Assembly: GCA_020852375.1 (NCBI GenBank)
Contig: JADZAY010000009.1
Span: 12,690 to 76,689 of the forward strand
Source of the DNA: Candidatus Yanofskybacteria bacterium
GTDB lineage: Bacteria > Patescibacteriota > Minisyncoccia > 2-02-FULL-40-12 > GWA2-44-9
Reading direction: 5' to 3'
DNA: 64,000 bases
The notes beneath the pieces were generated by a model. That model saw only the letters and a program-made list of their open reading frames with translations, had not been told where the DNA came from and made no database searches. Of the stretch, positions 1 to 64,000 are shown one piece after another. Within the stretch, counting starts at the first letter, position 1, and the number at the start of each line of letters is the position of its first letter. A program made the position numbers and the translations under genes.

Positions 1-297
1 GAACCGCTCACGAATTTCCCACGTCGCAGCACCAAGAAATGTTACAACGAGCACCGCAATGCTTGATTGCCACCACGCAACCGCGCCTCCGAGGAACACG
101 AGTCCCGCCATGAGCATGTAGTGACGCTGCCAGGCGCGTCCCTGCAGGGGATGATGCGCCTCCCACGAGATCGTGCGCGGCGCCACAAGACCAGCGAACA
201 CCGACGCGCTTCCCGATTCGGGAGCAGCGGTTTCCGCCCCAACCGCCTCGTCGTTGATGGTCTCCGGATTCTTGAGATCAAGCACGTTGCTCATGCG
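1..297 (-). CDS. hypothetical membrane protein, 5' part only (continues past window start)
   Basis: ATG at 295-297 on the minus strand. The frame stays open to position 1, so it is absent from the ORF track (no stop in window). Translation MSNVLDLKNPETINDEAVGAETAAPESGSASVFAGLVAPRTISWEAHHPLQGRAWQRHYMLMAGLVFLGGAVAWWQSSIAVLVVTFLGAATW contains one hydrophobic helix. Confidence 0.4.
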
Positions 298-331
298 GGT
301 AGTATACCATCATTTTTCTCCGCCTCGGCTC

Positions 332-583
332 CTACCGATGCGGGCAACCGGCCCAACAGCACGGCCGCCGCATGCCTTTGCGCATCTTATCGAGACCAAC
401 CGCAATGCGCCGCTCGCGCGTTTCCGACTGCTTCGCGGAAGTTACCCAACAGATCCACTCATTGCGGGCGAGCGGCGTGATATCCGCCCACACACTCCGA
501 GCTTTCGGGTCCGACTCGATCGCCGCGCGAAGGTCCGCCGGCGCCTTGTGAACCGCGTTGTCCCGGATGCGTCGCCTCATTGG
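332..583 (-). CDS. YdeI/OmpD-associated (OmdA, DUF1801-like) family protein
   Basis: C-terminal motif PADLRAAIESDPKARSVWADITPLARNEWICWVTSAKQSETRERRIAV is typical of the family. Start taken at the internal Met (MRRRIRD) to limit overlap with the upstream gene; the true start is uncertain. Confidence 0.45.
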   Translation of the reverse strand, partial: PMRRRIRDNAVHKAPADLRAAIESDPKARSVWADITPLARNEWICWVTSAKQSETRERRIAVGLDKMRKGMRRPCCWAGCPHR

Positions 584-1068
584 GTGAGCGCTCCCGCCAG
601 CTTTTCGAGGCACTGCTCCATGCCCATCTTGGACATCTCGGCCATCTGTCCAGGCGCCCAACCTTTTTCCGTCACCGTAAGCCTGGTCCTACCATCACCG
701 AGGTCTTTGAATGTTACGATATGAATTTGGTTCTCGGGAAAATCGGATGGCATACCGACCGACGCAGGGGAGATTGTGTTTCCATCTTTATCCGCCAAGT
801 TGTGAACGTACTCTATCCGCTCCAGAGGAACAACCCGAAGATATCGCCACGTACTGTATTGCTCCGGAAATCCTAATTTTGGTGACGCCATACTGACAAG
901 CGAAACACCACCCTCACGGACATCCATCACAGCGGTCGGACACTCAAAATTGTCCGGGCCCCACCACTGCCGCAGCGCGTCAGACTCTGTCCAGGCGCGC
1001 CACACCTTCGCAACGGGCGCGTCGAACGTGTGAGTGAATACAAGGTCTTGCGTTGGCGCGTTCGTCAT
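577..1068 (-). CDS. SRPBCC superfamily protein, AHSA1 (activator of Hsp90 ATPase) domain
   Basis: 163 aa; MTNAPTQDLVFTHTFDAPVAKVWRAWTESDALRQWWGP is a typical AHSA1/SRPBCC N-terminus. Confidence 0.7.
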   Translation of the reverse strand: MTNAPTQDLVFTHTFDAPVAKVWRAWTESDALRQWWGPDNFECPTAVMDVREGGVSLVSMASPKLGFPEQYSTWRYLRVVPLERIEYVHNLADKDGNTISPASVGMPSDFPENQIHIVTFKDLGDGRTRLTVTEKGWAPGQMAEMSKMGMEQCLEKLAGALTQ

Positions 1069-1301
1069 ATGGTTATGATGGTGATTTCACTCTCAATTTG
1101 GCGGGCAGGATTGCCGGAACTTTGAACCGGCAAAACGAATAAATTTCGGTTTAGTTGATAAAAGTATACAGAAATTAAGGAAGATTTACAGAGAAAAACC
1201 AGAATGGTTTGAAATTCCCGATTTTGCTCAAAAAGTCTACTGAATATCAAAATGTCTAACCGAAGTGAGAAAAATTCTCACTTCCATTGCACAAACTGCA
1301 T

Positions 1302-2186
1302 TTATGACCCCTCGTGAGGCCACTGGCCTCGAGCGACCATGTTAATGGAAGTAATATGGGCATCAGAAGTGAGAATACTTACAATTGCCTTTCCAACTGC
1401 CGAAGGGGGTGTACAAAAAAGGTTTGTTTTTGAGTAGTCATAGCCAAAATTCTTACCCATCATTGAAACTGTATTCTGAACCACCCTTGAGTCATACATA
1501 CCAGTATCTACAATCCCTGGTCTTACATCTGTAATAAAAATTTTATCTTTATCGAGTTCAATCATTGCCGCGTTGGTAAAACGGCTGATTGAGCCTTTGG
1601 CGGCCATGTGCATACTTCCAGAAACAACAGAACGGATCGCGCTCATTGAGGAAACGATGCAAACTCGAGTTTCTTTTTGTTTACGGAATCGCGGAAGTAA
1701 CAAGCGCAATAAACTTACGGTGTTTTTTAAAACTGAAAGTTCTGCTTCGATTAATTCTTCAGATAAATCATCGATGAGCAAATACGGATTGTCGTCTTTG
1801 AGTTGAACCGTTCCCGCGCCCAATCCGACTGACTGAACCCAATACAGTGGCAGGTCGTTTGGAATTGATTCAACTAATTTTTCCAGAGCCGATATATTAC
1901 CCAAATCAACAGCAGAATATTCTACTTTTGCTCCAGAAATTTTTTCTTCTATCCATTTCTTAACAATCTGCAATTTGCTTTCAGTGCGAGCTACGATATG
2001 AACAATGGCACCAGCTTTGGCGCATTCAAACGCTGTGGCGGCACCAATATTTGCCTTGTATTCTTTTCCATCAATATCAACTAAAGTGTGCGACGGTTCG
2101 CCGGTCGTTATGTCTTTAAAAACAAAATCGACCGGTTTTATTCCAACTCCTGTTATGAGAATTCTTTTGTTGTTTAGATTATTCAT
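1302..2186 (-). CDS. short-chain dehydrogenase/reductase (SDR) family oxidoreductase, atypical
   Basis: Rossmann motif IGAATAFECAKAGAIVHIVAR and a PG..DT motif (RPGIVDTGM). The catalytic YxxxK appears replaced by HMAAK. The gene is markedly AT-rich relative to its surroundings. Confidence 0.65.
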   Translation of the reverse strand: MNNLNNKRILITGVGIKPVDFVFKDITTGEPSHTLVDIDGKEYKANIGAATAFECAKAGAIVHIVARTESKLQIVKKWIEEKISGAKVEYSAVDLGNISALEKLVESIPNDLPLYWVQSVGLGAGTVQLKDDNPYLLIDDLSEELIEAELSVLKNTVSLLRLLLPRFRKQKETRVCIVSSMSAIRSVVSGSMHMAAKGSISRFTNAAMIELDKDKIFITDVRPGIVDTGMYDSRVVQNTVSMMGKNFGYDYSKTNLFCTPPSAVGKAIVSILTSDAHITSINMVARGQWPHEGS

Positions 2187-2289
2187 AACCTGGTTCGAAT
2201 CCCTTCGGGGTTAACCTCATTTTATCAAAATTCTTTTTCAAAAAGTAGCGTAAAATAAGGATTTTCTACTTCTCATTTTTCAAAATTAC

Positions 2290-2377
2290 TGGCGGAGGGG
2301 GTGGGATTCGAACCCACGATCCCTTACGGGATGCCGCATTTCAAGTGCGGTGGAATAAACCACTATCCGACCCCTCC
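2290..2377 (-). tRNA. tRNA-Ser (anticodon TGA), long variable arm, CCA encoded
   Basis: Cloverleaf read by eye on the minus strand: acceptor GGAGGGG/CCCCTCC, anticodon loop cTTGAaa read as UGA, long variable arm, 3' CCA present. Confidence 0.8.
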
Positions 2378-2383
2378 ATTCGC

Positions 2384-2755
2384 CTACGCTATCCGCTTCC
2401 TCAGCCAGCTTCTCTCTAGATAGTGTTCTTCATAATGACAGTTCGGGCAGATCAATGCCAGATTTGCGAGATCATTATTACTCCTATCTCTGTCTTTATG
2501 ATGCACTTGCAAGATCTCTGGCTTGTCGTATCCGCACCGCTCACAAGTGCGCCCTCGTTCTCGCAAAAGCCGCATCTTCAGGGCCTTGAGCGCCGTCACC
2601 TTATCTCTTGGCCTATTCAGTTTATACCGTATACCAGCTCGCTGCTTGTTCGCGCATCTCTTGCTACAGGTCTTCTTGTTATCCCCAGACAGAATGGAAG
2701 CACCGCATACGGGGCAGAGGATCTCCTTCCTGCAAGATATGCCGTAGCAAGTCAT
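2384..2755 (-). CDS. HNH endonuclease (zinc-ribbon N-terminus)
   Basis: C-terminal HNH motif CERCGYDKPEILQVHHKDRDRSNNDLANLALICPNCH. The ORF-track extension to 3025 runs through tRNA-Ser(CGA) and is rejected. Start set at Met 2755, but a non-ATG start up to about 2830 (adding a CLVC..C Zn motif) is possible. Confidence 0.7.
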   Translation of the reverse strand: MTCYGISCRKEILCPVCGASILSGDNKKTCSKRCANKQRAGIRYKLNRPRDKVTALKALKMRLLRERGRTCERCGYDKPEILQVHHKDRDRSNNDLANLALICPNCHYEEHYLERSWLRKRIA

Positions 2756-2935
2756 ACTACAGAACGCTCGTCCGCCAGCTCTCTGCAACTCGACCGGGCG
2801 ACGGTATATCGGCGCAGCGCACACAAGGCAAGCAGTATTCGGCTTTCTTTGATATGGCTCGACCACCCATCCACTATACCATTTCGGAGGAGAATTGCCA
2901 AAAAACCAAATAATGATATACTTTTCTCCGCACAC

Positions 2936-3022
2936 GGAGGCGTGGCAGAGTGGTCTAACGCGCCGCACTCGAAATGCGGTTGGGGAGAAATCCCCTCGGA
3001 GGTTCGAATCCTCCCGCCTCCG
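2936..3022 (+). tRNA. tRNA-Ser (anticodon CGA), long variable arm
   Basis: Acceptor GGAGGCG/CGCCTCC, anticodon loop ctCGAaa, long variable arm, T-arm GGAGGttcgaatCCTCC. Confidence 0.85.
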
Positions 3023-3024
3023 CA

Positions 3025-3192
3025 AATGATCTTCGGAATGCCGTTTGGCATTGTGAAGATCATCCGCAAGAGATGTGGGGGATTCGAAGGGCGGACCGCT
3101 GCGACATCAGCTGATGTCGCCGGGAGCCCGTGCCCAGGCCGAGGCGAGCGACGGCGAGCCGAGAGCCGAGGGAGAATCCTCCCGCCTCCGCA
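3025..3192 (+). repeat. tRNA-3'-linked structured repeat (hairpin + GC-rich core + 19-bp copy of tRNA-Ser 3' end)
   Basis: Hairpin 3029-3062; core GGGGGATTCGAAGGGCGG..CGACATCAGCTGATGTCGCC..GGCCGAGGCGAGCGACGGCGAGCCGAGAG. GAATCCTCCCGCCTCCGCA at 3174-3192 is an exact copy of tRNA 3006-3024. Confidence 0.6.
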
Positions 3193-3210
3193 GTCAGATA
3201 AGGAGGTTCC

Positions 3211-3402
3211 GTGGCGACATTGCTGTTGGACGACATGGACGACGACACGCGCCGCTTGCTCACCGAGCGAAGGCGGTACTCGTGCGGCCACTGCCAGAGC
3301 CGCTGGGAAACGCCTGCGTTCCAAAGCTCGACGGAGTGCCCGTCGTGCGGCGGACACTGGATCATCTTCGAGACCGTGCCGGACACTCAATGGGACCCGT
3401 AA
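3211..3402 (+). CDS. small zinc-ribbon protein (63 aa), hypothetical
   Basis: GTG start 4 nt after AGGAGG (3201-3206). CxxC..CxxC (CGHCQSRW...CPSCGGHW). Stop lies inside a strong terminator hairpin. Confidence 0.4.
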   Translation: MATLLLDDMDDDTRRLLTERRRYSCGHCQSRWETPAFQSSTECPSCGGHWIIFETVPDTQWDP

Positions 3403-3416
3403 GGGTCCCGTTTTTC
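3392..3416. terminator. Rho-independent terminator (bidirectional)
   Basis: GGGACCC-gtaa-GGGTCCC followed by GTTTTT. Lies between the convergent small ORF and the LOG gene. Confidence 0.6.
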
Positions 3417-3425
3417 TATTCACTA

Positions 3426-4154
3426 TTAGTAGTAGATCTCCTTGCGAGGAGGCGATGCTTTGATGATATCGAACGCCTCCTGCGCAGTGTCGACGAGATG
3501 GTAAAGTTGCATATCTTCTTTGTCGATCGCCCGGTACCGCTCGTACACCATGTCGTTGATGTAGGAAAGCAGGGGAGTCCAGAACTCTTTGCCGATCAGG
3601 ATGAGCGGCACGGTATCGCGGTCGACTTTCTTGGTCTGAACCAATGTGACCAGCTCGAAGAACTCGTCGAGCGTTCCGAATCCGCCGGGGAAGAACACAT
3701 ACGCCTGCGCAGTGTAGAAGAGCATGACCTTCCGGACAAAGAAATAATAGAAGGGCTGCTTCTTGGTAAGATACGGGTTCTCGCGCTGCTCGAACGGGAG
3801 CTTGATGTTGATGCCGATGCTCTCCCCACCGGCCTCGAACGCGCCGCGGTTACCACCCTCCATGATGCCCGGCCCGCCGCCGGTCACAACACCGATCTTC
3901 GCTTTCGCGAGCAAGACGCCCAGCTCCCGCGCGACTTGATACCACTTATTCGTCTCCTCGAATCGAGCGGAGCCCAGAATGGAAACGGTGTTCTTGTAAT
4001 CGGTGACGAACTGCCATCCGTCGACGAACTCCGCCATGATGCGAAAGACGCGCCAGTGGAAGCTGGAACGAAAGTCGAGCGGCATGTCCTGCGCCTGCTC
4101 CCATGGCAGCTTCGACGCCGGAACATTGAGCGAGCCTTTTGGATCGTCTCCCAT
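3426..4154 (-). CDS. LOG family protein (cytokinin riboside 5'-monophosphate phosphoribohydrolase / lysine decarboxylase-like)
   Basis: Motifs GVVTGGGPGIMEGGNRGA and PGGFGTLDEFFE. Start at internal Met (MGDDPKG), because the upstream extension lacks homology. Confidence 0.85.
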   Translation of the reverse strand: MGDDPKGSLNVPASKLPWEQAQDMPLDFRSSFHWRVFRIMAEFVDGWQFVTDYKNTVSILGSARFEETNKWYQVARELGVLLAKAKIGVVTGGGPGIMEGGNRGAFEAGGESIGINIKLPFEQRENPYLTKKQPFYYFFVRKVMLFYTAQAYVFFPGGFGTLDEFFELVTLVQTKKVDRDTVPLILIGKEFWTPLLSYINDMVYERYRAIDKEDMQLYHLVDTAQEAFDIIKASPPRKEIYY

Positions 4155-4243
4155 TGCGAATAGTATACCACACGCGCGACCAGTGACGGAGAATTTGGAA
4201 AACAAAAAGCTCCGCGACGGCCGCGGAGCAGGGAGTTGGAAGC

Positions 4244-5245
4244 TTAGGGGCGCTGACGGGAAAGAACGTGCGCGTGAATATCTTTGACGAACCCGTCGCC
4301 GTTGAAGCACATCGTGGGAGGGACACTGTATCGCGCCCACAGGTGGAGAAAATTGTTGTGCGCACACGCACAAAGGTAGTCGAACTCCCATGCGAGCATG
4401 ATCGCGGGATTGTACTGCCCGCTTTCGATGTCCATCCCGCGAGGAAACCAGCGGGGTATACGCCCGAGACGGACGTACACGAGACCGTCGTGATGGCGAA
4501 GCCCACCAACCACAGTTCCGGGAATGAACTCGTTCCAGTGCCTGCCGTTCACTTCGCAAGCCGCGTAGAACACGACCTTATTGCCGACGCGGAACCAGTC
4601 GTGCGGACGACGCGCCGGGAACACCGGCTTCTTCTCGGCCTGCGTACAGAGCGGTAGGAGCACCCGGATCTTCTGGTCAACGACACGCTTCGCTCCGACC
4701 GACCGCGCGCGAGCCGCCACGAGTCCGGAACGGATCTCGCCCATAAGCGCCCCGGACGCATTCGGGAGAAAACACCTCGAATCGAAGAGGTGCTCCTCGG
4801 GGCTGACGCCGGAGACCTTCTGAAATTCGCACGCTCCGCTGATAGTGTAGTTGAAGCGCTGGCGATCGCCGGTGGTATGCTCACACCAACCGCAGACATT
4901 GAAGGTGGTCGCCCCAGCAGACCGCGCCCGCGACAGGCCGTCCATCGGTTCGATGGGGCCGTCGTGCCCATTCTCCACATACCGCCCGCGGAGTGGGAAG
5001 TGGGGATCCACGAAGCGCCGCGCCAGAGCGCGGAAATCGCTCGCCGTCTTTCCGTGCAACGCCTTCAAGAGCTTGTCCGCCCGCTTGATATCCTCCGCAT
5101 GCTCCTTGGCGCGATGTCGCCAGAAGCGGACCATCTGACGGATGTTTGCCTGCCCGGTGAACAGGACGTCGTGCATGGTCAGACAGGGGAGACGCCAGTC
5201 GTCGGGAATAAGCGCCCGGACTTCGGCATTGGTAAGGTGCTCCAT
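4244..5245 (-). CDS. hypothetical protein (333 aa)
   Basis: Long ORF. AGGAGG 6 nt upstream of ATG at 5245 (MEHLTNAEV...). No family recognised. Confidence 0.6.
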   Translation of the reverse strand: MEHLTNAEVRALIPDDWRLPCLTMHDVLFTGQANIRQMVRFWRHRAKEHAEDIKRADKLLKALHGKTASDFRALARRFVDPHFPLRGRYVENGHDGPIEPMDGLSRARSAGATTFNVCGWCEHTTGDRQRFNYTISGACEFQKVSGVSPEEHLFDSRCFLPNASGALMGEIRSGLVAARARSVGAKRVVDQKIRVLLPLCTQAEKKPVFPARRPHDWFRVGNKVVFYAACEVNGRHWNEFIPGTVVGGLRHHDGLVYVRLGRIPRWFPRGMDIESGQYNPAIMLAWEFDYLCACAHNNFLHLWARYSVPPTMCFNGDGFVKDIHAHVLSRQRP

Positions 5246-5383
5246 GGGATCCTCCTGCGCGGTGCGCCCTATCACAGAGCGGAGATCCGCGCCGACCCTC
5301 GTGGCACGCATGATCGCATGCCGTCGCAACCTTACAAGTAGCCATTGTAGACGTCAACGCACCCGCCACTCGGGCGGGTGCGT

Positions 5384-5557
5384 GCTCTGTGGACCTACGG
5401 GGAGTCGGCCTCGCCTCTCGGCGCGCCGCCGCGCACCTCGGGCTGGCCACCGCCTCACGGTGCCGCCGACTGGCGGCACATCGCTCCGGCGTTCGTCTCC
5501 CCGTATATATTCGCTGTAGCAATACGGACAACCCTTGAGGGTTGTCCGTATTGCTCT
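5384..5557 (-). repeat. tRNA-3'-linked structured repeat (24-bp copy of tRNA-Ala 3' end + core + hairpin)
   Basis: GCTCTGTGGACCTACGGGGAGTCG at 5384-5407 duplicates 5553-5576. Minus-strand core ACGGGGAGACGAACGCCGGAGCGATGTGCCGCC..GAGGCGGTGGCCAGCCCGAGGTGCGCGGCGGCGCGCCGAGAGGCGAGGCC. Hairpin 5519-5554. Confidence 0.6.
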
Positions 5558-5558
5558 G

Positions 5559-5629
5559 TGGACCTACGGGGAGTCGAACCCCGACTTCATCCATGCCATG
5601 GATGCGTGATACCGCTTCACTATAGGCCC
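5559..5629 (-). tRNA. tRNA-Ala (anticodon GGC)
   Basis: G3:U70 in the acceptor (GGGCCTA/TAGGTCC). Anticodon loop atGGCat. Confidence 0.85.
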
Positions 5630-5753
5630 AAATGAGGACGGGTGGGATGCGGTCGGCATCACAGTCCGTCGGAACGACAGGCCTCTATGTAATCATATAG
5701 GCCCAAGGCGCCTGGAAAAATAGCACGAAAATGGTAGTATCGCAAGGTATTCC

Positions 5754-5825
5754 GCCCCCGTAGCTCAACGGATAGAGCAGACCCGTCCTAAGGGTACGAT
5801 GGAGGTTCGATTCCTTCCGGGGGCA
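5754..5825 (+). tRNA. tRNA-Arg (anticodon CCT)
   Basis: Acceptor GCCCCCG/CGGGGGC. Anticodon loop gtCCTaa; the first anticodon-stem pair is mismatched. Confidence 0.75.
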
Positions 5826-5839
5826 CACTACAACCATTC

Positions 5840-7273
5840 ATGGAGATCCATCCGAAGGTACGAGAGGTGCTCACAACTCTTGAGGAGCACAGCCATCGCG
5901 CGTATGCGGTGGGCGGTTGCGTGCGCGACATCATGATGGGGCGCACGCCGACCGACTGGGATATCACGACCAGCGCCACACCCGAACAGATCCAAGAGCT
6001 CTTCCCGGACAACTTCTACGACAACGCGTTCGGAACGGTCACCGTCAAAACCCGCGATGAGGATCCGCTCGTTCGCACGATCCAGATCACCCCATTCCGC
6101 ATCGAGGGGAAGTATAGCGATCAGCGCCACCCTGATGAGATCCGCTTCGCAAAAACGATCGAGGAAGACCTGTCGCGCCGCGACTTCACCGTGAACGCGA
6201 TGGCGCTGTCAGCAGACGGCACGCTTGTCGATCCGTATGACGGCCGCGCCGATCTTGCCGCCAAGGTCATCCGCGCGGTAGGGGATGCCGACGCTCGTAT
6301 CACCGAGGACGCACTCCGCATGATGCGCGCGGTACGCTTTGCAGCAACACTCGACTTCAGCATCCACGAAGCAACCCTCAAGGCCCTGACCCGTCACGCC
6401 GCGCTTCTGGAGCGCATCTCGGCGGAGCGGATACGCGATGAGCTCACGAAGATCATCAATTCGGCGCGGGCGATGGAGGGTATCCAACTCCTCGACGACA
6501 CCGGCCTTTTACGATTCATTATCCCCGAACTCCGCGAAGGGGTCGGCGTCGAGCAGAATCTCCACCACATCTACACTGTGTGGGAGCACAACCTGCGCAC
6601 CATGCACTATGCCGCCCAGAAGGGATACTCGTTCCCGGTCCGTATGGCGTGCCTCTTGCACGATGTCGGGAAGCCACGCACCAAGCGCGGACAAGGGCGC
6701 CACTGCACATTCTATGCCCACGATGCCGTGGGGGCGACCATGGCGAAAAAGATCATGGAACGTCTGCGCTACCCCGGGGAAGTCGTCGACGCCGTCGTAC
6801 GCCTGGTGCGCTACCACATGTTCTACTACAGCGTAGGGGAGGTTACCGAATCGTCCGTCCGCCGCCTTATCGCGAATGTCGGGCTCGAACACATCGACGA
6901 TCTCCTCCGCCTCCGCGAGGGCGACCGCATCGGCTCTGGGACTCCGAAGGCTGTGCCATACAAGCTTCGCCACCTAAAATACATGATCGACAAGGTCAGC
7001 CATGATCCGATCTCGGTAAAGATGCTCAAAGTGAACGGCGAGGACATTATGCAATCGCTGGGCATCCCTCCCGGTCCGAAGATTGGTCTCATCCTCAACA
7101 CGCTCCTGGCAGAGGCGCTCGATGATCCGAACATCAACACGCGCGAGCTCCTGCTCAAGCGCGCCGAGGGACTGAACACCTCCTCCGCGGCCGACCTCAA
7201 GAGCTCCCTCGAGCGGATCGAGCGGGCCCGCGACGCCGAAGAGAAGGAGCGTATGAAGAAGTACTACGTGTAG
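5840..7273 (+). CDS. cca: CCA-adding enzyme (tRNA nucleotidyltransferase, HD domain)
   Basis: GGCVRD..TPTDWDITT polymerase-beta head plus HD motif LLHDVGK; 477 aa. Most tRNAs in the window lack encoded CCA. Confidence 0.9.
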   Translation: MEIHPKVREVLTTLEEHSHRAYAVGGCVRDIMMGRTPTDWDITTSATPEQIQELFPDNFYDNAFGTVTVKTRDEDPLVRTIQITPFRIEGKYSDQRHPDEIRFAKTIEEDLSRRDFTVNAMALSADGTLVDPYDGRADLAAKVIRAVGDADARITEDALRMMRAVRFAATLDFSIHEATLKALTRHAALLERISAERIRDELTKIINSARAMEGIQLLDDTGLLRFIIPELREGVGVEQNLHHIYTVWEHNLRTMHYAAQKGYSFPVRMACLLHDVGKPRTKRGQGRHCTFYAHDAVGATMAKKIMERLRYPGEVVDAVVRLVRYHMFYYSVGEVTESSVRRLIANVGLEHIDDLLRLREGDRIGSGTPKAVPYKLRHLKYMIDKVSHDPISVKMLKVNGEDIMQSLGIPPGPKIGLILNTLLAEALDDPNINTRELLLKRAEGLNTSSAADLKSSLERIERARDAEEKERMKKYYV

Positions 7274-7354
7274 GTCGACAGAACAACGGAATCGTGCTAC
7301 AGTCTCCGGGCGTCGCGGGCTCTTATGTGTGCCTGCCCGTATGAGGCGTAGCGT

Positions 7355-7425
7355 CGGGCTGTAGTATACCGGTAGTACGCATGATTCGGGTTCATGAAGA
7401 CTGGGTTCGATTCCCAGCAGCCCGA
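7355..7425 (+). tRNA. tRNA-Pro (anticodon CGG)
   Basis: C1:G72 acceptor (CGGGCTG/CAGCCCG), typical of bacterial tRNA-Pro. Anticodon loop ttCGGgt. Confidence 0.85.
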
Positions 7426-7439
7426 CAGTGCGCCTCATC

Positions 7440-7483
7440 CAAACAACAAAACAGCACCCGGATAGGGTGCTGTTTTGTTGTTG
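7440..7483. terminator. hairpin terminator (bidirectional)
   Basis: AACAACAAAACAGCACCC-ggatag-GGTGCTGTTTTGTTGTT. Confidence 0.5.
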
Positions 7484-8080
7484 TTAGTAGAACCTTTGTG
7501 CTTGGGCCTCTTCCTCACCAAGATCACGCTCGATCCGCTGGGCTTCCCGAAGCTCCTCATCGTCGTTCGAATCGCTTTTGCGACTCCGACCGATCAGGGC
7601 CTCTTGTTCGTCGCCATCGTCCGTTGCATCATCGATCTCGACGTCTTCGTCGTCGGGTATCTGATCGTCGTCGGCTTCCTCGATCTCCTCGTGCGATTTC
7701 TCCTGCTCGAACTCTTCAAACGCATCGTCCGGTGCGCCATCTTCATCGTTCAGCTGACGCTCGATCTGACGCATCTGCACGTCGAGCCACTCGTCATCAT
7801 CGCGGGTAAATGCGGCCTCGATCCGATCGTTCACCTGCAAGCGGAAACCATAGAGCGCGTCGTCCGGGCGCGCCGAGTTCGCGGAAACCGTCACGCCGCC
7901 AAATGCCACGATTGCCACAACAGCAAAGGTCGCGGTAGCGTGCCGCATGAACCACAGGCGCGAAGGGCTCGCATGCGTGGCCGCCAGCGCGCGAATCACG
8001 CCGCCCATCCGCTCCTGCTCCGCATCATTCATCCGAATGCGGGAGAGTTCGTGTATAAATTGTTCGGAATGGTCGTTCAT
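7484..8080 (-). CDS. putative anti-sigma factor (single TM helix, acidic C-terminal domain)
   Basis: Overlaps the ECF sigma gene by 4 bp. One TM helix (ATATFAVVAIVAFGGVTV) followed by a D/E-rich tail. Function inferred from context only. Confidence 0.4.
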   Translation of the reverse strand: MNDHSEQFIHELSRIRMNDAEQERMGGVIRALAATHASPSRLWFMRHATATFAVVAIVAFGGVTVSANSARPDDALYGFRLQVNDRIEAAFTRDDDEWLDVQMRQIERQLNDEDGAPDDAFEEFEQEKSHEEIEEADDDQIPDDEDVEIDDATDDGDEQEALIGRSRKSDSNDDEELREAQRIERDLGEEEAQAQRFY

Positions 8081-8574
8081 ATCTGCATTAATTCTCGCAA
8101 CTTCTGCATACCTCTCGTAATGCGTACGGAAATGACGTTCTCGCTTTCTCCGATGATCTCCGCGATCTCCCGTGGCATCAGATCGTTCACATATCGAAGG
8201 GCAACCGCTTCTCGGTATGGCTCCTCGATACGAGCAATACAGCGAATGGCCCTGTTCGCCTCCGCGGACAGAAGGGGATCAAGGAGCGAATCGTCCCGCA
8301 CATCGAATCCAATCTCCCGGAGCGCTTCGAGCGAATCGGCGCCAGGCTTCCGCGACAGGTCGATACAGGCGTTGCGGGCTGTTCGATACAAAAATGGCTT
8401 CATATCCCGCACCGTCGTACCGCTCAGAAGCGCGCGCCAGGTCCGGGTAAACGCCTCCTGGGTCATATCAAGCGCTCGGTCGCGGTCGCCCGTATGGGCA
8501 TAGCAAAACCGGAAGATCGCATCTCCAAGCTCCCGATATGCCTCTGTCAGCTGCCGTTCTGGCGAGCGCACCAT
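8077..8574 (-). CDS. RNA polymerase sigma-70 family ECF sigma factor
   Basis: Region 2 (YRELGDAIFRFCYAHTGDRDRALDMTQEAF) and region 4 (VALRYVNDLMPREIAEIIGESENVISVRITRGMQKL). Start may be Met 8613 or 8574. Confidence 0.8.
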   Translation of the reverse strand: MVRSPERQLTEAYRELGDAIFRFCYAHTGDRDRALDMTQEAFTRTWRALLSGTTVRDMKPFLYRTARNACIDLSRKPGADSLEALREIGFDVRDDSLLDPLLSAEANRAIRCIARIEEPYREAVALRYVNDLMPREIAEIIGESENVISVRITRGMQKLRELMQI

Positions 8575-8611
8575 AGTATATGACGAACGATATCGTTGAC
8601 TCTTACTGAAC

Positions 8612-8648
8612 ACAACACCGAACGGCGTGACCCGCCGTTCGGTGTTGT
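8612..8648. terminator. hairpin terminator
   Basis: ACAACACCGAACGGCG-tgaccc-GCCGTTCGGTGTTGT, downstream of the minus-strand gene ending at 8661. Confidence 0.5.
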
Positions 8649-8660
8649 AGGGGCTCCGAC

Positions 8661-9311
8661 CTACTGACTCGGCGTCGGAGTGGGGGAAGCGGACGCAGAA
8701 GCCGACGGGGTTGGGGTTGGACTACCGCCGCCGATTCCTCGCATCGAGACGATGACCCGAATAAGCGCCTGGTGCGCCTCCCGGATCTTTCCGGTCACAC
8801 CCTTGTGCAGATCACGAATCTTCTGCATCGCATCGGAAAGCGAATTGCTCGCGATGATCGAACCGATCTGACCGGCCGCATCATCAAGCGCCTTCCTTGC
8901 GGCATCGATCTTCACGCGGGCCGCAGCAAGATCTGCCTTTTGGGTGGTCACATTCTTCCCGTTCGCCTCAGCCTTCTCCAATCGATCCTCAATGCGATCG
9001 GCGAGTTTGCGCTGGCGCTCGATCAGCTTCGCGAGACGCTCGCTGGTCTTCTTCCAAAACTTCTCGAGCCGCGTCTTCTGTTCCTCGGCCTTCTTCTGCT
9101 CACGCTCCTGACGGAGCTGTTCGCTTTTTGATGCGACCTCGTCACGCTTCTGCTCACGCTCCTGCTCGCGTTCATCGCGATTCTTCTGCCGCTCTTCACG
9201 AAGGCGCTCAAAGAACCCCTGCGAAGAGGATGAGTCGTCCGCAAGGGCGGGGGAGATGAGGCCTCCGACCATGGCGACCGTTACTGCCGCTACGAGGAAG
9301 TGTTTGTTCAT
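8661..9311 (-). CDS. secreted coiled-coil protein with Pro/Thr-rich C-terminus, hypothetical
   Basis: Signal peptide MNKHFLVAAVTVAMVGGLISPALA. Charged heptad-like region. C-terminal SPTPTPSASASPTPTPSQ. Confidence 0.55.
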   Translation of the reverse strand: MNKHFLVAAVTVAMVGGLISPALADDSSSSQGFFERLREERQKNRDEREQEREQKRDEVASKSEQLRQEREQKKAEEQKTRLEKFWKKTSERLAKLIERQRKLADRIEDRLEKAEANGKNVTTQKADLAAARVKIDAARKALDDAAGQIGSIIASNSLSDAMQKIRDLHKGVTGKIREAHQALIRVIVSMRGIGGGSPTPTPSASASASPTPTPSQ

Positions 9312-9417
9312 AACGCTAGTATATACGATATCCGCTACGCAGGGTATGACGCTCCCCGCGTCGATCTCTTACAGCACTGGCAAAAATGCGCCTTTTGTGC
9401 TATATTCCATACACTTT

Positions 9418-9488
9418 GGGCCTGTAGTTAAGTGGTATAACGGCGCATTCGCATTGCGCAAGCGGGAGTTCGATTCTCCCCAGGTCCA
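9418..9488 (+). tRNA. tRNA-Ala (anticodon CGC)
   Basis: G3:U70. Anticodon loop ttCGCat. Confidence 0.85.
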
Positions 9489-9498
9489 CCGATTGCCC

Positions 9499-11481
9499 AT
9501 GAATCCCATCCTCGACGGCCTCAATGAAAAGCAGGTCGAAGCCGTCACCACCACCGAAGGGCCCGTGCTGGTCATCTCGGGACCCGGGTCCGGGAAAACG
9601 CGCGCGCTCACGCACCGCATCGCGTACCTCATCGCGTCCGGCGTCCGCCCCGAGCATATCCTCGCCGTCACCTTCACCAACAAGGCGGCAGGGGAGATCA
9701 AAGAGCGGGTGACCTCGCTCCTCGGGCACCGTACCTCGCCGGCGGCGCGCCATCCCATTCCGACCATCGGCACGTTTCACTCAATCGGACTCCGCATACT
9801 TCGCCGACACGCGGAACGCATCGGATACGGTACGAACTTCACGATCCTCGACAGCGGAGATCAGCAGGCGCTCATTCGGCGCATCAGCGCCGATCTTGAG
9901 CTCGACTCGAAACGATACAGTCCGGGATCACTGCTCGGCAAGATCCAGAAACTCAAAACGGAACTCGTCGGACACCATCAGTACACCGGCACCGGACACA
10001 CGGAAAAGATCCTCGAGCGCGTGTACCGAGCGTACCAGGGTAGATTGGAATCGATGAACGCCGTCGACTTTGGAGACCTCATCTTCCTGACCGTCCGACT
10101 TCTCCGCGAACACCCCGATATTCTCGCGCACTATCAGGGCTTGTGGCGCTACCTCCTGGTAGACGAGTATCAGGACACCAGCCACGATCAGTACACGCTC
10201 ATCAATCTTCTTGCGGCAGGGCACGGTAACATCTTCTGCATCGGGGACGACGCGCAGTCGATCTACCTCTTTCGCCAAGCAGACATTCGGAACATCCTGA
10301 ACTTCCAGCGTGATTGGCCGAACGGAAAAGTCATCCTTCTTGAACAAAACTACCGCTCAACGAAAACCATCCTCGCGGCGGCACAGGCAGTCATCTCGAA
10401 TAACGCATCACAGATCCCGAAGGAGCTGTGGACCAACAATGCAGCGGGGGAGCAGATCACGGTTACCGAAACGGTCAGCGAGCGCCATGAGGCGCAGCAC
10501 CTTATTGAAACCCTCCGGACGCTCCAGCGCCGCCGATACACGCTGGCCGACTGCGCCGTTCTGTATCGGACCCATGCGCAGAGCCGCGCGCTCGAAGAGC
10601 AGCTCGTCCGCGCCGGCATCCCGTACCGCATCGTTGGTGGTATCCGGTTCTACGAACGAAGAGAGGTGAAGGATATTCTCGCGTATGCGCGCCTCCTCGC
10701 AAATCCGAACGACACGGTGAGCTTCGAGCGCATCGCCAATGTTCCCGCGCGCGGCATCGGGACGACGACCATCGACCGCCTCCTCGCCACTGACGCTCCG
10801 GATCGCATCTCGGCCGTCGGCATCCTCGCGCAAGAATATCCACCGACCGGAAGGGCGGGGAAGTCGCTCGATTCGCTTCATTCGCTTCTCGTGCGTCTCC
10901 AGCGCATTGCGCAAGAAAAGAAGCCGAGCGAAGTCATTCGTGCCATCCTCAAGCACACCGCATACGAAGACTATCTCCGCACTCAAAAGGGCCAGGATGC
11001 CGAGAGCGCCGAGGAGCGCGTTGAGAACGTACGCGAACTGCTGACCGTCGCGGCAAAGTACGACTCCGAAGGCTCTGCCGGTATGCGAACATTCCTCGAA
11101 GAGGTCGCGCTCCTTCAGGACACCGATCAGCTCGCCGCCGAAGACGCCGCCGTCACGCTCATGACCATGCACGCCGCAAAAGGCCTCGAGTTTCCAGTCG
11201 TATATGTTTGCGGCATGGAGGAGGGCCTCTTCCCGCACAGTCGGACCGTGTGGGCCCCGCATGAGCTCGAAGAGGAGCGCCGTCTCTGCTATGTTGCCAT
11301 TACTCGGGCTAAGGAACGCCTGTTCATCAGTCTTGCGAAGTGGCGCAACATTTTCGGTTCTCGGCAAGCGAACATTCCTTCCCGTTTTCTTTCGGAGATT
11401 CCCGCGCACCTGCTCTCGTGGCAGCGGATCGAACCCGACGACCGCTCTGCCGACGACGAGCGCATTGACTATGACTTCTAA
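9499..11481 (+). CDS. ATP-dependent DNA helicase, UvrD/PcrA/Rep family
   Basis: Walker A GPGSGKTRALTHR, motifs DEYQDTS, VGDDAQSIY, TMHAAKGLEFPVV. The ORF-track N-terminal extension through tRNA-Ala(CGC) is rejected; start at ATG 9499. Confidence 0.9.
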   Translation: MNPILDGLNEKQVEAVTTTEGPVLVISGPGSGKTRALTHRIAYLIASGVRPEHILAVTFTNKAAGEIKERVTSLLGHRTSPAARHPIPTIGTFHSIGLRILRRHAERIGYGTNFTILDSGDQQALIRRISADLELDSKRYSPGSLLGKIQKLKTELVGHHQYTGTGHTEKILERVYRAYQGRLESMNAVDFGDLIFLTVRLLREHPDILAHYQGLWRYLLVDEYQDTSHDQYTLINLLAAGHGNIFCIGDDAQSIYLFRQADIRNILNFQRDWPNGKVILLEQNYRSTKTILAAAQAVISNNASQIPKELWTNNAAGEQITVTETVSERHEAQHLIETLRTLQRRRYTLADCAVLYRTHAQSRALEEQLVRAGIPYRIVGGIRFYERREVKDILAYARLLANPNDTVSFERIANVPARGIGTTTIDRLLATDAPDRISAVGILAQEYPPTGRAGKSLDSLHSLLVRLQRIAQEKKPSEVIRAILKHTAYEDYLRTQKGQDAESAEERVENVRELLTVAAKYDSEGSAGMRTFLEEVALLQDTDQLAAEDAAVTLMTMHAAKGLEFPVVYVCGMEEGLFPHSRTVWAPHELEEERRLCYVAITRAKERLFISLAKWRNIFGSRQANIPSRFLSEIPAHLLSWQRIEPDDRSADDERIDYDF

Positions 11482-12241
11482 GATCTCTATTCCCGCAAAG
11501 CGATCGCTCGGCCAGAACTTTCTCGTCAATGAAGGCGTGCTCGACCGCATCGTCAGTGCCGCCGACATTCACCCCGGCGACACCGTGCTTGAGATCGGTC
11601 CGGGCAGGGGAGCGCTCACGCAGAAGCTCGCCGAAACCGGTGCTCGCATTGTTGCCGTTGAGAAAGACCGCCGCCTCATCGCTCCGCTCACAGAACTGTT
11701 CGCCGCGCACACGAACGTCGCCATCCGAGAGGGCGACGTCCTGAAACTTGATACCGACGACCTTTCGCTGGAGGCGGGCGCGTATAAACTGGTCGCGAAT
11801 ATTCCGTATTACCTGACCGGACACCTTTTCCGCCTCATGCTCGAAGCGTGGCCGCCACCGTCGTGCGCGGTGCTCATGGTGCAGCGCGAAGTCGCTGACC
11901 GCATCATGGCGGAACCGCCAGACATGAACCTCCTCGCGCTTTCAGTGCGCCTGCACGCGACTCCAAGCATCGTCATGCGCGTTTCTCGCGGCAGCTTCCG
12001 CCCCATTCCGGATGTCGATTCTGCGGTCGTTCGCCTCGCTCTTTCACCGCTGACAGCCGCCGAGCGCTCATCGAACAAAGATATTCTCGCTATTGCAAAG
12101 CGGGCATTCGGACAAAAGCGGAAACAACTCACTGCGAGCATCGATGAGGCCGTCCTCCAAGCCGCCGGCATCCCGCCACACGCACGACCCCAAGAGCTTT
12201 CCGTCGACGACTGGCGACGGATCGCACTGGCCTTTCATTAG
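11471..12241 (+). CDS. rsmA: 16S rRNA (adenine1518-N6/adenine1519-N6)-dimethyltransferase
   Basis: SLGQNFLVNEGVLDRIV, EIGPGRGALT, NIPYYLTGHL motifs. Overlaps the helicase stop by 11 bp. Confidence 0.9.
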   Translation: MTSKISIPAKRSLGQNFLVNEGVLDRIVSAADIHPGDTVLEIGPGRGALTQKLAETGARIVAVEKDRRLIAPLTELFAAHTNVAIREGDVLKLDTDDLSLEAGAYKLVANIPYYLTGHLFRLMLEAWPPPSCAVLMVQREVADRIMAEPPDMNLLALSVRLHATPSIVMRVSRGSFRPIPDVDSAVVRLALSPLTAAERSSNKDILAIAKRAFGQKRKQLTASIDEAVLQAAGIPPHARPQELSVDDWRRIALAFH

Positions 12242-12295
12242 ATATACACACAAGGCCTCATTTTTTGCGAAAAAAGAATGATAGAATGAGGTCAC

Positions 12296-13213
12296 ATGAG
12301 CGGAAGACTGAAATTCCTTCTCGCTGTTTTGGCTGTGGGTGCCGGCCTTCTTTTCTGGTACTTCGCAAGCTACGGCCCAGCACCCTCGAAGCAGGCGGTC
12401 TCTGCGTCGCTCTACCAGAAGACCACCGCGACGCTCCAAGACACCGATAGCGATGGCCTCGGGGATCACGAAGAGACCTATTGGGGAACGGATTTCAAAA
12501 ACCCTGACAGCGACGGCGATGGATTCTCCGACGGGGAAGAGGTGTTGAGCGGGCACAATCCCGCAAAGAAAGGTCCTGACGACTTTTTGAATGAACGCCG
12601 TAATCTGACCGAACGAACCAGCACACTTCTGTTGGGCGGCCTCGTTGCCGGAGACCTGAATCCAGAAAGCCCCCAGTACGAAGCATCAGTCACTGCACTC
12701 GTCGACCAGTTGTTCGATCAATACAGCGCGAACACCGCCGTCGAGCTCGATTCGCTCACCTACAGCGACAACTCCACGGACGCCCTTATTCGCTACGGTC
12801 TCGCCATGAGCCGGATTCTTCCGAAATTGTTCTCCGAAACCGCAGAAGGATTCGTGAAGACGCTCGGAGTCGTGGGAAGCACCCCCATCGATGCACTCTC
12901 GAAGCTTCAGAAAGAGCAACCGGAAACCTACCGCACATTCGCCGCATCCATCGACACCCAGATTGTGCTCCTGGAGACCTACGCGGCAGACCTTAAGAAG
13001 CTCAAGGTTCCACCATCCATGCGCACCGCGCACCAGAATATGCTCCTCTTCGTCCGCGGATACCAACAGCAGTACCGCGCGGTACGCGACATCAGCCGCG
13101 ACCCGCTCCAGGGCATTATCGCACTCCAGGTGCTTGAGTCGCTCACCGCGGACACCTCCATAGAAATCAGCTCTGATTTTTCAAATCGCCTCGCCCGGGC
13201 ATTCCAGCAATGA
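12296..13213 (+). CDS. membrane-anchored protein with thrombospondin type-3-like Ca-binding repeats, hypothetical
   Basis: N-terminal TM helix. DTDSDGLGDHEE and DSDGDGFSDGEE repeats. First gene of the co-directional T4SS-like operon. Confidence 0.55.
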   Translation: MSGRLKFLLAVLAVGAGLLFWYFASYGPAPSKQAVSASLYQKTTATLQDTDSDGLGDHEETYWGTDFKNPDSDGDGFSDGEEVLSGHNPAKKGPDDFLNERRNLTERTSTLLLGGLVAGDLNPESPQYEASVTALVDQLFDQYSANTAVELDSLTYSDNSTDALIRYGLAMSRILPKLFSETAEGFVKTLGVVGSTPIDALSKLQKEQPETYRTFAASIDTQIVLLETYAADLKKLKVPPSMRTAHQNMLLFVRGYQQQYRAVRDISRDPLQGIIALQVLESLTADTSIEISSDFSNRLARAFQQ

Positions 13214-14874
13214 AATCCCGCTTCATCGCAATTTCCATACTCGCAATCGCCTCGCTCTTTGCGATTGTTCTGGGAGGAGCTCGCCCCGCCACCGCTGCAT
13301 TCGACACTACCCAGCTCTCCCCAGGACAACCCGTGAGCCAGGAAACGAGCACCACGCTTTCCGATATCATAAAAAACCGCGGTCTTACCGGGGATCGCTA
13401 CAAACAGATCTGCGTCGCCGGAAACATCTTTACCCTTTTCAAGGGGAATCTTGATGAAATTGGAAAGCGAATACTGAACCAGCTTGGGGGAATACTGAAA
13501 GACGTGTTCGCGATCATGAAAAAGACTTTGGTCGCATGCGCGGCGAATAGCATTCTAAACAGATTCGGCCTCCCCTCGATCCCTTGTAGCCAGATCGTCG
13601 CATCGGAAACAACCGCATATTTGAAAGCACGCGCCGAAGTCGACTTGAAACAGAGCTTCATAGCGCGATGCGTGGTAGACCAGCAGATCAACGACATCAC
13701 CAACACCATCGACCGCATGATCCAGGAGCAGGGGCCGGAAGGCGGCCCCGCATGGGCAACCAACTGGATCGAGAACTCATACGTGAACCCCGACCGCCAG
13801 GCATACCGCCGCTTCTGGACCCTGCTCGTGAACACTGATATCTGCGAGTACATGCGGCAGGACGTATACAACTACTTCGATGTCCCGCAGTCGTACCGTG
13901 AAAATCCGCCGGTAATGAACCTCACCGAGCTCAGCGTTGACGGGGGAACCCCGTTCCCGCTATCAGCCGCATGCACTGCAAAAGGTTGGGCCCCGGGCAA
14001 GATCACCGATACCCAGACATTCGCCACGAATGGTGGCTTCGCTCTTCTGAGCCGCCTTTCAGAGCCCCAAAACAACCCTACCGGCTTCATCCGTCTCGCC
14101 GAAGCAGAGCTGAGAAAACAGCGGGCGACGATGATAGATTCGGTCACCAACCAACTCGTCAGCGGCGGTGGCGTGTTCCCGGTCTACGGAACGAAAGAGG
14201 AGAGCTGCAACATGGACCCCGATGGCAACTGCGTCACGAATGGCCGCATCCGTCAGGCGCCCGGCGTCGCTCGCGACCTCATCAACTCCTCGTTCAACGC
14301 ACAACTAACATTTCTCAATAACACCAACGGAACGACTGCGAAGGCCATGGAGGATATTTCCGCTCGCATCCGTGCGCGCATGCTCGATATGGCAAACCAG
14401 CCGCTCCCCATTAAGCTCGAACTCGGCCTTGAGGACGACCCGGACAACGTCATCACCCCAACCCCGACACCGAGCGTCTCCCCGGGCGAATATCCGCCCG
14501 ATGATCCATCCTGCACGGGCGGGAACCCACAGTGCACCTGCGTACGGAGCGAACCGAACGCCGTTGCGCTCGTCGGCTCGGTCGTCCGGAGCGCCGTCGA
14601 GCGAGCCATGCAGCTGAACCCGGCATTCTTTGATCCCCCGGGGAGCAACCGCATCGCTTCCGGCGTGAACTACCGGACCGTTCTTCAGGCGGTATGCGAT
14701 CAGATGCAGCCGCCGCAGGGAACCATCTGCAAGCCGCACCCGGGGCAAGACGATGAGATCGTACTGGTGACGCAAATCATGAGCATTTCAGTCGACGTGA
14801 TCACCGGCGACGGAGGATTGCGTTCGAACGGAGGCAACCCCGTCGCCGCATGTGAGCTTGGAGTTCAAGACTAG
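13210..14874 (+). CDS. large secreted protein, hypothetical (554 aa)
   Basis: Signal peptide. Cys-rich. PTPTPSVSP linker. 4-bp overlap with the upstream gene. Confidence 0.55.
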   Translation: MKSRFIAISILAIASLFAIVLGGARPATAAFDTTQLSPGQPVSQETSTTLSDIIKNRGLTGDRYKQICVAGNIFTLFKGNLDEIGKRILNQLGGILKDVFAIMKKTLVACAANSILNRFGLPSIPCSQIVASETTAYLKARAEVDLKQSFIARCVVDQQINDITNTIDRMIQEQGPEGGPAWATNWIENSYVNPDRQAYRRFWTLLVNTDICEYMRQDVYNYFDVPQSYRENPPVMNLTELSVDGGTPFPLSAACTAKGWAPGKITDTQTFATNGGFALLSRLSEPQNNPTGFIRLAEAELRKQRATMIDSVTNQLVSGGGVFPVYGTKEESCNMDPDGNCVTNGRIRQAPGVARDLINSSFNAQLTFLNNTNGTTAKAMEDISARIRARMLDMANQPLPIKLELGLEDDPDNVITPTPTPSVSPGEYPPDDPSCTGGNPQCTCVRSEPNAVALVGSVVRSAVERAMQLNPAFFDPPGSNRIASGVNYRTVLQAVCDQMQPPQGTICKPHPGQDDEIVLVTQIMSISVDVITGDGGLRSNGGNPVAACELGVQD

Positions 14875-14876
14875 CC

Positions 14877-17465
14877 ATGACCCTACGCCGATCCATAGTA
14901 TTTATAGGACTCCTCACCATCGCAGTCGCGGTCGTGCCGCATGCGGCGCATGCGGCATCAAGCCCTGTCGAGTTTTTGACTGACCCTGGACTGTACATCA
15001 CCGTCATGATCCGGGATGTCCTGCAGTTCGTCGCCGGCGTCTTGACGGACTTTATTGTATGGATCGGAGACCGTCTTCAAGAAATTCTAAACCTACCGCT
15101 CAGCACCGGTGGCGTCGCCGTGTATGCGGTATGGAAGATGCTCCGCGACATGTGCAACATGCTGTTCATCGTTGCATTTATCGTTATGTCATTCGCGACC
15201 ATCTTCGGGGTGTTTCTGAAAGGGGACTATTACTACAGCAACGCCATCAAGGGCGTGCTTATCGCGGCGATCACGATCAACTTTAGTCTCGCGGTTGGTC
15301 AGACGATCATTTGGGGAGGGAATGAAGCCACAAAAATGGTCCTCGATCTCCTCCCAGAAAACACCGGGGCATCGATTGCGTTAAAACTAAGGGTCCTCGA
15401 TGTCATCGGTGGGGCCCAGGAAGGCAACGCAATTTCTTCACCGAACCAAAACACTGCCCGCGGTCGACTCACGCCGGCGCAGCGGATCGTTTATGACGCG
15501 TGGAGTAAGGATGGCAACACCGATGCAAAAAAGGTTCTTGAGGACTGCTTAGCGCACAATGGAACCCCTGCACAATGCATGGAGCAGGCCACGCAGTCGA
15601 CGTCCTTCGCCGAAGACGTCTTGAGCGCGGCCGGAGCTGCCTACTCAACAACAGGGGAGGCGCTTACCGCCGGCGTCGAGGCGCTCGCCGGGCAAGTGGT
15701 GCCAGGTGGGGCAACAATCCTCCGATCGCTAACGGGAAGAGAAACTAAAGGGGATAAAGACTGGAAAACCCAGCTCGAAATAATCGAGTCGATCATCATC
15801 CAAATCCTCTTCCTGCTGGTTCTGTCACTCTCATTCCTCGCGGTGCTCGTCTTCATGATCATACGGATACCTGCGATGTGGCTCCTTCTTTCCGTATCGC
15901 CGCTCGCATTCTTCTCGCTTGCGATCCCGGGACAGAGTCGCTTCAAGGACTGGTTCAACGGTGTTCTCGCGTGGTCTATCTTCTCGCCTCTGTACCTATT
16001 CATCGTCTACATCGGCCTCTACCTCGTCGAACGCCAAGGCGCGCTCCTAGAGAGTCTCCGCGATCCAGGCGGCAACATCCCGTTTATCGCCGGGAACCTC
16101 GCATCACTTCTCTTCCTCATCATCGCAGGAGCTATCTTTATCGGTGGCGCTGGATGGGCGATGAAATACTCGTTCAGCCTCGGGAAAGGCATCGGCAACC
16201 TCGCCGTCGGAACTTGGTGGGGCGCTACCGCGGGGAGGTGGTTCGGTATGTCGGAGAAAGAGCCGGTACTATTTAGACTTGCCGGAAGCCTCACCGGCAT
16301 TACACCAAGACTCCAGGCCAGAAAAGAGCAGATCGCACAGAAATACGGGGATATCGTTGCTGGAGCCCGCGGACGATTCCCGTCGCTCCTGCGAACCGAA
16401 GAGGAGGCGCTCGCGTTGCGTCGAGAACAGCGCGGCGTACGTGGAGCGGACAAAAAATATGCAGATGCCATCGCAAAGCGCGTAGACACCCAAAAAGCCA
16501 TCATCGAATCGAACAGGCTTAAGACGGAGGACCTCAAGAAGCTCCTCAAAAGCGGCAACCGAGATGCCAAGCTTGCTGCCGGAGAGATTCTCCTCGGAAA
16601 AGGGGAGCTCACCGCCGAGGAGCGCGAAGTTGTGCTCAAGCAATACGGAGAAATATCGGGGCTTGCAAAGAAGAACTTCCAAACGAAGGTCACCGCGCAG
16701 CTCCAAAAGGAATCCGCGCGCACCTGGGCGAAATACACCGACACCGGGAAAGAGGGCGGGGCATTCGACTTCGAGAAGTTTATCGCCACCGCGCAGCAGG
16801 CGGGCGGATCCGAAGACAAACGCAAATTCCTCGAGGCGGCCATGCGCGGCGAGGTCGGTTCGCGAGCACGATTCGATGCGAGCCAACTCCAGAAACTAGC
16901 CGACACGCTCGACAACAATGAAGACAAGCGCCTCCTCTTCGAAACCGTTTCGAGGAGCGGCCGCAACAAGGTTGTCGCCATCGAAACTATGGCTGCCCTC
17001 GGACTTATCACCGATCGCGCCGGAAAACGCCTCGACGCCGCGGGAGCGATCGCCGATCGTATCGACTCTCTATCATCGCCAGACGATCTTCTAGATGCAG
17101 AAGATTATTACCAGCGATCCGGAAACCCGATGCCAACCCCAATCCAAGAAAAGTTTAATGCATCGCTATTCCGGGATCGCTCGAAGTCGGCGAAAATGCT
17201 CCGAAACGCAAACCCGGAACAAGTCGACCGGCTCTACGGTTCGCTTGTCCAGGAGGCTGAGCGCGTACGATCGGCTCAAGAGGGGATCGAATCCCAGAAG
17301 ACATCGGAGCGGCGCATCAAAAAGATCGAGGATCGCTGGCGAAGGCGCATGAAGGGGATTAAGAGCCAGCCAGCCCGAAGAAGTATTGAACGAAAAATTG
17401 AAAAACTCGGAGATATCCGCGAGAAACTTAAGCGGTCGTACGAACGCGCACGCAAAACGCTATGA
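14877..17465 (+). CDS. VirB6/TrbL-like polytopic membrane protein with long C-terminal charged coiled-coil domain
   Basis: Signal peptide, multiple TM helices interrupted by a large extracytoplasmic loop, about 400-aa K/E/R-rich tail. Assignment based on topology and its position just upstream of the VirB4 ATPase. Confidence 0.5.
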   Translation: MTLRRSIVFIGLLTIAVAVVPHAAHAASSPVEFLTDPGLYITVMIRDVLQFVAGVLTDFIVWIGDRLQEILNLPLSTGGVAVYAVWKMLRDMCNMLFIVAFIVMSFATIFGVFLKGDYYYSNAIKGVLIAAITINFSLAVGQTIIWGGNEATKMVLDLLPENTGASIALKLRVLDVIGGAQEGNAISSPNQNTARGRLTPAQRIVYDAWSKDGNTDAKKVLEDCLAHNGTPAQCMEQATQSTSFAEDVLSAAGAAYSTTGEALTAGVEALAGQVVPGGATILRSLTGRETKGDKDWKTQLEIIESIIIQILFLLVLSLSFLAVLVFMIIRIPAMWLLLSVSPLAFFSLAIPGQSRFKDWFNGVLAWSIFSPLYLFIVYIGLYLVERQGALLESLRDPGGNIPFIAGNLASLLFLIIAGAIFIGGAGWAMKYSFSLGKGIGNLAVGTWWGATAGRWFGMSEKEPVLFRLAGSLTGITPRLQARKEQIAQKYGDIVAGARGRFPSLLRTEEEALALRREQRGVRGADKKYADAIAKRVDTQKAIIESNRLKTEDLKKLLKSGNRDAKLAAGEILLGKGELTAEEREVVLKQYGEISGLAKKNFQTKVTAQLQKESARTWAKYTDTGKEGGAFDFEKFIATAQQAGGSEDKRKFLEAAMRGEVGSRARFDASQLQKLADTLDNNEDKRLLFETVSRSGRNKVVAIETMAALGLITDRAGKRLDAAGAIADRIDSLSSPDDLLDAEDYYQRSGNPMPTPIQEKFNASLFRDRSKSAKMLRNANPEQVDRLYGSLVQEAERVRSAQEGIESQKTSERRIKKIEDRWRRRMKGIKSQPARRSIERKIEKLGDIREKLKRSYERARKTL

Positions 17466-17986
17466 TCGAACCAACCGACCCACGAAGCCCGGAGGTGATC
17501 GAATATATCTCCCTGAGTCCCTACGCGGCGGCACTGCAGGGGAAAGACCCTATCGATCGGGAGTTGTTCGGTCTGGTCTTCGACGACCTCCCGGAGCCAG
17601 TGAAAGACACGCTAACCGATCCGACCACGGTGGAAACCATCAAGCAATGGGCGCGCGACGGTCTCTTTCCGGCAACACATGCTCCGGCCATCGCGAAGCT
17701 CATCGGGCTCGTCGCGCTCGACGAGGTTGCCTTCGAGGCCATCCCTCAACTCCTTGAGCGTATCGGGCTTTCCCGGGACCAAGCGGGGCGAACCACTGCC
17801 GCGATCACAAAACTCCTGCAGGCACTCACTGATGCGCGCGCGAACGAAACAGCAGAAGAGGCGGCGCCGCAGGAACTCCGTGAGCTCCCGCCGCTTACCC
17901 AACGCGTGCCTCCGCAAGGACCCCATTCTGGCACCGAGACGCCCGCGCGTAATATAATAGACTTACGCAAGAAGCCCGAAGCATGA
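17462..17986 (+). CDS. hypothetical protein (T4SS-like operon)
   Basis: 174-aa ORF translationally coupled to both neighbours. Confidence 0.45.
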   Translation: MIEPTDPRSPEVIEYISLSPYAAALQGKDPIDRELFGLVFDDLPEPVKDTLTDPTTVETIKQWARDGLFPATHAPAIAKLIGLVALDEVAFEAIPQLLERIGLSRDQAGRTTAAITKLLQALTDARANETAEEAAPQELRELPPLTQRVPPQGPHSGTETPARNIIDLRKKPEA

Positions 17987-18294
17987 AATTTCAAGTTCCT
18001 CAATTCATCGAGACGGAAACAAAGCTCATCGGGCCACTTACGCTCCGACAGTTCCTCTTCGTCGCTGGCGGCGTCAGCATGACCGCTATGGCGTATATCG
18101 CGCTGAATGGCATCTACTTTGCGATCGCCGCGATCCTCATTCTGGGATTCTTCGGAGCGCTCGCATTCGTACGGATCGACGGACAACCGTTCTTCAATTA
18201 TCTCGCCTACATGCTCGCGTACACGCTCGGCGCGAAGCGGTACATCTACCGAACCGGCGGGAACCAGAATCAATTCACACCACCTCATGCCTGA
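17983..18294 (+). CDS. PrgI-like / VirB3-like small two-TM membrane protein
   Basis: 103 aa, two TM helices (LFVAGGVSMTAMAYIALNGIYFAIAAILILGFFGALAFV), immediately upstream of VirB4. This arrangement is typical of Gram-positive and CPR T4SS loci. Confidence 0.5.
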   Translation: MKFQVPQFIETETKLIGPLTLRQFLFVAGGVSMTAMAYIALNGIYFAIAAILILGFFGALAFVRIDGQPFFNYLAYMLAYTLGAKRYIYRTGGNQNQFTPPHA

Positions 18295-18925
18295 ACCATC
18301 GACGACCGAACTGATCCAACTCCAATCCGTCTCGGACGGAGTCATCATCCTGAAGGACGACTCGCTCCGCGCTATCGTCGAGGTTACCGCCATCAACTTC
18401 GAGCTCCGAAGCGGCGAAGAACAGGCCGCCATTTTGCAACAATTCGCCGCATTTCTGAACTCCGTCGATTTCCCGGTCCAGCTCGTCGTCCACTCGCGCA
18501 GATTCGACATCAGCACCTACCTCGCCTCCGTACAGCAAGCCACCCAAGCACTGACTAATGACCTCCTGAAAGTGCAGGCGGAGGAATATATCCGGTTCGT
18601 CTCTGAGCTCTCAGACCTCGCGAACATCATGGCAAAGCGGTTCTACATCGTGCTGCCGCTTTCGGTCGTGCCGGTCGCCGCCAGCGGGGGATTTATCTCG
18701 GGAATCACCGGCCTGTTCAAAAAGAAGCCGAAAGAAACGGCGATCTCCCCAGAGCGCATCGCCCAATACAAGTCTCAGCTTCAGCAACGCGCGGAGATCG
18801 TCATCGGCGGCATCTCCGGCATGGGTTTGCGTGGGCGCATGCTCGAACAAGCGGAGGTCGTCACCCTGTTCAACGCGCTCTACAATCCGGTCATTCCCGC
18901 AACCAAGAAACCAGAAACACCGTAA
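18287..18925 (+). CDS. VirB4/TrbE-family protein, N-terminal domain fragment (split from ATPase domain)
   Basis: 213 aa starting MPEPSTTELIQLQSVSDGVIILKDDSLRAIVEVTAINFELRSGEEQ, resembling the N-terminus of conjugal-transfer ATPases. Ends with TAA 2 nt before the ATG of the ATPase ORF, in a different frame. Confidence 0.5.
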   Translation: MPEPSTTELIQLQSVSDGVIILKDDSLRAIVEVTAINFELRSGEEQAAILQQFAAFLNSVDFPVQLVVHSRRFDISTYLASVQQATQALTNDLLKVQAEEYIRFVSELSDLANIMAKRFYIVLPLSVVPVAASGGFISGITGLFKKKPKETAISPERIAQYKSQLQQRAEIVIGGISGMGLRGRMLEQAEVVTLFNALYNPVIPATKKPETP

Positions 18926-18927
18926 CC

Positions 18928-20670
18928 ATGGACGAATCCCTCTCGATCGCACAATCCATCGCACCGTCAGCGCTCCACATCACCCCGAACTACCTCCAGG
19001 TGGGGGACAAGTATGCGCGTACCATCGTGATCGCTTCGTACCCACGGTATTTGAACGCGAGTTGGCTCTCTCCGATCATCAATTTCGACAAGGTTCTCGA
19101 CATATCGATCTTCGTGAATCCGCAACAGACCTCCACAGTTCTCAAACAGTTGCGCGACAAGCTTGCACACGTCCAGGCCCAGATCATGGAGGAGGAGGCG
19201 GCTGGGAAGGTTCGGAACCCGGTACTCGAGACGGCCGCGCAAGACATCGAAGCGCTCCGCGATGAGCTTCAGCAGGGGACCGAACGCTTCTTCCAGGTTG
19301 GCCTCTATATCACCATCTACGAGAACAGCCCGCAGGAGCTGGACGAAACCGAAAAGACCATCCGCAGCATCCTCGACGGCCAGCTGGTCGTTGCCAAGCA
19401 GGCGACATTCCGTATGCTCGAGGGATTCCTGACCACATCGCCGCTCGCCGACGACCGCATTCAGGCGCTTACCGCACTCAACACGCAGCCGGTAGCATCG
19501 ATGTTCCCGTTCATATCGAGCGATCTTACCAGCGACTCCGGCATCTTGTATGGAGTGAACACGACGAACAATTCGCTCGTGCTCTTCGATCGCTTCTCGC
19601 TCGAGAACGCGAACACCGTGCTGTTCGCAAAGTCCGGTGCCGGAAAAAGCTACACCGTGAAGCTCGAGATCCTGCGTTCACTGATCATGGGGACGCAGAT
19701 CCTCGTCATCGACCCTGAGGACGAATATAAATATCTGAGCGACACGGTCGGCGGCACGAACGTGAAGATCTCGATCAACTCCGATCAGCACATCAATCCA
19801 TTCGACCTCCCGACACCAAAAGACGAGGAATCGTGGAGCGACGTGTTCAACTCACACATCCTTGGCCTCGCTGGCCTCATAAAACTGCTCATGGGAGGCC
19901 AGTTGTCACCGGAAGAGGAATCGATGATCGACCAGGCGCTCATCCAGACATACGCCCTGAAAGACATTACCCCCGATACCGACTTCTCGAATCTACCGCC
20001 GCCAGTGTTGAGCGACCTCCAAAGCATCCTCGAGGGGATGGCGGGGGCGGAACGCATGGCAACGCGCCTCAAGAAGTTCACCGAAGGAACATTCGCAGGA
20101 TTCCTCAACAATCCGACCAATGTTCCACTCGACAACCAGCTCGTCGTCTTCGGCATCAGAGACCTGGAAGACGAGCTTCGCCCGATCGCTATGTACTCGG
20201 TGCTCAACTACATCTGGACACAGGTGCGTCGCGAGCGGAAGAAGCGCATCCTCGTCGTCGATGAGGCCTGGTGGATCATGAAATTCCCGGTTGGAGCTGA
20301 CTTCTTGTTTAACATCGCGAAGCGCGGCCGAAAATATTACGTCGGACTCACCACGATCAGCCAGGACATCCCCGACTTCATGAGCGCGCCGCAAGGAAAG
20401 GCGATCGTGACGAACTCCTCCATTCAGGTGCTCATGAAGCAGTCTCCGGCGGCTATCGATATTATCCAGCAGACTTTCAACCTTACCGATTCGGAGAAAT
20501 ACTACCTCCTTGAAGCGCGCGTCGGGTTCGGGTTGTTCTTCCTCGGCGCAAACCATGTCGGGCTCCGGGTGCTCGCTTCCTACGCAGAAGACCAGATCAT
20601 CACCTCAGATCCGAAACAGCTCATCGAGATCGAAAAAGCAAAGCAAGAGTGGGCGAAGCTAAATACATAG
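18928..20670 (+). CDS. virB4: VirB4/TrbE/CagE-family type IV secretion ATPase (C-terminal and middle domains)
   Basis: Walker A FAKSGAGKSYT, Walker B ILVVDEAWWIM; 580 aa. Confidence 0.85.
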   Translation: MDESLSIAQSIAPSALHITPNYLQVGDKYARTIVIASYPRYLNASWLSPIINFDKVLDISIFVNPQQTSTVLKQLRDKLAHVQAQIMEEEAAGKVRNPVLETAAQDIEALRDELQQGTERFFQVGLYITIYENSPQELDETEKTIRSILDGQLVVAKQATFRMLEGFLTTSPLADDRIQALTALNTQPVASMFPFISSDLTSDSGILYGVNTTNNSLVLFDRFSLENANTVLFAKSGAGKSYTVKLEILRSLIMGTQILVIDPEDEYKYLSDTVGGTNVKISINSDQHINPFDLPTPKDEESWSDVFNSHILGLAGLIKLLMGGQLSPEEESMIDQALIQTYALKDITPDTDFSNLPPPVLSDLQSILEGMAGAERMATRLKKFTEGTFAGFLNNPTNVPLDNQLVVFGIRDLEDELRPIAMYSVLNYIWTQVRRERKKRILVVDEAWWIMKFPVGADFLFNIAKRGRKYYVGLTTISQDIPDFMSAPQGKAIVTNSSIQVLMKQSPAAIDIIQQTFNLTDSEKYYLLEARVGFGLFFLGANHVGLRVLASYAEDQIITSDPKQLIEIEKAKQEWAKLNT

Positions 20671-20671
20671 T

Positions 20672-21697
20672 ATGCCAGGAGAAGTATCGCCCCAAACACC
20701 AACAAACATCGTTCCACCGCCTCCGCAAAATGGTGGAGGTACACCGAAACCAGTCGATGGGGTCGGGGTGGGGGGCGCTATCGAGACGAGCGTAAACATT
20801 GCTGAGCGCCGTAAAGTCAAAAGAGATATCCGGGAAACGCGCCGCGTCTATGACATCGCAGCCGCCTCAGGAGCAACAACCCGAACCCGAGGAGCCAGAA
20901 CGGCGGGCGCCGTGCTTTCGTCGCCAGACCTTCCCCAAGAAGTCCGCGGACTCGCCGAGCGGCTCCGCTCGCTCATCTCTGACAACAAACGGAAAAGCGA
21001 AGATCGGACAAAGGAGTTCGACGCCATCCGCCGATCCATCAAGCGGTCGTTCATCGGTATCACCGGACTCGCACTGTATATCGCAATCTCCGCCGACATC
21101 CTCAGCATCTTTGACGCGGGGTGGATCATCTCGTGGGCAATTCCGATCGTGCTATTCTTCGTGGCTCGCCGCATCGGAGCGATCAATAAAGGAGCTGAGC
21201 GCGCGCAAAAGGCGTACGCAGCAACCCTCCGGGAGCTTCAGCTCATCAACCAACGCCTCGGCACCATCCCTGGGCAGCAACAGCGGCCCGTCCTTGCCGG
21301 TCTTACTGAACAGCTTCAGGGAAAAGTCGGTCAGTACATGACCCGGTTCGTCCTCGAAACCGCTGGCATACAAGGATTCGAGCTCATACCGATCCTGGAC
21401 TGGCTTCCCGCATACACCGGCGGAGTTGTGAAGGTAGCCATCGACCAGTACAACGCGTACCAAAAAGCTCAGCGCATGCTCCCGCCGCTTCAGGAGGCGT
21501 TCGCTCGCCTCGAACAGCTCGAGACGGAAGAAGTTGCGGCGCTCGAAGCGCAGCTCAGTGAAGCGCTTGCGTTGTATCAGCCGGAATTCACCGAGCGGTT
21601 TTATGTATCAGAAGAGGCCCCCCGTATCATGGATATAACCCGACCCTCGACGCGACCGCTCGAAGCGCCGTTGCTCGTACCCGAACCCGCACTATGA
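20672..21697 (+). CDS. membrane protein, hypothetical (T4SS-like operon)
   Basis: Pro-rich N-terminus, central TM pair, coiled-coil C-terminus. Coupled to VirB4. Confidence 0.5.
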   Translation: MPGEVSPQTPTNIVPPPPQNGGGTPKPVDGVGVGGAIETSVNIAERRKVKRDIRETRRVYDIAAASGATTRTRGARTAGAVLSSPDLPQEVRGLAERLRSLISDNKRKSEDRTKEFDAIRRSIKRSFIGITGLALYIAISADILSIFDAGWIISWAIPIVLFFVARRIGAINKGAERAQKAYAATLRELQLINQRLGTIPGQQQRPVLAGLTEQLQGKVGQYMTRFVLETAGIQGFELIPILDWLPAYTGGVVKVAIDQYNAYQKAQRMLPPLQEAFARLEQLETEEVAALEAQLSEALALYQPEFTERFYVSEEAPRIMDITRPSTRPLEAPLLVPEPAL

Positions 21698-22851
21698 AAC
21701 CCTTCCGCGCAAACCTGAATTTTGTCCACGAACGACGCATTGCCTCAGCCGGAGTTGTGATCGGCGCGCTTGTGGCAACCGTCGTCGTCACGGCGTTCGT
21801 GTGGAGCGGAGTAGCTCCGCGTTCTCGACAGACAGCATCGATTGCAAACATCCCGGCAGATACAACACCTCCGCAAACTTTGTCACCGAAGGCTGTTCGA
21901 GTTGCTCCAGAGCCTATCAGCGAACACGCTGTCAGCTCTGTGGCCCACAGTCGAACGCCCGATACCGTCCGCTACTACGAGCAAGAGACTGGGCGTGCGT
22001 TCCAAGTCGACCTCCGCACACTCAAGACGGAAACCCTTTCGGATCGCAAGCTCCCCGGATTCATTCAGTCGTTCTGGGTCCCGAATGCAGATGCGGTAGT
22101 CTCGTTGTTCGATGAAGCGGGGAGCAAAAAGTACCGCTACTATGACTACCAGACACGAACCGCAAAAACGATTGGGTCTGCTGTATCGACGCTCGCCGTC
22201 TCTCCAAGCGGACGCCGCATCGCGTTTATCGATACGACTGGTGAATATCAAGCTCTCTATATCGGCGACACTGATGGAACCGCGGTCCGCAAGGTATTCG
22301 ATACTCGCGCGCAGCACGTCGCTCTCTCGTGGCCCCGCGAAGACGCCTTGGTGCTCACCTCACGCAGGCCGGACCGCGCTGGAACGGATATGTCGGTCAT
22401 CGGACTGAACGGCGAGCTTCGTGTCCTCATGTCGAACCGCGAAAACCTGGAGTACACATGGTCGCCAGATGGGTCGAACCTCCTCTTCTCGTACTTCTTT
22501 CCAGGGAGGGGGATTACACTATGGTATCGCTCTCTCGATAGCGCCCTTGAGATTCCCGTCCCGCTCGCCACGAGCGCTTGGAAGTGCGCCTGGCACAACT
22601 CCAACGAAAAGATCACATGCGGCGTCCCAACCACAACGCTCTCGCGAGATGTGGCGTCCGACAAAACCGCAACGATCGACACCATCGCGACCATCGATCT
22701 TCGCAGCGGGAAGGTCTCGAATCTTTACACTGGCAGTCGGGAGCCCCTCATCGGGGTCATAAATCCCTCAATCTCATCATCGCAACGATACTTCGTCTTC
22801 ACAAACCTCTTCGACCGGCGGCTGATGGAGCTCGAGTTGCCCGCGTATTAG
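21694..22851 (+). CDS. membrane-anchored beta-propeller (TolB-like) protein, hypothetical
   Basis: N-terminal TM helix followed by a WD40/TolB-like repeat pattern. Last gene of the operon. Confidence 0.5.
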   Translation: MKPFRANLNFVHERRIASAGVVIGALVATVVVTAFVWSGVAPRSRQTASIANIPADTTPPQTLSPKAVRVAPEPISEHAVSSVAHSRTPDTVRYYEQETGRAFQVDLRTLKTETLSDRKLPGFIQSFWVPNADAVVSLFDEAGSKKYRYYDYQTRTAKTIGSAVSTLAVSPSGRRIAFIDTTGEYQALYIGDTDGTAVRKVFDTRAQHVALSWPREDALVLTSRRPDRAGTDMSVIGLNGELRVLMSNRENLEYTWSPDGSNLLFSYFFPGRGITLWYRSLDSALEIPVPLATSAWKCAWHNSNEKITCGVPTTTLSRDVASDKTATIDTIATIDLRSGKVSNLYTGSREPLIGVINPSISSSQRYFVFTNLFDRRLMELELPAY

Positions 22852-23306
22852 AGCGGCTTAATGACGACTCGGCGGTGCGGCTCCTGGCCGACACTTTCCG
22901 TGGTGAGATCGCTATACGAAGCGAGTTCTGTGTGCACGATTCTGCGCTCGTACGGACTCATCGGGTTGAGCGCTTCCGACTTCCCGGTGACGCGGACGCG
23001 TTCGGCAGTATTCCGCACGTGCGCGACAAGCTCCTGGGCGCGCTCAGCATGATAGTCGTTCACATCAACAGTGATCGCTCGCTGTTCGGGGTATTTCCGC
23101 ATCCACATCATCCGAATAATATGCTCGAGAGCCTTTAGATTTTGGCCGCCCTTCCCAATAAGAAGCCGCCCGTGCTCATCGGAACGCACCGAGACGCAAA
23201 TAGGACCGCTCTCCGGAGTGGAGACCGCCACATCGCAGGGGATCTGCAAATACTCCGTGAGCTCTTTCACGAGAGTTGTGAGACCTTCGGCATCGATGTT
23301 TTGCAT
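22848..23306 (-). CDS. jag: Jag/KhpB RNA-binding protein (KH + R3H domains)
   Basis: LIGKGGQNLKALEHI (KH) and NPMSPYERRIVH (R3H). Sits downstream of yidC in the conserved operon. Confidence 0.8.
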   Translation of the reverse strand: MQNIDAEGLTTLVKELTEYLQIPCDVAVSTPESGPICVSVRSDEHGRLLIGKGGQNLKALEHIIRMMWMRKYPEQRAITVDVNDYHAERAQELVAHVRNTAERVRVTGKSEALNPMSPYERRIVHTELASYSDLTTESVGQEPHRRVVIKPL

Positions 23307-23320
23307 GGTGACAGTATGGA

Positions 23321-23992
23321 TTATCGCCGCTTCAAATACAACTGTTCTCCGATAGACCACGCGGTAGTAACAACCCAATACAGTGCGAGACCGGCTGGGA
23401 GGCTCCAGCTCACCACAACAATGATGATCGGCAACAGGTACATCATTTGCTGGTTCATGGCGGCGGCCTGCCCGGATGCCGCTTGTCCTCCCATGGAGAC
23501 ACGCGCTTGTATGAATTGCATCGCTCCGGCAACAATGGCAAGTACGGGGCTCCGTTTACTGATATCGAACACGCCCAGCATGATGTGGTTCACCGTTCCT
23601 GGATCGGGGACGAATCGATAGAGGAGGTCGAGAGTCTCCGGCTTGAAGATGTTCAAAAAGACCCGATACACCCCAAACAGGACGGGGAGTTGCAGTACAA
23701 GCGGCAGACATCCGGCTAGCGGATTCACTCCTTTTTCTTTGTACAGCGCCATCACTGCCTCCGATTGTGCCTGCGTATTCCCTTTATGCTTCTCTTTAAT
23801 GGCCTCGATCTCCGGGGCAAGCTCGGCCATCCCACGCTGGGACCGAGCGGTCTTCAGAGAGAGCGGGGAGAGGGCTGCCCGGATAAGGATGGTCATCGCA
23901 ACAATGGCGACCCCGAGATCGGCAAATGCGACCGTTCCATAGAGGTACATCGTCAAATTCAGAATCGGTCGGTAGATGATCTCGGTAAACAT
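23321..23992 (-). CDS. yidC: membrane protein insertase YidC/Oxa1 family
   Basis: Conserved LYKEKGVNPLAGCLP and LLPIIIV..SWSLPAGLALYW motifs. Start uncertain (24046 or 23992). Confidence 0.85.
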   Translation of the reverse strand: MFTEIIYRPILNLTMYLYGTVAFADLGVAIVAMTILIRAALSPLSLKTARSQRGMAELAPEIEAIKEKHKGNTQAQSEAVMALYKEKGVNPLAGCLPLVLQLPVLFGVYRVFLNIFKPETLDLLYRFVPDPGTVNHIMLGVFDISKRSPVLAIVAGAMQFIQARVSMGGQAASGQAAAMNQQMMYLLPIIIVVVSWSLPAGLALYWVVTTAWSIGEQLYLKRR

Positions 23993-24006
23993 GCGAGGAG
24001 GGGTGA

Positions 24007-24237
24007 TTAGCGGAGTGTGGCGTGACGTATTGCGAACGGGTTGCACTTCAAAAAGCGAAGCGTTGCGACAGCAGCTCCTCGCAGAACCCCGCGTTCACTG
24101 ATCGCCCGGATCGCATAGTCAGAGCACGTAGGCCATGAACGACATCCAGAGACGGGGAGCGCGAACGGTGAGGCGCTCAGTAGGTGTCTCCCGAACCGCT
24201 GATACATTCGGATACCCTGAATGATGAGCCGCTTCAT
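24007..24237 (-). CDS. yidD: membrane protein insertion efficiency factor YidD
   Basis: YQRFGRHLLSASPFALPVSGCRSWPTCSDYAIRAI is typical of YidD. Confidence 0.85.
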   Translation of the reverse strand: MKRLIIQGIRMYQRFGRHLLSASPFALPVSGCRSWPTCSDYAIRAISERGVLRGAAVATLRFLKCNPFAIRHATLR

Positions 24238-24587
24238 CGGACTAGGATAGCAGATTTTTGGAGGAGCGACACCACCTCAGCATGAAGAGTTGCCGCGTTG
24301 GGGAGGGGGAGTTTTTTCACTGAGAACACCGCGATGGAGCCGTCCGGGATATCGCGCCGACTCACCACCCGACGGACCACCTCCGAGACGCTTCTACGAA
24401 CCGCGTTTCGAAGCACCGCTTTCGGGGCGAGTTTTACCGATACAGTCACTCCGAAGCGCGTGTTCTGTGATTCGCGTATGCGTCGTACTCTCAGCGCGAG
24501 ATGCTCCGATGAGATTGGGCGCACTTCTTTGAATACTGTTGCGTACTGCTTTGCTCCGGTGAGTCGATGTTTTGAGGGTATCGCCAT
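24234..24587 (-). CDS. rnpA: ribonuclease P protein component
   Basis: 117 aa, basic; RLTGAKQYATVF...RNAVRR motif. Between rpmH and yidD. Confidence 0.85.
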   Translation of the reverse strand: MAIPSKHRLTGAKQYATVFKEVRPISSEHLALRVRRIRESQNTRFGVTVSVKLAPKAVLRNAVRRSVSEVVRRVVSRRDIPDGSIAVFSVKKLPLPNAATLHAEVVSLLQKSAILVR

Positions 24588-24600
24588 TACACGCTACAAA

Positions 24601-24631
24601 TATCCGCCCCGACGGATCGCCGGGGCGGATA
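24601..24631. terminator. hairpin terminator after rpmH
   Basis: TATCCGCCCCG-acggatcgc-CGGGGCGGATA. Confidence 0.5.
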
Positions 24632-24634
24632 TGT

Positions 24635-24772
24635 TTAGACAGTCAGCTTTGCCCGTCCCTTGCTCCTCCGACGAGCGAGGACCTTTCTCCCGGATTTTGT
24701 CTTCGTTCGAGAGAGGAATCCGTGCTTCCGACTTCGTTTTGCTTTCTTGGGACGATAGCGAGTTATTTTCAT
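24635..24772 (-). CDS. rpmH: 50S ribosomal protein L34
   Basis: Hand translation gives [45 protein letters not shown]. Not in the ORF track because it is shorter than 60 aa. Confidence 0.9.
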
Positions 24773-24936
24773 AATAGGGGTTCGCCGGTGGCGCGCACAC
24801 GACGTTCATTCATACGGAGTTTACTATGTTTGATTGTGCAAGTCAATATTTACCCGTTTTTTCCACTTGTTATAAACACTCTATCAACGTTTTTGCGATT
24901 TCTCCCTTCTTGAGCGAGGTGCGCTGAACGGTATAC

Positions 24937-26334
24937 TTGCGGCACATGTCATCCATTCCTCCGGAAGATATTTGGAAAGCAGTGTTGGGAGAAATGGAGC
25001 TTTCTCTTTCTCGCGCGCATTTTACGACGTGGTTCAAGAACACGTCGATCGTCTCTCGTGATTCAAATTCGGTAACGGTGAGTGTTCCGAATGGTTTCGT
25101 AAAGGAATGGCTTGAGAATAAGTTCAACCGCCAAATCCTCGCTTCCGTCCGAAAGCTTTGCAATGAGATTCGAGAGGTCCGCTATATCGTCGGACAACCG
25201 AAACCAGAACCGGCACGCCAGGACATCTCTAAAATCATTATTGAGAAAGAATTCCAGGAACAGTCGGCTGTCGATCAAAGCCAAGAAATCGATAAGGTTA
25301 CCCATCTGAACAAGAAGTACTCCTTCGATTCATTCATCGTCGGCTCATCGAATGAGCTTGCCTTTGCGTGTGCCCAGTCGGTTGCCGCGAATCCTGGGAA
25401 AAACTACAACCCGCTCTTTATTTATGGTGGAGTTGGCCTAGGAAAGACGCATTTGATCCAATCCATCGGAAACAAGCTCCTCACCGATGTCCCTGAACGG
25501 AAGGTGTTGTACACATCGGGTGAGAAACTCACATCGATTATTGTGGAAGCGATCCGAAATCGAACTATCGAAGATATCAAATCGGTGTACTCCCGCCTCG
25601 ATCTCCTTGTTATTGATGACATCCAATTCATAGCCGGAAAAGACAAGACCCAAGAAGTCGTGTTCACGATCTTCAACGAGCTTCACAACCACAACAAACA
25701 GGTTGTGTGCACATCGGATCGGCCCCCGAAAGCGATCCCTGCCATCGAAGAGCGTCTTCAGTCTCGCCTCGAAGGGGGAATGTTGGTTGATATCAATATG
25801 CCCGATTTTGAAACGCGATTGGCGATTTTGAAACAAAAATCAGTTGAGCGGTCCTCACCGCTTACCGATGAAGTCCTTTCATATATAGCAACCCATATCC
25901 AAAAAAATGTTCGCGAACTCGAGGGGGCTCTTAATCGAGTGATCGCCCTGGCGCAGATCTACAACCGTCCGCCAGACCTTAAAGAGGTGAAAAACATCCT
26001 CACCGCATACTTGTCGGTTCCGTACCGAAAAACATCCCCGCAGGCTATTTTGAAAACGGTCGCCGATTTCTACAATATTTCTTCAGCCGACCTTACGAAG
26101 CGGAGTCGAAAGAAAGAGGTTGTAAAGCCGCGGCAAGTCGCCATGTTCCTTTTGCGAGAAGAAATAAAGCTTTCTTTCCCGGAAATCGGACAGAAGCTTG
26201 GTGGCCGCGACCACTCGACAGTCATCCACGCATGCGAAAAGATAAAGAAAGAAGAGGGAATCGACGAGCCACTCAAGAACGAGCTCACTATGATCCGCCA
26301 GCGTATTTACGACTCTTTCGAGCACTCGGGATAG
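24937..26334 (+). CDS. dnaA: chromosomal replication initiator protein DnaA
   Basis: AAA+ motifs [16 protein letters not shown] and [10 protein letters not shown]-terminal DNA-binding domain. Confidence 0.95.
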
Positions 26335-26564
26335 GTTGTTGAAAACCCTGTGGATGACCTTTGTGTGCGCTGTGGGTGAAATGTGTGAATTATTCCCGCC
26401 TCCGGAAACGACCCACAAACACACCCGGGAAATAAGGTTCCCGTCCACATTCGGAATCCTTGGTTTCTCCGCGAAAGGAAAGAGAAATAGCGAGCTCCAT
26501 CCCCATATCAACACCCATAATAAGATATAGTAATATAAGTTAGATTATAGAGCAGAAAAACACT
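26335..26564. promoter_or_regulatory. candidate oriC: DnaA-box-like motifs plus AT-rich unwinding region in the dnaA-dnaN spacer
   Basis: TGTGGATGA 26349-26357, TGTGGGTGA 26371-26379, TGTGTGAAT 26382-26390, GTCCACATT about 26443-26451. The run ATAATAAGATATAGTAATATAAGTTAGATTATAG 26517-26550 is nearly pure AT. Confidence 0.5.
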
Positions 26565-27659
26565 ATGAAGATCACGGTCCATAAAGAACGCTTCGCACGG
26601 GCCCTCGGGTTTGTTGAGCGGATAACCTCTCGAAATTCTTCTCTTCCGATCCTTAATAATGTTCTCTTAAAAACAGAACATGGGAGATTAAAGGTTTCCG
26701 CAACAAATCTCGAGATCGGTGTAACATCGGTTATCGGGGCGAGCGTTGAGCGTGAGGGTCAGATCGCTGTCCCCGGGAAGACGATCGCCGATTTTGTGCG
26801 AAGTGTGCCCGGAGAGACTCTTGATATCAATGTCGATCAGCATACGCTTTCTGCAAGCTCAGGGTCTTACCAGACATCGATTCTTTGTTTTGACCCGGCA
26901 GAGTATCCAATCATCCCAAAGATAGATGGAGGGGAGCAGTTTGTTGTTTCAGTCGAGACTCTCCAGCGGCTTATCGATACCGTGAGCGACTCCATCGCAA
27001 CATCGGATTCACGCCCCGAACTCTCTGGTGCGCTCCTTCGCTTTGATACCGGTATCGTTTCGATGGCGGCGACCGACATCTTTCGTCTTGCAGAACAACG
27101 AGAGGATGGTGAATTTTCGTCCTCTGGTGCCGCTATTGTGCCCCGTGGGACGATATACGAGCTTAGAAGGGTTCTCGGTGGTCTTTCGGGAGATATTACC
27201 GTTCACCTAACAGATAACCAGATCGCATTCGTCCACGAAGACTGCGAGATCGTTTCTCGTCTTATCGATGGGAAGTATCCTGATTATAAAAAAATAATCC
27301 CGGAACGAGCAAACGCTCGCGTGCTTGTCCGGAGAGAAGAAATAGAGAATGCGGTAAAAACAGCAGCTCTCTTTTCCTCAAGCATCTCGGACATCAAGCT
27401 CGAGTGCTCCGGTGCGGAGCTGAAGATCACCGGGAAGAACTCGAATAAAGGGGAAGCGTATGCAGGAGTAGAGGCGAATTTAAAGGGTGATCCGTTCGAT
27501 GTTTCGATGAACTATCATTACCTTCTTGATGGTTTGCGGGCTGTGCCAACGGAAAAAATCATCCTAGAGTTTACCGGCAAAGGAAGCCCATTTGTCCTTC
27601 GGCCGCACAGTGACGATCCTCGGACGGTGTATTTGATCATGCCTCTCCGGAGTTCCTAA
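26565..27659 (+). CDS. dnaN: DNA polymerase III subunit beta (sliding clamp)
   Basis: 364 aa; MKITVHKERFARALGFVERI...NLEIGVTS is typical of DnaN. Confidence 0.95.
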   Translation: MKITVHKERFARALGFVERITSRNSSLPILNNVLLKTEHGRLKVSATNLEIGVTSVIGASVEREGQIAVPGKTIADFVRSVPGETLDINVDQHTLSASSGSYQTSILCFDPAEYPIIPKIDGGEQFVVSVETLQRLIDTVSDSIATSDSRPELSGALLRFDTGIVSMAATDIFRLAEQREDGEFSSSGAAIVPRGTIYELRRVLGGLSGDITVHLTDNQIAFVHEDCEIVSRLIDGKYPDYKKIIPERANARVLVRREEIENAVKTAALFSSSISDIKLECSGAELKITGKNSNKGEAYAGVEANLKGDPFDVSMNYHYLLDGLRAVPTEKIILEFTGKGSPFVLRPHSDDPRTVYLIMPLRSS

Positions 27660-27660
27660 G

Positions 27661-27936
27661 ATGCTGAAACCGATCCAAGCGGCCCTTGCTCAGCGTCACG
27701 CAACACTCCAACAGAACGAGCACACCACCGCAAAGGCGCAGCGGTGTGTTCGCGAGTTTGTGCAGGAACGCTACCCGAAAGCGGTTGTTGAGGTCCTCTA
27801 CCAAGAGCGGCAACGGTGTGTCGTTGTGAAAGCGCGAGGAAAGGCTTTGGCAGGAGAGTTACTCCTCCAAGCGATTGATCTCCGTGCGCACCTTCGCACT
27901 CACGGGGTGCGGGTCGAGCGGGTTATTATTCAGTAG
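27661..27936 (+). CDS. DUF721/DciA-like protein
   Basis: 91 aa immediately after dnaN. C-terminal pattern VVVKARGKALAGELLLQAIDLRAHLRTHGVRVERVII resembles the DUF721 consensus. Confidence 0.45.
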   Translation: MLKPIQAALAQRHATLQQNEHTTAKAQRCVREFVQERYPKAVVEVLYQERQRCVVVKARGKALAGELLLQAIDLRAHLRTHGVRVERVIIQ

Positions 27937-30074
27937 CCGAGCCCAGCCTGAGCGCTCACAGCCGCTTCCCAGTTTTTGAACTGGGGGTCTTGGTCTGGAT
28001 ATGCAGGGAATGGGCCGGTTGGATCATTCCGATCCACGTACCACAGGATCGAGTGTGGTTGCGGGTATTCTTGCGAGACATACAACCCGTTCAGCATGAT
28101 CTTGTTCGTTACAATCGGATCCGGCTTAACGAACGATTCGGCGGGGGTGCTGTTCAACGCCGAGACCATAAAAGCATTCCAAAGCGGCCCGGCGGCACTA
28201 ATACCAGCTCCTGCGGCGGTCATTGATTGATTACGATTGTTTCCGATCCATACCACTGTCGCGATTGATGGGGTGTAGCCAACAACCCACGCATCCCGAT
28301 TTTCTTGCGTCGTACCGGTTTTAGCGGCGACATCGCGACCCGGCACAACAAGCGCGTTGTTAGCTCCAAACACCGCTGAGCGCGCCCCATTGTCACTCAA
28401 CACATCGTTTACAAGACGGGCTGTTTGCGCATCGAGCACACGCTCTTGCGTAGCTCTTCGTTCTTCGAGAACCGTTCCATCATTCGCTTCGATGCGCTGG
28501 ATCATACTCCACGGTGTGCGGATGCCTTCATTCGCAAACACTCCGTATGCCGAGACAAGATCGACGGGGCGAACTTCAGCGCCGCCAAGGACCAACGAAA
28601 GACCGAAGCGAGAGCGGTCGGAAAGGGTTGTGATGCCCATGCGTGTCGCAAGGTCGATCGTATCATCGACGCCAGCAAGGTAGAGCGTTTTTACCGATGT
28701 GGTGTTGAGCGAGCGAGCGAGCGATTGGCGGAGAGTGACCGGGCCAGAATATTTTCCGTTATAGTTTTGTGGATGATAACAGTCTTGTCCGGTCGAGTCT
28801 TTCTTTGCTGATGCGTCAGGTGGGCAGAGCGGGTTGAACTCTGTTTTCACATCCCATAATACCGTGGTGTCGGGGAATCCCTTCGCGAATGCCGCAGCAT
28901 ACGCGAAGGGCTTGAATGCTGACCCCGGCTGTCGCTGTGCGGTGGCAACGTTGTAGTTTCCTTCGTTTTCGGTATCAAAGTAGTTTGCGGAACCGACCAA
29001 CGCGAGCACACCACCCGTCTTGGGGTCGAGCGCAACGAGCGCTGCGTTCGAAGCCTTGTACTTTTCCTTGTTGATCGCGGCGTATTTTGCGACAAGCTCT
29101 TCCGCCTTCTTTTGCAGTTCTGCATCGAGCGTTGTGATGATCTTAAATCCGCCCGAAGAAACAATGTCGCTTCCGTATTTCTGGGTGACATACTCTCGCG
29201 CCATAACAACAAAATGAGGCGCAACGAGTGCGCTCGATTTTGGTTTGAAGGTGAGTGTCTCCGCGAGCGCCGAATTACGCGCTTGTTCGCTAATGTATCC
29301 GAGTTGGAACATTCGGCCTATGACATAATCCTTTCGAGCCATCAACTCGTCTCTGTGGCTGCCGTACGGAGAAAGGTATGATGGACGCTGAACAAGCGAT
29401 GCGAGGAGGGCTGCCTGTGCGATGGTGAGGTCGGCCGCCGGTGTGCCGAAGTATGTTTGGCTCGCCGCCTCGATCCCGTAGGCGTTCGAACCATACGGAA
29501 CTTGGTTGAGATACATTTCGAATATCTGGTCCTTGGTGAAGCGGCGCTCGACTTCGATGGCTAAGATAAGCTCCTCAACCTTTCGTGTGATCGTCTTTTC
29601 TCGGCCAACAAGAGCGTTTCCAACGAGTTGCTGGGTGAGTGTGGATCCGCCGCCCGATCCGTATCCGCGCTCAACATTGCGCAGCAGTGAACGCGCGATG
29701 CCTTTTATATCGAAACCTTTGTGTTCATAGAACCCGCTGTCTTCGACGGCGAGGGTCGCGTGTTTGATGTTTTCTCCCATCCGATCCCATGGGACAACGG
29801 TGCGCTTTTCCTCGTCGAAAATGTCGTATAAAACGACCGTACCAGTTCGGTCATAGATCTTTGTCGATTCTTTGACTTGGCGGGATACGATAGACTCGGG
29901 ATCCGGGGTTCTGCTTTTCGCATACAGAACGAACAACGAGACTCCAATAAGGCCGAGTGTGATACACCAAGCAATAATGGTAAGAAGGCCGTGTGCGCGG
30001 GCGGCGAGCGTCGTCGGAGAGTGGAACGTGTTTCGGTTGAGGGGAACGCGCCGAAAGAAAGGATGAAGTTTCAC
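27930..30074 (-). CDS. penicillin-binding protein 1A (bifunctional glycosyltransferase/transpeptidase)
   Basis: GT51 motifs EDSGFYEHKGFD and RGYGSGGGSTLTQQL; transpeptidase SAFKPF..SLN. Start set at GTG 30074 just before the TM helix, because there is no ATG upstream of the TM; the start is uncertain. Confidence 0.8.
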   Translation of the reverse strand: MKLHPFFRRVPLNRNTFHSPTTLAARAHGLLTIIAWCITLGLIGVSLFVLYAKSRTPDPESIVSRQVKESTKIYDRTGTVVLYDIFDEEKRTVVPWDRMGENIKHATLAVEDSGFYEHKGFDIKGIARSLLRNVERGYGSGGGSTLTQQLVGNALVGREKTITRKVEELILAIEVERRFTKDQIFEMYLNQVPYGSNAYGIEAASQTYFGTPAADLTIAQAALLASLVQRPSYLSPYGSHRDELMARKDYVIGRMFQLGYISEQARNSALAETLTFKPKSSALVAPHFVVMAREYVTQKYGSDIVSSGGFKIITTLDAELQKKAEELVAKYAAINKEKYKASNAALVALDPKTGGVLALVGSANYFDTENEGNYNVATAQRQPGSAFKPFAYAAAFAKGFPDTTVLWDVKTEFNPLCPPDASAKKDSTGQDCYHPQNYNGKYSGPVTLRQSLARSLNTTSVKTLYLAGVDDTIDLATRMGITTLSDRSRFGLSLVLGGAEVRPVDLVSAYGVFANEGIRTPWSMIQRIEANDGTVLEERRATQERVLDAQTARLVNDVLSDNGARSAVFGANNALVVPGRDVAAKTGTTQENRDAWVVGYTPSIATVVWIGNNRNQSMTAAGAGISAAGPLWNAFMVSALNSTPAESFVKPDPIVTNKIMLNGLYVSQEYPQPHSILWYVDRNDPTGPFPAYPDQDPQFKNWEAAVSAQAGLGY

Positions 30075-30137
30075 AGAGCGAATATACCACAAAAACACCG
30101 TATTTACAATGATTTTGAGAAACGGTACAATGCCAAC

Positions 30138-31289
30138 ATGGATGCACACGAGAGAATAGATTTCGCCAAAAAACTCCTCAGTCGCAGATCCGAAGCGCGG
30201 TATCCCTCTGATGATATTGTGCTTGAGCGCATCGCGGGAGAGAAGAAGCTCACCATCTACTTCGGTATCGACCCGACGGGAGCCGACATCCACCTCGGGC
30301 ACACGGTCGCACTCCTCCTACTCAAAGGCCTTGCCGAGCTCGGGCACGATATTGTGCTGCTCGTCGGCGACTTTACTGCGCGCATCGGGGATCCAACCGG
30401 TAAGGACGCGGCTCGCGTCGCGCTCTCCGGTGAGCAGATCGATGAGAACATGAAAACCTATCAGGAGCAGGTGGCAAAGGTTCTTCCAGCGCAACGCTTT
30501 CGAATCGCATATAACGGCGAGTGGTTGAGCGCCCTGACCATGGAGCAGGTACTAAAGCTTACGAGTATGGTAACCGTGCAGCAGATGATGCAGCGCGACA
30601 TGTTCCAACGGCGGCAAGCCGAGGGGAGGCCTATTCATGTGAGCGAATTCCTGTACCCGCTCATGCAGGGGTACGACTCGGTCGCACTTCAAACCGACGG
30701 CGAGGTTGGCGGGAACGACCAAACGTTCAACATGCTCGTTGGGCGCGAGCTTGAGCGCGAGATCATTGGGAAGGATAAGATCGTGATCACAACGCCGCTT
30801 CTAGTAGACGCGACGACCGGGAAGAAAATGAGCAAATCGGAGGGAACGCTCATTGCGCTCAGCGATTCACCGCAGGAGATCAGACGGAAGGTTCTCGATG
30901 TGGACGACAAAATGATCCGGACCCTTTTTGAGTTGTGCACGGAGCGAGACCAAGCGTGGATCGACGAACGCTGCCCGGAGGGGAGGGCCCCCAATGATCC
31001 TCGCGGGATGAAAGAGGATCTTGCGGCTGAGCTGGTCCGCATGTATCACGGCGAAGAGGCTGTTGTGGATGCCGGGAAGGCCGCCGAGGTAGCGATCAAA
31101 GAGGGTAGTATGCCGATCGCCATGTTTCTCAAAGAGTACGGTTTCGCACGCTCTATGTCGGAGGCGAAGACCCTTGTATCAGAGGGCGCGGTGCGTGTGA
31201 ATGATGAAATTCAGAAAGGGTGGGAGTATGAGGTTAAGAAGGGGGACACGATCAAGATCGGAAAGGGGCGGTTCGCGAGATTGGTCTAA
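30138..31289 (+). CDS. tyrS: tyrosine--tRNA ligase
   Basis: HIGH-type motif DIHLGHTV and KMSKS; C-terminal S4-like domain. Confidence 0.9.
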   Translation: MDAHERIDFAKKLLSRRSEARYPSDDIVLERIAGEKKLTIYFGIDPTGADIHLGHTVALLLLKGLAELGHDIVLLVGDFTARIGDPTGKDAARVALSGEQIDENMKTYQEQVAKVLPAQRFRIAYNGEWLSALTMEQVLKLTSMVTVQQMMQRDMFQRRQAEGRPIHVSEFLYPLMQGYDSVALQTDGEVGGNDQTFNMLVGRELEREIIGKDKIVITTPLLVDATTGKKMSKSEGTLIALSDSPQEIRRKVLDVDDKMIRTLFELCTERDQAWIDERCPEGRAPNDPRGMKEDLAAELVRMYHGEEAVVDAGKAAEVAIKEGSMPIAMFLKEYGFARSMSEAKTLVSEGAVRVNDEIQKGWEYEVKKGDTIKIGKGRFARLV

Positions 31290-31290
31290 A

Positions 31291-31323
31291 ACAATTCCCG
31301 GGATGTCCCGGGAATTGTTTTAT
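31291..31323. terminator. Rho-independent terminator (bidirectional)
   Basis: ACAATTCCCGGGA-tgt-CCCGGGAATTGT followed by TTTTA. Confidence 0.6.
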
Positions 31324-31457
31324 TCGAGGTCTTCCTCATCATCAGCCTCATCTTCTTCGCGCTTCTTTTTCTCATCCTCGCCCTCTTCCTCCTCATCGTC
31401 TTCCTCGTCATCCGCTTCCTCCTCTTCGTCGTAGTCCTCGTACTCGTCCTCAGCCAT
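31320..31457 (-). CDS. putative 45-aa extremely acidic peptide
   Basis: Hand translation gives MAEDEYEDYDEEEEADDEEDDEEEEGEDEKKKREEDEADDEEDLE. No obvious RBS. The opposite-strand poly-Ser ORF 31201..31434 is rejected. Confidence 0.25.
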   Translation of the reverse strand: MAEDEYEDYDEEEEADDEEDDEEEEGEDEKKKREEDEADDEEDLE

Positions 31458-31591
31458 TAAAAACATTCGAAGATCGTCCATAGCGTGCGGTGCGAGCTTC
31501 TCCCCGGGTGAATACGAGAAAGTAGTAGTTCTCCCGAGGGTTCGCGCAACACCTCGTTACGAAAGGTATTGTAGTCAGGCGGCGCTGCCTG

Positions 31592-32068
31592 TCAACGCGG
31601 TGCTCGGTGTGCGGCGCTTGAACAGAGAGCGATGGCAAGCGCGTCCGCAGCGTCATCGGGGCGGATCGTTTCCGAGATGCGAAGGATCATCCGAACCATG
31701 TGCTGCACTTGATCTTTTTTTGCGCCACCGTGCCCGCATACCTGCTGCTTTACCTGGAGGGGCGTGAACTCATAGATCGGGAGCGCTCGCTGGGCGAGGG
31801 TGAGCATGAGAACGCCGCGCATCTCACTTACTGGCATTGCCGACTTCTTATTGTTCAAGAAAAAAAGCCGCTCAATGCCTACCGCATCGGGTTTCCAGGT
31901 GTTGAGGAGCTCCAAGCACTGCTGGGCGACCGATACTTTATCGGCCTGCCCATCTTTTCCTGGTGTTGTAAGAACACCCCATGCGAGCGGGGTGAGCACC
32001 GCTCCGGAGTCTTCAATGACCCCGTATCCGATGCGTGTGGTGCCGGGGTCGATGCCGAGAAATCTCAT
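31592..32068 (-). CDS. ruvC: crossover junction endodeoxyribonuclease RuvC
   Basis: MRFLGIDPGTTRIGYGV...; catalytic DD..E..D signature. Confidence 0.9.
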   Translation of the reverse strand: MRFLGIDPGTTRIGYGVIEDSGAVLTPLAWGVLTTPGKDGQADKVSVAQQCLELLNTWKPDAVGIERLFFLNNKKSAMPVSEMRGVLMLTLAQRALPIYEFTPLQVKQQVCGHGGAKKDQVQHMVRMILRISETIRPDDAADALAIALCSSAAHRAPR

Positions 32069-32778
32069 GTGTATTCGAATGAGCGCTCGTACGTTGTGTA
32101 TACAGCCTGAACGTCGTCATGATCTTCAAGGGCGCTTACAAAAGCGTCTGCTGCAGCACGCTCAGCCTCGTTGGATATCGGAGCCGGTGTAGTGGGGATG
32201 AGGGTGATCTCCGCTGATGCGACGATGTCTCCCAACACAGAGCGGACGGCATCGAGTTTTTCTGGAGACGTGTAAATAACCGACACGCCGTCTTCATCGA
32301 GGACGTCGTCGGCGCCAGCGTCGATCGCTCGCAGCTGGAGATCCGGGGTAGCGGGTGCCGCAAGAACGATCAGCCCGATCTTCTTAAACATCCACACCAC
32401 CGATCCTTGTCCGGCAAGCCGCGCATTGTGGGACGCGGCGATCTGACGCAGCTCATTGATGGTTCTATTGCTCGAATCAGTGATCGCACGAACGACCACC
32501 CCTGCATTTCCGGGACCGATGAATTCTAGGGATAGCTCGGAGAGCGTGTCGGCCGCCTCCGTGGTCTTTCGGATCGCGCGTTCAATATTTTCGAGCGGCA
32601 TATTCACCGCGCGAGCCCGCTCAATCTCCGCCTTGAGGCGGCTATTCGTTGCGGGGTCAGTGTTTCCCCGAGCGGCGATCGTGATCGCGCGTGAGAGCTT
32701 TCCGAACAGCGCCCCCTTTTTTGCATCCGCGATCGCCTTCTTGTGCTTGATTTGTGACCACTTTGAATGTCCGGCCAT
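32065..32778 (-). CDS. YebC/PmpR family DNA-binding transcriptional regulator
   Basis: MAGHSKWSQIKHKKAIADAKKG N-terminus. Start at internal Met 32778. Confidence 0.85.
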   Translation of the reverse strand: MAGHSKWSQIKHKKAIADAKKGALFGKLSRAITIAARGNTDPATNSRLKAEIERARAVNMPLENIERAIRKTTEAADTLSELSLEFIGPGNAGVVVRAITDSSNRTINELRQIAASHNARLAGQGSVVWMFKKIGLIVLAAPATPDLQLRAIDAGADDVLDEDGVSVIYTSPEKLDAVRSVLGDIVASAEITLIPTTPAPISNEAERAAADAFVSALEDHDDVQAVYTTYERSFEYT

Positions 32779-32791
32779 GAGTGTATCCGAC

Positions 32792-33814
32792 TCAAAAATC
32801 CAATCCGAGCGTGTCGGGATCGGAGACCCCGATATGCTCGCGGCCAGCTTTGGTGATAACCCGCCCCTTCGTCGTCCTCGCAAGGAATCCAAGCCGCATG
32901 AGGTAGGGCTCGTACACGTCTTCAATGGTGGCTTCTTCTTCGGCAACCGTGGCAGCTATCGACTTTAAGCCGACGGGACCCCCGGAAAAGGTTGTGGCGA
33001 TCGCGCGGAGGATCCGGCGATCGGTCTCCTCAAGGCCCTGAGGGTCGACTTCAAGGAGTTGGAGCGCTGCTTGCGCTACGGTATTGGTGATCGTATCGAT
33101 CCCGTTCACTTGGGCATAATCGCGAACACGCTTCAAGAGGCGATTGGCGACGCGGGGGGTTGCACGGGCTGACCGGGCAATACGGGAGAGCGCCTGTGGT
33201 TCGATCGCTACTGACAGAAGACTTGCGGAGCGAGCAAGAATTCGCTCGATTTCTTCCGGTGTGTAGTACTCGAGCCGGAAGCTTGACCCGAACCGGGATC
33301 GGAACGGAGCCGACAGCATGGATATTTTTGTTGTCGCGGCGACAAGCGTAAAGCGGGGGAGATCGATTTGGAGTGTTTTTGCGGCGTTTCCTTTTCCGAT
33401 GACGATGTCCAGTTTGAAGTTCTCCATCGCGGGGTAGATGACCTCTTCAATGGTCTTGTTGAGGCGATGAACCTCGTCAATGAAAAGCACGTCACCGTCC
33501 TGGAGCCCAGTGAGAATGGAGCCGACGTCGCCAGCCTTCTCGAGGGCTGTCCCCGATGTCATGCGGACGTTCGTGTTGAGCTCGCGCGCAATAAGATACG
33601 CAAGCGTTGTTTTCCCAAGGCCGGAGGGGCCATGGAGAAGGACGTGCTCCGGAGTCTCATTGCGTTTTTTTGCCGCCCCTAATACAATACGAAGATTCTC
33701 CTTCGTTTTTTCTTGCCCGATATACTCGTCGAAGGTGCGGGGGCGAAGGGTTAGGTCGAGGACCTGGTCATCCGGGCCGGTCTGTGGCCCGGTTTGTGGG
33801 CTCTTGACATTCAT
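32792..33814 (-). CDS. ruvB: Holliday junction branch migration DNA helicase RuvB
   Basis: Walker A GPSGLGKTT, Walker B VLFIDEVHR, sensor motifs. Confidence 0.95.
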   Translation of the reverse strand: MNVKSPQTGPQTGPDDQVLDLTLRPRTFDEYIGQEKTKENLRIVLGAAKKRNETPEHVLLHGPSGLGKTTLAYLIARELNTNVRMTSGTALEKAGDVGSILTGLQDGDVLFIDEVHRLNKTIEEVIYPAMENFKLDIVIGKGNAAKTLQIDLPRFTLVAATTKISMLSAPFRSRFGSSFRLEYYTPEEIERILARSASLLSVAIEPQALSRIARSARATPRVANRLLKRVRDYAQVNGIDTITNTVAQAALQLLEVDPQGLEETDRRILRAIATTFSGGPVGLKSIAATVAEEEATIEDVYEPYLMRLGFLARTTKGRVITKAGREHIGVSDPDTLGLDF

Positions 33815-33864
33815 TACAAAATAGAATAAAATAGTTTCACGATAGCAGCAGAACGGTTGAGTGT

Positions 33865-34037
33865 GAGAGGACCTCTATAATCTGTAGGCAACTGAGCTCA
33901 GTGCCCTTAGCACCCCGGGCTCAGTCGGGATATTATCTTAGCTTGGAAGGTCTGGTTCCGACTGGATCTCTCCTCGGAATTATCCTGTCCCACGTCCCTA
34001 TGGATGTGGATATTGCCTACAGGTTATAAAGGTCCTC
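33865..34037. repeat. about 170-bp element bounded by 25-bp near-perfect inverted repeats (candidate MITE or structured ncRNA)
   Basis: GAGGACCTCTATAATCTGTAGGCAA at 33867-33891 against TTGCCTACAGGTTATAAAGGTCCTC at 34013-34037 (2 mismatches). Nested internal palindromes (CTGAGC..GCTCAG, CAGTCGG..CCGACTG). Followed by CTTTTC. Confidence 0.4.
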
Positions 34038-34061
34038 TTTTCGTATCTGACACCGTGCTCG

Positions 34062-35750
34062 CTATCCCAACACCCGGCGGACCTCCTCTAAGGATGTGGC
34101 TCCTTCCAGCATCTTCAGGTATCCGTCCTGGAGCATGGTGACCATTCCTTCTTGTATCGCCATGTCTCGGATGTCGGTCACCGATGGGGCCGTGAGGATG
34201 AGGCGCTCCATCTCACGGGTCACCTCGAACACTTCGTACACGCCGACGCGCCCCTTATACCCGATGCCGTTGCACTCCTGACATCCGACCGGCTCCCATA
34301 CAGAGGTATCCGGTCCGATGGCTTTCAGGCCGAATCGTTCAGCGATGGGGGAAATCTCGGCGCCGATCCTTTTTTGATCTTCCGCGGAAAGCCGCCCCTC
34401 TTTCTTACATGCTTGGCATAACCGGCGCACGAGCCGCTGTCCCATCGCCATAGTGAGCGCCGGGGCTATGGTTTCGGGCTTCACTCCGAGCGCCAGAAGG
34501 CGGGGGATGGTGCCCGCGGCGTCATTCGTGTGAATGGTCGAGAGGACCAGGTGGCCGGTGAGGGCCGCCTCCATTGCGATGTCGGCTGTTTCGAGGTCGC
34601 GAATCTCACCGATGAGAATGATGTCGGGGTCCTGACGAACGATCGCCCGAAGTCCGCCAGCGAAGGTGTAGCCCTTTTCCGGTTCGACTTGGGTCTGGTT
34701 GATGCCCTTGATGTGGTATTCGATCGGATCCTCGACGGTGATGATCTTTGTGTCGGGCGTGTTCAGCTCGTTCACGAATGCGTAGAGCGTGGTCGTTTTC
34801 CCTGAACCGGTCGGTCCGGTCGTCAGGAATGTCCCTTGCGGCTTCTTGATGAGCTCGCGAACGCGCTCAAGTACGTCGGGGCGCATGCCGAGATCCTCTA
34901 TGGATGCGCGGACGCTCCGCGGATCAAGAAGGCGCATGACGATGGACTCCCCATACTCGCTCGGGAGCACCGAAACGCGAACCTCGATTTCCACATCACT
35001 CTGGCGGATCGTGAAGCGGCCATCTTGGGGCGCTGCAGTGATGTTCAGCTTCAGTTTCGAGAGCACCTTTATCCGGTTTAGAACCCGATGATAGCGTGGC
35101 GACGCAAGCACGAGAACGTCGTGGAGTAGGCCGTCGAGGCGATACCGGAGACGCGTTCCGTCAACTTCCGGTTCGAAGTGAATATCCGAGGCGCTCAACG
35201 AGAGGGCTCCGGCGACGAGTATCTCAAGAAGTTGGGTATCCGAGACCGATGAGACCGAACCCTTCAGGTCTTCGATGCTTTGGATACGCTCCTGTGCCTG
35301 AGCCATAGCGGCGTCATCAACGCGGATAGAGCCGACCTCGAACGCAGTCGCTGATTTAATGGTCGCGTAGCGCTCAAGAACCTGGTCGAACGTCTCTTGG
35401 GAAACGATGAGTGTGACGAGTGCCGGAAAGCGGCTCCCGAGGGTCTCGAGGGTTTGCTTTGCTGCCGGAGTTCGAGGGTCGACGGTGATGGCGACTGCTG
35501 GGCCACCGGACGACTGAATGAGGGCGACGCCGGACGCTCGAGAATCGCTTTCGGGGAGCCCGGCAAGCGCTTCCGGATCGACAACGAGGTCTTTCAGCTC
35601 AGCGAACGGGAGAGAAAGTTCTTGGGCGAGCGACTGGGCGGACAGAGCGCGCCCTTTCGCGCCGATCTCCGAGAGCTTTTTCTCAAGCTCCGCGGCTGCG
35701 GTGTCTGCAGGCTTCGTTCCCGATGATGTCGACATATCTGCATGCACCAT
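34062..35750 (-). CDS. pilB: type IV pilus assembly ATPase PilB / GspE family
   Basis: Walker A GPTGSGKTTT, Asp box, Walker B IILIGEIRD, His box, C-terminal tetracysteine (CQAC..CQEC). Confidence 0.85.
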   Translation of the reverse strand: MVHADMSTSSGTKPADTAAAELEKKLSEIGAKGRALSAQSLAQELSLPFAELKDLVVDPEALAGLPESDSRASGVALIQSSGGPAVAITVDPRTPAAKQTLETLGSRFPALVTLIVSQETFDQVLERYATIKSATAFEVGSIRVDDAAMAQAQERIQSIEDLKGSVSSVSDTQLLEILVAGALSLSASDIHFEPEVDGTRLRYRLDGLLHDVLVLASPRYHRVLNRIKVLSKLKLNITAAPQDGRFTIRQSDVEIEVRVSVLPSEYGESIVMRLLDPRSVRASIEDLGMRPDVLERVRELIKKPQGTFLTTGPTGSGKTTTLYAFVNELNTPDTKIITVEDPIEYHIKGINQTQVEPEKGYTFAGGLRAIVRQDPDIILIGEIRDLETADIAMEAALTGHLVLSTIHTNDAAGTIPRLLALGVKPETIAPALTMAMGQRLVRRLCQACKKEGRLSAEDQKRIGAEISPIAERFGLKAIGPDTSVWEPVGCQECNGIGYKGRVGVYEVFEVTREMERLILTAPSVTDIRDMAIQEGMVTMLQDGYLKMLEGATSLEEVRRVLG

Positions 35751-35924
35751 ACTGGAGGGCGGCCTTTTGTAAACGACGGAATGTGGACAACAACTCGCCG
35801 ACGGACCCGACTTTGCGGAGAGGGGTTGACTTTGTGGATATTTTTGATACCATGTCCTTATTCATTCGAGGTCCGCATACGCGGGCCTCGAAGTGTATCG
35901 TACCAACAATTTCATATCGGAAGC

Positions 35925-37178
35925 ATGATAGACATCAAGCAGTTTATGTCTGCTATCAAGCAGATCGCAGAGGAGAAGGGTATCTCCCAGGAGAACGTCC
36001 TGGAGACCGTTGAGGCGGCGCTCGCAGCCGCGTACAAGCGCGACTACGGCAAGAAGGGACAGATCATCAAGGTGAAGCTCAACGCCGATTCTGGCGAGAT
36101 GGATATCACTCAGACCCACTTCGTGGTGGAGGGGGTTGATGAGGAGGGGTATATCACCGGACAGCTTCCCGAAAAAGTTGCACAGGATCGCATCGATATC
36201 GTCGACATTCAGCGCCAGCGCGAAGCTGGGCAGGCGATTGTCGGGGATCACGTTGTCACCGAGGAGGGGACCCTTCGTGTGAAGTTCAACCCGGAGAAGC
36301 ACATCACCATCGAAGACGCGCGTGCAAAGAAGAAGGACGCTGCCGTTGGCGACGAGATCATCGAGACGCTCGAGGCGAAGAGCGACTTCGGGCGCATTGC
36401 CGCGCAGACGGCGAAACAGGTGGTCATCCAGCGTCTCCGAGAAGCTGAGCGCGGCGCGGTAATGACCGAATATAAAGGCAAAGAAGGGACCCTGATCAGT
36501 GGCGTTGTGCAGCGCCGTGAAGGGCCGCTGGTGTTCATCGATCTCGGGAAGGTGAGCGGAATTCTCCCGGTGGCCGAGCAGATGCCGAGTGACCATTATC
36601 GTATCGGCCAGCGCCTTCGCTTCTATGTCGTGAAGGTCGAGGATACCGTTCGCGGTCCTGCGATCATCTTGTCGCGCGCACATCCGAACCTGGTCCGTGA
36701 GCTGTTCCGCATGGAGGTTCCGGAGATCGACAGCGGCGCCGTCAAAGTTCTCGGCATTGCTCGTGAGGCGGGGAGCCGGACGAAGATCGCCGTCGCATCG
36801 GCGGAGGACGGCGTTGATCCGATCGGATCGCTCGTCGGGCAGCGTGGGGTACGCGTCCAGACCGTGATCAACGATCTCGCCGGTGAGAAGATCGATATCA
36901 TCCAGTACGACGAAGACGCGGCGCGATACATCGCGAACGCGCTGTCTCCGGCGAAGATCCTTCAGGTGAATCTGACCGATATGGAGCACCGCATCGCCCT
37001 CGCCGAAGTCGCCGATGATCAATTCTCACTTGCGATCGGGAAGGGCGGACAGAACGTCCGTCTTGCCGCCAAGCTGACCGGATGGAAGATCGATGTGCGG
37101 AGCCCGAAGGAGACCGCATCATCGGAGGTCTCGACCGAGCAAGGCGCCGCCGAAGAGGCCGCTCCGGCTGCGGAGTAA
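35925..37178 (+). CDS. nusA: transcription termination/antitermination factor NusA
   Basis: S1 and tandem KH domains (LAIGKGGQNVRLAAKLTGWKIDV). Start at internal Met 35925. Confidence 0.9.
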   Translation: MIDIKQFMSAIKQIAEEKGISQENVLETVEAALAAAYKRDYGKKGQIIKVKLNADSGEMDITQTHFVVEGVDEEGYITGQLPEKVAQDRIDIVDIQRQREAGQAIVGDHVVTEEGTLRVKFNPEKHITIEDARAKKKDAAVGDEIIETLEAKSDFGRIAAQTAKQVVIQRLREAERGAVMTEYKGKEGTLISGVVQRREGPLVFIDLGKVSGILPVAEQMPSDHYRIGQRLRFYVVKVEDTVRGPAIILSRAHPNLVRELFRMEVPEIDSGAVKVLGIAREAGSRTKIAVASAEDGVDPIGSLVGQRGVRVQTVINDLAGEKIDIIQYDEDAARYIANALSPAKILQVNLTDMEHRIALAEVADDQFSLAIGKGGQNVRLAAKLTGWKIDVRSPKETASSEVSTEQGAAEEAAPAAE

Positions 37179-37198
37179 TCGGATCTCCGCATCATCCT

Positions 37199-38482
37199 AT
37201 GAACATTACTCCGAAACCGTCGGGTGACTATCAGTACGATGTTGTCGTCGAGCTGTCCGCGGAAGATCTTACTGGGTACGTTGATGAGGCGCGCCGCCGT
37301 ATTGGGGCGGAGGTGACCATCGATGGATTCCGAAAGGGTAAGGCACCGCAGGCGCTTGTAGAGAAGAAGATCACTCCATCCGCGATACAGAGTGAGGCTC
37401 TTGAGCTCGCGCTGGAGGGGAGCTTCGAGCAGGTGGTTCGCGAACAAGGGTGGGACGTGCTGCGCACCACCGATCTCAAAGTCGAAAAGAATGACACAAC
37501 CGGGCTTCGGTACTCGATCCACGTTGCCGTGTGGCCAGAAGTGAAACTTCCCGACCTCACGACCATTCGAGTGTCGCGCGCGCCAATCGAGGTTTCGGAA
37601 GCCGACATCGATGAGGCGATCGATACGCTATGCAATATGCGGGCGACGTTCATGGAGAAGAGCGCGCCGGCTATGACCGGTGACCGCGTCGAAGTCGATT
37701 TTGACGCTTCCGTCGGCGGTGCCGTCGTAGAGGGAGGATCGAGCCGAAACCACCCGCTTGTCATTGGCGGAAAGAGCTTTATGCCGGGATTCGAAGATGA
37801 ACTCGTCGGTCTCGCTCCCGGGCAGGAAAAACGATTCACCATCATCGCGCCTGCCGATTATTATGAACCGAAGCTCGCGGGGAAGAACGTCGATTTCACG
37901 GTCACCATGCGGCGGGTGCAGTCGGTGCTGAAACCCGCGGCTGATGATGCATTTGCAAAGTCGTTGGGGCGGTTCAATGCCATTGAGGAGCTCCGAGCAA
38001 ATGTTCGCGAGGGACTTATGAACGAGAAACGAGCGAGCGAGCAACGACGGATCCGGCTGGCCATTCTCGATGCCATGGCGGCGGCAGTATCGGTGCCCGC
38101 GCCTGCGGAGATGGTTACGAGTGAGCTCGACGATATGATCCATCGGTTTCGGCACGACCTCCAGAACCAAGGGATCGATCTCAGCATGTACCTCGCGCGC
38201 ATGAAGAAGACGGAAGATGAGCTTCGACGCGACTGGACGCCGGAGGCGCAGCGACAGGTTCGAATGACCTTGCTGATCCGAGCGACGGCGAAAGAAAAGA
38301 GTATCGTCGTTTCTCCCGAGGAGCTGGATGTTGCGATGAACGGCGTGATCGCGGAGATGGTTCGGCAGGGGCGCGCGACCGAGTCGCAGGCGGACCCTCA
38401 GCGGATCCGGACAGCGTTGCTCGACCGCATGCTGACCGATCGCGCACTCGAGTTCCTCGAGGGAGTGTGCGCGACGGGGTAG
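37199..38482 (+). CDS. tig: trigger factor
   Basis: N-terminal ribosome-binding motif GFRKGKAP; PPIase and C-terminal arm domains. Confidence 0.9.
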   Translation: MNITPKPSGDYQYDVVVELSAEDLTGYVDEARRRIGAEVTIDGFRKGKAPQALVEKKITPSAIQSEALELALEGSFEQVVREQGWDVLRTTDLKVEKNDTTGLRYSIHVAVWPEVKLPDLTTIRVSRAPIEVSEADIDEAIDTLCNMRATFMEKSAPAMTGDRVEVDFDASVGGAVVEGGSSRNHPLVIGGKSFMPGFEDELVGLAPGQEKRFTIIAPADYYEPKLAGKNVDFTVTMRRVQSVLKPAADDAFAKSLGRFNAIEELRANVREGLMNEKRASEQRRIRLAILDAMAAAVSVPAPAEMVTSELDDMIHRFRHDLQNQGIDLSMYLARMKKTEDELRRDWTPEAQRQVRMTLLIRATAKEKSIVVSPEELDVAMNGVIAEMVRQGRATESQADPQRIRTALLDRMLTDRALEFLEGVCATG

Positions 38483-38528
38483 CTATGCACATTCACCAGC
38501 GCGGCGGCGCCGCGTATACTGGTGATGT

Positions 38529-38906
38529 ATGTTCGAGTCGCTGCGCTACTCTCAGCTGTCGCTTCGCATCGGATTAGCATTCGTGTTCCTTTGGTTCGGT
38601 GTCGATGCCTTTCTGCAGCCGGCGTATTGGGTTCAGGCCTGGATGCCCGACTTTGTGCAGCGATTGACCGTGGGTGTCGGCATGGGGACCGAGAATGCGA
38701 TGTTCTTGTTCGGGATGTTCGAGGTGATCGTCGCGGTGAGCATTGCAACGGGATTCTTTATGCGGTATTTCGCTGCTGCCGCGGCGGCGTTCTTGCTTGG
38801 TATCCTTGTGACACATGGCCTGAACGAGGTCGTCGTCCGCGATGTCGGCATCATTGCCGGGCTCATCGCTCTTGTGCTGTGGCCTGAGCGGCGATACTTC
38901 TCGTAG
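38529..38906 (+). CDS. DoxX family membrane protein
   Basis: 125 aa, 4 TM helices; LRIGLAFVFLWFGVDAF. Confidence 0.6.
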   Translation: MFESLRYSQLSLRIGLAFVFLWFGVDAFLQPAYWVQAWMPDFVQRLTVGVGMGTENAMFLFGMFEVIVAVSIATGFFMRYFAAAAAAFLLGILVTHGLNEVVVRDVGIIAGLIALVLWPERRYFS

Positions 38907-38955
38907 TGTGGTTCGCTTCGGAGACGCCTATGCGCCGTCTGGGCGCAGTGTTCGT

Positions 38956-40113
38956 ATGGCAAAACATATTTATCTCGACAACGCAGCTGCAACGCCGATC
39001 GATCCGGCAGTCGTCCGGGAGGTTGTTGCTGCGTCAAAGACCGTGGGAAATCCCTCGGCCTTCAACGCCGCAGGTCGCGATGCGGCTGCGGTCGTACATC
39101 GCGCGCGACAGGTCGTCGCCACATTTCTGCATGCGCATCCGAGCGAGATCGTCTTCTGCGCTTCCGGCTCCGAGGCGAACACCCTTGCTCTACTGGGAAG
39201 CTTTCCGGCGGGGGAGACGGGAGGCGTCGTTACGACGCCGATCGAGCACCGCTCGGTGCTCGAAGCGGTTCGGAAGCTGAGAGCCGCGGGGGCCGACGTC
39301 GCGACCGTTCAAGTTGGTCCCGACGGGGTTGTTCGGGCTGAGGACGTTGTTGCCGCGATCACGCCGCATACGCGAATCGTCTCAGTGATGTACGCGAACA
39401 ACGAGGTCGGTGCGCTCCAGCCGGTCGCCCGGATCGGTGCCATGATCGCGAGGTGGCGCCGAGAGCGCAAATCCCGGTTTCCGATCTTTCATGTAGACGC
39501 ATGCCAGGCCGCTGGGTATGAACGGATGGACGTTCAGCGTCTCGGGGTTGATCTCCTGACATTCAATGGGACGAAAATCTACGGGCCGAGAGGGTGTGCG
39601 GTACTGTTCGTGCGCCGGGGGATCACCGTTGAGCCGCGCGTTCTGGGAGGGGTGCAGGAGGGTGGAAGGCGAGCCGGAACCGAGGATGTCGCGAACATTG
39701 CCGGTCTCGCTGCCGCTGTCCAGCGGGTGTCGGCCGTTCCTGCTGCTCGGATTGCCCGACTTCGCGACCGACTCGCGGAGGGTATTCTGAAGGCCGTTCC
39801 GGATGCTCGCATACACGGACCAGCGGAGGGCGCCCGGCTTCCGAATATCGTAAGCGTTTCGATTCCCGGAGCGCACAGCGAACGATTGTTGTTGGAGCTT
39901 GATCGGTTCGGCATTTCGGCCGGCTCCGGATCGGCGTGTACGGCTCATAGTGTGGAGTCTTCCCACGTATTGCGGGCCATGGGGGTTCCGAAGCGCTTTC
40001 TGGAAGGGGTCTTGCGATTCTCTCTCTCGAAGTACACGACCCGGCAGGACATCGACCGCGTGATCCAGGCGTTCCCGGAGGTTGTTGCGCGGGCCCGCAG
40101 AACCCGAGGATAG
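38956..40113 (+). CDS. cysteine desulfurase (class V aminotransferase, NifS/IscS family)
   Basis: PLP lysine motif LTFNGTKIYGPRG. Active-site Cys in SAGSGSACTAHS. Start at internal Met 38956. Confidence 0.85.
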   Translation: MAKHIYLDNAAATPIDPAVVREVVAASKTVGNPSAFNAAGRDAAAVVHRARQVVATFLHAHPSEIVFCASGSEANTLALLGSFPAGETGGVVTTPIEHRSVLEAVRKLRAAGADVATVQVGPDGVVRAEDVVAAITPHTRIVSVMYANNEVGALQPVARIGAMIARWRRERKSRFPIFHVDACQAAGYERMDVQRLGVDLLTFNGTKIYGPRGCAVLFVRRGITVEPRVLGGVQEGGRRAGTEDVANIAGLAAAVQRVSAVPAARIARLRDRLAEGILKAVPDARIHGPAEGARLPNIVSVSIPGAHSERLLLELDRFGISAGSGSACTAHSVESSHVLRAMGVPKRFLEGVLRFSLSKYTTRQDIDRVIQAFPEVVARARRTRG

Positions 40114-40119
40114 CGGTTC

Positions 40120-40148
40120 TTGAGTCTGGGGCCCTTTTGTGCTAGAAT
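40120..40148 (+). promoter_or_regulatory. sigma-70-like promoter for the tRNA-Arg/tRNA-Lys unit
   Basis: TTGAGT (40120-40125), 17-bp spacer, TAGAAT (40143-40148). tRNA-Arg begins 23 nt downstream. Confidence 0.5.
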
Positions 40149-40171
40149 ATCTGCGTTTCGAGGAGAGTTGC

Positions 40172-40243
40172 GTCCCCGTAGCTCAACGGATAGAGCAGCA
40201 GCCTTCGAAGCTGTTGATGGGGGTTCGATTCCCTCCGGGGACA
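40172..40243 (+). tRNA. tRNA-Arg (anticodon TCG)
   Basis: Acceptor GTCCCCG/CGGGGAC. Anticodon loop ctTCGaa. Confidence 0.85.
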
Positions 40244-40300
40244 CAGCAAAGCTGTGGACCCGAGCGAACCACCTGCGTGGTTCCCGTTTAGAGAAAATAT

Positions 40301-40373
40301 CCGCCCTTAGCTCAGTTGGTAGAGCTGCTCCCTCTTAAGGAGAAGGTCGTAGGTTCGAATCCTACAGGGCGGA
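40301..40373 (+). tRNA. tRNA-Lys (anticodon CTT)
   Basis: Acceptor CCGCCCT/AGGGCGG. Anticodon loop ctCTTaa. Confidence 0.8.
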
Positions 40374-40378
40374 CCGAT

Positions 40379-40416
40379 ACAGAAAAGCAACACCCGTTTG
40401 GGTGTTGCTTTTCTGT
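40379..40416. terminator. perfect 15-bp hairpin
   Basis: AGAAAAGCAACACCC-gttt-GGGTGTTGCTTTTCT. Confidence 0.5.
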
Positions 40417-40424
40417 ATATTGGT

Positions 40425-40555
40425 GGCCCGCTGTAGGGTTTGAAGCCCGGAGCGATGTGGCGGCAGCGGCCGACACCGCGAGGGCCGGAGCCCGGAGGCG
40501 GACGGCTCAGACCGGGGGCCGTTCGACCGGAGGGTGAATCCTACAGGGCGGACCA
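40425..40555 (+). repeat. tRNA-3'-linked structured repeat (core + 19-bp copy of tRNA-Lys 3' end)
   Basis: CTGTAGGGTTTGAAGCCCGGAGCGATGTGGCGGCAGC..GAGGGCCGGAGCCCGGAGG..GACCGGAGGGT, then GAATCCTACAGGGCGGACC 40536-40554, which equals 40357-40375. Followed by hairpin 40560-40590. Confidence 0.6.
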
Positions 40556-40597
40556 CATAAACCAAAACACCCCGCGAGGGGTGTTTTGGTTGAGGCC

Positions 40598-41143
40598 TTA
40601 CTGGATGACCTCGATCTGGACGAGGCGGCGACCCAGCTTGAGTGCGGCGGCCTTATCGGCAAACCACACGTCAACGTTCTTCTGGTACCGGGTGTTCATG
40701 CGGTCCTCGACAACGAAGATCTTGTCACCGAACAGTGACGGGATCTTGATGACGGTACCGAACGGGAACATGTTCGTGGCGACGATACCGTCACGCACGT
40801 GGGTACCCTTTGCGGTAATGAACGGGCTGTCGTCGGTCTGAGCGGCCTCGGAGTTGTACGCAGACACCTCAACAAGGTAGGTCTTTCGCAGAGCCTTCTT
40901 CGTACCGCCGACCGGCGAGTTTGCCGGGACCACGGCATTTGCCATGAGCATCGGCCTCTCGTCGTCGGTAGCTCCCGAAGAGAGCACCGAAGCGTACAGT
41001 TGGTCGAAGGATCCCTCGTGGGCAACCTGGGAGCTAGCACCGTTTGAGCGGAACCAGTCCATAAGGCCTGCCTGGGCTGACAGGGAGGTCGACAGTGTGA
41101 TGGCAATGAGCGTAGCTACCAGAATCAGCTTGCGCGTCTTCAT
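40598..41143 (-). CDS. 3D domain-containing (MltA-like fold) cell-wall protein
   Basis: C-terminal 3D motif VATNMFPFGTVIKIPSLFGDKIFVVEDRMNTRYQKNVDVWF. Signal peptide/TM helix. Start at internal Met (MKTRKLIL). Confidence 0.6.
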   Translation of the reverse strand: MKTRKLILVATLIAITLSTSLSAQAGLMDWFRSNGASSQVAHEGSFDQLYASVLSSGATDDERPMLMANAVVPANSPVGGTKKALRKTYLVEVSAYNSEAAQTDDSPFITAKGTHVRDGIVATNMFPFGTVIKIPSLFGDKIFVVEDRMNTRYQKNVDVWFADKAAALKLGRRLVQIEVIQ

Positions 41144-41436
41144 GGTGATGCCGTCTCCGATATCCGCAGATGAGCCGCAGTTGGCTTTCGCTGGGCAGCT
41201 CACGGACAACGCAGAGGGCGGTATTGCAATCCGGCTCAGGTACGGGGGAGGGATGAAAAAATGGCCTATCAAGCCATTCCTGCATTTGCCTCATCTACAC
41301 GCTGGATTGTACATACAGTATAGCAAAACCGGCTCAAAAAGTCAATAGCCAAAAAGCCCTTAAAATAGGCTTAAAATAAGAAAAAAATGAACATTTTTGC
41401 CCAGAGATCAGCGGATTCTTCCGGAGGGGTAGGGGG

Positions 41437-41464
41437 TTGATTTTCGGCGTGTTCAGGCTATACT
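41437..41464 (+). promoter_or_regulatory. candidate promoter for tRNA-Gly
   Basis: TTGATT, 16-bp spacer, TATACT. tRNA begins 9 nt after the -10. Confidence 0.4.
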
Positions 41465-41473
41465 AGGCAATAC

Positions 41474-41544
41474 GCGGGCATCGTATAGTGGTAATACGCG
41501 ACCTTGCCAAGGTCGAGCCAGGGGTCCGATTCCCCTTGCCCGCT
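41474..41544 (+). tRNA. tRNA-Gly (anticodon GCC)
   Basis: Acceptor GCGGGCA/TGCCCGC with U73. Anticodon loop ttGCCaa. Followed by terminator GCCCCCCG-cac-GGGGGTTTTCT at 41556-41582. Confidence 0.85.
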
Positions 41545-41793
41545 CAGACCAGAGAAAGCCCCCCGCACGGGGGTTTTCTGTTGGGGGAGGTGGTTGTGTC
41601 GCAAAATACATACTTCGCACAATATCGCACTGAGTGGATCGGTGTGGATATGCCCGGTGATTACGGCCGTGTCGCACAACCGTATCGCGGACGGTTCCCG
41701 TGTGGATATCGAGCGGGGATATCGAGAATGTCGCACAACCATTTGAGAAGCGGCGGCCTTGCGTGGCGCGATGGACGGTGCCACAATAAGGCC

Positions 41794-42159
41794 ATGGATA
41801 AACTACTGTTCGTCTATGGGACCCTCATGCAAGGCATGCGGAACCATGTGTACCTGGAAAAAGCGACCCTTGTGGGACCGGCTGAAACGAAGCCGGAGTA
41901 CGAGCTTCTGTATAACGGATCGATCCCTGCCATGCGCCCGGGTAGCGAGTCCGTAAAGGGAGAGTTGTACGAGGTGAATGACGAGATACTCGCGGGCCTC
42001 GATGTGGTGGAGGATGTCGCGGCAAACCTTTATGAACGGCATGAGATCGAGGTTGGGGGGAAAACGGCGATAGCATACCTGGGAGGGAATATCTTCAACC
42101 AGGATTCCTGGGAGCATGTCCCGAATGGGGACTACCGGGCCCTCATGGAGGCAAAATAG
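41794..42159 (+). CDS. gamma-glutamylcyclotransferase (AIG2/GGCT-like) family protein
   Basis: MDKLLFVYGTLMQGMRNH...GELYEV. The ORF-track extension back through tRNA-Gly is rejected. Confidence 0.7.
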   Translation: MDKLLFVYGTLMQGMRNHVYLEKATLVGPAETKPEYELLYNGSIPAMRPGSESVKGELYEVNDEILAGLDVVEDVAANLYERHEIEVGGKTAIAYLGGNIFNQDSWEHVPNGDYRALMEAK

Positions 42160-42197
42160 GAGCCGACTGCACCGCGCTTTCGGGCCGCGTTCCCGCC

Positions 42198-42226
42198 TTG
42201 AAAATGCGGGCAAAATGGTGTAGGAT
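42198..42226 (+). promoter_or_regulatory. candidate promoter for tRNA-Leu
   Basis: TTGAAA, 17-bp spacer, TAGGAT. tRNA begins 12 nt downstream. Confidence 0.45.
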
Positions 42227-42238
42227 ATGCCTGCTAAT

Positions 42239-42322
42239 GCGCGGGTGGCGAAACTGGCAGACGCACTACCTTGAGGTGGTAGCGCCCGCAAGGGCATGGA
42301 GGTTCGAGTCCTCTCCCGCGCA
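42239..42322 (+). tRNA. tRNA-Leu (anticodon GAG), long variable arm
   Basis: Acceptor GCGCGGG/CCCGCGC. Anticodon loop ttGAGgt. Variable arm CGCCCGCAAGGGCAT. Confidence 0.85.
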
Positions 42323-42405
42323 CACTTGGCCACTCCTTATTCTGCATGTATGAAGGAAGTGGCTGGCCAAGTGTCCTGAGCGCATAGGCGCGAAGGACTA
42401 CAGTG
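42323..42405 (+). promoter_or_regulatory. conserved hairpin + -10 module (copy 1 of 3) upstream of tRNA-Val(GAC)
   Basis: CACTTGGCCACTCCTTATTCTGCATGTATGAAGGAAGTGGCTGGCCAAGTG hairpin, then TCCTGAGCGCATAGG..., then TACAGT 11 nt before the tRNA. Confidence 0.4.
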
Positions 42406-42478
42406 GTTGCGGTATGCGCGCTTAGCTCAGTTGGTAGAGCATCTCATTGACGTTGAGAGGGTCGTAGGTTCGAGTCCT
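42406..42478 (+). tRNA. tRNA-Val (anticodon GAC)
   Basis: Acceptor GCGCGCT/AGCGCGC. Anticodon loop ttGACgt. Confidence 0.85.
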
Positions 42479-42496
42479 ACAGCGCGCACAAATTTG

Positions 42497-42871
42497 TTAG
42501 TTTTTTAGTCTCTTCCCCCGATAGTGAGCCGCTTCGGCGAGGAATCGTTCGTCATCTTTTGTGCTATGCCTGACGGCGTGGCAATTCGCACAGAGAAGAG
42601 TGCATTTCAGGATCTCTGCCCGGATGCTCTCCCAGCTCTTGTTCGCGACATTACCGAGAGTGAAGTCTTTCTTTTGTGGATCAAGATGATGGAATTGAAG
42701 GGCGGCCTGATGGCCCCTCCAGCCACAATCCACGCACTTTCCGCCGAGGATGCGTATGGCAGCCGCCTTGGTTCGATAGCGCCGGATCTTGGTGTTGCAG
42801 GCCCCGCATCTGGCGCGCATTTTCCCCTGGTAATCGTTGTACTCTTTGCCGCATAGTTTACAGATCGTCAT
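42497..42871 (-). CDS. HNH endonuclease (free-standing, zinc-ribbon N-terminus)
   Basis: CKLCGKEY..CGAC N-terminus. HNH core CVDCGWRGHQAALQFHHLDP...LLCANCHAVRH. Paralogous in architecture to the HNH gene at 2384-2755. Confidence 0.75.
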   Translation of the reverse strand: MTICKLCGKEYNDYQGKMRARCGACNTKIRRYRTKAAAIRILGGKCVDCGWRGHQAALQFHHLDPQKKDFTLGNVANKSWESIRAEILKCTLLCANCHAVRHSTKDDERFLAEAAHYRGKRLKN

Positions 42872-42945
42872 GCCTTGAGTATAGCAAAATGCGCTCTACC
42901 AAGAGAGATTGCAGGGGGACGGATTTTGTGATACCGTATACACAT

Positions 42946-43223
42946 GCCGCGGTAGCTCAGTGGTAGAGCGCAGCCCTAAATCTTTGGGGCTTTCCGCAGG
43001 AATGCGGATTGAGAAATCGGGTGAATTCGGGGGAACTCCGGAACGGTCTGGACAATCCCGAGCCGAGCTCCGTGGGGTATCCAAAACGGAGAAGGTGTAG
43101 AGACTAGCGGGTGAGCCCAACAATACTCCCGCACAAGCGCCCGACCTCCAGAACGGAGGATGATATAGTCCAATTCAGCTTCGGAAGAGGCTGGCGTCGG
43201 GGGTTCAATTCCCTCCCGCGGCA
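42946..43223 (+). tRNA. intron-containing tRNA, most likely tRNA-Phe (anticodon GAA); exons 42946-42977 and 43184-43223
   Basis: 5' exon GCCGCGGTAGCTCAGTGGTAGAGCGCAGCCCT and 3' exon GAAGAGGCTGGCGTCGGGGGTTCAATTCCCTCCCGCGGCA together give a 72-nt cloverleaf with anticodon loop ctGAAga. Identity rests on the splice-junction assignment, including an unusual G37. Confidence 0.7.
42978..43183 (+). ncRNA. group I self-splicing intron (Azoarcus-type) in tRNA anticodon loop
   Basis: 206 nt. Internal guide GGGGCT (42986-42991) pairs with exon end AGCCCU with a U.G pair at the splice site. P2 hairpin CCGCAGGAATGCGG. Core GAAGGTGTAGAGACTAGCGGGTGAGCCC closely resembles the Azoarcus tRNA-Ile intron P7 region, with ATATAGTCC as the P7 3' strand. 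The intron ends in G. Confidence 0.75.
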
Positions 43224-43224
43224 C

Positions 43225-43267
43225 AAAGTAAACTAAAACCGCCCCTCAGGGCGGTTTTAGTTTACTT
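43225..43267. terminator. perfect 20-bp hairpin after tRNA-Phe
   Basis: AAAGTAAACTAAAACCGCCC-ctca-GGGCGGTTTTAGTTTACTTT. Confidence 0.5.
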
Positions 43268-43411
43268 TCCTGCTCGCGGCCGGGAATTGAAGGGCATCGA
43301 GCCGAGCGAACTGCTTCGCTCGGTGAGAGCCCGGGCTCCGGGGGAGCATCGAAGCGTCCGCCGAAGGCGGCTGCGAAGATGCGGAGGAGGAGAATTCCCT
43401 CCCGCGGCACA
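43268..43411 (+). repeat. tRNA-3'-linked structured repeat, unit 1 of tandem pair (divergent core + 19-bp copy of tRNA-Phe 3' end)
   Basis: AATTCCCTCCCGCGGCACA at 43393-43411 equals tRNA 43207-43225. 5' flank GCGGCCGGGAATTGAAGGGC is roughly complementary to the T-arm. Followed by hairpin 43414-43449. Confidence 0.55.
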
Positions 43412-43452
43412 GAAGCAAAAGCCGACCCCATGTGGGGCCGGTTTTTGCTTTT

Positions 43453-43588
43453 ACGTATCGTGGCGGGAGGGAATTGAACGCCGGAGCGATGCGGTATCAG
43501 CTGATATCGCCGCGAGGCGGTGGCCAGCCCGAGCGTCGCGACGGCGCCGCGAGAGGCGAGGCCAATGACTGACCCCTCCCGCGGCACC
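43453..43588 (+). repeat. tRNA-3'-linked structured repeat, unit 2 of tandem pair (canonical core)
   Basis: CGTGGCGGGAGGGAATTGAACGCCGGAGCGATGCGGTATCAGCTGATATCGCCGCGAGGCGGTGGCCAGCCCGAGCGTCGCGACGGCGCCGCGAGAGGCGAGGCC, then CCCTCCCGCGGCAC (a partial copy of the tRNA 3' end). Followed by hairpin 43595-43623. Confidence 0.6.
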
Positions 43589-43594
43589 GGTACA

Positions 43595-43623
43595 CAAAGC
43601 CCCCGAGAATCGGGGGCTTTGGT
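43595..43623. terminator. hairpin terminator (bidirectional, also serves rplS)
   Basis: CAAAGCCCCCG-agaat-CGGGGGCTTTG. Confidence 0.5.
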
Positions 43624-43631
43624 TTGGAGCA

Positions 43632-44048
43632 TTACTCGGTGGCAGCCTCTTCGGGTGCCGATTCCTCGGCCTCGACCGCTTTGGCGGCGACCGCCTCGGC
43701 GCGGGTCTTCTTGCGGATCTCCTTGGCGCTCTTCTCGCGGAGGTAGTACATCTTCGAGCGGCGGGTGCGGCCGGTCTTTACGACCTCAACCTTCTCGATG
43801 GAGGGGAGGCGGATGGGGTAGACCTTCTCGACGCCATATCCTCCGGCTGAGCGGCGAACGGTGATGGTGCCGCCGGCCTCGGTGCCATGCTTGCGGGCGA
43901 TGACGATACCCTCAAAAACGCTCGCCTTGCCCTTTTCGCCCTGCTTGAGCTTCTGGTGGACGCGAACGGTCATACCAACGGAAACACCCGTGAAGCGGTC
44001 TTCAGGGTTATGCTTTGCCGAGAATGCAGAAATGACGTGTTGAGACAT
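43632..44048 (-). CDS. rplS: 50S ribosomal protein L19 (with Ala/Glu-rich C-terminal extension)
   Basis: Core RFTGVSVGMTVRVHQKL..GIVIARKHGTEAGGTITVRRSAGGYGVEKVYPIRLPSIEKVEVV. Confidence 0.9.
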   Translation of the reverse strand: MSQHVISAFSAKHNPEDRFTGVSVGMTVRVHQKLKQGEKGKASVFEGIVIARKHGTEAGGTITVRRSAGGYGVEKVYPIRLPSIEKVEVVKTGRTRRSKMYYLREKSAKEIRKKTRAEAVAAKAVEAEESAPEEAATE

Positions 44049-44063
44049 GGGGGAGTTGCAAAC

Positions 44064-44765
44064 TTAAACGCCGGAAGATTCTAGCATATCCAAGGTTTTT
44101 TGCAAGTCCTGGGGGAGGTCGGCTTCCAGGGCAAGGGCTTTGCCGTCCGGGCTTGTGAGGCGGAGCTTCCAGGCGTGCAGGAAGAGGCGCTCAAGGCCCG
44201 GCGGGAGAGGCTTCTTTGCCGCGTAGAGCTTGTCGCCGGCGAGGGGGCAACCGATATGCTTTAGATGTACCCGGATCTGGTGGGTGCGGCCCGTTTTTGG
44301 CATGGCGCGCACGAGTGTGTAGTCGGGGTACGAGCGGAGGACCTCATAGTCGGTGACGGCATCCCGGACAACGAGCTCGCGCTTGCCTTTGATCTGGGTG
44401 GTCTGCTTGGTGCCCAGTTTTCCCAGCGGGGCGTCGATGGTTCCCGATGCCTGCGCGGGGCGTCCGTGCACAAGGGCGAGGTATTCTTTTTGGGTCTGCC
44501 GGGTCTGGAAGAGGTTCTTGAGGTACTCGAATGTCGGCTGGTCCTTCGCGATGACCATGATGCCCGACGTCTCCTTATCCAAGCGATGCACGATGCCGGG
44601 GCGGAGCGGGGATTCGCCAACGCCGGCGAGGTACGGTCGTTCGGCGACGAGCATATCCGCCACCGTGATCTGGGGGTCGGTGGGGCTTACTTTGTGCACC
44701 GCAATGCCATACGGTTTGTTGATGGCAAAGAGATGTGCGTCTTCATAGATGACGGGGAGGGTCAT
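44064..44765 (-). CDS. RluA family pseudouridine synthase
   Basis: Catalytic motif HRLDKETSGIMVIAK. Lacks an N-terminal S4 domain. Confidence 0.85.
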   Translation of the reverse strand: MTLPVIYEDAHLFAINKPYGIAVHKVSPTDPQITVADMLVAERPYLAGVGESPLRPGIVHRLDKETSGIMVIAKDQPTFEYLKNLFQTRQTQKEYLALVHGRPAQASGTIDAPLGKLGTKQTTQIKGKRELVVRDAVTDYEVLRSYPDYTLVRAMPKTGRTHQIRVHLKHIGCPLAGDKLYAAKKPLPPGLERLFLHAWKLRLTSPDGKALALEADLPQDLQKTLDMLESSGV

Positions 44766-45190
44766 GCGTTCAATGCTTTCTTGAACATTGAGAGAGCGAG
44801 GTCTGCGCTGATAAGGTTGACGGGGATTTCATTGAGTCCGAACCACTGCCACTTCTCAAACTTCTCGGGTTCCATGAGCTTTGGTTCTTGGTCGGTTGCT
44901 ACCTCGAACACGAATACATGGTCGCGTCCGGTCTCATCAATGTATGCGCCCGGATACTCACCGAGCTTCCGGACAATGCGAGCGTCCGTGACCCCGATTT
45001 CCTCCTCGATTTCTCGGATGACGGTGGACTCGGGAGCTTCACCGGCGTCGCATCTGCCACCGGGAGCGACCCATAGTGAGGTATCGTGGTAGTGGCGAAG
45101 ACCGAGTAGAATCTTCCCATTTCGAATGATGACCGATGATGTGCAGTTGTGGTTCTTTGGGGAATGAGATTCGTAGAATTTCGGCGACAT
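44762..45190 (-). CDS. NUDIX hydrolase
   Basis: Nudix box GGRCDAGEAPESTVIREIEEEIG. Confidence 0.8.
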   Translation of the reverse strand: MSPKFYESHSPKNHNCTSSVIIRNGKILLGLRHYHDTSLWVAPGGRCDAGEAPESTVIREIEEEIGVTDARIVRKLGEYPGAYIDETGRDHVFVFEVATDQEPKLMEPEKFEKWQWFGLNEIPVNLISADLALSMFKKALNA

Positions 45191-45221
45191 GGCGATGAGA
45201 AGGTGGTAAATACGTTTCTTG

Positions 45222-45330
45222 TGGCGGAATTATTGTAACTCTCCGCGCCTGCCTGCCGGTAGGCAGGCCCATGCGCTCGGGGCACTTGGCCAGCCACCCC
45301 CTTCATACATGCAGGATAAGGAATGGCTAA
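45222..45330 (-). promoter_or_regulatory. conserved hairpin + TACAAT module (copy 2 of 3) upstream of the NUDIX gene
   Basis: Minus-strand reading: CACTTAGCCATTCCTTATCCTGCATGTATGAAGGGGGTGGCTGGCCAAGTG hairpin, then CCCCGAGCGCATGGG.., GCCTGCC-hairpin, then GAGAGT-TACAAT-AATTCC. ATG 40 nt downstream. Confidence 0.4.
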
Positions 45331-45332
45331 GT

Positions 45333-45455
45333 GTGGGCGGTAGAGGACTCGGCTTTGTCTCTCGCGTCGCCGTTGCGACGCTCGGATTAGCCACCGCCTC
45401 GCGGCGCCACCTACTGGCGGCGCATCGCTCCGGCGTTCGAGCCTCTACCATTCGC
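45333..45455 (-). repeat. tRNA-3'-linked structured repeat (core + 19-bp copy of tRNA-Val(TAC) 3' end)
   Basis: Minus-strand reading: GGTAGAGGCTCGAACGCCGGAGCGATGCGCCGCCAGTAGGTGGCGCCGCGAGGCGGTGGCTAATCCGAGCGTCGCAACGGCGACGCGAGAGACAAAGCCGAGTCCTCTACCGCCCACAC. The 19-bp copy at 45333-45351 equals 45502-45520. Hairpin 45457-45500 separates it from the tRNA. Confidence 0.6.
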
Positions 45456-45502
45456 TAACTGTATCAAATACAACATGCCAAATGGCATCTTGTATTTGAT
45501 AG

Positions 45503-45576
45503 TGGGCGGTAGAGGACTCGAACCCCTGACCCTCGCTGTGTAAAAGCGATGCTCTACCAACTGAGCTAACCGCCCG
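45503..45576 (-). tRNA. tRNA-Val (anticodon TAC)
   Basis: Acceptor GGGCGGT/ACCGCCC. Anticodon loop ttTACac. Confidence 0.85.
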
Positions 45577-45660
45577 GAATTATTGTAGCCCCGCGAACCC
45601 ATGTTCTCGGGACACTTCGCCAGCCAACTCCTTCATACATACAGAATAAGGAGTGGCGAA
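45577..45660 (-). promoter_or_regulatory. conserved hairpin + TACAAT module (copy 3 of 3) upstream of tRNA-Val(TAC)
   Basis: Minus-strand reading: CACTTCGCCACTCCTTATTCTGTATGTATGAAGGAGTTGGCTGGCGAAGTG hairpin, TCCCGAGAACATGGG.., then GGGGC-TACAAT-AATTCC directly abutting the tRNA 5' end. Confidence 0.45.
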
Positions 45661-45790
45661 GTGTGGGGGGAGCCTGGATTCACCCTCCGGTCAGGCCTGC
45701 GCCGTCGCTTGGCCTGCCTTCGGGCTCCGGCCCTCACGGTCGCGCCTGCTGGCGCGACATCGCTCCGGGCTTCGAATCCTATCACTCCAA
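45661..45790 (-). repeat. tRNA-3'-linked structured repeat (Lys-type core + diverged copy of tRNA-Ile 3' end)
   Basis: Minus-strand reading: GATAGGATTCGAAGCCCGGAGCGATGTCGCGCCAGCAGGCGCGACCGTGAGGGCCGGAGCCCGAAGG..GACCGGAGGGTGAATCCAGGCTCCCCCCACAC. Hairpin 45791-45836 separates it from tRNA-Ile. Confidence 0.55.
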
Positions 45791-45838
45791 CTACTACTTG
45801 AAACCGACCCGCCGCAGGGGCGGCTCGATTTCAAGATG

Positions 45839-45912
45839 TGGGGGAGCTAGGATTCGAACCTAGGACCACCAAGGTATAAGCTTGGCGCTCTAACCAGCTG
45901 AGCTACTCCCCC
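45839..45912 (-). tRNA. tRNA-Ile (anticodon TAT)
   Basis: Reverse complement folds as GGGGGAG-UA-GCUC..CCAAG-CUUAUAC-CUUGG..CUCCCCC-A. The loop CUUAUAC gives anticodon UAU, which is unusual. Confidence 0.7.
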
Positions 45913-46145
45913 TGAATCAATTGTAGTTTGTACGCTTTTCCCTGACGTTTGATCTGCTGCTCTCGCTTGGTTGCCGAACCGCGATCCGGATGTCGCTCAG
46001 TATACAGCAGGGTGAACGGGCCGCGCCCTCGGGTGTACTTTGCCCCCGTACCCGCTCGATGCTGTGCGATGCGCGCGGCGATGTCGGTCGTGATCCCGGT
46101 GTACAGCGTACCATCACCGCACTTCAGGATGTAGACGACGTACAT
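45903..46145 (-). CDS. GIY-YIG nuclease family protein (free-standing, 80 aa)
   Basis: MYVVYILKCGDGTLYTGITTDIAARIAQH...E (GIY-YIG core with Arg and Glu). The last 10 nt overlap the 5' end of tRNA-Ile. Confidence 0.7.
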   Translation of the reverse strand: MYVVYILKCGDGTLYTGITTDIAARIAQHRAGTGAKYTRGRGPFTLLYTERHPDRGSATKREQQIKRQGKAYKLQLIQGE

Positions 46146-46149
46146 GCGC

Positions 46150-48000
46150 TTACGCGGATGCCGGAGCTGGGGCCGGCATGCCTATGAGCGCATAGAACTG
46201 CTCCTGCTCCAGCGTCTCCGTGGTGATGAGCTCCTGCGCAACCTTCTTCAGGGTGTCCATGTGTTCGGTGATGACGCTTCGGGCGGTCGCTGCGGCTCGC
46301 TCGACGATCGCGCGAACTTCCGCATCGATCTGCTGGGCAACCTGCTCGCTGTAGGTTCGGTCATGCATCAACTCTCGGCCCAGGAAGATGCTCTCATGGC
46401 TCTCGCCATAGGCGAGCGGACCCATCGCATCGCTCATACCGTACTGCGTGACCATGCGGCGGGCAAGCTCGGATGCGACCTTCAGGTCGTTGCTTGCGCC
46501 GGTCGTAAGTTCGTCGTATACCAGGCGTTCCGCCGAATACCCTCCCATGAGCACTGCAAGCTCTGCTTCGAATTCGCTTTTCGTCTTGAGGTATTTGTCT
46601 TGGCTCGGAAGCTTGAGCGTATATCCGCCCGCGCGGCCGCGGGATATGATGCTTACCTTATGGACCGGATCGCTGTGCGGGAGATGTGCGGCCACGATAG
46701 CGTGTCCCGCTTCGTGATGGGCGGTGACCGCTTTTTCCTTCGCGGAGAGCACATGGCTTCGACGTTCAGGACCGAGCATAACCTTTTCGATCGACTCGAG
46801 GAGGTTGTCTTGGGTGATGGTCTTTTGTCCTTTCCGTGCCGCGAGGATAGCCGCTTCATTCAAGAGGTTTGCCAAGTCTGCGCCGGAGAATCCAGGGGTC
46901 CGCTCGGCGACGACCCGAAAGTTCACATTCTTTGCCACGGGCTTACCGACGGCGTGAACGGTGAGCACATCGATGCGGTCGTTGAGCGACGGCTCGTCCA
47001 AAATGATGCGGCGGTCGAAGCGGCCGGGACGCAGGAGTGCGGGATCAAGGATGTCGGGGCGATTGGTGGCGGCCATCACGATAACGGCATCGTTCGTATC
47101 AAACCCGTCCATCTCGACGAGAATCTGGTTGAGGGTTTGTTCGCGCTCATCATGGCCGCCGCCGATACCGGCGCCGCGCTGTCGTCCGACCGCGTCGATC
47201 TCATCGACAAACACGATCGCGGGAGCCGCCTGCTTCGCCGTTTCGAACGTGTCGCGGACGCGATTCGCGCCGACGCCCACGAACATCTCAACAAACTCCG
47301 AACCCGATACATAGAAGAAGGGAACGCGAGCTTCGTTGGCGACTGCCTTGGCGAGGAGGGTTTTTCCGGTGCCCGGTGATCCAACCAGGAGAATGCCGCG
47401 AGGAATGCGTGCGCCGAGGCGGTGGAATTTCGCAGGATCCTTCAGGAATTCGACGACTTCACTGACTTCCTCTTTTGCTTCGTGCAACCCGGCGACATCT
47501 CGAAACGTGATTTTGCGGTCGTCGGCGTTCATGCCGGCGAGCTTTGCGCGCGACTTTCCGAAACTGAACGCCTGCATGGATCCCTGACGTGCCTGGCGAT
47601 ACATGTACCAGAACATACCGAGCACCAAGAGGAACGGAAGCAGGAACGGAAGAACACTGCTCACGAGCACGGAAGCTCCCGACGGGTCTTTCACTTCGAT
47701 CGTGGTTGCGGCGATCTTCTCTTCGGGGACACCCGTATTTGCGAGCGTCTCGAAGATCGAAACGCCCGGCTCTTTCTGTGCCGTGAATGCCGCGCCGTCG
47801 CCGGCGGTCGCCGACACGGTTTCGCCGCGGACCGTGATGGTCTTGATGGCGCCATCCCGCACTTTCGCGGCGAGTTCGCTGATGGCGATGTCGGTCGGGC
47901 GCGGACCATTGTCGGCGAATAGCGACACCGCGAACGCGAGGCTAATAAGGAGGGCGAAGACGAGTGTGGTTGAGCGAAGAATGTGGCGCATACGTAGCAT
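46150..48000 (-). CDS. ftsH: ATP-dependent zinc metalloprotease FtsH
   Basis: AAA+ Walker [12 protein letters not shown] region, zinc motif HEAGHA. Two N-terminal TM helices. Start Met uncertain (48024, 48000 or 47991). Confidence 0.9.
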
Positions 48001-48115
48001 GCAATGTACCACGAAAATGGGCACCGGGCAACTGCGCGATCATTGACAGAATGCAGGATTCACGATACTTTCGCGCGGTACGTCCGCTGTTTCACAATCA
48101 ATCCGAGGAGGCTTG

Positions 48116-49396
48116 ATGTCAGCGGTTTCCTTCGAGTCGTGGGGGAGTGCGGACACTATCGGTCCGAGCTGTCAGACGCTTCGGTTTGGTGATTTCCGAG
48201 TCGGTGTCGATTTCGGTGCCGCCGTGAAGGGAGAGCAACGAGCGCCTATCATCAATGGGAGGCTCGACGCGCTGTTCGTGACGCATGGTCACATGGATCA
48301 CCACGGGATGGTTCCCTGTGCGCTTCGCGAGTGGCCAAACCTGCGCGTATGGGCGACCTTCGAAACGAAGCGGTTCATGGCATGGGCCTGGGATGACCAA
48401 CTTCGCATCTGTGCGACCGACGGCAAGGAGCCGCCGTTCACGCGAGCCGAGGCGGATCTCGCCCTCCGTCGAACGCGGGCGATGTCCGTTGGAACAACGA
48501 TCCAGCTCGCGGAAGACCTGACGGTAACCCCGTATTATGCGGGGCACATCCTTGGAGCGGTCTCACTCTTGTTCTGCTACCGCGGCGAATACATCTTCGT
48601 GACCGGTGACATCGGCCTTCTGGATCACTGGTTTGTTCCGAGGGCCCAGCCGCCCACACTCGATCGCTGCGCGCTCCTTGTGCGCGAGTCCACCTACGCG
48701 GGGCTGCGGTGGGAGCAGGCTCGCGACGAGATCGAAGACGACCTTGTCGGGTCCATTCTGGAGGTGCTCTGCGGTGGTGGGCGTGTTGTCATTCCGACGC
48801 TTGCCATAGATCGCATGCCGAACATCTGCCAGATTCTCCGGCAGTCCTGCATTGGCAAAGACTGGCCTGTGTGGGTGACCGGCGGCGTCGAGCCGACGAA
48901 CATCTACGCGCGGCTTGCCCCAGAGGCGGCTTGGCTCGGAACGGTGAATCGGTTTAGGTCGTCGTGGCACGAACGAGAGGTGATGTGGTCCGGAAAGCCG
49001 CTCGTCGTCATCGCCAGCTCGGGGATGGTGATGCCGCACACGCCGTCGCATCGATGGGTCACGAGCGTTATCCAAGATCTGCGGAGCGCTATCTTCATGG
49101 TGAACTACCAAGATCCGACGGCACCGGGCGGCCTCATTCTCAAGAGTAAGCTCGGGGAACGGATCGAGCTTGAGCCGGGGTCCGGCCGCACGCGCCAGCG
49201 CCTCTGTGCGGTTCGGCGATTCGATCTCTCGACGCACGCGAAAGAAGATGAGATGGCCGAGCTCGAGCGTATGCTCAATCCCGACCTCATTGCCCATGTG
49301 CATGGAGAAGGCGACCGCATCCAAGCGTTCATCGATGCGCAGACGAGCGGTCCCCAGCGCGTCCGCACGCGCGTTGGCCAAGAGATCAAGCTCTGA
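48116..49396 (+). CDS. MBL-fold metallo-hydrolase, beta-CASP family (RNA-metabolising type)
   Basis: HGHMDHHG motif, downstream Asp/His motifs. GAGGAGG RBS upstream. Confidence 0.7.
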   Translation: MSAVSFESWGSADTIGPSCQTLRFGDFRVGVDFGAAVKGEQRAPIINGRLDALFVTHGHMDHHGMVPCALREWPNLRVWATFETKRFMAWAWDDQLRICATDGKEPPFTRAEADLALRRTRAMSVGTTIQLAEDLTVTPYYAGHILGAVSLLFCYRGEYIFVTGDIGLLDHWFVPRAQPPTLDRCALLVRESTYAGLRWEQARDEIEDDLVGSILEVLCGGGRVVIPTLAIDRMPNICQILRQSCIGKDWPVWVTGGVEPTNIYARLAPEAAWLGTVNRFRSSWHEREVMWSGKPLVVIASSGMVMPHTPSHRWVTSVIQDLRSAIFMVNYQDPTAPGGLILKSKLGERIELEPGSGRTRQRLCAVRRFDLSTHAKEDEMAELERMLNPDLIAHVHGEGDRIQAFIDAQTSGPQRVRTRVGQEIKL

Positions 49397-49453
49397 ACGG
49401 ACACCGCCCTCTCCAGTGGAGAGGGCGGTTTTTCATATTCTCGGAAGCGCTGG

Positions 49454-50530
49454 CTACGCCTTCTGCTCGAGCGTCAGAATCAGCTTGTGGTCCTTCGGAT
49501 CGATGCTGACGATGGCGAACGTGTATACGGTGCCGACCGTGACGACATCCGCAGCCGGACGACCACCGAACTCTGCCGTTGGGAGAAGTCCGACGATGTC
49601 GTCGTTGAGTTGGACGAATGCGCCGTTCGAGCGGATCTTGATGACGGTTCCCTTGACCTTCTGGCCGACCGAGAAGGTCTCGTTGACCGTAAGCCACGGG
49701 TCGGGGCGGAGCGCCTTCAGCGACAGCGCTACGCGGCCACCGTCGAGAGAGATGACCTTGGCGGTCACAGTGTCCCCGCTGTGGAGGATCTGCCGAGGAT
49801 CTTCGACGAACTTCCAGTCGATCTCGCTCGAGTGGATAAGGCCATCGAGATTCTCCGACAATCGGACGAATGCGCCGAAGTCGGTCACCTCGGTGATGAC
49901 GCCCTCGACCGTTTCTCCGACGGTAAGCTTCGCAAGCTCACCCTTCGCGGCTTCCTCCTGGATCGCGCGCTCGGAGACGATAAGCTTGCCTTCTTGTTCG
50001 TTGTAGTCGAGCACCTTCACCTTGAAGGCCTGCCCCTTGAACTTCTGGAGCGCCTGGACGATCTTCGTGGTGTCGCCGCCCTCAACCTTCGGGTAGTGCT
50101 CGCTGGAGAGCTGGGAGAGCGGGAGGAATCCCTGCACGCCCTCGACCTGCACGATGAGGCCGCCTTTGTTGATGTTCTGAATGATGGTCGTGAGCACTGA
50201 GCTGGTGTCGCGGAGTTCCTTGATACGCTGCCACGCGGTGGTCAGCTGAGCCGCCTTCAAGGAGAGCTCGCGATAACCGTCTTCATTCTCGAGCTCAAGA
50301 AGCACTGCGGTCACTTCCTCACCCGGCTTCAATGCGCGGACTCGGTCCGGATTGTCGTAGAACTGGCCAGGGTACACGATGCCGATACCGGCAGAGCCAA
50401 GGTCAAGCATGACATTGGACTTCGACACGCTGATGACCCGCCCGGTGAGAATCTGCCCTGCACGGGGGAGCTGGAACTCCTCTTTTGCGAGGAGGTCCTT
50501 CATGGTTTTCGCTGGAGATGCGGTTGCCAT
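49454..50530 (-). CDS. rpsA: 30S ribosomal protein S1 (four S1 domains)
   Basis: Repeated S1 OB-fold pattern (GxV..V..G.FV.L..G..G..H.S). Start uncertain (50557 or 50530). Confidence 0.8.
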   Translation of the reverse strand: MATASPAKTMKDLLAKEEFQLPRAGQILTGRVISVSKSNVMLDLGSAGIGIVYPGQFYDNPDRVRALKPGEEVTAVLLELENEDGYRELSLKAAQLTTAWQRIKELRDTSSVLTTIIQNINKGGLIVQVEGVQGFLPLSQLSSEHYPKVEGGDTTKIVQALQKFKGQAFKVKVLDYNEQEGKLIVSERAIQEEAAKGELAKLTVGETVEGVITEVTDFGAFVRLSENLDGLIHSSEIDWKFVEDPRQILHSGDTVTAKVISLDGGRVALSLKALRPDPWLTVNETFSVGQKVKGTVIKIRSNGAFVQLNDDIVGLLPTAEFGGRPAADVVTVGTVYTFAIVSIDPKDHKLILTLEQKA

Positions 50531-50650
50531 AGCAATAAAAATGTCTCTCCGTCGCACTTTGGCGACCCTTGAGACTGGACTCTACTATACCTGAGGCGAC
50601 CGGGAAAATCAAGGCTTGAAAGAAGCCATTTTTCGGGTATCATAGAGGGG

Positions 50651-51289
50651 ATGAATATCTCCTGGTACGGGCATCGATGCATCCGAATCGAGTGCAAAGA
50701 GGGCACAGTGCTCATTGATCCGTTCGACCCAAAAAAGGTCGGGCTTCGCGGCCCCAATGTGGGCGACGATCTTGTGCTTATCAGTGAAGCCGACCCGGGC
50801 TCTGCCGTTCTCGAGCGCATCGGGGACGCCTCGTTCGTGGTTCGAGGCCCCGGGGAATATGAACGAAAAGGGATCGCAGTGCGAGGCCTACAGGCGTGGC
50901 AGGATACCCAGAAGGGGCACGAGCTCGGGCTGTGCACGATCTATAGCATCGTGGCGGAAGACATTTCCGTGTGCCATCTCGGTGCGATCGGCCAGGATAA
51001 GCTTACCAGCGAGCAGCTCGAAGCGATTGGAGACCCTGACATCCTCATTGTGCCCGTGGGTGTGCAGAGCGCGTTCGACGTGAAGGCGGCAGCGGCGCTG
51101 GTGACCGATGTCGAACCGAAGATCGTTATCCCTATTCAGTTCTCGTTGCCGAACGCATCGTATGAAGCGGCCGCACTCGAGAAGTTCGTCAAAGAGATCG
51201 GATTACAGCCTGAGCGAGTAGATACCTTCCGCGTCGCGAAGAAGCAGCTTCCAGTCGATCGAACTCAACTTGTTGTGCTTGAAGCATAG
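50651..51289 (+). CDS. MBL-fold metal-dependent hydrolase (UPF0173-like)
   Basis: MNISWYGHRCIRIE...LIDPF pattern and conserved His residues. Confidence 0.7.
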   Translation: MNISWYGHRCIRIECKEGTVLIDPFDPKKVGLRGPNVGDDLVLISEADPGSAVLERIGDASFVVRGPGEYERKGIAVRGLQAWQDTQKGHELGLCTIYSIVAEDISVCHLGAIGQDKLTSEQLEAIGDPDILIVPVGVQSAFDVKAAAALVTDVEPKIVIPIQFSLPNASYEAAALEKFVKEIGLQPERVDTFRVAKKQLPVDRTQLVVLEA

Positions 51290-51293
51290 TTCC

Positions 51294-51638
51294 ATGTCGT
51301 TGATCCACGAGATACACGCGCAGAAGCCGGCGGTCCGATACACACTGTTCGGGCTCTCGCTGCTCATCGCACTGTCGCTGGTCGGCATATTCGGGCTCTC
51401 GGCGTTGCAGCGGCAGGCGTACCTGGCGCTGCATACTGACCCGGGAGATCAGCAGGCATATGACGAAGCGGTCGCGGCGCGTCGTCCGAAGCCGATTGCG
51501 GCATTCGTTCGGGCCGCGTCGTCGCTGACGGCGAGCATCGGTTCGGTGTTCGGATGGAAATCCGATGCTGGCTTTGACACTGGCGGGCGACTCGGTAATG
51601 ATCAGGGCGGCGTGCATCCGCTTCCGCTTTCGGAGTAG
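51294..51638 (+). CDS. small membrane protein, hypothetical
   Basis: One TM helix ([23 protein letters not shown]). Coding status uncertain. Confidence 0.3.
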
Positions 51639-51658
51639 GGCATTTTTCATGTTGTAGC

Positions 51659-54124
51659 ATGGCGACAAAATCAAAACCTTCCACAACCGAATCGCTTCCG
51701 CAGGTGGCGCCTCGGCGCGAGATCACCGAAGAGATCCAAAAGTCCTATCTCGAATACGCCATGAGCGTGATCATGGCGCGTGCGCTGCCGGATGTGCGCG
51801 ACGGACTCAAGCCGGTCAATCGCCGCATCCTGTACGTCATGCACAAGCTGGGCCTGACGTTCGGCGCAAAGCTCCGCAAGTCCGCCGCAGTGGTCGGTGA
51901 TGTGCTGGGCAATTATCATCCGCATGGCGACACGGCCGTATACGACGCCATGGTGCGCATGGCGCAGGACTTTTCGATGCGATACCCCCTCGTGCACGGA
52001 CAGGGGAACTTCGGTTCGGTCGACGGCGACAGTCCTGCGGCGATGCGGTACACGGAAGCGAAGATGGCGCGCATTACCGATGAGGTGCTTGCCGACATTG
52101 AAAAGGATACGGTCGAATTCCGGCCGAACTACGATGGCACCAAGCAGGAGCCCGCGGTGCTTCCTACGCGCATTCCGAACCTGCTGGTGAACGGGACCAC
52201 GGGCATCGCGGTCGGTATGGCGACGAACATCCCCCCGCACAATCTGGGGGAGGTGCTGGATGGTCTTATTCATCTGATCGAAGAGCCTGATGCCGACGTG
52301 AAAGACCTCATGCAGTATGTGAAGGGCCCTGACTTTCCGACGGGCGGCTCGATCTTCAACGAGAAGGATATTCTGAATGCATACGCGACCGGGCGCGGTC
52401 CGGTTGTCATGCGCGGCACCGCCGAGATCCTCGAAGGAAAGCGGGGGCAGCAAATCGTTATCACCGAGATCCCGTATCAGGTGAACAAGGCGGAGCTCAT
52501 CGTGAAGATCGCTGACCTGGTCAAAGAGAAGCGCATCGATGGTATTCGGGACATTCGCGACGAATCGGACCGGCAGGGCATGCGCATCGTCATCGAGCTC
52601 AAGCAGGATGCGTTCCCAAAGAAGGTGTTGAACGCGCTCTACAAGATGACCGAGCTGCAGAAGACCTTCCACTTCAATATGATCGCGCTGGTGGACGGCA
52701 TTCAGCCGCAGATCCTCGGCTTGAAGACGATCCTGGAGAAGTTCGTTGAGCACCGCCAAGTCGTCGTCCGTCGTCGCAGCATGTACGAGCTCGAGCGGGC
52801 TCTGGAGCGCGCACATATCCTGGAGGGGCTCTCGAAGGCGCTCGATCACATTGACGAGATCATCAAGACGATTAAGCAGTCGCCGACTCGCGAGGAAGCG
52901 TTTACGAACTTGATGAAGAAGTTCAAGTTCTCGGATCGGCAGGCGAACGCCATCCTTGAGATGCGACTCCAGTCGCTTGCCGGCCTTGAACGCAAGAAGA
53001 TCGAGGACGAATTGGAAGAGAAGCGCGCGTTGATCGCCGAACTCGAGGAGCTTCTCAAGTCCGCGAAGAAGCTGCTTGGCGTGGTGAAAAAAGAGTTCAC
53101 CGAGCTTCGCGAGCGCTATGCGGACGAGCGGCGAACGCGTGTCGTAAAGACCGCGTTGCGCGAGATCGGGGACGAAGAGCTGGTTCCCGAAGAGGATGCG
53201 CTCTTCATGATCACGCTCGGCGGCTATATCAAACGGCTACCGCCCGACGAGCTGCGCGCGCAGAAGCGCGGCGGAAAGGGCGTCGGCGGCATGGCGACGA
53301 AAGAAGAGGATGTCATCAACCACTTCTTCCTTGCGAACACGCACGACAACATTCTCTTCTTCACGAACTCGGGCAAGGTGTTTCAGATCAGGGGATACGA
53401 GGTGCCTGAGGCGAGTCGACAGAGCAAAGGACGAGCGATCACGAACTTCCTCCAGGTCACCGCAAACGACAGCATCACCGCGGTGGTGCCGCTCCCCAAA
53501 GAGAAGGAGCAGAAGGGGCGGTTTCTGTTCATGGCGACCACGAACGGCATCATCAAGAAGGTTGCCATGGATGCGTTCGCGAACGTTCGGAAGAACGGAT
53601 TGCTCGCTATCAACCTGAAAGGCGGAGATCGCTTGGGTTGGGTATTCGGAACCTCGGGTGACGACCAGGTGGTCATGACGACCGCATCAGGTTCCGCGAT
53701 CCGCTTCAGCGAGGCGGATGTGCGCCCGATGGGGCGGGCTGCCGCCGGGGTCATGGGCATGCGCCTCGAGGCAGGAGATCGGGTGGTGGGCGCCGATGTT
53801 ATTCGCGCAGGAACCGAGAAGGGCCTTACGCTCATGGCGCTCATGGCGAATGGATACGGCAAACGGACCCAGCTCAAGGAATATAAGCTCCAGCATCGCG
53901 GCGGTGTCGGTATTTTGACCGCGAATATCACCTCGAAGACAGGACAATTGGTGTCCGCACATGTAACGGGCGAGGAGAACGAAGAGCTCATCGCCGTGTC
54001 CAAGAAGGGCCAGGTCATTCGGACATCCATTAAGGAGGTTCCCATTCTCGGCCGCGCCACGCAGGGTGTTCGCATCATGCGTCTCGACTCCGGAGACCAC
54101 ATCGCCTCCGTGGTGCTCTTCTAG
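51659..54124 (+). CDS. gyrA: DNA gyrase subunit A
   Basis: Active-site region [10 protein letters not shown] with Tyr, GyrA box, C-terminal beta-pinwheel repeats; 821 aa. Confidence 0.95.
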
Positions 54125-54181
54125 TAGCCCGTTTTCCACTCGAGCGCACCACGCCGAGCGGCGGTGTGCTAAAATAGGGGC

Positions 54182-54730
54182 ATGACGAACCTTCCCGGAC
54201 CTGGGGCGTTTCTTGATACGCGACGCATCGTTGCGTCGCTTGGTTCTCTGACTGGATCCCGTATTGCTGACCTCGGGTGCGGCTCCGGATACTTTACGAT
54301 TGATCTTGCGCGGGCTGTCGGCAAGGACGGCGTCGTTACCGCGGTCGATGTCATGGAAGAGCCCCTCCAGGCGGTGCAGGCGAAGGCGTCTGCTGCTGGG
54401 CTTAAGAATGTCCGGCCTGTTCGTGCAGACCTCGAAGTGCTCGGAGGTACGAAGATCCCGGACGGCAGTCAGGACATGGTGCTGGTTGCGAACGTCTTGT
54501 TTCAGTCACAGAAGAAAGAGGCGATCCTCGCCGAAGCGGTGCGGATGCTGAAGTCCGGTGGGCGGCTACTGGTTATCGATTGGAAGCGGGGTGCCAGAGG
54601 GTTCGGCCCTCCCGAACAACTCCGGACTGATGAAGCCACCATGCAGGGACTTGTTGTTGCGGCCGGAGCCCGATTCGAGCGCGCGGTTGATGCGGGATCG
54701 TTTTATTACGGACTTCTTTTCATCAAATGA
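54182..54730 (+). CDS. class I SAM-dependent methyltransferase
   Basis: Motif I ADLGCGSGYFT. Motif post-I VTAVDVME. Confidence 0.8.
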   Translation: MTNLPGPGAFLDTRRIVASLGSLTGSRIADLGCGSGYFTIDLARAVGKDGVVTAVDVMEEPLQAVQAKASAAGLKNVRPVRADLEVLGGTKIPDGSQDMVLVANVLFQSQKKEAILAEAVRMLKSGGRLLVIDWKRGARGFGPPEQLRTDEATMQGLVVAAGARFERAVDAGSFYYGLLFIK

Positions 54731-56058
54731 ACATCTCCTCATTCGTTACCGATTCGCGGAAGCTCACCTATGTCCTCGGGGGAGCCATTGCTTTCATGGT
54801 ATTCATCGCGTTCATTTTCATCCTCCGGAATGTTGGCGGACAGCAGACCGGCGGTGATGTAACGCTGAAGGTGTGGGGCGTGTTCGACGATCGGGCGGTG
54901 TTCAGCGCCGCGTTCAAGGCATTTGAGACCGCCAACAAGGGAGTGCACATCGACTATCAGGTGTTCCCGCCGCAGGAATATGAGGCTGCGGTCATCAACG
55001 CCCTTGCCGCAGGACGGGGGCCGGATGTCTGGATGATGCATCACACATGGCTCCCCAAGCATATCGACAAGATACAGCCCATGCCTGAACGGCTGACGGG
55101 TGACAAAGAGCCGCTCATGACCATCAAGCAGTTCAAGGATCTGTTCGTGGATGTCGCCGCATATGATCTCGTGAACAACGGAAAGATCTATGGGCTGCCG
55201 CTCTATGTCGATACGCTTGCGCTGTACTACAACAAAGACATGTTCTCGAGCGCCGGCATCGCACAACCGCCGCGCACGTGGAACGACTTCATGGATGATG
55301 TGAAGAAGATCACGCAGTATGATGCGAATCGCAATATCACGCGGTTGGGTGCTGCAATGGGCTCGGCAAGGAACATCAACCGCTCTACGGATATCCTCAT
55401 GATGCTCATGCTCCAGTCGGGCGTGCAGATGACGAATGCCGATGGGACCCAAGCCACGTTCTCTCGTTCGGTTGATGGGCAGAATGTCGGCGAGCGCGCG
55501 CTTATGTTCTACACGGACTTCACGAATCCGCAGAAAGAGGTCTATACCTGGAACGATGCGATGGATTACTCCATCGATGCATTTGCTGAGGGGTCAACGG
55601 CGATGATGATCAACTATGCTCACCAGGTTTCCGTTATTCGCAGTAAGGCGCCGCGCCTGAACTGGGCCGTTGCCGCGGTTCCGCAGGCGAGTACGGTGGA
55701 TGCCCGAACCTACGCCAACTATTGGCCACTGGTCGTTTCGCTGAAATCGGAGCATCCCGAGACTGCATGGCGATTGGTGCATTACCTTGCTGCCGGAGAG
55801 GGAACCGTTCCCTACCTGAACGCGGCGAATCGTCCGTCGGCGCGGCGCGATCTCATCGAACAACAGAAGAGCGACCCCGATCTTGGCGTGTTTGCGTTGC
55901 AGGCTCTGACGGCACGTTCCTGGCTCCAAGCGAACAATCAGACCATTGAGACTATTTTTGCCGACATGATCGACGCGGTGAATCTTGGGCGGCAATCCAT
56001 TACGAATGCGCTTCGAGATGCGGAGACAAAGGTGTCGGTGCTCATGAGCGGCCGGTGA
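54727..56058 (+). CDS. ABC transporter substrate-binding protein (family 1, sugar-type), membrane-anchored
   Basis: N-terminal TM helix, then an SBP fold (KVWGVFDD..., LPLYVDTLALYYNKDMF). Confidence 0.75.
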   Translation: MNISSFVTDSRKLTYVLGGAIAFMVFIAFIFILRNVGGQQTGGDVTLKVWGVFDDRAVFSAAFKAFETANKGVHIDYQVFPPQEYEAAVINALAAGRGPDVWMMHHTWLPKHIDKIQPMPERLTGDKEPLMTIKQFKDLFVDVAAYDLVNNGKIYGLPLYVDTLALYYNKDMFSSAGIAQPPRTWNDFMDDVKKITQYDANRNITRLGAAMGSARNINRSTDILMMLMLQSGVQMTNADGTQATFSRSVDGQNVGERALMFYTDFTNPQKEVYTWNDAMDYSIDAFAEGSTAMMINYAHQVSVIRSKAPRLNWAVAAVPQASTVDARTYANYWPLVVSLKSEHPETAWRLVHYLAAGEGTVPYLNAANRPSARRDLIEQQKSDPDLGVFALQALTARSWLQANNQTIETIFADMIDAVNLGRQSITNALRDAETKVSVLMSGR

Positions 56059-56065
56059 TACCACG

Positions 56066-57184
56066 ATGTTGCGCATTCTCCGAAAACGGATAGGCCCTGT
56101 GATCGCGCTTACCTGGATTGCTGCGGTTTTCTTGCTCCCACATATCGCTCGGGCTGAATTCTTCCCGCTCATACCGTGTGGATCCGAGGCGGCAGGGCAG
56201 GTGCCGTGCACCCCATGTGATCTGTTCAAGACCGCAAAGAATCTCATTGACCTGGTACTCTACGGCGTCACGGGGCCAATCGCGGCGTTCATGATCGTGA
56301 TCGCCGGTGGCATGATCCTCTTGGGTGGCGAATACCCGGATCGCCTCAAGCAGGGAAAGGAGCTACTCCGGAACACACTGATCGGGGTCGCGATCATCTT
56401 ATTCTCGTGGGTTGCCGTAACGACGCTCATTAAGATGTTGGGTGCAGGGAGCAAGTATGACGCGTGGTACGAGTTTAGCTGTCCGATCGGGCTATCGAAT
56501 ATTCCGCCCATCGTGACCGCTACCCCAACGTCCACGGCCGTGGTCCTCCCGCCGCGGCCGGTGGCGACTCCGCCGCCAAATGTCGGCGCTCGAACGATGG
56601 CTGATGTGCTTCCGATCTGCGGGACGACGGGGGCGAACGGGAAACCATTTCAGTGCGGGGACTGCACACAGAAGGTGGATCTGGCGACCGGGAAGACATA
56701 CGGGAGCATTATGCAGCAGTATGCGGGTGGTCCGGTCACGGCTAGCCTGCTCGACGCGATCATGTATCAGGAGTCACGGTGTCAGACCGGTCTCGCAAGC
56801 AAGGCGGGAGCGTATGGCATCATGCAGATACTTCCGAGTACCGCGAACGGCTTTCGTGGCGCGTGCGGCGTTTCAGAGCGCATTAATGCCGGGTGGCTTA
56901 TGAGCGAGGTAAATACTGAGAAGAGCATTTGTATCGCCGCTGCGTATCTGAAATCGCTGGTCGGTGCTTGTGGGAACAGCCCGGTTCACCTGGCGGCAAA
57001 CTACAACGGAAGCAATGCATGCGCACCGAGCAGGGATTGCGCGAATGTGCAGAGCTGCACGGGAGAAGGAGCGATGCGCCGCTGGGAATGCCCGTGGAAC
57101 GACCCGCAACACACCAGTTCGAACACGGGGTTTATCGAGACGCGCAAATACGCACCGAATGTTGGGTACTGTGCATCACGCTAA
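56066..57184 (+). CDS. fusion protein: VirB2/TrbC-like pilin domain + lytic transglycosylase (SLT/VirB1-like) domain
   Basis: N-terminus: signal peptide, Cys pair CGSEAAGQVPCTPCDLF, then two TM helices (the pilin-like pattern also seen in the downstream paralogs). C-terminus: SLT motifs ESRCQ..AYGIMQILPSTA. Confidence 0.55.
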   Translation: MLRILRKRIGPVIALTWIAAVFLLPHIARAEFFPLIPCGSEAAGQVPCTPCDLFKTAKNLIDLVLYGVTGPIAAFMIVIAGGMILLGGEYPDRLKQGKELLRNTLIGVAIILFSWVAVTTLIKMLGAGSKYDAWYEFSCPIGLSNIPPIVTATPTSTAVVLPPRPVATPPPNVGARTMADVLPICGTTGANGKPFQCGDCTQKVDLATGKTYGSIMQQYAGGPVTASLLDAIMYQESRCQTGLASKAGAYGIMQILPSTANGFRGACGVSERINAGWLMSEVNTEKSICIAAAYLKSLVGACGNSPVHLAANYNGSNACAPSRDCANVQSCTGEGAMRRWECPWNDPQHTSSNTGFIETRKYAPNVGYCASR

Positions 57185-57187
57185 TTT

Positions 57188-57775
57188 ATGCGACACATCA
57201 TTATTCTCTTCACGATGCTCGTAGTTGCCGGTGGCGGAGTAGTTGGGTTTGCCCGCGCTGACGACATCACCCCACAGGAGTTCTTGTACGCATTTCACCT
57301 TCGGTGGGCCGGCGGCGTTCCGACGTGGGCCGAGTCGTATGAGCTGACGACTGGCGGGCAGGTGACTCCGGAGCCGGGCGCTTGGAGACTTCGCATTATT
57401 GCTTCGAATGGGACGGTGCTCGAGGAGTACCCGGTGAACCAGCAGCAGGATGGGAAGGAAGATATGATTCTGGCCTATACCGGTCGCGGAGCGCGTGCGG
57501 TGTTGCTTGATGCGCAAGGAGTGTCGCGTTTGGAGGTGGATCTTTCTGGGAGTCAGGTGTGTAACGATGATGGTGTGTGCGATGGGCAATATGGGGAGGA
57601 CGGACGAAACTGTCCCGTAGATTGCGCCGGGAGCGTCGGCTCCGCCACGATCAGCGAGCAGGGATCGTTTGGGCGACAGGTGGGCGCATGGATGATGCGG
57701 GTGAGCTTTGCGCTTGTCGGCGTGCTCTTGCTTGGAGCCGCCCTGCGGACGCTAGACAGTCGTAGGCGAGCATAG
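57188..57775 (+). CDS. secreted protein with C-terminal membrane anchor, hypothetical
   Basis: Signal peptide. Cys-rich motif CNDDGVCDGQYGEDGRNCPVDC. C-terminal TM helix. Confidence 0.45.
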   Translation: MRHIIILFTMLVVAGGGVVGFARADDITPQEFLYAFHLRWAGGVPTWAESYELTTGGQVTPEPGAWRLRIIASNGTVLEEYPVNQQQDGKEDMILAYTGRGARAVLLDAQGVSRLEVDLSGSQVCNDDGVCDGQYGEDGRNCPVDCAGSVGSATISEQGSFGRQVGAWMMRVSFALVGVLLLGAALRTLDSRRRA

Positions 57776-57779
57776 GATA

Positions 57780-58061
57780 ATGCACGATATGGCCGAAGTC
57801 TTTCCTATCAGAAACCCCATCGGTGTCGACAATCTGCAGGATCTGTTTGCGATGCTCAGCGAGCGCATTCTTGATATTGTCATCCCTATCGCAGTGCTCA
57901 TGTATGTTTGGGCGGGAGTGAACCTTCTGATCGCCGCGGGCGATACGGGCAAGATCAAGAAAGCGAAGGACATTATGAAGTGGACGACGGCCGGCCTGCT
58001 TATCATTTTTATCGGAGGCGGGTTCGTCGATCTGATCCGTAGTATTCTGAACGCCGGGTGA
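57780..58061 (+). CDS. VirB2/TrbC-like pilin paralog 1
   Basis: 93 aa, two TM helices separated by a short charged loop (AAGDTGKIKKAKD). Confidence 0.5.
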   Translation: MHDMAEVFPIRNPIGVDNLQDLFAMLSERILDIVIPIAVLMYVWAGVNLLIAAGDTGKIKKAKDIMKWTTAGLLIIFIGGGFVDLIRSILNAG

Positions 58062-58330
58062 TCATGGACACGACGAACACATTCGGATTCGATCGGGTGG
58101 TTGCAGTGCTGAACTACCTTGCCGATACGGCTCTTCTGCTCGCCGGACTCCTGGCGGTCGTCATGATCATATGGTTCGGGCTTCGCATGGCGACCGCAAA
58201 GGGCGATCCGAAGGTATTCGATGATGCGAAGAATCACCTCATCAAGGCCGTCATCGGGGCGATGATCATCTTTGGCGTGTATACTATCATCAACACCATT
58301 GGCGGCGCAGCAGAGACGCTCACTCAATAA
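58058..58330 (+). CDS. VirB2/TrbC-like pilin paralog 2
   Basis: 90 aa, two TM helices, loop TAKGDPKVFDDAKNH. Overlaps paralog 1 by 4 bp. Confidence 0.5.
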   Translation: MIMDTTNTFGFDRVVAVLNYLADTALLLAGLLAVVMIIWFGLRMATAKGDPKVFDDAKNHLIKAVIGAMIIFGVYTIINTIGGAAETLTQ

Positions 58331-58354
58331 GGACTTATCTGGTATACTTGCTCT

Positions 58355-58717
58355 ATGAGGCTTCCAAAACCACTCGCCAAGCTTGTCGTAATTCTCGGCT
58401 CATCTTCTCCGCTGCTCGCTGTGGCGCAGTCGGTTCCTGTTCCAATTGATGGAGACACCCTGACTCTTTCGAAGGTTGTAGTGCTGGTGGAAGATCTTAT
58501 TAATACGTTTTTCATCCTTGTTTCGGTGGTCATCGTGGGTGTTATGGTGTTCGCCGGCTTGAAAATGGCGACTGCACGAGGAGACGAGAAAGAGTTTGCT
58601 AAAGCGAAGCTTATGCTGAGGCAGGCAGTTATTGGTGCCGTTATCGTATTCGGGGTAGGTGTCATCATTAAAACGATCGCGGACTTTGCAACGAATCCTA
58701 CGCAAATCCTGCGCTAG
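58355..58717 (+). CDS. VirB2/TrbC-like pilin paralog 3 (with signal peptide)
   Basis: 120 aa. Signal peptide plus two TM helices, loop TARGDEKEFAKAK. Confidence 0.5.
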   Translation: MRLPKPLAKLVVILGSSSPLLAVAQSVPVPIDGDTLTLSKVVVLVEDLINTFFILVSVVIVGVMVFAGLKMATARGDEKEFAKAKLMLRQAVIGAVIVFGVGVIIKTIADFATNPTQILR

Positions 58718-58732
58718 AAAGGGGGTGTCGCT

Positions 58733-59110
58733 ATGAAACGAACTATTCAGAAATACGGAGCAGCTGCAGCATTGTTCGCGCTGATGGTCGCACCGACCGT
58801 TGCGCTTGCGATCACGCAGCCGACGATCCCGCCGGGTGTTTCGGGGCAGACCATTAAGGGGTCTGATGTGGTGCGCATCATCAATGATGTGGTGCAGACT
58901 CTCATCACGATCAGTGTGGTTGTCGCCATCGGATACTTCATCCTTGGTGCGATCAACTACGCAACTGGGCAGAAGTTTTTGGCGGGAGATAAGGGTGATG
59001 GGAAGAGCATGATGAAGAACGCGGTGTGGGGCATCGCCCTCATGCTGGCTATCGGGCTCATCATCAACACGGTCGCCGGATTCATCAATCGCGGTCTCAA
59101 TCTCGGCTAG
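58733..59110 (+). CDS. VirB2/TrbC-like pilin paralog 4 (with signal peptide)
   Basis: 125 aa. Signal peptide plus two TM helices, loop FLAGDKGDGKSMMKN. Followed by terminator 59131-59160. Confidence 0.5.
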   Translation: MKRTIQKYGAAAALFALMVAPTVALAITQPTIPPGVSGQTIKGSDVVRIINDVVQTLITISVVVAIGYFILGAINYATGQKFLAGDKGDGKSMMKNAVWGIALMLAIGLIINTVAGFINRGLNLG

Positions 59111-59130
59111 TCCATCCGTGGCCACGGATA

Positions 59131-59160
59131 CCACAAACCCCCGGAATCGGGGGTTTGTGG
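59131..59160. terminator. hairpin terminator after the pilin array
   Basis: CCACAAACCCCCG-gaat-CGGGGGTTTGTGG. Confidence 0.55.
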
Positions 59161-59167
59161 TAGGGAG

Positions 59168-59248
59168 TGCGCCCGGAGGGAGTTGAACCCCCACGCCTTA
59201 CGGCACCGCCTCCTAAGGGCGGCGTGTCTGCCAATTCCACCACGGGCG
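59168..59248 (-). tRNA. tRNA-Leu (anticodon TAG), long variable arm
   Basis: Acceptor GCGCCCG/CGGGCGC. Anticodon loop ctTAGga. Variable arm TGCCGTAAGGCGT. Confidence 0.85.
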
Positions 59249-59283
59249 CGTGCTCGGTATTGTACCGTCGGAGCGACAAAAAT

Positions 59284-59313
59284 GAAAGCCGGTACCTACG
59301 GGTGCCGGCTTTC
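59284..59313. terminator. hairpin terminator after hsp20
   Basis: GAAAGCCGG-tacctacgggtg-CCGGCTTTC, with a T-run on the minus strand. Confidence 0.5.
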
Positions 59314-59321
59314 TGGTGGGG

Positions 59322-59723
59322 CTACTTCAATTCTATCTTCAGCCGCTTGGTCTTTGCTTTTTCGAGTGTCGGGAGGCGGATCGTGAGGATGCCGTTCTTC
59401 ATGCTTGCCTTGGCGCCGTCGGCGTCGACTTCTTCGGGAAGAATGATCGAGCGTGAGAACGGACCCCAGTAGAGCTCTTGGTAGTAGTAATTCTGGGAGC
59501 GCACCTTGGATTCAGGGGAGCGGGAGCCCTTAATGGTCACCATGTCATTCAGGATGCTGATGTCGATGTCGGCGGCAGTCGCGCCAGCGATCGTGGACTG
59601 GATGACAATGTCGCCTTCGTCGCGATAGACATCAACGGTGAGCGAGCCCTCGGGCTGTTCTTGGTCTTTCCGTGATGCGGCGAGCTGGATGTCGAGCTCT
59701 TCGTCGTTTGGGGTGTAGGGCAT
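59322..59723 (-). CDS. Hsp20/alpha-crystallin family small heat shock protein
   Basis: ACD motifs; GILTIRLP near the C-terminus. Confidence 0.85.
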   Translation of the reverse strand: MPYTPNDEELDIQLAASRKDQEQPEGSLTVDVYRDEGDIVIQSTIAGATAADIDISILNDMVTIKGSRSPESKVRSQNYYYQELYWGPFSRSIILPEEVDADGAKASMKNGILTIRLPTLEKAKTKRLKIELK

Positions 59724-59726
59724 AGA

Positions 59727-60452
59727 TCACGCAACGCTCGGGGTTACCCGGTCGCCTCGTTCTTTGATTTTATCAAATAACACCGATATAAGGAAAGCCA
59801 TACCCATCAACAGGGCAGTGGAGAAGAGGAGGCTTACCGAGCGGTGCATCTGCGAGATGAACAGATTGAATGTCCAATGGAATACGGTTGCAAGCGCGAA
59901 TCCGATGGCAAAGAGGGTCTTCCGGTTGGTGAAGTAGAACCATGCGAGGGCGATGAAGTATCCGAGGAGGGCGGATGATAGTGCGTGGAGCAGGGTGGCA
60001 CCGGCAAAGCGGAGCGACCAAATGCCGAGCGTTGCCGAGAGCCCATCCCCAATGACTCGGTTGATGACGAGGATGTTTTCCATTGCTGCGAATCCCATGG
60101 CCGCGGTGAGCATATAGATCATCGCATCCACTGGCTCATCGAAGTCAGGCGAGCGAAGGACTACAAAGAATACGGCGAGGTACTTTACCGCCTCCTCGAC
60201 CGCTGCGGCCCATAAATAGAATCCCGGGGTTCCTGATAGCGTTGCCGGATCTCCGCCGAACATCTTCGCGATGAGCTGGACGAAAAGGAGCTGGAACATG
60301 ATGGCAAGCGGCGACAACATGATGCCCAGGAGCAGCACCTTCGTGATGAGAACTTTCGGCTCCGGATGGCAGTCTTTGCGCAGCCAATACGCAAGCCAAA
60401 TCAGGCTAGGGAGCGAGCCAACGAATACGAGCAAGAGGTATGACCCCATCAC
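59727..60452 (-). CDS. PrsW family intramembrane metalloprotease
   Basis: Multi-TM protein with EEAVKY, FAAMEN and HALSSALLGY motifs. Confidence 0.7.
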   Translation of the reverse strand: MMGSYLLLVFVGSLPSLIWLAYWLRKDCHPEPKVLITKVLLLGIMLSPLAIMFQLLFVQLIAKMFGGDPATLSGTPGFYLWAAAVEEAVKYLAVFFVVLRSPDFDEPVDAMIYMLTAAMGFAAMENILVINRVIGDGLSATLGIWSLRFAGATLLHALSSALLGYFIALAWFYFTNRKTLFAIGFALATVFHWTFNLFISQMHRSVSLLFSTALLMGMAFLISVLFDKIKERGDRVTPSVA

Positions 60453-60455
60453 TCT

Positions 60456-62633
60456 CTATGGTAGCACGACCGGCCATGGTTGAACCATGAGGAGATCCTT
60501 CGGGTCGGTGGCTTCCGTGACGCGGCCCCAAAGCTCTTCGGTCACGAATGGGGCGAACGGGTGGGCGAGTTTGAGAGTTGTAGTGATGACCCATAGCAGG
60601 ATCCGAAGCGTGTTCTCCTTGAGCGCGGGATCCTGGAGCTGCGTCTTGCTGGCTTCAAGGTAGACATCAGCAAGCTCGTGCCACGCGAACTGATAGACTT
60701 GCTGGGACGCCTCGTGAAGGACGAATCGGTCGAGGTTTCCGGTGACCGCCGTGGTAACCTCTGAGAGCTTTGCCAGGATGTCCCGGTCGGCATCGGTGCG
60801 GGCTTCCGGCGCGCTCTTTGGAATGAGCGCTGCGGTGTTGTCGCAGTTCGTGTGCACGAACCGGATGATGTTCCAGAGCTTGTTCGCGAAGTACTTGTAT
60901 GCTCGGATCTTATCTTCGCTGATGCGGCTGTCGGTTCCCGGTGTGTTCCCGACGACCAGCGCCATGCGTGCGGCATCGGCGCCGTACTTTGCGGCGACTT
61001 CGATGGGATCGATGCCGTTCCCCAGCGACTTGGACATCTTGCGGCCCTGGGCGTCGCGGACAGTGCCGTGAAGGTAGACCGTCGAGAACGGGATGGTATC
61101 GAGCGCGTATCCGGTCATGAGGATCATGCGGGCGACCCAGAAGAACAAGATCTCGTACCCGGTCTCGAGGACCGCGGTCGGGTGATACGCCTGCAGATCG
61201 GCGGTCGCGTCCGGCCAGCCGAGCGTGGAGAACGTCCAGAGTGCGGAGCTGAACCAGGTGTCGAGGGTGTCGGAATCCTGCTCCCATCCGTCTCCTGCAG
61301 GCGCCTCGCCGACAGCGATCTCGTCTCCGCGGTACCAAACCGGAATGCGATGTCCGTACCAGATCTGCCGACTGATACACCAGTCGCGGAGGTTGTCGAT
61401 CCAGTGGAAGTATGTCTTTCCGAAGTGCTCGGGGATAATGCGAATGCGTCCGTCGGCGACGGGTGTGCGCATGATGTCTTTCAGGGTCGCACCGCGTCCT
61501 GGAATCTCTTTGTTCACATTCACGAACCATTGGAGCTTGGGAAGCGGCTCGATGATCCCGCCGGTGCGCTCGGCGGTTGCCACGCTCTGCGCGACCGCCT
61601 CCTCTTTTTCTAGGAGGCTTTGTTCGCGGAGCCACGCGACCACAACCTCGCGAGCTTCTGCAACTTTCTTATCCTTCAGCTCCGGTCCACCGACCGTCAT
61701 GCGAGCGTATTCATTGATGACCTGACGCGCCGGGAGATTGTGGCGCTGAGCGATCTCCCAGTCGGTCATGCTGTGGGCGGGTGTGACGCCGACGGCACCG
61801 GTTCCGAATGTTGGGTCGGCAGCCGGGTCACCGACGACCGTGATGTGCAGGGGGACGCCGCAGAATTCGACATCGTACTCCTTGCCGATGTAGGCGCGGT
61901 AGCGCTCGTCGTCCGGGTGCACGGCGACCGCGGTGTCGCCGACCTTTGTTTCGGGACGGGTCGTTGAGATAGGGATGGGGAAGTCCTTGGAGTATTTGAA
62001 CGTGTAGAGCGTTGCGGAGCGTTCTTCGTAGACGATCTCATCATCGGAAATGGTGGTTTGCCCCTTGGGGTCCCAGTTGACGATGCGGTTTCCGCGATAG
62101 ATAAGGCCATCATCATACATGCGCTTGAACACGGTGCGCACGGCGCGGGAGCGAGCGTCGTCGAGCGTGAACGCTTCTCGGTTCCAGTCGCATGACGCCC
62201 CCATAACCTTGATCTGTTCGGTGATGACGTCGTGATGGTGCCCGACGAACGCATCAATGCGTCGGAGGAGCTCTTCTCGCCCGAGATCGTGACGACTCTT
62301 TCCTTCCTTTTTCGCAATATCTTTTTCGACGACCGCTTGCGTAGCGATGGCGGCATGATCGGTGCCGGGGAGCCACAGTGTGCGGAGCCCTCGCATGCGA
62401 GCAAAGCGGATCATGATATCTTCGACCGTCAGCATGAGCGCGTGCCCCATATGCAGAACGCCGGTGACGTTCGGGGGCGGCATGATCATTGAGAACGTCG
62501 GGGCATCGGGCTTCGTAACGCCGGCGGCGATGCAAGTGTCCGGATCGAAGAAGCCGCTGGATTCCCAGCGGGCATAGATGGCCTTTTCGGCCGAGGCGGG
62601 ATCGTAGTTTTTTGGGAACTCTGACTGGTTCAT
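60456..62633 (-). CDS. valS: valine--tRNA ligase (short form lacking C-terminal coiled coil)
   Basis: PPPNVTGVLHMGHA (ValRS-type HIGH region) and KMSKSLGN. Confidence 0.9.
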   Translation of the reverse strand: MNQSEFPKNYDPASAEKAIYARWESSGFFDPDTCIAAGVTKPDAPTFSMIMPPPNVTGVLHMGHALMLTVEDIMIRFARMRGLRTLWLPGTDHAAIATQAVVEKDIAKKEGKSRHDLGREELLRRIDAFVGHHHDVITEQIKVMGASCDWNREAFTLDDARSRAVRTVFKRMYDDGLIYRGNRIVNWDPKGQTTISDDEIVYEERSATLYTFKYSKDFPIPISTTRPETKVGDTAVAVHPDDERYRAYIGKEYDVEFCGVPLHITVVGDPAADPTFGTGAVGVTPAHSMTDWEIAQRHNLPARQVINEYARMTVGGPELKDKKVAEAREVVVAWLREQSLLEKEEAVAQSVATAERTGGIIEPLPKLQWFVNVNKEIPGRGATLKDIMRTPVADGRIRIIPEHFGKTYFHWIDNLRDWCISRQIWYGHRIPVWYRGDEIAVGEAPAGDGWEQDSDTLDTWFSSALWTFSTLGWPDATADLQAYHPTAVLETGYEILFFWVARMILMTGYALDTIPFSTVYLHGTVRDAQGRKMSKSLGNGIDPIEVAAKYGADAARMALVVGNTPGTDSRISEDKIRAYKYFANKLWNIIRFVHTNCDNTAALIPKSAPEARTDADRDILAKLSEVTTAVTGNLDRFVLHEASQQVYQFAWHELADVYLEASKTQLQDPALKENTLRILLWVITTTLKLAHPFAPFVTEELWGRVTEATDPKDLLMVQPWPVVLP

Positions 62634-63676
62634 GCTGTTGTATTCTGCCCCAACCGGAGGTTTGCGTCCATGGCTGGCTGCTCTGGCGTCGGGGATGAGT
62701 AGTATCCCGCGACTGCGATCATAGCGGCGTTGTCGGTTGTGTAGCGCAGCTCAGGAAGGATGCAGATCATGCCATTGGCCTGGCATGCGGCGGCGAGGCG
62801 TTCGCGAAGCAGGGCATTCGCGCTCACCCCTCCGGAAAGCAGGAGGGTGCCGATGCCGTGGTGTGTAGCAGCGCGGATCGCTTTTTGGACCACGACGTCG
62901 ATCGCCGCTTCTTGGAACGATGCCGCAATGTCCGCCTTCTCCTGATCGGTCAGTGGCCGCGCGTTGTTCGTGATGTCTCGGATCAGGTAGAGGACGGCGG
63001 TCTTCAGCCCGCTGTAGGAGAAATTGAACGTGTCGGATTTGAGCATGGGGCGAGGGAGCTGATAGCGCATCGGATCTCCGGAGCGGGCGAGCGCCGATAT
63101 CTTCGGGCCGCCCGGGTATGACAATCCGAGCAGGCGAGCGACCTTGTCGAATGCTTCACCAATGGCGTCGTCGAGTGTTTCTCCGACGATCTCATATGAG
63201 CCATGGTCGCGCATGAGAACGAGGTCCGTGTGGCCTCCCGATACGATGAGATTGAGCGCTGGAAAGCGGATGTCGGCAGCCGGGAAGTGCTCCGAGAGCC
63301 AGTTCGAGTGGATGTGCCCGTCCATGTGGTCCACGCCGACAACGGGAATCTCAAGTTTCCACGAGAGCGCTCGTGCGAATGTAAGACCCACTAGGAGGGC
63401 GGGAGCGAGGCCCGGGCCGCGAGTGACGGCGATGCGATCGATGTGCGGATGTCCGGCTTCTGCGAGCGCGCGCTCAACAACGGGTCCGATATTTGCCGCA
63501 TGCTCTCGCGCGGCGAGCGCCGGAACGACACCGCCGTATTGTTCGTGCAGTGCCACCTGCGATGAGACGACGTTCGCGTGCACCCGAACGTCAGCTCCCC
63601 CGTCGGTGCGGGGGAGGAGCTCAACGACAGCCGCTGCCGTCTCATCACATGATGTCTCGATGCCGAGTATCTTCAT
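62630..63676 (-). CDS. tsaD: tRNA N6-adenosine threonylcarbamoyltransferase TsaD
   Basis: MKILGIETSCDETAAAVV N-terminus. Overlaps valS by 4 bp. Confidence 0.9.
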   Translation of the reverse strand: MKILGIETSCDETAAAVVELLPRTDGGADVRVHANVVSSQVALHEQYGGVVPALAAREHAANIGPVVERALAEAGHPHIDRIAVTRGPGLAPALLVGLTFARALSWKLEIPVVGVDHMDGHIHSNWLSEHFPAADIRFPALNLIVSGGHTDLVLMRDHGSYEIVGETLDDAIGEAFDKVARLLGLSYPGGPKISALARSGDPMRYQLPRPMLKSDTFNFSYSGLKTAVLYLIRDITNNARPLTDQEKADIAASFQEAAIDVVVQKAIRAATHHGIGTLLLSGGVSANALLRERLAAACQANGMICILPELRYTTDNAAMIAVAGYYSSPTPEQPAMDANLRLGQNTTA

Positions 63677-63679
63677 TTG

Positions 63680-63754
63680 TAGCGCCGACGGGATTTGAAC
63701 CCGTGTTACTGGGATGAAAACCCAGCGTCCTAGACCGGGCTAGACGACGGCGCC
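63680..63754 (-). tRNA. tRNA-Glu (anticodon TTC)
   Basis: Acceptor GGCGCCG/CGGCGCT. Anticodon loop ttTTCat. Confidence 0.85.
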
Positions 63755-63803
63755 ATTTGACAACAATTTATTTTAACAGAATTATTGGTTTTTTCAATAC
63801 TTC

Positions 63804-63841
63804 CTCACGAAAAATCCCCCGTGTGGGGGATTTTTCGTGAG
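63804..63841. terminator. hairpin terminator after rplT
   Basis: CTCACGAAAAATCCCCC-gtgt-GGGGGATTTTTCGTGAG. Confidence 0.55.
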
Positions 63842-63846
63842 ACATA

Positions 63847-64000
63847 CTACTTTGTTGCGAGGATCTGGGAGAAGATCTCGGGGTGCTTCGCGGCGAGAAC
63901 CGAGAGGACTTTTCGATCGAGGGCAATGTTCGCCGCTTTGAGCTGGGCGATGAGCTTCGAGTACGAGACGCCATTCTCCTGAGCAGCCGCATTCACGCGG
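63847..64000 (-). CDS. rplT: 50S ribosomal protein L20, C-terminal part only (gene continues past window end)
   Basis: Translation ...RVNAAAQENGVSYSKLIAQLKAANIALDRKVLSVLAAKHPEIFSQILATK* matches the conserved L20 C-terminus. Confidence 0.8.
   Translation of the reverse strand, partial: RVNAAAQENGVSYSKLIAQLKAANIALDRKVLSVLAAKHPEIFSQILATK

Follow-up and report, generated by a model that had tools for sequence, protein, structure and literature searches.

The window, by which we mean the whole 64-kb stretch of DNA that was analysed, carries near its left end an intact tRNA-Ser(CGA) gene (2936-3023, plus strand; ARAGORN; Rfam tRNA, 54.9 bits), which serves as host gene and target of the element described here. 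A sigma-70-like promoter is found 5' of the tRNA at 2895-2922 (plus strand; consensus scan, 10/12 hexamer matches). The 168 bases directly 3' of the tRNA (3025-3192) are followed by a Zn-ribbon ORF of 63 amino acids at 3211-3402 (plus strand) and by an intrinsic terminator at 3389-3412 (plus strand), which closes the transcription unit formed by the tRNA, the element and the ORF and is the sole terminator-like site within it. The promoter-like site at 2895-2922 probably drives all three. A sequence-only reading of this DNA had described a CxxC..CxxC ORF with an AGGAGG ribosome-binding site and a terminator, and these features are real: the ORF starts with GTG at 3211, and AGGAGG lies at 3201-3206. 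The encoded protein is 100% identical to IT406_02185 of a Candidatus Yanofskybacteria MAG and shows a sub-threshold, DUF7129-like match.

The window contains exactly two copies of the 19-mer GAATCCTCCCGCCTCCGCA, both on the plus strand. The proximal copy, X(up), occupies 3006-3024 and runs from G57 in the T-loop of the tRNA to the discriminator and two further bases. The distal copy, X(down), occupies 3174-3192; bases 1-9 of it supply the 3' strand of a helix, P1, and those beyond them are a copy of the acceptor 3' strand that stays unpaired when the element is folded alone. The duplication of the tRNA 3' end claimed from the sequence is thus exact, and it is not of the kind that is common at random, since two matches with up to 3 mismatches permitted were obtained in none of 100 shuffles.

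The 149-nt insert between the two repeats is without any ORF. It follows a layout that is general to the copies described below, namely the host 3' end X, a hairpin P0, a segment X', a GC-rich core of two hairpins and the second X, usually followed by another terminator hairpin. P0, the 5'-terminal hairpin of the element and a feature found in every copy, measures 38 nt here (3026-3063, plus strand; MFE fold). The terminator scan called none at this P0 and a U-tract is absent, so that read-through into the ORF is possible. X' (TGGGGGATTC), together with a conserved GAA, covers 3076-3088 (plus strand) and provides the 5' strand of P1 in the folds; it is guide-like in being complementary to the T-loop and the 3' strand of the T-stem of the tRNA. 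P2 (3089-3129, plus strand; alignment and covariation) consists of a GGGC/GCCC base helix, a GGA/GA internal loop, a CCG/CGG helix, a 2-nt bulge and, at its tip, an 8-bp hairpin whose AGCU loop is closed by a C-G pair. P3 (3133-3172, plus strand) has a CCC..GGG helix, a GA/GA internal loop and a GACGG hairpin loop. The hairpin and GC-rich core that had been noticed between the repeats were both recovered, as P0 and as the two-hairpin core, and the 'palindromic stem' of that account is the tip of P2 (CGACATCAGCTGATGTCG, 3102-3119).

A covarying RNA fold and its distribution

Folding of the copies of the family gave a three-way junction, formed by X', the core and the second X, in every copy folded. 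In P1, the partner of X' is the stretch of 7-17 nt at the start of the downstream X. P2 rises from a 4-bp base through a GGA/GA internal loop, a 3-bp helix and a 2-nt bulge to an 8-bp hairpin, the AGNN loop of which is closed by a C-G pair; P3 carries GA/GA loops and a GACGG hairpin loop. The fold is strongly backed by covariation. In an alignment of 44 sequences, compensatory changes were present at 23 of the 30 predicted pairs, and 95.0% of the cells were paired, as against 37-47% when the partners were slid by 1-3 columns. The covariation score was 0.506, compared with 0.08-0.11 for the slid controls, and the observed values were reached by none of 500 shuffles. The copy behind tRNA-Ser illustrates the point, as its P2 departs from the consensus sequence and all helices are kept by double substitutions (CGCC/GGCG to GGGC/GCCC, and GCG/CGC to CCG/CGG). 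G.U pairs outnumber A.C in the core helices (29 vs 8), an excess that indicates an RNA of the same sense as the tRNA.

The tRNA-Ser copy folds with z = -5.46, and the whole transcript of tRNA and element with a predicted energy of -139.9 kcal/mol (z = -6.85). In the predicted fold of this transcript the body of the tRNA pairs with the distal copy of the repeat, and the proximal copy pairs with X', so that the two copies would be interchangeable in the RNA and would be brought together by its structure. The core amounts to only about 85 nt. Two other identities for the structured region were rejected: a tRNA-like gene on the minus strand, where the acceptor halves are unpaired and the G.U pairs favour the plus (tRNA) strand, and an archaeal bulge-helix-bulge splice motif, which the geometry of the junction does not fit.

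With a covariance model built from 44 copies, seven copies were detected in the window. Each of them follows a tRNA and all have one layout, in agreement with the membership in a repeat family that had been proposed from the sequence. The tRNA-Ser copy obtained the top score (123.7 bits, E = 1e-39). The others lie behind tRNA-Ala(GGC) (5378-5511, minus strand; 25-nt direct repeat, 117 bits), tRNA-Lys(CUU) (40425-40564, plus strand; 19-nt direct repeat, 53.2 bits), tRNA-Val(UAC) (45322-45455, minus strand; 19-nt direct repeat, 115.6 bits) and tRNA-Ile(UAU) (45653-45790, minus strand; decayed repeat, 72.8 bits), and as a tandem pair behind an intron-containing tRNA. The first member of this pair is diverged (43272-43421, plus strand; 16.6 bits, E = 0.002) and has a 19-nt repeat at 43207-43225 and 43393-43411, and the second scores 111.6 bits (43459-43592, plus strand). 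An element is therefore present behind 6 of the 16 tRNAs of the window (~40%).

Beyond the window, we searched for the core motif CCGGAGCGATG-N6-CAG-N9-CCGYGAGG, which has five exact matches in the window itself. At least 118 matches were obtained in contigs taken from one genome per species, and among the matches listed nearly all are labelled Patescibacteria (CPR), a few pipeline labels being probably unreliable; the labels include Kaiser-, Yanofsky-, Uhr-, Nomura-, Morani-, Falkow- and Taylorbacteria as well as Paceibacterota. No match was present in 2.9 million viral contigs. The family is large and specific to Patescibacteria. Among the 124 copies listed, 83 lie within 130 nt 3' of a tRNA on the same strand, covering 19 amino-acid identities, and in 47 of these 83 tRNA-linked copies the repeat is exact over 15 nt or more. 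Non-tRNA hosts are tmRNA-like 3' ends (L062, L106) or protein genes; the copies at L010 and L028 have the same small basic protein gene as host, and the L002 copy is flanked by a 33-nt repeat. Copies within one genome are 46-85% identical and mosaic, with an identical P2 hairpin common to two L119 copies and an identical P3 common to two L091 copies. Near-identical pairs at different sites, the mark of recent transposition, were not seen among the copies compared.

Empty sites, turnover and the direct repeats

The sequence-only reading had proposed looking for an unoccupied tRNA-Ser site in related genomes, and such a site was found. The genome of Yanofskybacteria SJ168 (L119) is syntenic with the window over tRNA-Ser(UGA), tRNA-Ser(CGA), the Zn-ribbon ORF (its protein 78% identical), a LOG-family gene and tRNA-Ala, and the synteny goes on through tRNA-Arg, the CCA-adding enzyme, tRNA-Pro and UvrD. 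It carries elements behind Ser-CGA, Ser-UGA and Pro-CGG. Three short contigs (L120, L121 and L122), which stem from the separate sequencing runs SRR30804623, SRR28483936 and SRR33243633, are 100.000% identical to L119 over 2289, 2087 and 1339 nt, respectively. Their only differences from it are the precise absence of 153 nt at tRNA-Ser(UGA) and of 152 nt at tRNA-Ser(CGA), where a single 20-nt and a single 19-nt copy of the repeat are left and no element is present. Relatives identical in sequence but without indel polymorphism, which would have spoken against an element, are thus not what is seen here. To judge from these alleles, the element is gained or lost precisely as a unit, and where it is lost a single repeat copy stays behind. 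The L119 and L120 alleles fit two insertions or two precise deletions equally well, and so record a polymorphism without direction.

Turnover is also apparent when occupancy is compared across relatives. Ser-CGA is occupied in the window, in L119 and in L091/L073. Ser-UGA is empty in the window and occupied in both L119 and L091/L073; Ala-GGC is occupied in the window (and in L042) and empty in the other two; Ala-CGC is empty in the window and in L119 and occupied in L091/L073; and Pro-CGG is empty in the window and occupied in L119.

The empty sites also settle the relation of the Zn-ribbon ORF to the element. At these sites the tRNA has its CCA encoded, and the same ribosome-binding site and the same ORF come 21 nt beyond it, which marks the ORF as a resident neighbour of the locus and not as cargo. 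The suggestion that it might recur beside other copies did not hold, as no other copy has such an ORF. A role as cargo or partner was accordingly rejected, given its presence at the empty site and its absence both beside other copies and 3' of the orthologous element of L091. L091 does have a CxxC ORF 5' of its tRNA-Ser, the similarity of which to the Zn-ribbon ORF is not significant. The sequence behind tRNA-Ser(CGA) is thus very probably an insertion element that encodes a structured RNA, comes and goes as a whole and is unrelated to the Zn-ribbon ORF.

The repeats have a characteristic geometry. In the copies that we call type A, the repeat begins at C56/G57 of the T-loop, 17-21 nt before the end of the tRNA, and directly abuts the 3' end of P3, and its right edge is variable, lying 0 nt to >45 nt beyond the end of the tRNA. 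Type-A repeats are accordingly 18-66 nt long, with 18-25 nt where they end at the tRNA end, as here, and with 54 nt (L036), 55 nt (L056) and 66 nt (L092) where they reach past the tRNA's own terminator. Type-B copies have a different P3, and only ~5-9 nt around the discriminator (CACAA) are duplicated.

X' follows the host gene. At Ser-CGA in the window, the tRNA T-stem is GGAGG/CCTCC, X(down) has CCTCC and X' has GGGGG; at Ser-CGA in L091, the corresponding sequences are GTAGG/CCTAC, CCTAC and GGTGGG. In two L119 insertions X' is complementary without a mismatch to 9-11 nt of the tRNA (positions 56/57-66). The duplex of X' with the tRNA has a mean energy of -16.3 kcal/mol for cognate pairs, compared with -9.9 kcal/mol for non-cognate ones. 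Where the downstream copy has diverged (n = 31), the tRNA's own copy is the better partner of X' in 23 cases and the diverged copy in 3. X' is therefore specific for its own tRNA and remains matched to it even after decay of the downstream copy. This behaviour suggests that X' is a guide whose match to a constrained target is maintained while the duplicated copy of that target decays passively next to it. Some copies that have an exact repeat of 54-66 nt show an X' only ~70-90% complementary, so that X' is not templated by the event that forms the repeat. A primer-binding site of retroviral type, in which X' would anneal to the 3' end of the tRNA together with its CCA, was rejected: the pairing involves the T-loop and T-stem, and the acceptor or CCA only rarely.

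A candidate insertion mechanism and its rivals

Considering these data together, we read 3025-3192 as one insertion, made up of ~150 bp of element sequence and a 19-bp duplicated target, and the element as a kind of gene-less, non-autonomous insertion element at tRNA genes; taken together with the guide-directed mechanism outlined below, this reading is somewhat more likely than not. An obvious partner did not emerge from all-against-all clustering of the 895 ORFs within 2.5 kb of the 118 loci listed. No integrase, transposase or reverse transcriptase recurs among them or is apparent in the 64-kb window, where no ORF has a YxDD motif, and the largest protein cluster is found at 6 of the 118 loci.

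How such an element might move can be outlined as follows. It would be co-transcribed with the tRNA, promoter, tRNA, element, Zn-ribbon ORF and terminator being one unit at this locus. X' would guide the choice of site by pairing with the tRNA-sense strand, as DNA or as transcript, at 55|56, where the 3' end of the element would be joined. Further along, at a distance that varies, a second junction would form; the tRNA 3' end would be duplicated in this way and an intact tRNA would survive. Loss would occur by slippage or recombination between the repeats, aided by a fold that draws them together. An enzyme acting in trans or a catalytic RNA activity would be needed. We put forward the guide-directed step tentatively. 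That the three-way-junction RNA is itself the active part of a new RNA-guided mobile element, be it a ribozyme or an RNA that works as subunit of a protein, seems doubtful. On such an RNA-guided reading, an X' of 9-11 nt would pair with the T-loop and T-stem of the tRNA gene or transcript and position the 3' end of the element, and retargeting would take a few mutations in the guide. This would explain why one core is found at ~19 tRNA identities, at tmRNA-like genes and at the ends of protein genes.

Alternatively, the element could be a cis-acting RNA module that benefits the host and has no dedicated mobility, for example a device for 3'-end processing, protection or termination. The repeats would then stem from local duplication and gene conversion, and the polymorphism from frequent deletion by slippage. 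The strong conservation of the core in sequence and structure across many lineages of Patescibacteria is consistent with this, as conservation of a 37-nt core motif is more typical of an RNA useful to the host than of a purely selfish element. Copies are always in sense orientation and directly 3' of tRNA, tmRNA-like or ribosomal-operon genes, between hairpins; tRNA-Ser(CGA) is occupied in the window, L119 and L091 alike; the identical patches shared by copies of the same genome suggest gene conversion; X' pairs with the 3' part of the tRNA itself; and no mobility gene is recurrent near the copies. However, only 6 of the 16 tRNAs of the window are occupied and the occupied set varies between syntenic relatives, a patchiness that is hard to square with an essential role in processing. 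Moreover, there is a strain with identical flanks that lacks the element at both Ser tRNAs, tandem double insertions exist, and the presence at ~19 tRNA identities and at non-tRNA sites, each with its matching X' and X, would still require a route of colonisation. We therefore regard a host module as rather unlikely.

An element resembling an intron or a ribozyme of the T-loop, which would be excised or would cleave and ligate at 55|56, with the repeats serving as alternative 3' exons, appears improbable. The predicted fold does resemble a tRNA with a structured insertion in its T-loop, X' recalls an internal guide sequence, and internal loops and bulges are conserved in sequence. At L031, the T-loop of tRNA-Ser(GGA) is actually interrupted by the element, with no proximal copy of the repeat. 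However, this is the only interrupted tRNA among the 124 copies listed, and it is without C56 and may be a pseudogene. Elsewhere an intact tRNA precedes the element, so that no splicing is required. No known intron or ribozyme model matches, the junction strand beside the putative splice site is not conserved, and type-B and protein-gene copies involve no T-loop. A general T-loop intron was rejected when artificial splicing followed by ARAGORN, applied to the copies without an upstream tRNA, recovered L031 only.

The sequence-only reading had likened the repeats to the attL/attR pair of a tRNA-targeting integrative element, and one could imagine such an element reduced to its att sites and moved by a tyrosine integrase encoded elsewhere. 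Part of this likeness stands, namely the flanking repeats and the clean empty site. The repeat extends from the T-loop to or past the tRNA 3' end, with the T-loop edge fixed and the outer edge variable, as is the case in many islands that integrate into tRNA genes, and tmRNA-like genes are targeted too. The likeness fails on the integrase, on tRNA specificity and on the nature of the core. No integrase was seen in the copies or within 2.5 kb of the 118 loci listed; one core serves ~19 tRNA identities and protein-gene ends, whereas integrase families are site-specific; and what is conserved is an RNA fold with covariation and G.U pairs instead of protein-binding arm sites. Type-B copies, in addition, duplicate just ~5-9 nt at the discriminator, and the viral contigs held no match. 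A displaced integrase is therefore hard to credit. Finally, the 19-nt repeat could be coincidental, reflect low complexity or result from the similarity of tRNA genes to one another. Only the likeness of tRNA T-arms speaks for this, and such an origin is excluded by the shuffles, by the second copy, which belongs to no tRNA, and by the same arrangement in six further copies of the window and in dozens of genomes.

Significance and comparison with known systems

The genomes of Patescibacteria are tiny, and nearly all of their intergenic bases are accounted for. In this setting the element nevertheless fills the space behind ~40% of the tRNA genes of the window, and its core is present in many lineages. 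If it is mobile by base-pair guidance, it would represent a minimal programmable insertion system and a novel way in which tRNA loci can be reshaped; should it be a host device instead, it would point to an unrecognised step in the tRNA 3'-end biology of Patescibacteria. Either way, it constitutes a testable RNA family missing from current databases. A practical problem of annotation also arises, as duplicated tRNA 3' ends mimic the att sites of integrated islands.

As far as searches of Rfam, viral contigs and the literature show, the family is undescribed. All copies were compared with Rfam 15, at gathering scores and with E up to 10, and gave chance-level matches only; at gathering score, the matches in the window are tRNAs and one group I intron. 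Full-text searches of the literature returned no description of the element. To our knowledge, a conserved covarying fold, a locus-specific complement of the target and a long duplication with one fixed edge are not combined in any known system.

Islands in tRNA and tmRNA genes and CIMEs, cis-mobilisable elements that derive from such islands and lack an integrase, share with the element a flanking direct repeat which corresponds to the 3' portion of the tRNA gene, starts in the T-loop, reaches a variable distance past the gene and leaves the tRNA intact; they also share coexisting empty and occupied alleles and tmRNA-like targets. In contrast, the element measures ~150 bp and has no integrase and no cargo, one family of it spans ~19 tRNA identities and protein-gene ends, and it possesses a covarying three-way-junction RNA and a locus-specific segment complementary to the target.

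MITEs and intergenic repeats (Correia/NEMIS, RUP, BOX, ERIC, REP/BIME) are likewise ORF-less, shorter than 300 bp, multi-copy and polymorphic between strains, as well as intergenic, strongly folded and, as is proposed for the element, co-transcribed with their neighbours. However, the terminal inverted repeats of MITEs are constant and come from an IS, whereas the arms X' and X of the element are derived from the target and specific to the locus, its 5' end being a variable hairpin without constant terminal inverted repeats. MITEs also produce a duplication of fixed length (2-10 bp), where that of the element is 5-66 nt with one edge fixed, and no parent IS or transposase was seen within 2.5 kb of the 118 loci listed.

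The guide arrays of the TIGR-Tas systems, which in parasitic bacteria consist of 36-nt units with 8-12-nt repeats alternating with 9-nt spacers (PMC12045711), are unrelated to the element. Non-LTR retrotransposons and SINEs, which insert by target-primed reverse transcription, resemble it in having non-autonomous members with a structured 3' region and a duplication of which one edge is fixed at the element 3' end and the other varies, and the retroelements that target tRNA genes in compact eukaryotic genomes share its preference for tRNA genes as safe sites. Unlike these, the element is bacterial, has no A-rich tail and no reverse transcriptase found in the window or near copies, has its insertion point at the tRNA 3' end or within it, whereas theirs is some way off, and has a guide complementary to the target. 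With self-splicing introns the likeness is one of principle only, in that X' pairs with 9-11 nt of the tRNA from 56/57 in a cognate-specific manner; they differ in that an intact tRNA lies 5' of the element here and at 83 of the 124 copies listed.

Group II introns, of which class C inserts after terminator hairpins, and IS200/IS605 elements differ from the element in lacking the long target duplication, and its guide is of 9-11 nt and pairs downstream of the junction. It is further set apart from group II introns by having none of their core domains (negative in Rfam), by having no reverse transcriptase near it and by not needing to be spliced. With both of these systems, nevertheless, it has in common insertion next to a hairpin at gene ends and a structured RNA component, and it would also share with them a short internal guide that selects the site by base pairing.

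Element copies at an interrupted tRNA gene or with no tRNA called upstream

In contig L031, the T-loop of a tRNA-Ser(GGA) gene (2000-2420, plus strand) is broken by a spacer followed by X' (the segment complementary to the tRNA 3' end) and the element core, the proximal repeat copy being absent, and the gene was called by ARAGORN only once about 130 nt had been taken out. Because it lacks C56, this tRNA could be either a pseudogene or the primary product of an insertion.

Two further copies, in L062 (7200-7500, plus strand; repeat of 22 nt) and in L106 (minus strand, around the core match; repeat of 17 nt), are preceded by a T-arm and acceptor end, ..CATCTCCACAA, which ARAGORN did not call as a tRNA in either contig and which may represent the 3' end of a tmRNA. 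Nor was any tRNA detectable upstream of the copies in L014, L097 and L098, whose 3' arms resemble tRNA-Ser and which have in common an upstream motif, ATGTTCGAACTTCGYTCAAAAAACACCGC, located 100-250 nt 5' of the core match; L097 is a tandem array in scrambled order. Within the window, the covariance model built from 44 element copies also gave a marginal match at 43839-43954 (plus strand; 11.9 bits, E = 0.07), probably due to chance, around which the ORF screen picked only a minus-strand ORF, reaching 43785.

A split tRNA and a second repeat family

A group I intron (Rfam RF00028, 42968-43193, 72.2 bits) splits the tRNA gene at 42946-43226 (plus strand). This gene was not called by ARAGORN, and from our reading of the anticodon loop it is probably tRNA-Phe(GAA). 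Two element copies lie in tandem 3' of it, and immediately upstream is a 132-aa ORF (42497-42895, minus strand) with CxxC..CxxC motifs, which may be a gene of the homing-endonuclease type, its likeness to HNH proteins having been judged by eye.

Another family of repeats in the window consists of long hairpins (about 75-100 nt), CACTTGGCCACTCCTTATTCTGCATGTATGAAGGAAGTGGCTGGCCAAGTG, which occur at 42322-42412 (plus strand), 45268-45340 and 45598-45670 (both minus strand) and show 79-88% likeness to one another. Each hairpin abuts, at ..CACA|CTT, the 3' end of either tRNA-Leu(GAG) or an element copy (the latter in two cases).

tRNA genes and their surroundings

Comparison with the syntenic relative (contigs L091 and L073) revealed two inversions in place relative to the flanking LOG-family gene and UvrD: that of tRNA-Ser(CGA) together with its element (L091:3916-4003 versus window 2936-3023), and that of tRNA-Ala(CGC) (L073:5881-5953 versus window 9418-9490). 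Downstream of tRNA-Ser(UGA) (2290-2377, minus strand) lies an AT-rich stretch that holds a short-chain dehydrogenase gene and is without the element, whereas relatives carry one at the same tRNA. The G+C content of positions 1-4000 is about 0.50-0.53, against 0.56-0.61 in the rest of the window. Among the 16 tRNA genes of the 64-kb window is a tRNA-Ile with anticodon UAU (45838-45912, minus strand), an uncommon means of decoding AUA among bacteria.

Follow-up and report, generated by a model that had tools for sequence, protein, structure and literature searches.

A duplicated tRNA 3' end brackets a structured non-coding segment

The tRNA-Ala(GGC) gene lies on the minus strand of the window, by which we mean the whole 64-kb stretch of DNA analyzed here, and the DNA behind it is made up of repeats and hairpins. 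In tRNA-sense order, the features of the locus are as follows.

5558-5629, minus strand: tRNA-Ala(GGC), the intact target gene (ARAGORN; Rfam tRNA, 60.7 bits)
5552-5576, minus strand: X(1), proximal copy of a 25-nt repeat, spanning the tRNA from its T-loop onward and 6 nt of trailer (100% identity)
5518-5555, minus strand: P0, a perfect 18-bp hairpin (inverted-repeat search and fold)
5494-5505, minus strand: X', an arm complementary to the T-loop and the 3' strand of the T-stem (inverted-repeat search)
5408-5493, minus strand: conserved core, a three-way junction with a P2 arm carrying conserved internal loops and a P3 arm (covariance model, RNAalifold)
5383-5407, minus strand: X(2), distal copy of the 25-nt repeat, abutting the 3' end of the core (direct-repeat search)
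5357-5383, minus strand: terminator-like hairpin after X(2), with 11-bp arms (inverted-repeat search)

A sequence-only reading of this DNA had reported that the 3' end of tRNA-Ala is duplicated. The duplication is real, and the exact direct repeat (TGCTCTGTGGACCTACGGGGAGTCG, at 5383-5407 and 5552-5576) is 25 nt long, one base more than claimed. Read in tRNA sense as CGACTCCCCGTAGGTCCA followed by CAGAGCA, it comprises the 3' half of the T-loop, the 3' strands of the T-stem and the acceptor stem, the discriminator, and a few trailer bases; by the ARAGORN limits this amounts to the last 19 nt of the gene and 6 to 7 nt beyond its end. The 144 nt between the two copies hold P0, X', and the GC-rich core. 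The hairpin that had been noticed between the copies is likewise exact: the arms of P0 (5518-5535 and 5538-5555) pair over 18 bp directly 3' of tRNA-Ala, and the first 4 nt of P0 are shared with the end of X(1). A longer version of X', 19 nt in length (5487-5505), is 89% complementary to tRNA-Ala at 5565-5583. The minimum-free-energy fold includes a closing helix, P1, formed by X' and X(2), and the sense strand folds at -105.7 kcal/mol (z = -8.95) versus -96.6 kcal/mol (z = -6.8) for the antisense strand. The hairpin at 5357-5383 is probably the original trailer of tRNA-Ala.

Seven copies of one family lie behind six tRNA genes of the window

The reading had assigned the core of this segment to a repeat family. 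The family exists: in the window there are 5 matches to the motif CCGGAGCGATG-N6-CAG-N9-CCGYGAGG versus 0.00 expected, and a covariance model (R1), built from 44 copies, detects 6 copies in the window at E-values of 1e-13 to 2e-34, including the tRNA-Ala copy (5391-5509, 112.7 bits). By reading the 260 nt 3' of each window tRNA, together with the region behind an intron-containing tRNA, we found 7 family copies behind 6 of the 16 tRNA genes, namely, those for Ser(CGA), Ala(GGC), Lys(CTT), Val(TAC), and Ile(TAT) and the intron-containing tRNA, which is followed by two copies in tandem. All share the tRNA-sense layout tRNA - P0 - X' - conserved core - X, in which X' is an imperfect reverse complement of the 3' part of the element's own tRNA and X repeats the 3' end of that tRNA directly, from the T-loop on. 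The copies other than that at tRNA-Ala are these.

3071-3189, plus strand: copy after tRNA-Ser(CGA) (covariance model, 110.3 bits; 19-nt repeat of the tRNA 3' end)
40427-40551, plus strand: copy after tRNA-Lys(CTT) (covariance model, 49.1 bits)
43270-43411, plus strand: divergent copy A, first of the tandem pair after the intron-containing tRNA (by eye and by alignment with other copies)
43461-43579, plus strand: copy B, second of the tandem pair (covariance model, 112.8 bits)
45335-45453, minus strand: copy after tRNA-Val(TAC) (covariance model, 108.4 bits)
45666-45788, minus strand: copy after tRNA-Ile(TAT) (covariance model, 67.7 bits; repeat of the tRNA 3' end partly decayed)

Copy A, which covariance model R1 does not detect, has a 19-nt repeat (43207-43225, identical to 43393-43411), and in copy B the repeat of the tRNA 3' end has decayed. 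The two belong to different subfamilies, and the arms of both match the unusual T-loop TTCAATT of their tRNA; the inner repeat of the pair is exact and the outer one is decayed. Across the family, distal repeats are exact in the Ala, Ser, Lys, and Val copies and in copy A and decayed in the Ile copy, in copy B, and in one locus outside the window (L042). This range is what would be expected of a duplicate that drifts neutrally after insertion.

A separate insertion lies upstream of tRNA-Ala

A duplicate of the 5' end of the same tRNA had also been described. An exact repeat is present, although its coordinates and length differ slightly from those given: TATAGGCCCAA is an 11-mer found at 5621-5631 and 5696-5706. 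Among the 16 tRNAs of the window, tRNA-Ala alone has such a repeat, and a repeat of at least 11 nt within 200 nt occurs by chance at about 0.6% of random window sites, so that for 16 tRNAs the match taken alone is marginal. It gains weight from four relatives (L119 to L122), which we found through the neighboring CCA-adding enzyme (protein identity, 90% for L119 and 76% for L121 and L122). In all four, the 5' end of tRNA-Ala runs straight into a conserved spacer, GGCG..GAAAAATAGCA. At this point the window is 75 bases longer, with 64 unique nucleotides and the second TATAGGCCCAA.

5632-5695, minus strand: separate 64-nt insertion upstream of tRNA-Ala (alignment with L119, L120, L121, and L122)

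Since the 5' repeat flanks an insertion that the four relatives lack, it marks a real event and not a chance match. The 64-nt segment is thus a further insertion, independent of the first and specific to this lineage, with a duplication of 11 nt. Within it, at 5680-5689, GGCCTCTATG repeats the tRNA 5' end in inverted form and pairs in the fold with the orphan 11-nt repeat; no second copy of the 64-mer was found in the window or in the compared loci. Its layout, X - X' - cargo - X, is that of the 3' element, but the two are unrelated in sequence.

Chance or local slippage could have produced such repeats, and for the 11-nt repeat by itself the numbers depart from chance only marginally; nothing comparable speaks for a chance origin of the 3' repeat. 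The insertion relative to four relatives, the recurrence of the same 3' architecture at about 50 independent tRNA loci, and the expectation of 0.00 for the core motif leave this explanation a negligible probability, and for the 3' repeat the last two refute it.

Duplication of both tRNA ends had been taken to suggest repeated insertion, excision, or recombination. Insertions did occur at both ends, whereas the locus gave no sign of excision, and the events at the two ends have no sequence in common. Nor was there any sign that the repeats once bounded a large integrated element: the copies of the 3' end bracket one small member of a family that extends through the genome and the phylum.

Presence and absence among relatives

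The occupancy of these sites varies, as the reading had proposed for this locus. The element at tRNA-Ala(GGC) is present in the window and in L121/L122 and absent from L119/L120, in which a tRNA-Ala(GGC) of different sequence is followed directly 3' by a terminator. Conversely, L119 carries the element behind tRNA-Ser(CGA), tRNA-Ser(TGA), and tRNA-Pro(CGG), of which only tRNA-Ser(CGA) has one in the window. Exact look-ups of the window's proteins retrieved no near-identical strain on record.

A metagenome scan with 55 nt of the window's tRNA-Ala gene as the pattern returned four loci (L124 to L127) that have the same tRNA-Ala over the pattern and the 3' end that follows it and that lack the element. 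At another, L129, tRNA-Ala is followed by a core-less X'-loop-X hairpin. One of the empty loci, L127, forms a pair with a filled locus, L128; they have this tRNA-Ala in common, and their flanks are about 93% identical. The insertion in L128, of about 136 nt, lies immediately after ..GGTCCACAAAA and has CCACAAAA on both sides, a target duplication of 8 nt. The right arm of P0 together with X' there matches the target octamer and the left arm of P0 in exact reverse complement, forming a perfect 22-bp palindrome. This sole clean empty/filled pair belongs to a subfamily that joins to the tRNA 3' end and not to the T-loop subfamily of the window.

At tRNA-Ser(CGA), a compensatory change of the acceptor stem is mirrored in the distal repeat in the window, L119, and L120. 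Such a joint change needs gene conversion, re-insertion, or selection.

The reading had further pointed to the interval between tRNA-Ser(CGA) and tRNA-Ala as a possibly variable cassette. One of its two genes varies: the 333-aa open reading frame (4244-5245) is absent from L119, L120, and L121. The LOG gene beside it (Pfam Lysine_decarbox) is conserved at this position in those three relatives. The 333-aa frame has six homologues and no match in Pfam or PHROG. We considered it as a mobilizing enzyme and rejected it, as it is an orphan and the one homologue locus examined contains neither a tRNA nor the element.

Distribution, targets, and repeat geometry

The 22-base core motif is present in at least 118 loci of GTDB species-representative genomes, nearly all of them Patescibacteria; by record title the hosts include Kaiserbacteria, Paceibacterota, Yanofskybacteria, Uhrbacteria, Nomurabacteria, Moranbacteria, Falkowbacteria, "Saccharibacteria," and others. 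Matches outside Patescibacteria come from two Elusimicrobia and a few third-party-annotated metagenome-assembled genomes (MAGs) labelled Gammaproteobacteria. The source of the window is itself a MAG, with the label Candidatus Yanofskybacteria. Among the matches listed, 80 of 119 motif occurrences have a tRNA gene on the same strand within 150 nt upstream and 0 of 119 have one on the opposite strand, and the targets cover 19 amino-acid identities. A tmRNA gene precedes the element at L063 (Rfam, 134 bits). By inspection, the upstream sequences of L062 and L106 resemble tmRNA 3' ends. Copies with the same layout also lie away from tRNAs, at L002 (33-nt repeat), L088, and L010/L015, the last being one copy common to two Kaiserbacteria species.

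Fifty-three elements have an exact direct repeat of at least 12 nt, and their geometry is constant on one side and variable on the other. The exact repeat is 12 to 57 nt long, and its distal copy follows the core directly, 36 to 62 nt after the motif. In loci with an upstream tRNA, the proximal copy starts 17 to 21 nt before the end of that tRNA, which corresponds to T-loop position 56/57, and the junction between core and T-loop is sharp in about 50 loci. The right edge of the repeat varies between the tRNA end and a point 57 nt past it, and in some loci the repeat takes in the native terminator (54 nt in L036, 55 nt in L040 and L056, and 66 nt in L092). Across all loci the duplication spans 8 to 66 nt. 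At L031, the element sits inside the T-loop of tRNA-Ser(GGA) without a proximal duplicate, and ARAGORN calls no tRNA there; the possibilities here are a pseudogene, a primary insertion product, and an intron-like state.

Identity blocks that run from the T-loop past the 3' end of the gene are typical of integrase attachment sites in tRNA genes. The repeats could thus be attL/attR scars of a tyrosine-integrase island that entered at the T-loop and was later lost or reduced, and the use of tmRNA as a target would agree with this. Only 144 nt separate the repeats at tRNA-Ala, though, with neither an integrase nor island remnants, and a single attachment site read by a protein is implausible when one core stands behind 19 tRNA identities. 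Duplications as short as 8 nt and targets other than tRNAs also run counter to it. Furthermore, a search of the 118 loci found no autonomous copy with a distant repeat partner, and searches of IMG/VR viral contigs, GenBank phages, and PLSDB plasmids recovered no element, only two spurious GC-rich matches. We regard the integrase-scar account as largely refuted and give it very little probability.

Open reading frames within 2 kb of the 118 copies were clustered to look at neighboring genes. No protein family recurs; the "proteins" that do are spurious frames across the element, and no transposase, reverse transcriptase, or integrase is recurrent near these loci. There is no TnpA or TnpB gene within 2 kb of any of the 118 copies. 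In the window and in ten other loci, Rfam 15 matched nothing but the tRNA and tmRNA genes, both at the gathering score and at permissive thresholds (E ≤ 10 and E ≤ 1).

These results bear on a derivation from IS200/IS605-type elements, or from an omega-RNA-type guide, in which the core would be a right-end scaffold and the tRNA 3' end the guide, with the GTTC of the T-loop, or CCACAA at the tRNA end, as the short target motif that precedes the insertion. Such a scheme fits the sharp junction, which directly follows a short motif of universal conservation, as well as the hairpins near both element ends and the geometry of a scaffold of about 95 nt that passes directly into flank-derived sequence. 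L031, inserted in a tRNA-Ser T-loop without duplication, has the form that peel-and-paste would give. On the other hand, IS200/IS605 insertion leaves no target duplication, and most copies have one, of up to 66 nt and including native terminators, L031 being the lone exception. Given also the missing TnpA and TnpB genes and the lack of a match to an IS605-related or any other Rfam family, we consider this derivation improbable.

The core is a covarying three-way junction

An RNAalifold consensus of 44 copies is a three-way junction made of P1 (X' and X), a long P2 arm, and a P3 arm of variable length. The internal-loop nucleotides of P2 are invariant (..CC GGA GCG AU [stem, loop AGYA] CGC GAG GCGG..). 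On the consensus structure, 95.1% of cells are paired versus 78.6% in shuffles, and covariation is 0.481, a value reached by 0 of 500 shuffles, versus 0.166 in shuffles; when the partners are slid by 1 to 3 columns, it falls to 0.075 to 0.104. Twenty base pairs show changes on both sides. The core helices contain about 30 G-U or U-G pairs versus 8 A-C or C-A, an excess that favors folding on the tRNA-sense strand, whereas P1 has no such strand bias (40 versus 45). X' is specific to its own target: its duplex with its own X has a mean energy of -16.2 kcal/mol, versus -10.5 kcal/mol for X sequences taken from other loci (P = 1.7e-13).

In 93 of 118 copies, P0 is perfectly paired over 7 bp or more, and in 34 of these the loop is CTGC. 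Between this loop and that of P2 (AGCA or AGTA) we saw no covariation of the kind expected of a kissing contact, and a conserved 5' leader motif turned up in only 3 of 118 copies. By inspection, many copies have a complement of the acceptor 3' strand 5' of P0 and a complement of the T-stem 3' of it. A transcript of such a copy would, on this pairing model, fold like a tRNA, with P0 in place of the D and anticodon arms and the core replacing the T-loop. The acceptor-stem layout is apparent by inspection in L004, L012, L016, L023, L025, L040, and L106; a crude test scored acceptor pairing in 11 of 47 loci versus 29 of 462 controls, an under-count, as tRNA ends are mis-registered in it.

The element could be a functional, tRNA-like non-coding RNA, made on the tRNA transcript and released by its processing enzymes (RNase P, RNase Z, CCA-adding enzyme). 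In that case, the duplicated tRNA 3' end and its complementary arm would serve as an acceptor/T-stem mimic that closes the fold, and the family would have spread through selection, not mobility. Strict sense orientation directly behind tRNAs, strong covariation with invariant unpaired nucleotides conserved across phyla, the strand preference of the core G-U pairs, the acceptor complement, P0, and T-stem complement that many copies combine in a tRNA-like fold, and the distal repeat that tracks acceptor-stem changes at tRNA-Ser(CGA) all speak for this possibility. Yet the tRNA-Ala copy of the window has no acceptor-strand complement, P0 often resembles an intrinsic terminator placed between tRNA and element, and P1 lacks the G-U bias. 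The element is also patchy, both among close relatives and among loci with the same tRNA-Ala, some distal repeats have decayed, and there are insertions at non-tRNA sites. We judge a primarily functional RNA unlikely; a function is in any case compatible with mobility and does not exclude it.

A probable non-autonomous element that duplicates its target

Taking these data together, we consider it moderately probable that the family is mobile, a non-autonomous element that targets tRNA 3' ends and duplicates its target. The best reading of the 25-nt repeat is a target duplicated when a non-coding element of about 145 nt inserted at the T-loop of tRNA-Ala(GGC). Under this reading, tRNA-Ala stays intact because the segment from the T-loop to the end of the gene was duplicated and the displaced copy lies behind the core, and the element, as it has no gene, would therefore have been moved in trans. 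Insertion may begin with a specific nick at T-loop position 56/57, directed by sequence or structure, and a second, staggered nick would fall at a variable distance downstream; fill-in would then duplicate the interval between the two. The intermediate may be single-stranded, either RNA or ssDNA, and the X' arm may be the guide to the target or a fold-back copy of the target made during insertion.

For mobility we count the copy number in the window, the spread of the family, the constant position and orientation, the repeat geometry, the covarying structure, the match of each X' to its own target, the tandem copies, presence and absence among relatives, the one empty/filled pair, the decay of repeats, and the non-tRNA insertions that are bracketed by repeats. 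Several observations count against it. Ordinary transposases leave a target-site duplication of fixed length, unlike the 8 to 66 nt seen here. A functional, co-transcribed RNA would account equally well or better for the same-strand position, the conserved unpaired nucleotides of the core, and the tRNA-like layout of many copies. The distal repeat at tRNA-Ser(CGA) changed together with the acceptor stem, and the only clean empty/filled pair comes from a subfamily other than the window's. Finally, the 118 loci contain neither an autonomous copy nor a recurrent neighbor protein, so no enzyme can be named.

In a more specific version of the mobile element, which we put forward tentatively and hold to be possible but somewhat doubtful, the family would be of a new, nucleic-acid-guided or target-templated kind: the 5' arm would pair with the T-arm and direct the nick at 56/57, and the transposition intermediate would be a tRNA-like transcript matured by RNase P, RNase Z, and CCA-adding enzyme. 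Such a transcript would borrow the acceptor and T-stem of the host tRNA itself, and L031 would be the primary insertion product or even a T-loop intron.

Within 64 kb, one conserved structured element follows more than one tRNA gene in three, and it recurs across many lineages of Patescibacteria, bacteria with tiny genomes that are thought to be poor in mobile DNA. On the reading as a small non-autonomous insertion element, there is a real chance that its way of picking targets is new. If it moves, the target-specific arm and the sharp T-loop junction would point to a mode of target choice and cutting without precedent among catalogued bacterial elements; if instead it works as an RNA, it would be a widespread tRNA-linked RNA absent from Rfam. 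These loci will be misread by tRNA annotation, by island finders that rely on duplicated tRNA 3' ends, and in repeat analysis of MAGs.

Comparison with known systems

We found no description of the element in Rfam 15 or in the open-access papers searched, and its features overlap with those of several known systems. Islands and prophages that integrate into tRNA and tmRNA genes (T-loop class) likewise have a repeat from the T-loop to past the 3' end, leave the tRNA intact, and use tmRNA. Unlike them, the element measures about 110 to 150 nt and carries no integrase or cargo, and it has a structured core, an internal inverted copy of the target, 19 tRNA identities among its targets, non-tRNA sites, and repeats of 8 to 66 nt.

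Miniature inverted-repeat elements and other small repeats (Correia, RPE, ERIC, REP/BIME) are, like the element, small, non-coding, multicopy, strongly folding, and patchy, and they show target duplications. The element differs in having an arm specific to each target in place of family-wide terminal inverted repeats, in its strict site and orientation (behind a tRNA, in sense), and in the variable length of its duplication, and no parent insertion sequence was found for it in our searches.

With tRNA-like RNAs (tmRNA, viral tRNA-like structures, mascRNA, and plant tRNA-snoRNA dicistrons), the element shares a position directly behind a tRNA and, in many copies, the predicted ability to form an acceptor-like stem and a T-stem, the former ending in the cognate discriminator and, in some copies, CCA. 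It has no Rfam family, its T-loop is replaced by a 95-nt three-way junction, and the tRNA-Ala copy has no acceptor pairing.

Target-primed retroposons (R2, LINEs and SINEs, and the eukaryotic elements that target tRNA genes) also have one precise junction, the 3' one, with a target duplication that varies at the other; their non-autonomous copies use an enzyme in trans, and the host gene is co-transcribed. The present element, in contrast, is bacterial and carries an inverted copy of its target but no 3' tail, and no reverse transcriptase was identified for it.

A further comparison is with CTX-phi and other Xer-exploiting elements and with integron attC sites. The element is tiny, has no linked recombinase, and targets the T-loop or 3' end of tRNA and tmRNA genes in place of dif or attI. 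As in those systems, about 90 nt separate the hybrid site from an inverted copy of the attachment sequence, a single strand can fold into a stem that mimics the duplex target, and structure is conserved more strongly than the sequence of the stem.

tRNA genes at orthologous loci appear to be swapped as units

In close relatives, tRNA genes at orthologous positions share the anticodon and clearly differ in sequence. tRNA-Ala(GGC) occurs in two types, one in the window (5558-5629) and one in L119 (5716-5791) and L120 (5779-5852), relatives identified via the neighboring CCA-adding enzyme. Likewise, the tRNA-Ser(TGA) gene of the window (2290-2377) is of a different type from that of L119 (4297-4386), and tRNA-Pro(CGG) in the window is inverted relative to both relatives. 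tRNA genes at these loci appear to be swapped as units, and each case also brings a change in the presence of the main-family element.

Downstream of the window tRNA-Ser(TGA) gene, GC content falls to ∼40% (∼1000-2400), compared with 57 to 63% on both flanks. This stretch contains a short-chain dehydrogenase gene (1302-2186), and a T-arm-like fragment, GGGATTCGAACC, is found ∼100 nt downstream of the tRNA gene. In L119, the counterpart tRNA gene is followed by a family element and then directly by an OmdA-domain gene. The low-GC stretch looks like foreign DNA gained beside a replaced tRNA gene.

A second family of small repeats (∼75 to 95 nt) has the layout ACTTGGCCACTCC..hairpin..GGCCAAGTGTCCTGAGCGCAT..GCGAAGG, and its copies are located immediately 3' of tRNA ends or of the main element's distal repeat (the second copy of the tRNA 3' end, after the core):

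Window 42316-42412, second-family copy
Window 45267-45351, second-family copy
Window 45574-45670, second-family copy
L119 5916-5990, second-family copy

A copy is found behind tRNA-Arg(CCT) in L119 and none at the orthologous window site (5827), indicating that the second family is polymorphic too.

Element contexts and unusual element states

Further tRNA-associated features of the window are as follows:

3211-3402, plus strand, small conserved ORF of 63 amino acids (L119 4738-4929, where it matches DUF7129)
42948-43227, plus strand, tRNA gene with a group I intron in its anticodon loop (Rfam Intron_gpI)
45838-45912, minus strand, tRNA-Ile with anticodon TAT

The small ORF has a good ribosome-binding site and starts a few bases past the element behind tRNA-Ser(CGA), counted from that element's distal repeat, so read-through from the tRNA and element could drive its expression. 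The Intron_gpI match spans 42968-43193 (72.2 bits); ARAGORN made no call for this interrupted tRNA gene, 3' of which lie two tandem main-family elements. The TAT anticodon is uncommon in bacterial tRNA-Ile; in L035, a motif-bearing locus from a GTDB species genome, the same gene is followed by a main-family element.

Two loci hold the element in unusual states:

L031 ∼2040-2400, plus strand, element within tRNA-Ser(GGA)
L129 ∼1990-2040, plus strand, core-less version

In L031, from a GTDB species genome, the 5' two-thirds of the tRNA are followed by a 31-nt spacer, X' (the arm complementary to the T-arm), the core, and then the 3' part that matches this tRNA (GACCCCCACCCCCTCCGCCA). This order places the element inside the T-loop, without an intact tRNA copy; the locus may represent a pseudogene, a primary insertion, or an intron-like state. 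L129, a metagenome locus, carries a tRNA-Ala gene matching that of the window across the 55-nt search pattern and the 3' end after it. Behind this gene, a T-loop copy in inverted orientation is followed by a short loop and then by the T-loop-to-end part of the tRNA, repeated directly with one mismatch (CCCCGCAGGTCCACAAAA); the core is absent. Either a deletion left this arrangement, or it represents the hairpin type that receives the core.

Nuclease genes adjoin tRNA genes

Three nuclease genes with Pfam and PHROG matches, two for small HNH endonucleases and one for a GIY-YIG nuclease, each directly adjoin tRNA genes in the window:

2384-2902, minus strand, nuclease gene
42497-42871, minus strand, nuclease gene
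45903-46145, minus strand, nuclease gene

In L119, the gap between the two tRNA-Ser genes is only ∼70 nt, so the window lineage gained the first HNH gene by insertion. The HNH and GIY-YIG proteins would be candidates for the elements' nicking enzymes.

Follow-up and report, generated by a model that had tools for sequence, protein, structure and literature searches.

A chromosomal, origin-proximal type IV secretion system locus in Candidatus Yanofskybacteria

What kind of machine is encoded by nine co-directional, tightly packed genes (g1-g9, positions 12296-22851, + strand) in the 64-kb stretch of DNA that we analyzed, here called the window? The initial annotation had taken them for a minimal type IV secretion system (T4SS)-like apparatus of a reduced-genome bacterium, and the organism is indeed a Patescibacterium, Candidatus Yanofskybacteria. 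The locus is the chromosomal, origin-proximal T4SS borne by most ultra-small Patescibacteria (CPR). We put at roughly 0.78 the probability that the genes make up the membrane platform of the T4SS of the Patescibacteria clade, a system vertically inherited on the chromosome and derived from monoderm conjugation machines of the MPF-FATA class. This reading, although correct, is not new because it is the same as published work: the system was already described by Quinonero-Coronel et al. 2025 (PMC12102498) and Wang et al. 2023 (PMC10633639).

Gene layout and the two-ORF VirB4 motor

All nine ORFs are intact, and their junctions comprise four overlaps of 4 bp, one overlap of 8 bp and three gaps of 1-2 nt. 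Orthologues of the operon with the same gene order are present in many genomes, so that the synteny comparison with Patescibacteria T4SS-like loci proposed initially bears out both the genes and their arrangement. The spacing of the genes suggests an operon; promoter and terminator scans of the locus gave signals no better than those of shuffled sequence. For the genes with unsaturated dS (g1, g2, g6, g7, and g8), dN/dS against the closest relative is 0.02-0.12, values that are rough because dS is near saturation. The initial count of nine genes was right, and descriptions were given for eight only, with g6, the VirB4 N-terminal domain, left out.

The T4SS-like reading is supported by PrgI and VirB4 matches past curated thresholds, to which the VirB6-like protein adds weakly. 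The two-transmembrane (TM) protein g5 (17983-18294, + strand, 103 aa), correctly seen as PrgI-like, is of the PrgI/VirB3 type and matches Pfam PF12666 PrgI with an E value of 1.3e-11 and 45.3 bits (cutoff 27). It lies directly upstream of g6 and was detected by tblastn in 72/80 loci. The TrsD-like g6 (18287-18925, + strand, 212 aa) corresponds to the VirB4 N-terminal domain as an ORF of its own; its start was set at 18287, the ATG that fits the upstream stop, the longest ORF beginning at 18107. In NCBIfam it aligns with two VirB4 models, CD1110 (positions 5-119) and Mbov_0397 (positions 104-233), and it also matches the TrsD/TraD family. The motor ATPase g7 (18928-20670, + strand, 580 aa) represents the C-terminal two thirds of a canonical VirB4. 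Its assignment to the VirB4 family is confirmed by NF045971 conju_CD1110 (359.5 bits, cutoff 325, model positions 184-733 covered), by Pfam matches to P-loop_TraG, AAA_10 and DUF87, and by Walker A (FAKSGAGKS) and Walker B (ILVVDEAW) motifs.

The reading frames of g6 and g7 differ: the stop codon of g6 is at 18925, and the ATG that follows lies at 18928. Judged by comparison of sequences, the division of VirB4 into g6 and g7 is native, because the N-domain and the ATPase are separate ORFs in 77/78 loci, with varied junctions. Among the best 80 genome matches, almost all of them labelled as Patescibacteria (CPR) lineages, VirB4 is 51-95% identical to g7, whereas identity to the nearest plasmid VirB4s is 28-36%, and the best 15 plasmid matches listed are all from monoderms. 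The assignments of PrgI/VirB3 (g5), the split VirB4 (g6 and g7) and, below, the TSP3 protein (g1) and the TolB-like propeller (g9) are secure.

The VirB6-like protein and the accessory families

The extended polytopic membrane protein g3 (14877-17465, + strand, 862 aa), on record as Candidatus Yanofskybacteria hypothetical protein IT406_02260, has a signal peptide, about seven TM or hydrophobic segments and a loop of 150 aa in which a Cys pair is conserved; its C-terminal tail of about 380 aa is charged. Its family occurs upstream of PrgI in 67/81 clustered sources (80 loci and the window). Sub-threshold NCBIfam matches link it to three monoderm VirB6-type families (MMCAP2_0566, E value 3e-5; Mbov_0396, 8e-5; pLS20_p028, 3e-3). 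TrbL matches were found in its relatives (E values 4e-4 and 1.5e-3); Pfam TrbL did not match g3 itself, and tblastn of g3 against plasmids gave no match. An AlphaFold2 (AF2) model of the N-domain (pLDDT 71.8) found TrwI/VirB6 8rt9_F (E value 0.033, probability 0.98), DotA 9ngy and VirB6 8rtd_L as its top three Foldseek matches in the PDB, with TM-scores of 0.25-0.38, so that the structure prediction suggested initially does lead to VirB6 and DotA. With sequence matches below every curated threshold and weak structural matches, this evidence weakly favors a VirB6-like identity. The initial description of a VirB6/TrbL-like protein with a coiled-coil tail therefore holds for the polytopic architecture and the charged tail and only faintly for the likeness to VirB6; in the profile searches put forward as a test, PrgI passes its curated threshold and the VirB6-like matches do not.

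The remaining five genes belong to accessory families that are conserved in synteny with the VirB4-PrgI-VirB6 core. The N-terminally anchored g1 (12296-13213, + strand, 305 aa) carries TSP3 repeats followed by an uncharacterized C-terminal domain. The Ca-binding repeats noted initially are recognized by PF18884 TSP3_bac (26.4 bits, cutoff 25), and the family profile matches the Bap-like surface protein 7c7u in its repeat region (E value 7e-8). This family is found in 39/81 clustered sources, always at the start of the operon. At the other end, g9 (21694-22851, + strand, 385 aa) is, as initially proposed, a membrane-anchored beta-propeller: its anchor is N-terminal, and it matches Pfam PD40 above the cutoff (23.5 bits) and NCBIfam TIGR02800 TolB (E value 1e-6), while its family profile matches TolB structures (1.8e-13). 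It is the last gene before jag in 49/81 sources.

On sequence and profile searches, g2, g4, and g8 are orphan families without named relatives that keep their operon positions across genomes. The secreted or anchored g2 (13210-14874, + strand, 554 aa; Candidatus Yanofskybacteria hypothetical protein IT406_02255) was rightly called Cys-rich: an N-terminal hydrophobic anchor or signal is followed by a core conserved over about residues 136-400, which a Pro/Thr linker connects to the C-terminal domain, and among 10 homologues 11 Cys are invariant and one is nearly so. Homologues number 362 cluster representatives at E<=1e-3 among 1.84 billion. No Pfam match and no PDB sequence match was obtained, and the structure prediction proposed for this protein yielded a poor AF2 model (pLDDT 58) for which Foldseek returned no match. 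The small soluble g4 (17462-17986, + strand, 174 aa) has no match in Pfam or the PDB. In an alignment of 46 positional homologues, a helical N-domain (about 100 aa) is joined by a Pro-rich linker to a C-terminal part whose conserved motif reads NIIDLRK here and DPYRE in other lineages; the g4 family occurs in 64/81 sources, always between the VirB6-like gene and PrgI. The membrane protein g8 (20672-21697, + strand, 341 aa), of a divergent family without a Pfam or NCBIfam match, combines a disordered N-terminus, a TM hairpin with acidic residues and a coiled-coil C-terminus. Iterative HMM searches link it to six other families (44 members in total) that occupy the position immediately after VirB4. 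From their N-terminal anchors or signals, g1, g2, and g9 are presumably extracytoplasmic. These conserved families, and the much faster divergence of g1-g4 than of the motor between close relatives, are modest additions to the published picture.

A separate pilin array and the setting beside oriC

A second T4SS locus (56066-59110, + strand), 33 kb from the operon, encodes five VirB2-like pilin domains. The first (56066-57184) is fused to a VirB1-like lytic transglycosylase (PF01464 SLT, E value 1.3e-13); it scores 25.9 bits against PF18895 T4SS_pilin, just under the cutoff of 26.6, and a local HMM made from the pilin domains of related loci recognizes it with an E value of 1.1e-25. Next comes a 195-aa protein (57188-57775) whose translation shows a signal at the N-terminus and a TM segment at the C-terminus, and which has no Pfam or NCBIfam match. 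Four tandem pilin paralogs follow. The first (57780-58061, 93 aa) is above the PF18895 cutoff (36.1 bits) and matches the local pilin HMM (3.4e-9) and, weakly, the Mbov_0395 pilin-like family (1.3e-4). The second (58058-58330, 90 aa; 39.7 bits) also matches TrbC/VirB2 PF04956 (1.3e-4) and the Mbov_0395 family (1e-6), as does the third (58355-58717, 120 aa; 30.4 bits, above the cutoff) the latter family (2.6e-6). The fourth (58733-59110, 125 aa) is the most divergent, with 20.9 bits, below the PF18895 cutoff, and 5.6e-7 for the local HMM. With this locus in the window and at least five conserved accessory families in the operon, the term minimal overstated the case. Both the pilin array and the VirB4 split had been overlooked in the first reading.

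The operon lies between ksgA and jag-yidC-rnpA-dnaA, adjoining oriC; the GC-skew minimum is at dnaA, and the GC content of the operon equals that of its flanks. Among 80 loci, ksgA is upstream in 45, and downstream are jag in 63, yidC in 62 and dnaA in 58, so that the position beside oriC is fixed in at least 58/80 related genomes. As annotated initially, no relaxase, coupling protein VirD4, VirB11 or VirB9/10 was found among the ORFs examined in the 64 kb, the main candidates by Pfam, some also by NCBIfam, and the rest by eye from translations; no VirB8-like component was recognized either.

Related systems, alternative readings and a proposed mechanism

The closest counterpart is the Patescibacteria-clade T4SS, for which PMC12102498 describes TrsD, PrgI, VirB6 and VirB2 arrays without a relaxase. 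As in Southlakia epibionticum (SEML1_0006-0019), a separate TrsD-like ORF and PrgI/VirB3 precede VirB4, a VirB6-like polytopic protein and an array of sequence-divergent VirB2-like pilins are present, and neither relaxase nor coupling protein is nearby. The chromosomal site beside dnaA, dnaN, rnpA, and ksgA agrees with that reported for Paceibacteria, whose T4SS is close to dnaA, ksgA, and rnpA (PMC12102498). Unlike in Southlakia, Giovannonibacteria and Niyogibacteria, where pilins and SLT are in the cluster, the array and SLT are here 33 kb from virB4. In the parts consulted, PMC12102498 and PMC10633639 do not list the TSP3 protein, the Cys-rich g2, g4, the g8 family or the TolB-like propeller among T4SS components.

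We compared the locus with MPF-FATA systems, namely pGO1/pSK41 TrsC-TrsD-TrsE, pCF10 PrgH-PrgI-PrgJ, the C. difficile CTn CD1110 family and the Mycoplasma ICE Mbov_0395/0396/0397. Shared with them are a VirB4 above the CD1110 family cutoff, TrsD-like and PrgI-like partners, weak matches to the pilin-like, polytopic and VirB4 families of the Mycoplasma ICE, and an architecture without the outer-membrane core (VirB7, VirB9, VirB10). In contrast to them, the locus shows neither a recognizable relaxase or coupling protein nor a VirB8-like protein or adhesin, it is not on a mobile element, the VirB2-like pilin array is multi-paralog, and the VirB6-like protein has a long charged tail. A Pontibacillus sp. 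ALD_SL1 megaplasmid (NZ_CP062975.1, 351.8-361.4 kb) carries its genes in the same order: pilin-like genes come first, then a polytopic protein of 779 aa, a VirB3/TraL-like gene, a TrsD-like ORF and, at 34% identity, a short VirB4, with a cell-wall hydrolase last; no relaxase is annotated within 9 kb. That replicon, however, is a Bacillota molecule of about 0.9 Mb typed non-mobilizable, the locus sits amid chemotaxis and flagellar genes and is without homologues of g1, g2, g4, and g9, and hhalign detects no similarity between its polytopic protein and g3 (probability 1.7%). With R388 Trw and Agrobacterium VirB (7o3v, 8rt9) the locus has in common the inner-membrane module of VirB3, VirB4 and VirB6 and the logic of a VirB2 pilin, R388 TrwI/VirB6 chains being the best, if weak, matches of the g3 model; those two are diderm machines, and none of their components VirB5, VirB7-VirB11, and VirD4 turned up here.

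Could the operon instead import DNA, as a reversed T4SS like ComB (Helicobacter) or Ced (Sulfolobales) that takes up host DNA for nucleotides or recombination? As a CPR bacterium, the organism is not expected to make nucleotides de novo, and the window is without a relaxase or coupling protein. Both g6 and g7 weakly match the archaeal DNA-import ATPase CedB, far below threshold (2.6e-3 and 2.4e-13), but the best curated VirB4 family is a conjugation family (359 bits versus 49.6 bits for CedB). In class ABY1 the T4SS co-localizes with comF, recG, and radA (PMC12102498), whereas no com genes adjoin this operon. Southlakia competence depends on type IV pili, and its comEC deletion abolishes competence with viability unaffected, whereas the T4SS is essential (PMC12857230, citing Wang 2023); the essential role of the T4SS is therefore not ComEC-dependent DNA uptake. 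We regard an uptake machine as unlikely.

Two readings as a conjugation apparatus fare worse. That the operon serves for transfer of an integrated conjugative element, with relaxase and coupling protein outside the window, is very improbable, despite the closest curated families being conjugation proteins (CD1110 VirB4, Mbov_0395/0396/0397, and TrsD) and VirD4 homologues being frequent elsewhere in Patescibacteria genomes, usually far from virB4 (PMC12102498). The ksgA to jag-yidC-rnpA-dnaA setting is constant across Yanofsky-, Giovannoni-, Niyogi-, and Nealsonbacteria, and this synteny in dozens of Paceibacteria genomes argues against a mobile element, as the fixed site beside oriC does against the characterized conjugative element named initially as the refuting case. 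No integrase, repeat boundary or compositional break was seen, VirB4 and dnaA identities between genomes are comparable (95 versus 96%, 84 versus 84%), and relaxases occur in only 103/3,035 Patescibacteria genomes, seldom near virB4 (PMC12102498). That an ancestral conjugation system is decaying here, its VirB4 split by a frameshift, we consider hardly credible: the frame change between g6 and g7 would fit, but the conservation of the two-ORF arrangement refutes it. The Pontibacillus megaplasmid has it too (TrsD-like ORF 28% identical to g6, E value 4e-23), all nine ORFs are intact, dN/dS is low in the five genes named above, and Southlakia cannot do without its TrsD homologue (PMC12102498).

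For the preferred reading, a Patescibacteria-clade T4SS, function, substrate and transport direction are inferred from a distant relative (Saccharimonadia): functional work was done in Southlakia, where T4SS and pilins are essential for epibiotic growth and no coupling or relaxase protein is recognizable (PMC10633639). By analogy, the machine most likely does not conjugate, because no relaxase or coupling protein is at hand. From solved T4SS structures and Southlakia genetics, VirB4 hexamers would dock onto VirB3 and VirB6 at the membrane, pull VirB2-like pilins out of it and polymerize them into a pilus or conduit, for which the SLT domain would open the cell wall. The extracytoplasmic proteins would build the wall-spanning or host-contact part, and the machine would more probably mediate contact-dependent exchange with the epibiont's host cell than conjugation, by protein export or uptake of host material. 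T4SS pilins are among the genes expressed in Paceibacteria enrichments growing on methanogens (PMC10936435).

Operon layout and the VirB4 motor

ORF calling recovered nine co-directional genes on the + strand at 12296-22851, as the initial annotation had placed and counted them: g1 (12296-13213, 305 aa), g2 (13210-14874, 554 aa), g3 (14877-17465, 862 aa), g4 (17462-17986, 174 aa), g5 (17983-18294, 103 aa), g6 (18287-18925, 212 aa), g7 (18928-20670, 580 aa), g8 (20672-21697, 341 aa) and g9 (21694-22851, 385 aa). Intergenic space is nearly nil, the junctions consisting of four 4-bp overlaps, one 8-bp overlap and three gaps of 1-2 nt, and jag lies on the opposite strand, convergent with g9. Promoter and terminator scans gave no enrichment over shuffled sequence. 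On record, g2 and g3 are hypothetical proteins (IT406_02255 and IT406_02260) of a Candidatus Yanofskybacteria MAG. The nine genes are genuine, because many genomes keep their orthologues in this order and because dN/dS, measured against the closest relative, is 0.02-0.12 for g1, g2, g6, g7 and g8, values that are rough because dS is near saturation. For these five, purifying selection is shown.

The VirB4 ATPase is encoded by g7, which scores 359.5 bits against the NCBIfam VirB4 model NF045971 (cutoff 325) and spans only model positions 184-733; Walker A (FAKSGAGKS) and Walker B (ILVVDEAW) motifs are readable in its translation. The g6 protein aligns to positions 5-119 of the same model, to the N-termini of other VirB4 models, and to the TrsD/TraD family NF041427 (NCBIfam). 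The TrsD-like g6 is thus the VirB4 N-terminal portion that is absent from g7; it is also the gene omitted from the initial annotation, which gave eight descriptions for nine genes. In 77 of 78 related loci the homologs of g6 and g7 are likewise encoded as two ORFs, joined by junctions that vary, and the VirB4 split is therefore native rather than a sequencing error. A frameshifted VirB4 pseudogene was rejected, the two-ORF split being conserved. Adjoining virB4, g5 encodes a PrgI/VirB3-type protein (PF12666, E 1.3e-11, over the Pfam cutoff).

The best 80 genome matches to VirB4 are 51-95% identical and almost all labelled Patescibacteria. Among the matches listed, plasmid VirB4s are 28-36% identical to g7, and the best 15 listed are all from monoderms. 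According to Quinonero-Coronel et al. (2025, PMC12102498), Patescibacteria VirB4 proteins form a monophyletic clade nested in MPF-FATA, and the identity gap would place g7 within that clade.

Envelope proteins and a separate pilin array

The g3 protein carries a signal peptide, some seven hydrophobic segments and a loop of roughly 150 residues in which a Cys pair is conserved; its charged tail is approximately 380 residues long. It shares the VirB6/TrbL architecture, with at least five TM helices, a large extracytoplasmic loop and a position beside virB3/virB4, and its family lies directly upstream of PrgI-TrsD-VirB4 in 67 of 81 sources (the window and 80 genome loci around the best VirB4 matches). 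Three monoderm VirB6-type NCBIfam families match g3 with E-values of 3e-5 to 3e-3, at 16-24 bits versus cutoffs of 70-150. Pfam TrbL does not match g3 itself, and it matches relatives of g3 at E 4e-4 and 1.5e-3, under the cutoff, so that in Pfam and NCBIfam g3 falls within no curated VirB6/TrbL profile. Pfam scans across the family returned sporadic unrelated matches in addition to the sub-threshold TrbL matches. PF19590, which we take to be a TrbL-like family, is listed in the precomputed annotations of three g3 relatives. The family profile found nothing meaningful among PDB sequences, and tblastn with the g3 N-domain found no match in plasmids.

The first 480 residues of g3, modelled with AlphaFold, gave a mean pLDDT of 71.8. 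The input alignments were shallow, because the word-indexed homolog searches, run with g2 and, both as a single sequence and as a profile, with g3, gave only 10-17 proteins. The top three Foldseek matches to the g3 model among 350,542 PDB chains were R388 TrwI/VirB6 (8rt9_F, E 0.033, probability 0.98), DotA, from the Dot/Icm machine of Legionella, and a further VirB6 chain, with TM values of only 0.25-0.38. The best reading of g3 is an extended VirB6-like protein; the initial VirB6-like call is upheld by consistent sequence matches and operon position, although every curated threshold was missed.

To define accessory families, every ORF of the window and of the 80 loci was clustered. The Paceibacteria module runs g1, g2, VirB6-like, g4, PrgI, TrsD, VirB4, a small TM-hairpin protein, an optional Ig-like protein and pilin, g9, and jag. 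Clustering recovered g1 in 39 of the 81 sources, g2 in 41, VirB6-like in 67, g4 in 64, TrsD in 72, VirB4 in 79, and g9 in 49. Two features read by eye from the translations held under profile analysis: the calcium-binding repeats of g1 are bacterial thrombospondin-3 repeats, with a family profile that matches a Bap-like surface protein, and the TM-anchored beta-propeller g9 is an N-terminally anchored TolB-type propeller (family profile versus TolB structures, E 1.8e-13).

The g2 protein belongs to an orphan family (362 cluster representatives among 1.84 billion) with a conserved core at approximately residues 136-400 that contains many invariant cysteines. Nothing informative was found for this family in Pfam, scanned across members, or in the PDB, searched by profile against sequences. 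The predicted g2 model, with a pLDDT of 58, is too poor to use, and its Foldseek matches in the PDB are noise. Encoded between the VirB6-like and PrgI genes, g4 is a small soluble protein whose N-domain, roughly 100 residues long, is helical; a linker rich in proline then leads to a short conserved motif at the C-terminus. Yanofskybacteria-like loci have NIIDLR(K/N) at this site and other loci have DPYRE, and the motif might serve as a docking peptide or as a signal for secretion. Apart from sporadic unrelated Pfam matches across members, the g4 family matched nothing in Pfam or among PDB sequences. The g8 protein joins the 44-member hairpin family encoded one position after VirB4 through iterative HMM search only. 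It was rejected as a VirB2-like pilin, since it has no PF18895 match and its family differs from that of the pilins. In Pfam and NCBIfam, no operon protein matched a VirB8-like (PrgL/TraM, NTF2-like) profile.

A cluster of VirB2-like pilin genes, absent from the initial annotation, lies 33 kb from the operon at 56066-59110 (+). It encodes a 372-aa fusion of a VirB2-like T4SS pilin domain (T4SS_pilin, 25.9 bits, just below the 26.6 cutoff) with a lytic transglycosylase domain (SLT, E 1.3e-13), followed by an anchored protein of 195 aa and, in tandem, four small paralogous pilins (PF18895, 36.1, 39.7, 30.4 and 20.9 bits). Three of the five pilin domains are over the PF18895 cutoff and two are just below it; all five are recovered, with E-values from 1e-25 to 6e-7, by an HMM made from pilin domains found in related loci. 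Weak similarity to the pilin-like family Mbov_0395 of Mycoplasma ICEs was seen for three of the pilins. In Giovannonibacteria and Niyogibacteria relatives the pilin genes are found within the operon, two to three genes past VirB4. The array belongs functionally with the g1-g9 operon, though it is outside the operon coordinates.

Divergence was compared over genome pairs with VirB4 at least 90% identical. In these pairs g1-g4 are 25-84% identical, whereas identity is mostly 75-99% for PrgI, TrsD, VirB4, uvrD, yidC and dnaA; the upstream envelope module g1-g4 is thus hypervariable and changes far more quickly than the motor. Between the window and the nearest genome locus, from another Candidatus Yanofskybacteria MAG, identity is 46% for g3 and 45% for g4, compared with 95% for VirB4 and 96% for dnaA. 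The fast divergence could be due to diversifying selection or to replacement by recombination.

Chromosomal position and related systems

The operon is set between uvrD-ksgA (ksgA ends at 12241) and jag-yidC-rnpA-dnaA-dnaN (dnaA starts at 24937), at the cumulative GC-skew minimum of approximately 24-26 kb, and it therefore lies beside oriC. The origin region at 22848-27659 has the order jag(-), yidC(-), a 76-aa ORF(-), rnpA(-), dnaA(+), dnaN(+). By tblastn against the 80 loci, which come from Yanofsky-, Giovannoni-, Niyogi- and Nealsonbacteria and other Paceibacteria, g7 matched in 80, g6 in 78, g5 in 72, jag in 63, yidC in 62, dnaA in 58 and ksgA in 45. The uvrD-ksgA pair that precedes the T4SS operon is likewise kept in synteny, in 29-45 of the 80. 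The longest UvrD/PcrA helicase ORF (9256-11481, +) crosses a tRNA-Ala gene (9418-9490, +), and because of this overrun the true uvrD start must lie past 9490, at about 9496.

The GC content of the operon equals that of its flanks. The operon has a fixed chromosomal location beside oriC across many genera and is not a mobile element, a candidate that was rejected on synteny. Window ORFs were checked by Pfam for the main candidates, by NCBIfam as well for some, and by eye from translations for the rest; among the ORFs examined in the 64 kb there is no relaxase, coupling protein (VirD4), VirB11 or VirB9/10, which bears out the gaps already noticed by eye. The hallmarks of conjugative MPF-FATA systems, a relaxase with a coupling protein and mobile carriage, are both lacking within the 64-kb window. 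The counter-case named in the initial annotation, a characterised conjugative element, fails on the fixed oriC-side position.

For Patescibacteria T4SSs, Quinonero-Coronel et al. (PMC12102498) find TrsD more abundant than any other associated component and note its homology to the N-terminal part of VirB4. They also describe PrgI/VirB3 and VirB6 homologs, VirB2-like pilins that differ in sequence and stand in arrays of 2-11, a near lack of relaxases and, in Paceibacteria, proximity to dnaA, dnaN, rnpA, ksgA and rpmH. The window shares with this clade the separate TrsD-like ORF, PrgI/VirB3, the VirB2-like pilin array, the absence of a relaxase (64 kb), and the dnaA/dnaN/rnpA/ksgA neighborhood. 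Everything central here is already published, and the window adds no new kind of system.

The same gene order is found at 351.8-361.4 kb of a megaplasmid of Pontibacillus sp. ALD_SL1 (NZ_CP062975.1; Bacillota): two pilin-like genes, a 779-aa polytopic protein, VirB3-like, TrsD-like, a short VirB4, and a peptidoglycan endopeptidase. This locus has no relaxase annotated nearby, it lies beside flagellar and chemotaxis genes, and the megaplasmid is typed non-mobilizable. Alignment of the g3 family to the 779-aa protein by hhalign was not significant. Because the megaplasmid has both VirB2-like pilins and a split VirB4, these are not unique to Patescibacteria among monoderms, and the shared order hints that they predate the Patescibacteria system.

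Proposed mechanism and alternatives

By analogy with solved T4SS structures and Southlakia genetics, VirB4 (g6 and g7) would dock onto VirB3 (g5) and the VirB6-like g3 and would pull the VirB2-like pilins out of the membrane to form a pilus or conduit; the SLT domain would open the wall, and g1, g2 and g9 may make up the extracytoplasmic or host-contact part. Such a machine would serve contact-dependent host exchange and not conjugation. Few machines are known to be indispensable to Patescibacteria living as epibionts, and the T4SS is one of them. In the work of Wang et al. (2023, PMC10633639), Tn-seq found the T4SS genes and pilins of Southlakia essential for epibiotic growth, a requirement demonstrated for Southlakia epibionticum only; coupling and relaxase proteins were unrecognizable, and protein export or an alternative role was suggested. 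The initial observation is confirmed, and its interpretation as a T4SS-like machine is supported by the parts list, the synteny, and the lack of a relaxase or coupling protein in the 64 kb.

That the machine imports DNA is improbable: according to a 2025 review (PMC12857230), deletion of comEC abolished competence and spared viability, and ComEC-dependent DNA uptake is therefore unlikely to be the essential role. An ICE transfer apparatus would be hard to reconcile with an oriC-side position fixed across many genera and the lack of a compositional break, and we consider it very improbable, while a decaying remnant is scarcely credible given a VirB4 split conserved in 77 of 78 loci.

Candidates for the part that contacts the host are the conserved unnamed accessory families and the fast-evolving g1-g4. 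A more specific proposal, which we regard as doubtful, is that g1, g2, g3 with g4, the g8 hairpin protein and g9 form an undescribed envelope-spanning host-contact structure, with the divergence of g1-g4, 25-84% identical between near-identical genomes whose VirB4 and dnaA are 90-99% identical, reflecting diversifying selection on host range; some relatives in the class have archaeal (methanogen) hosts, and uptake of host material rather than secretion would then be possible. A Yanofskybacteria relative has been enriched in culture on Methanothrix (PMC10936435). The window provides a clean, complete T4SS example from Yanofskybacteria, a family-level group.

The other examined genes of the window are housekeeping genes. 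A lone PilB/GspE-type ATPase at 34062-35750 (-), between ruvB and nusA (T2SSE, E 5e-121, with an MshEN domain), has no adjacent type IV pilus genes. At 42946-43224 (+), a group I intron of 206 nt splits a tRNA-Phe(GAA) gene between U33 and G34 of the anticodon loop (Rfam RF00028, 72 bits; exon 1 42946-42977, intron 42978-43183, exon 2 43184-43224), and ARAGORN finds the tRNA only after in silico removal of the intron, which yields a clean 73-nt tRNA-Phe fold.
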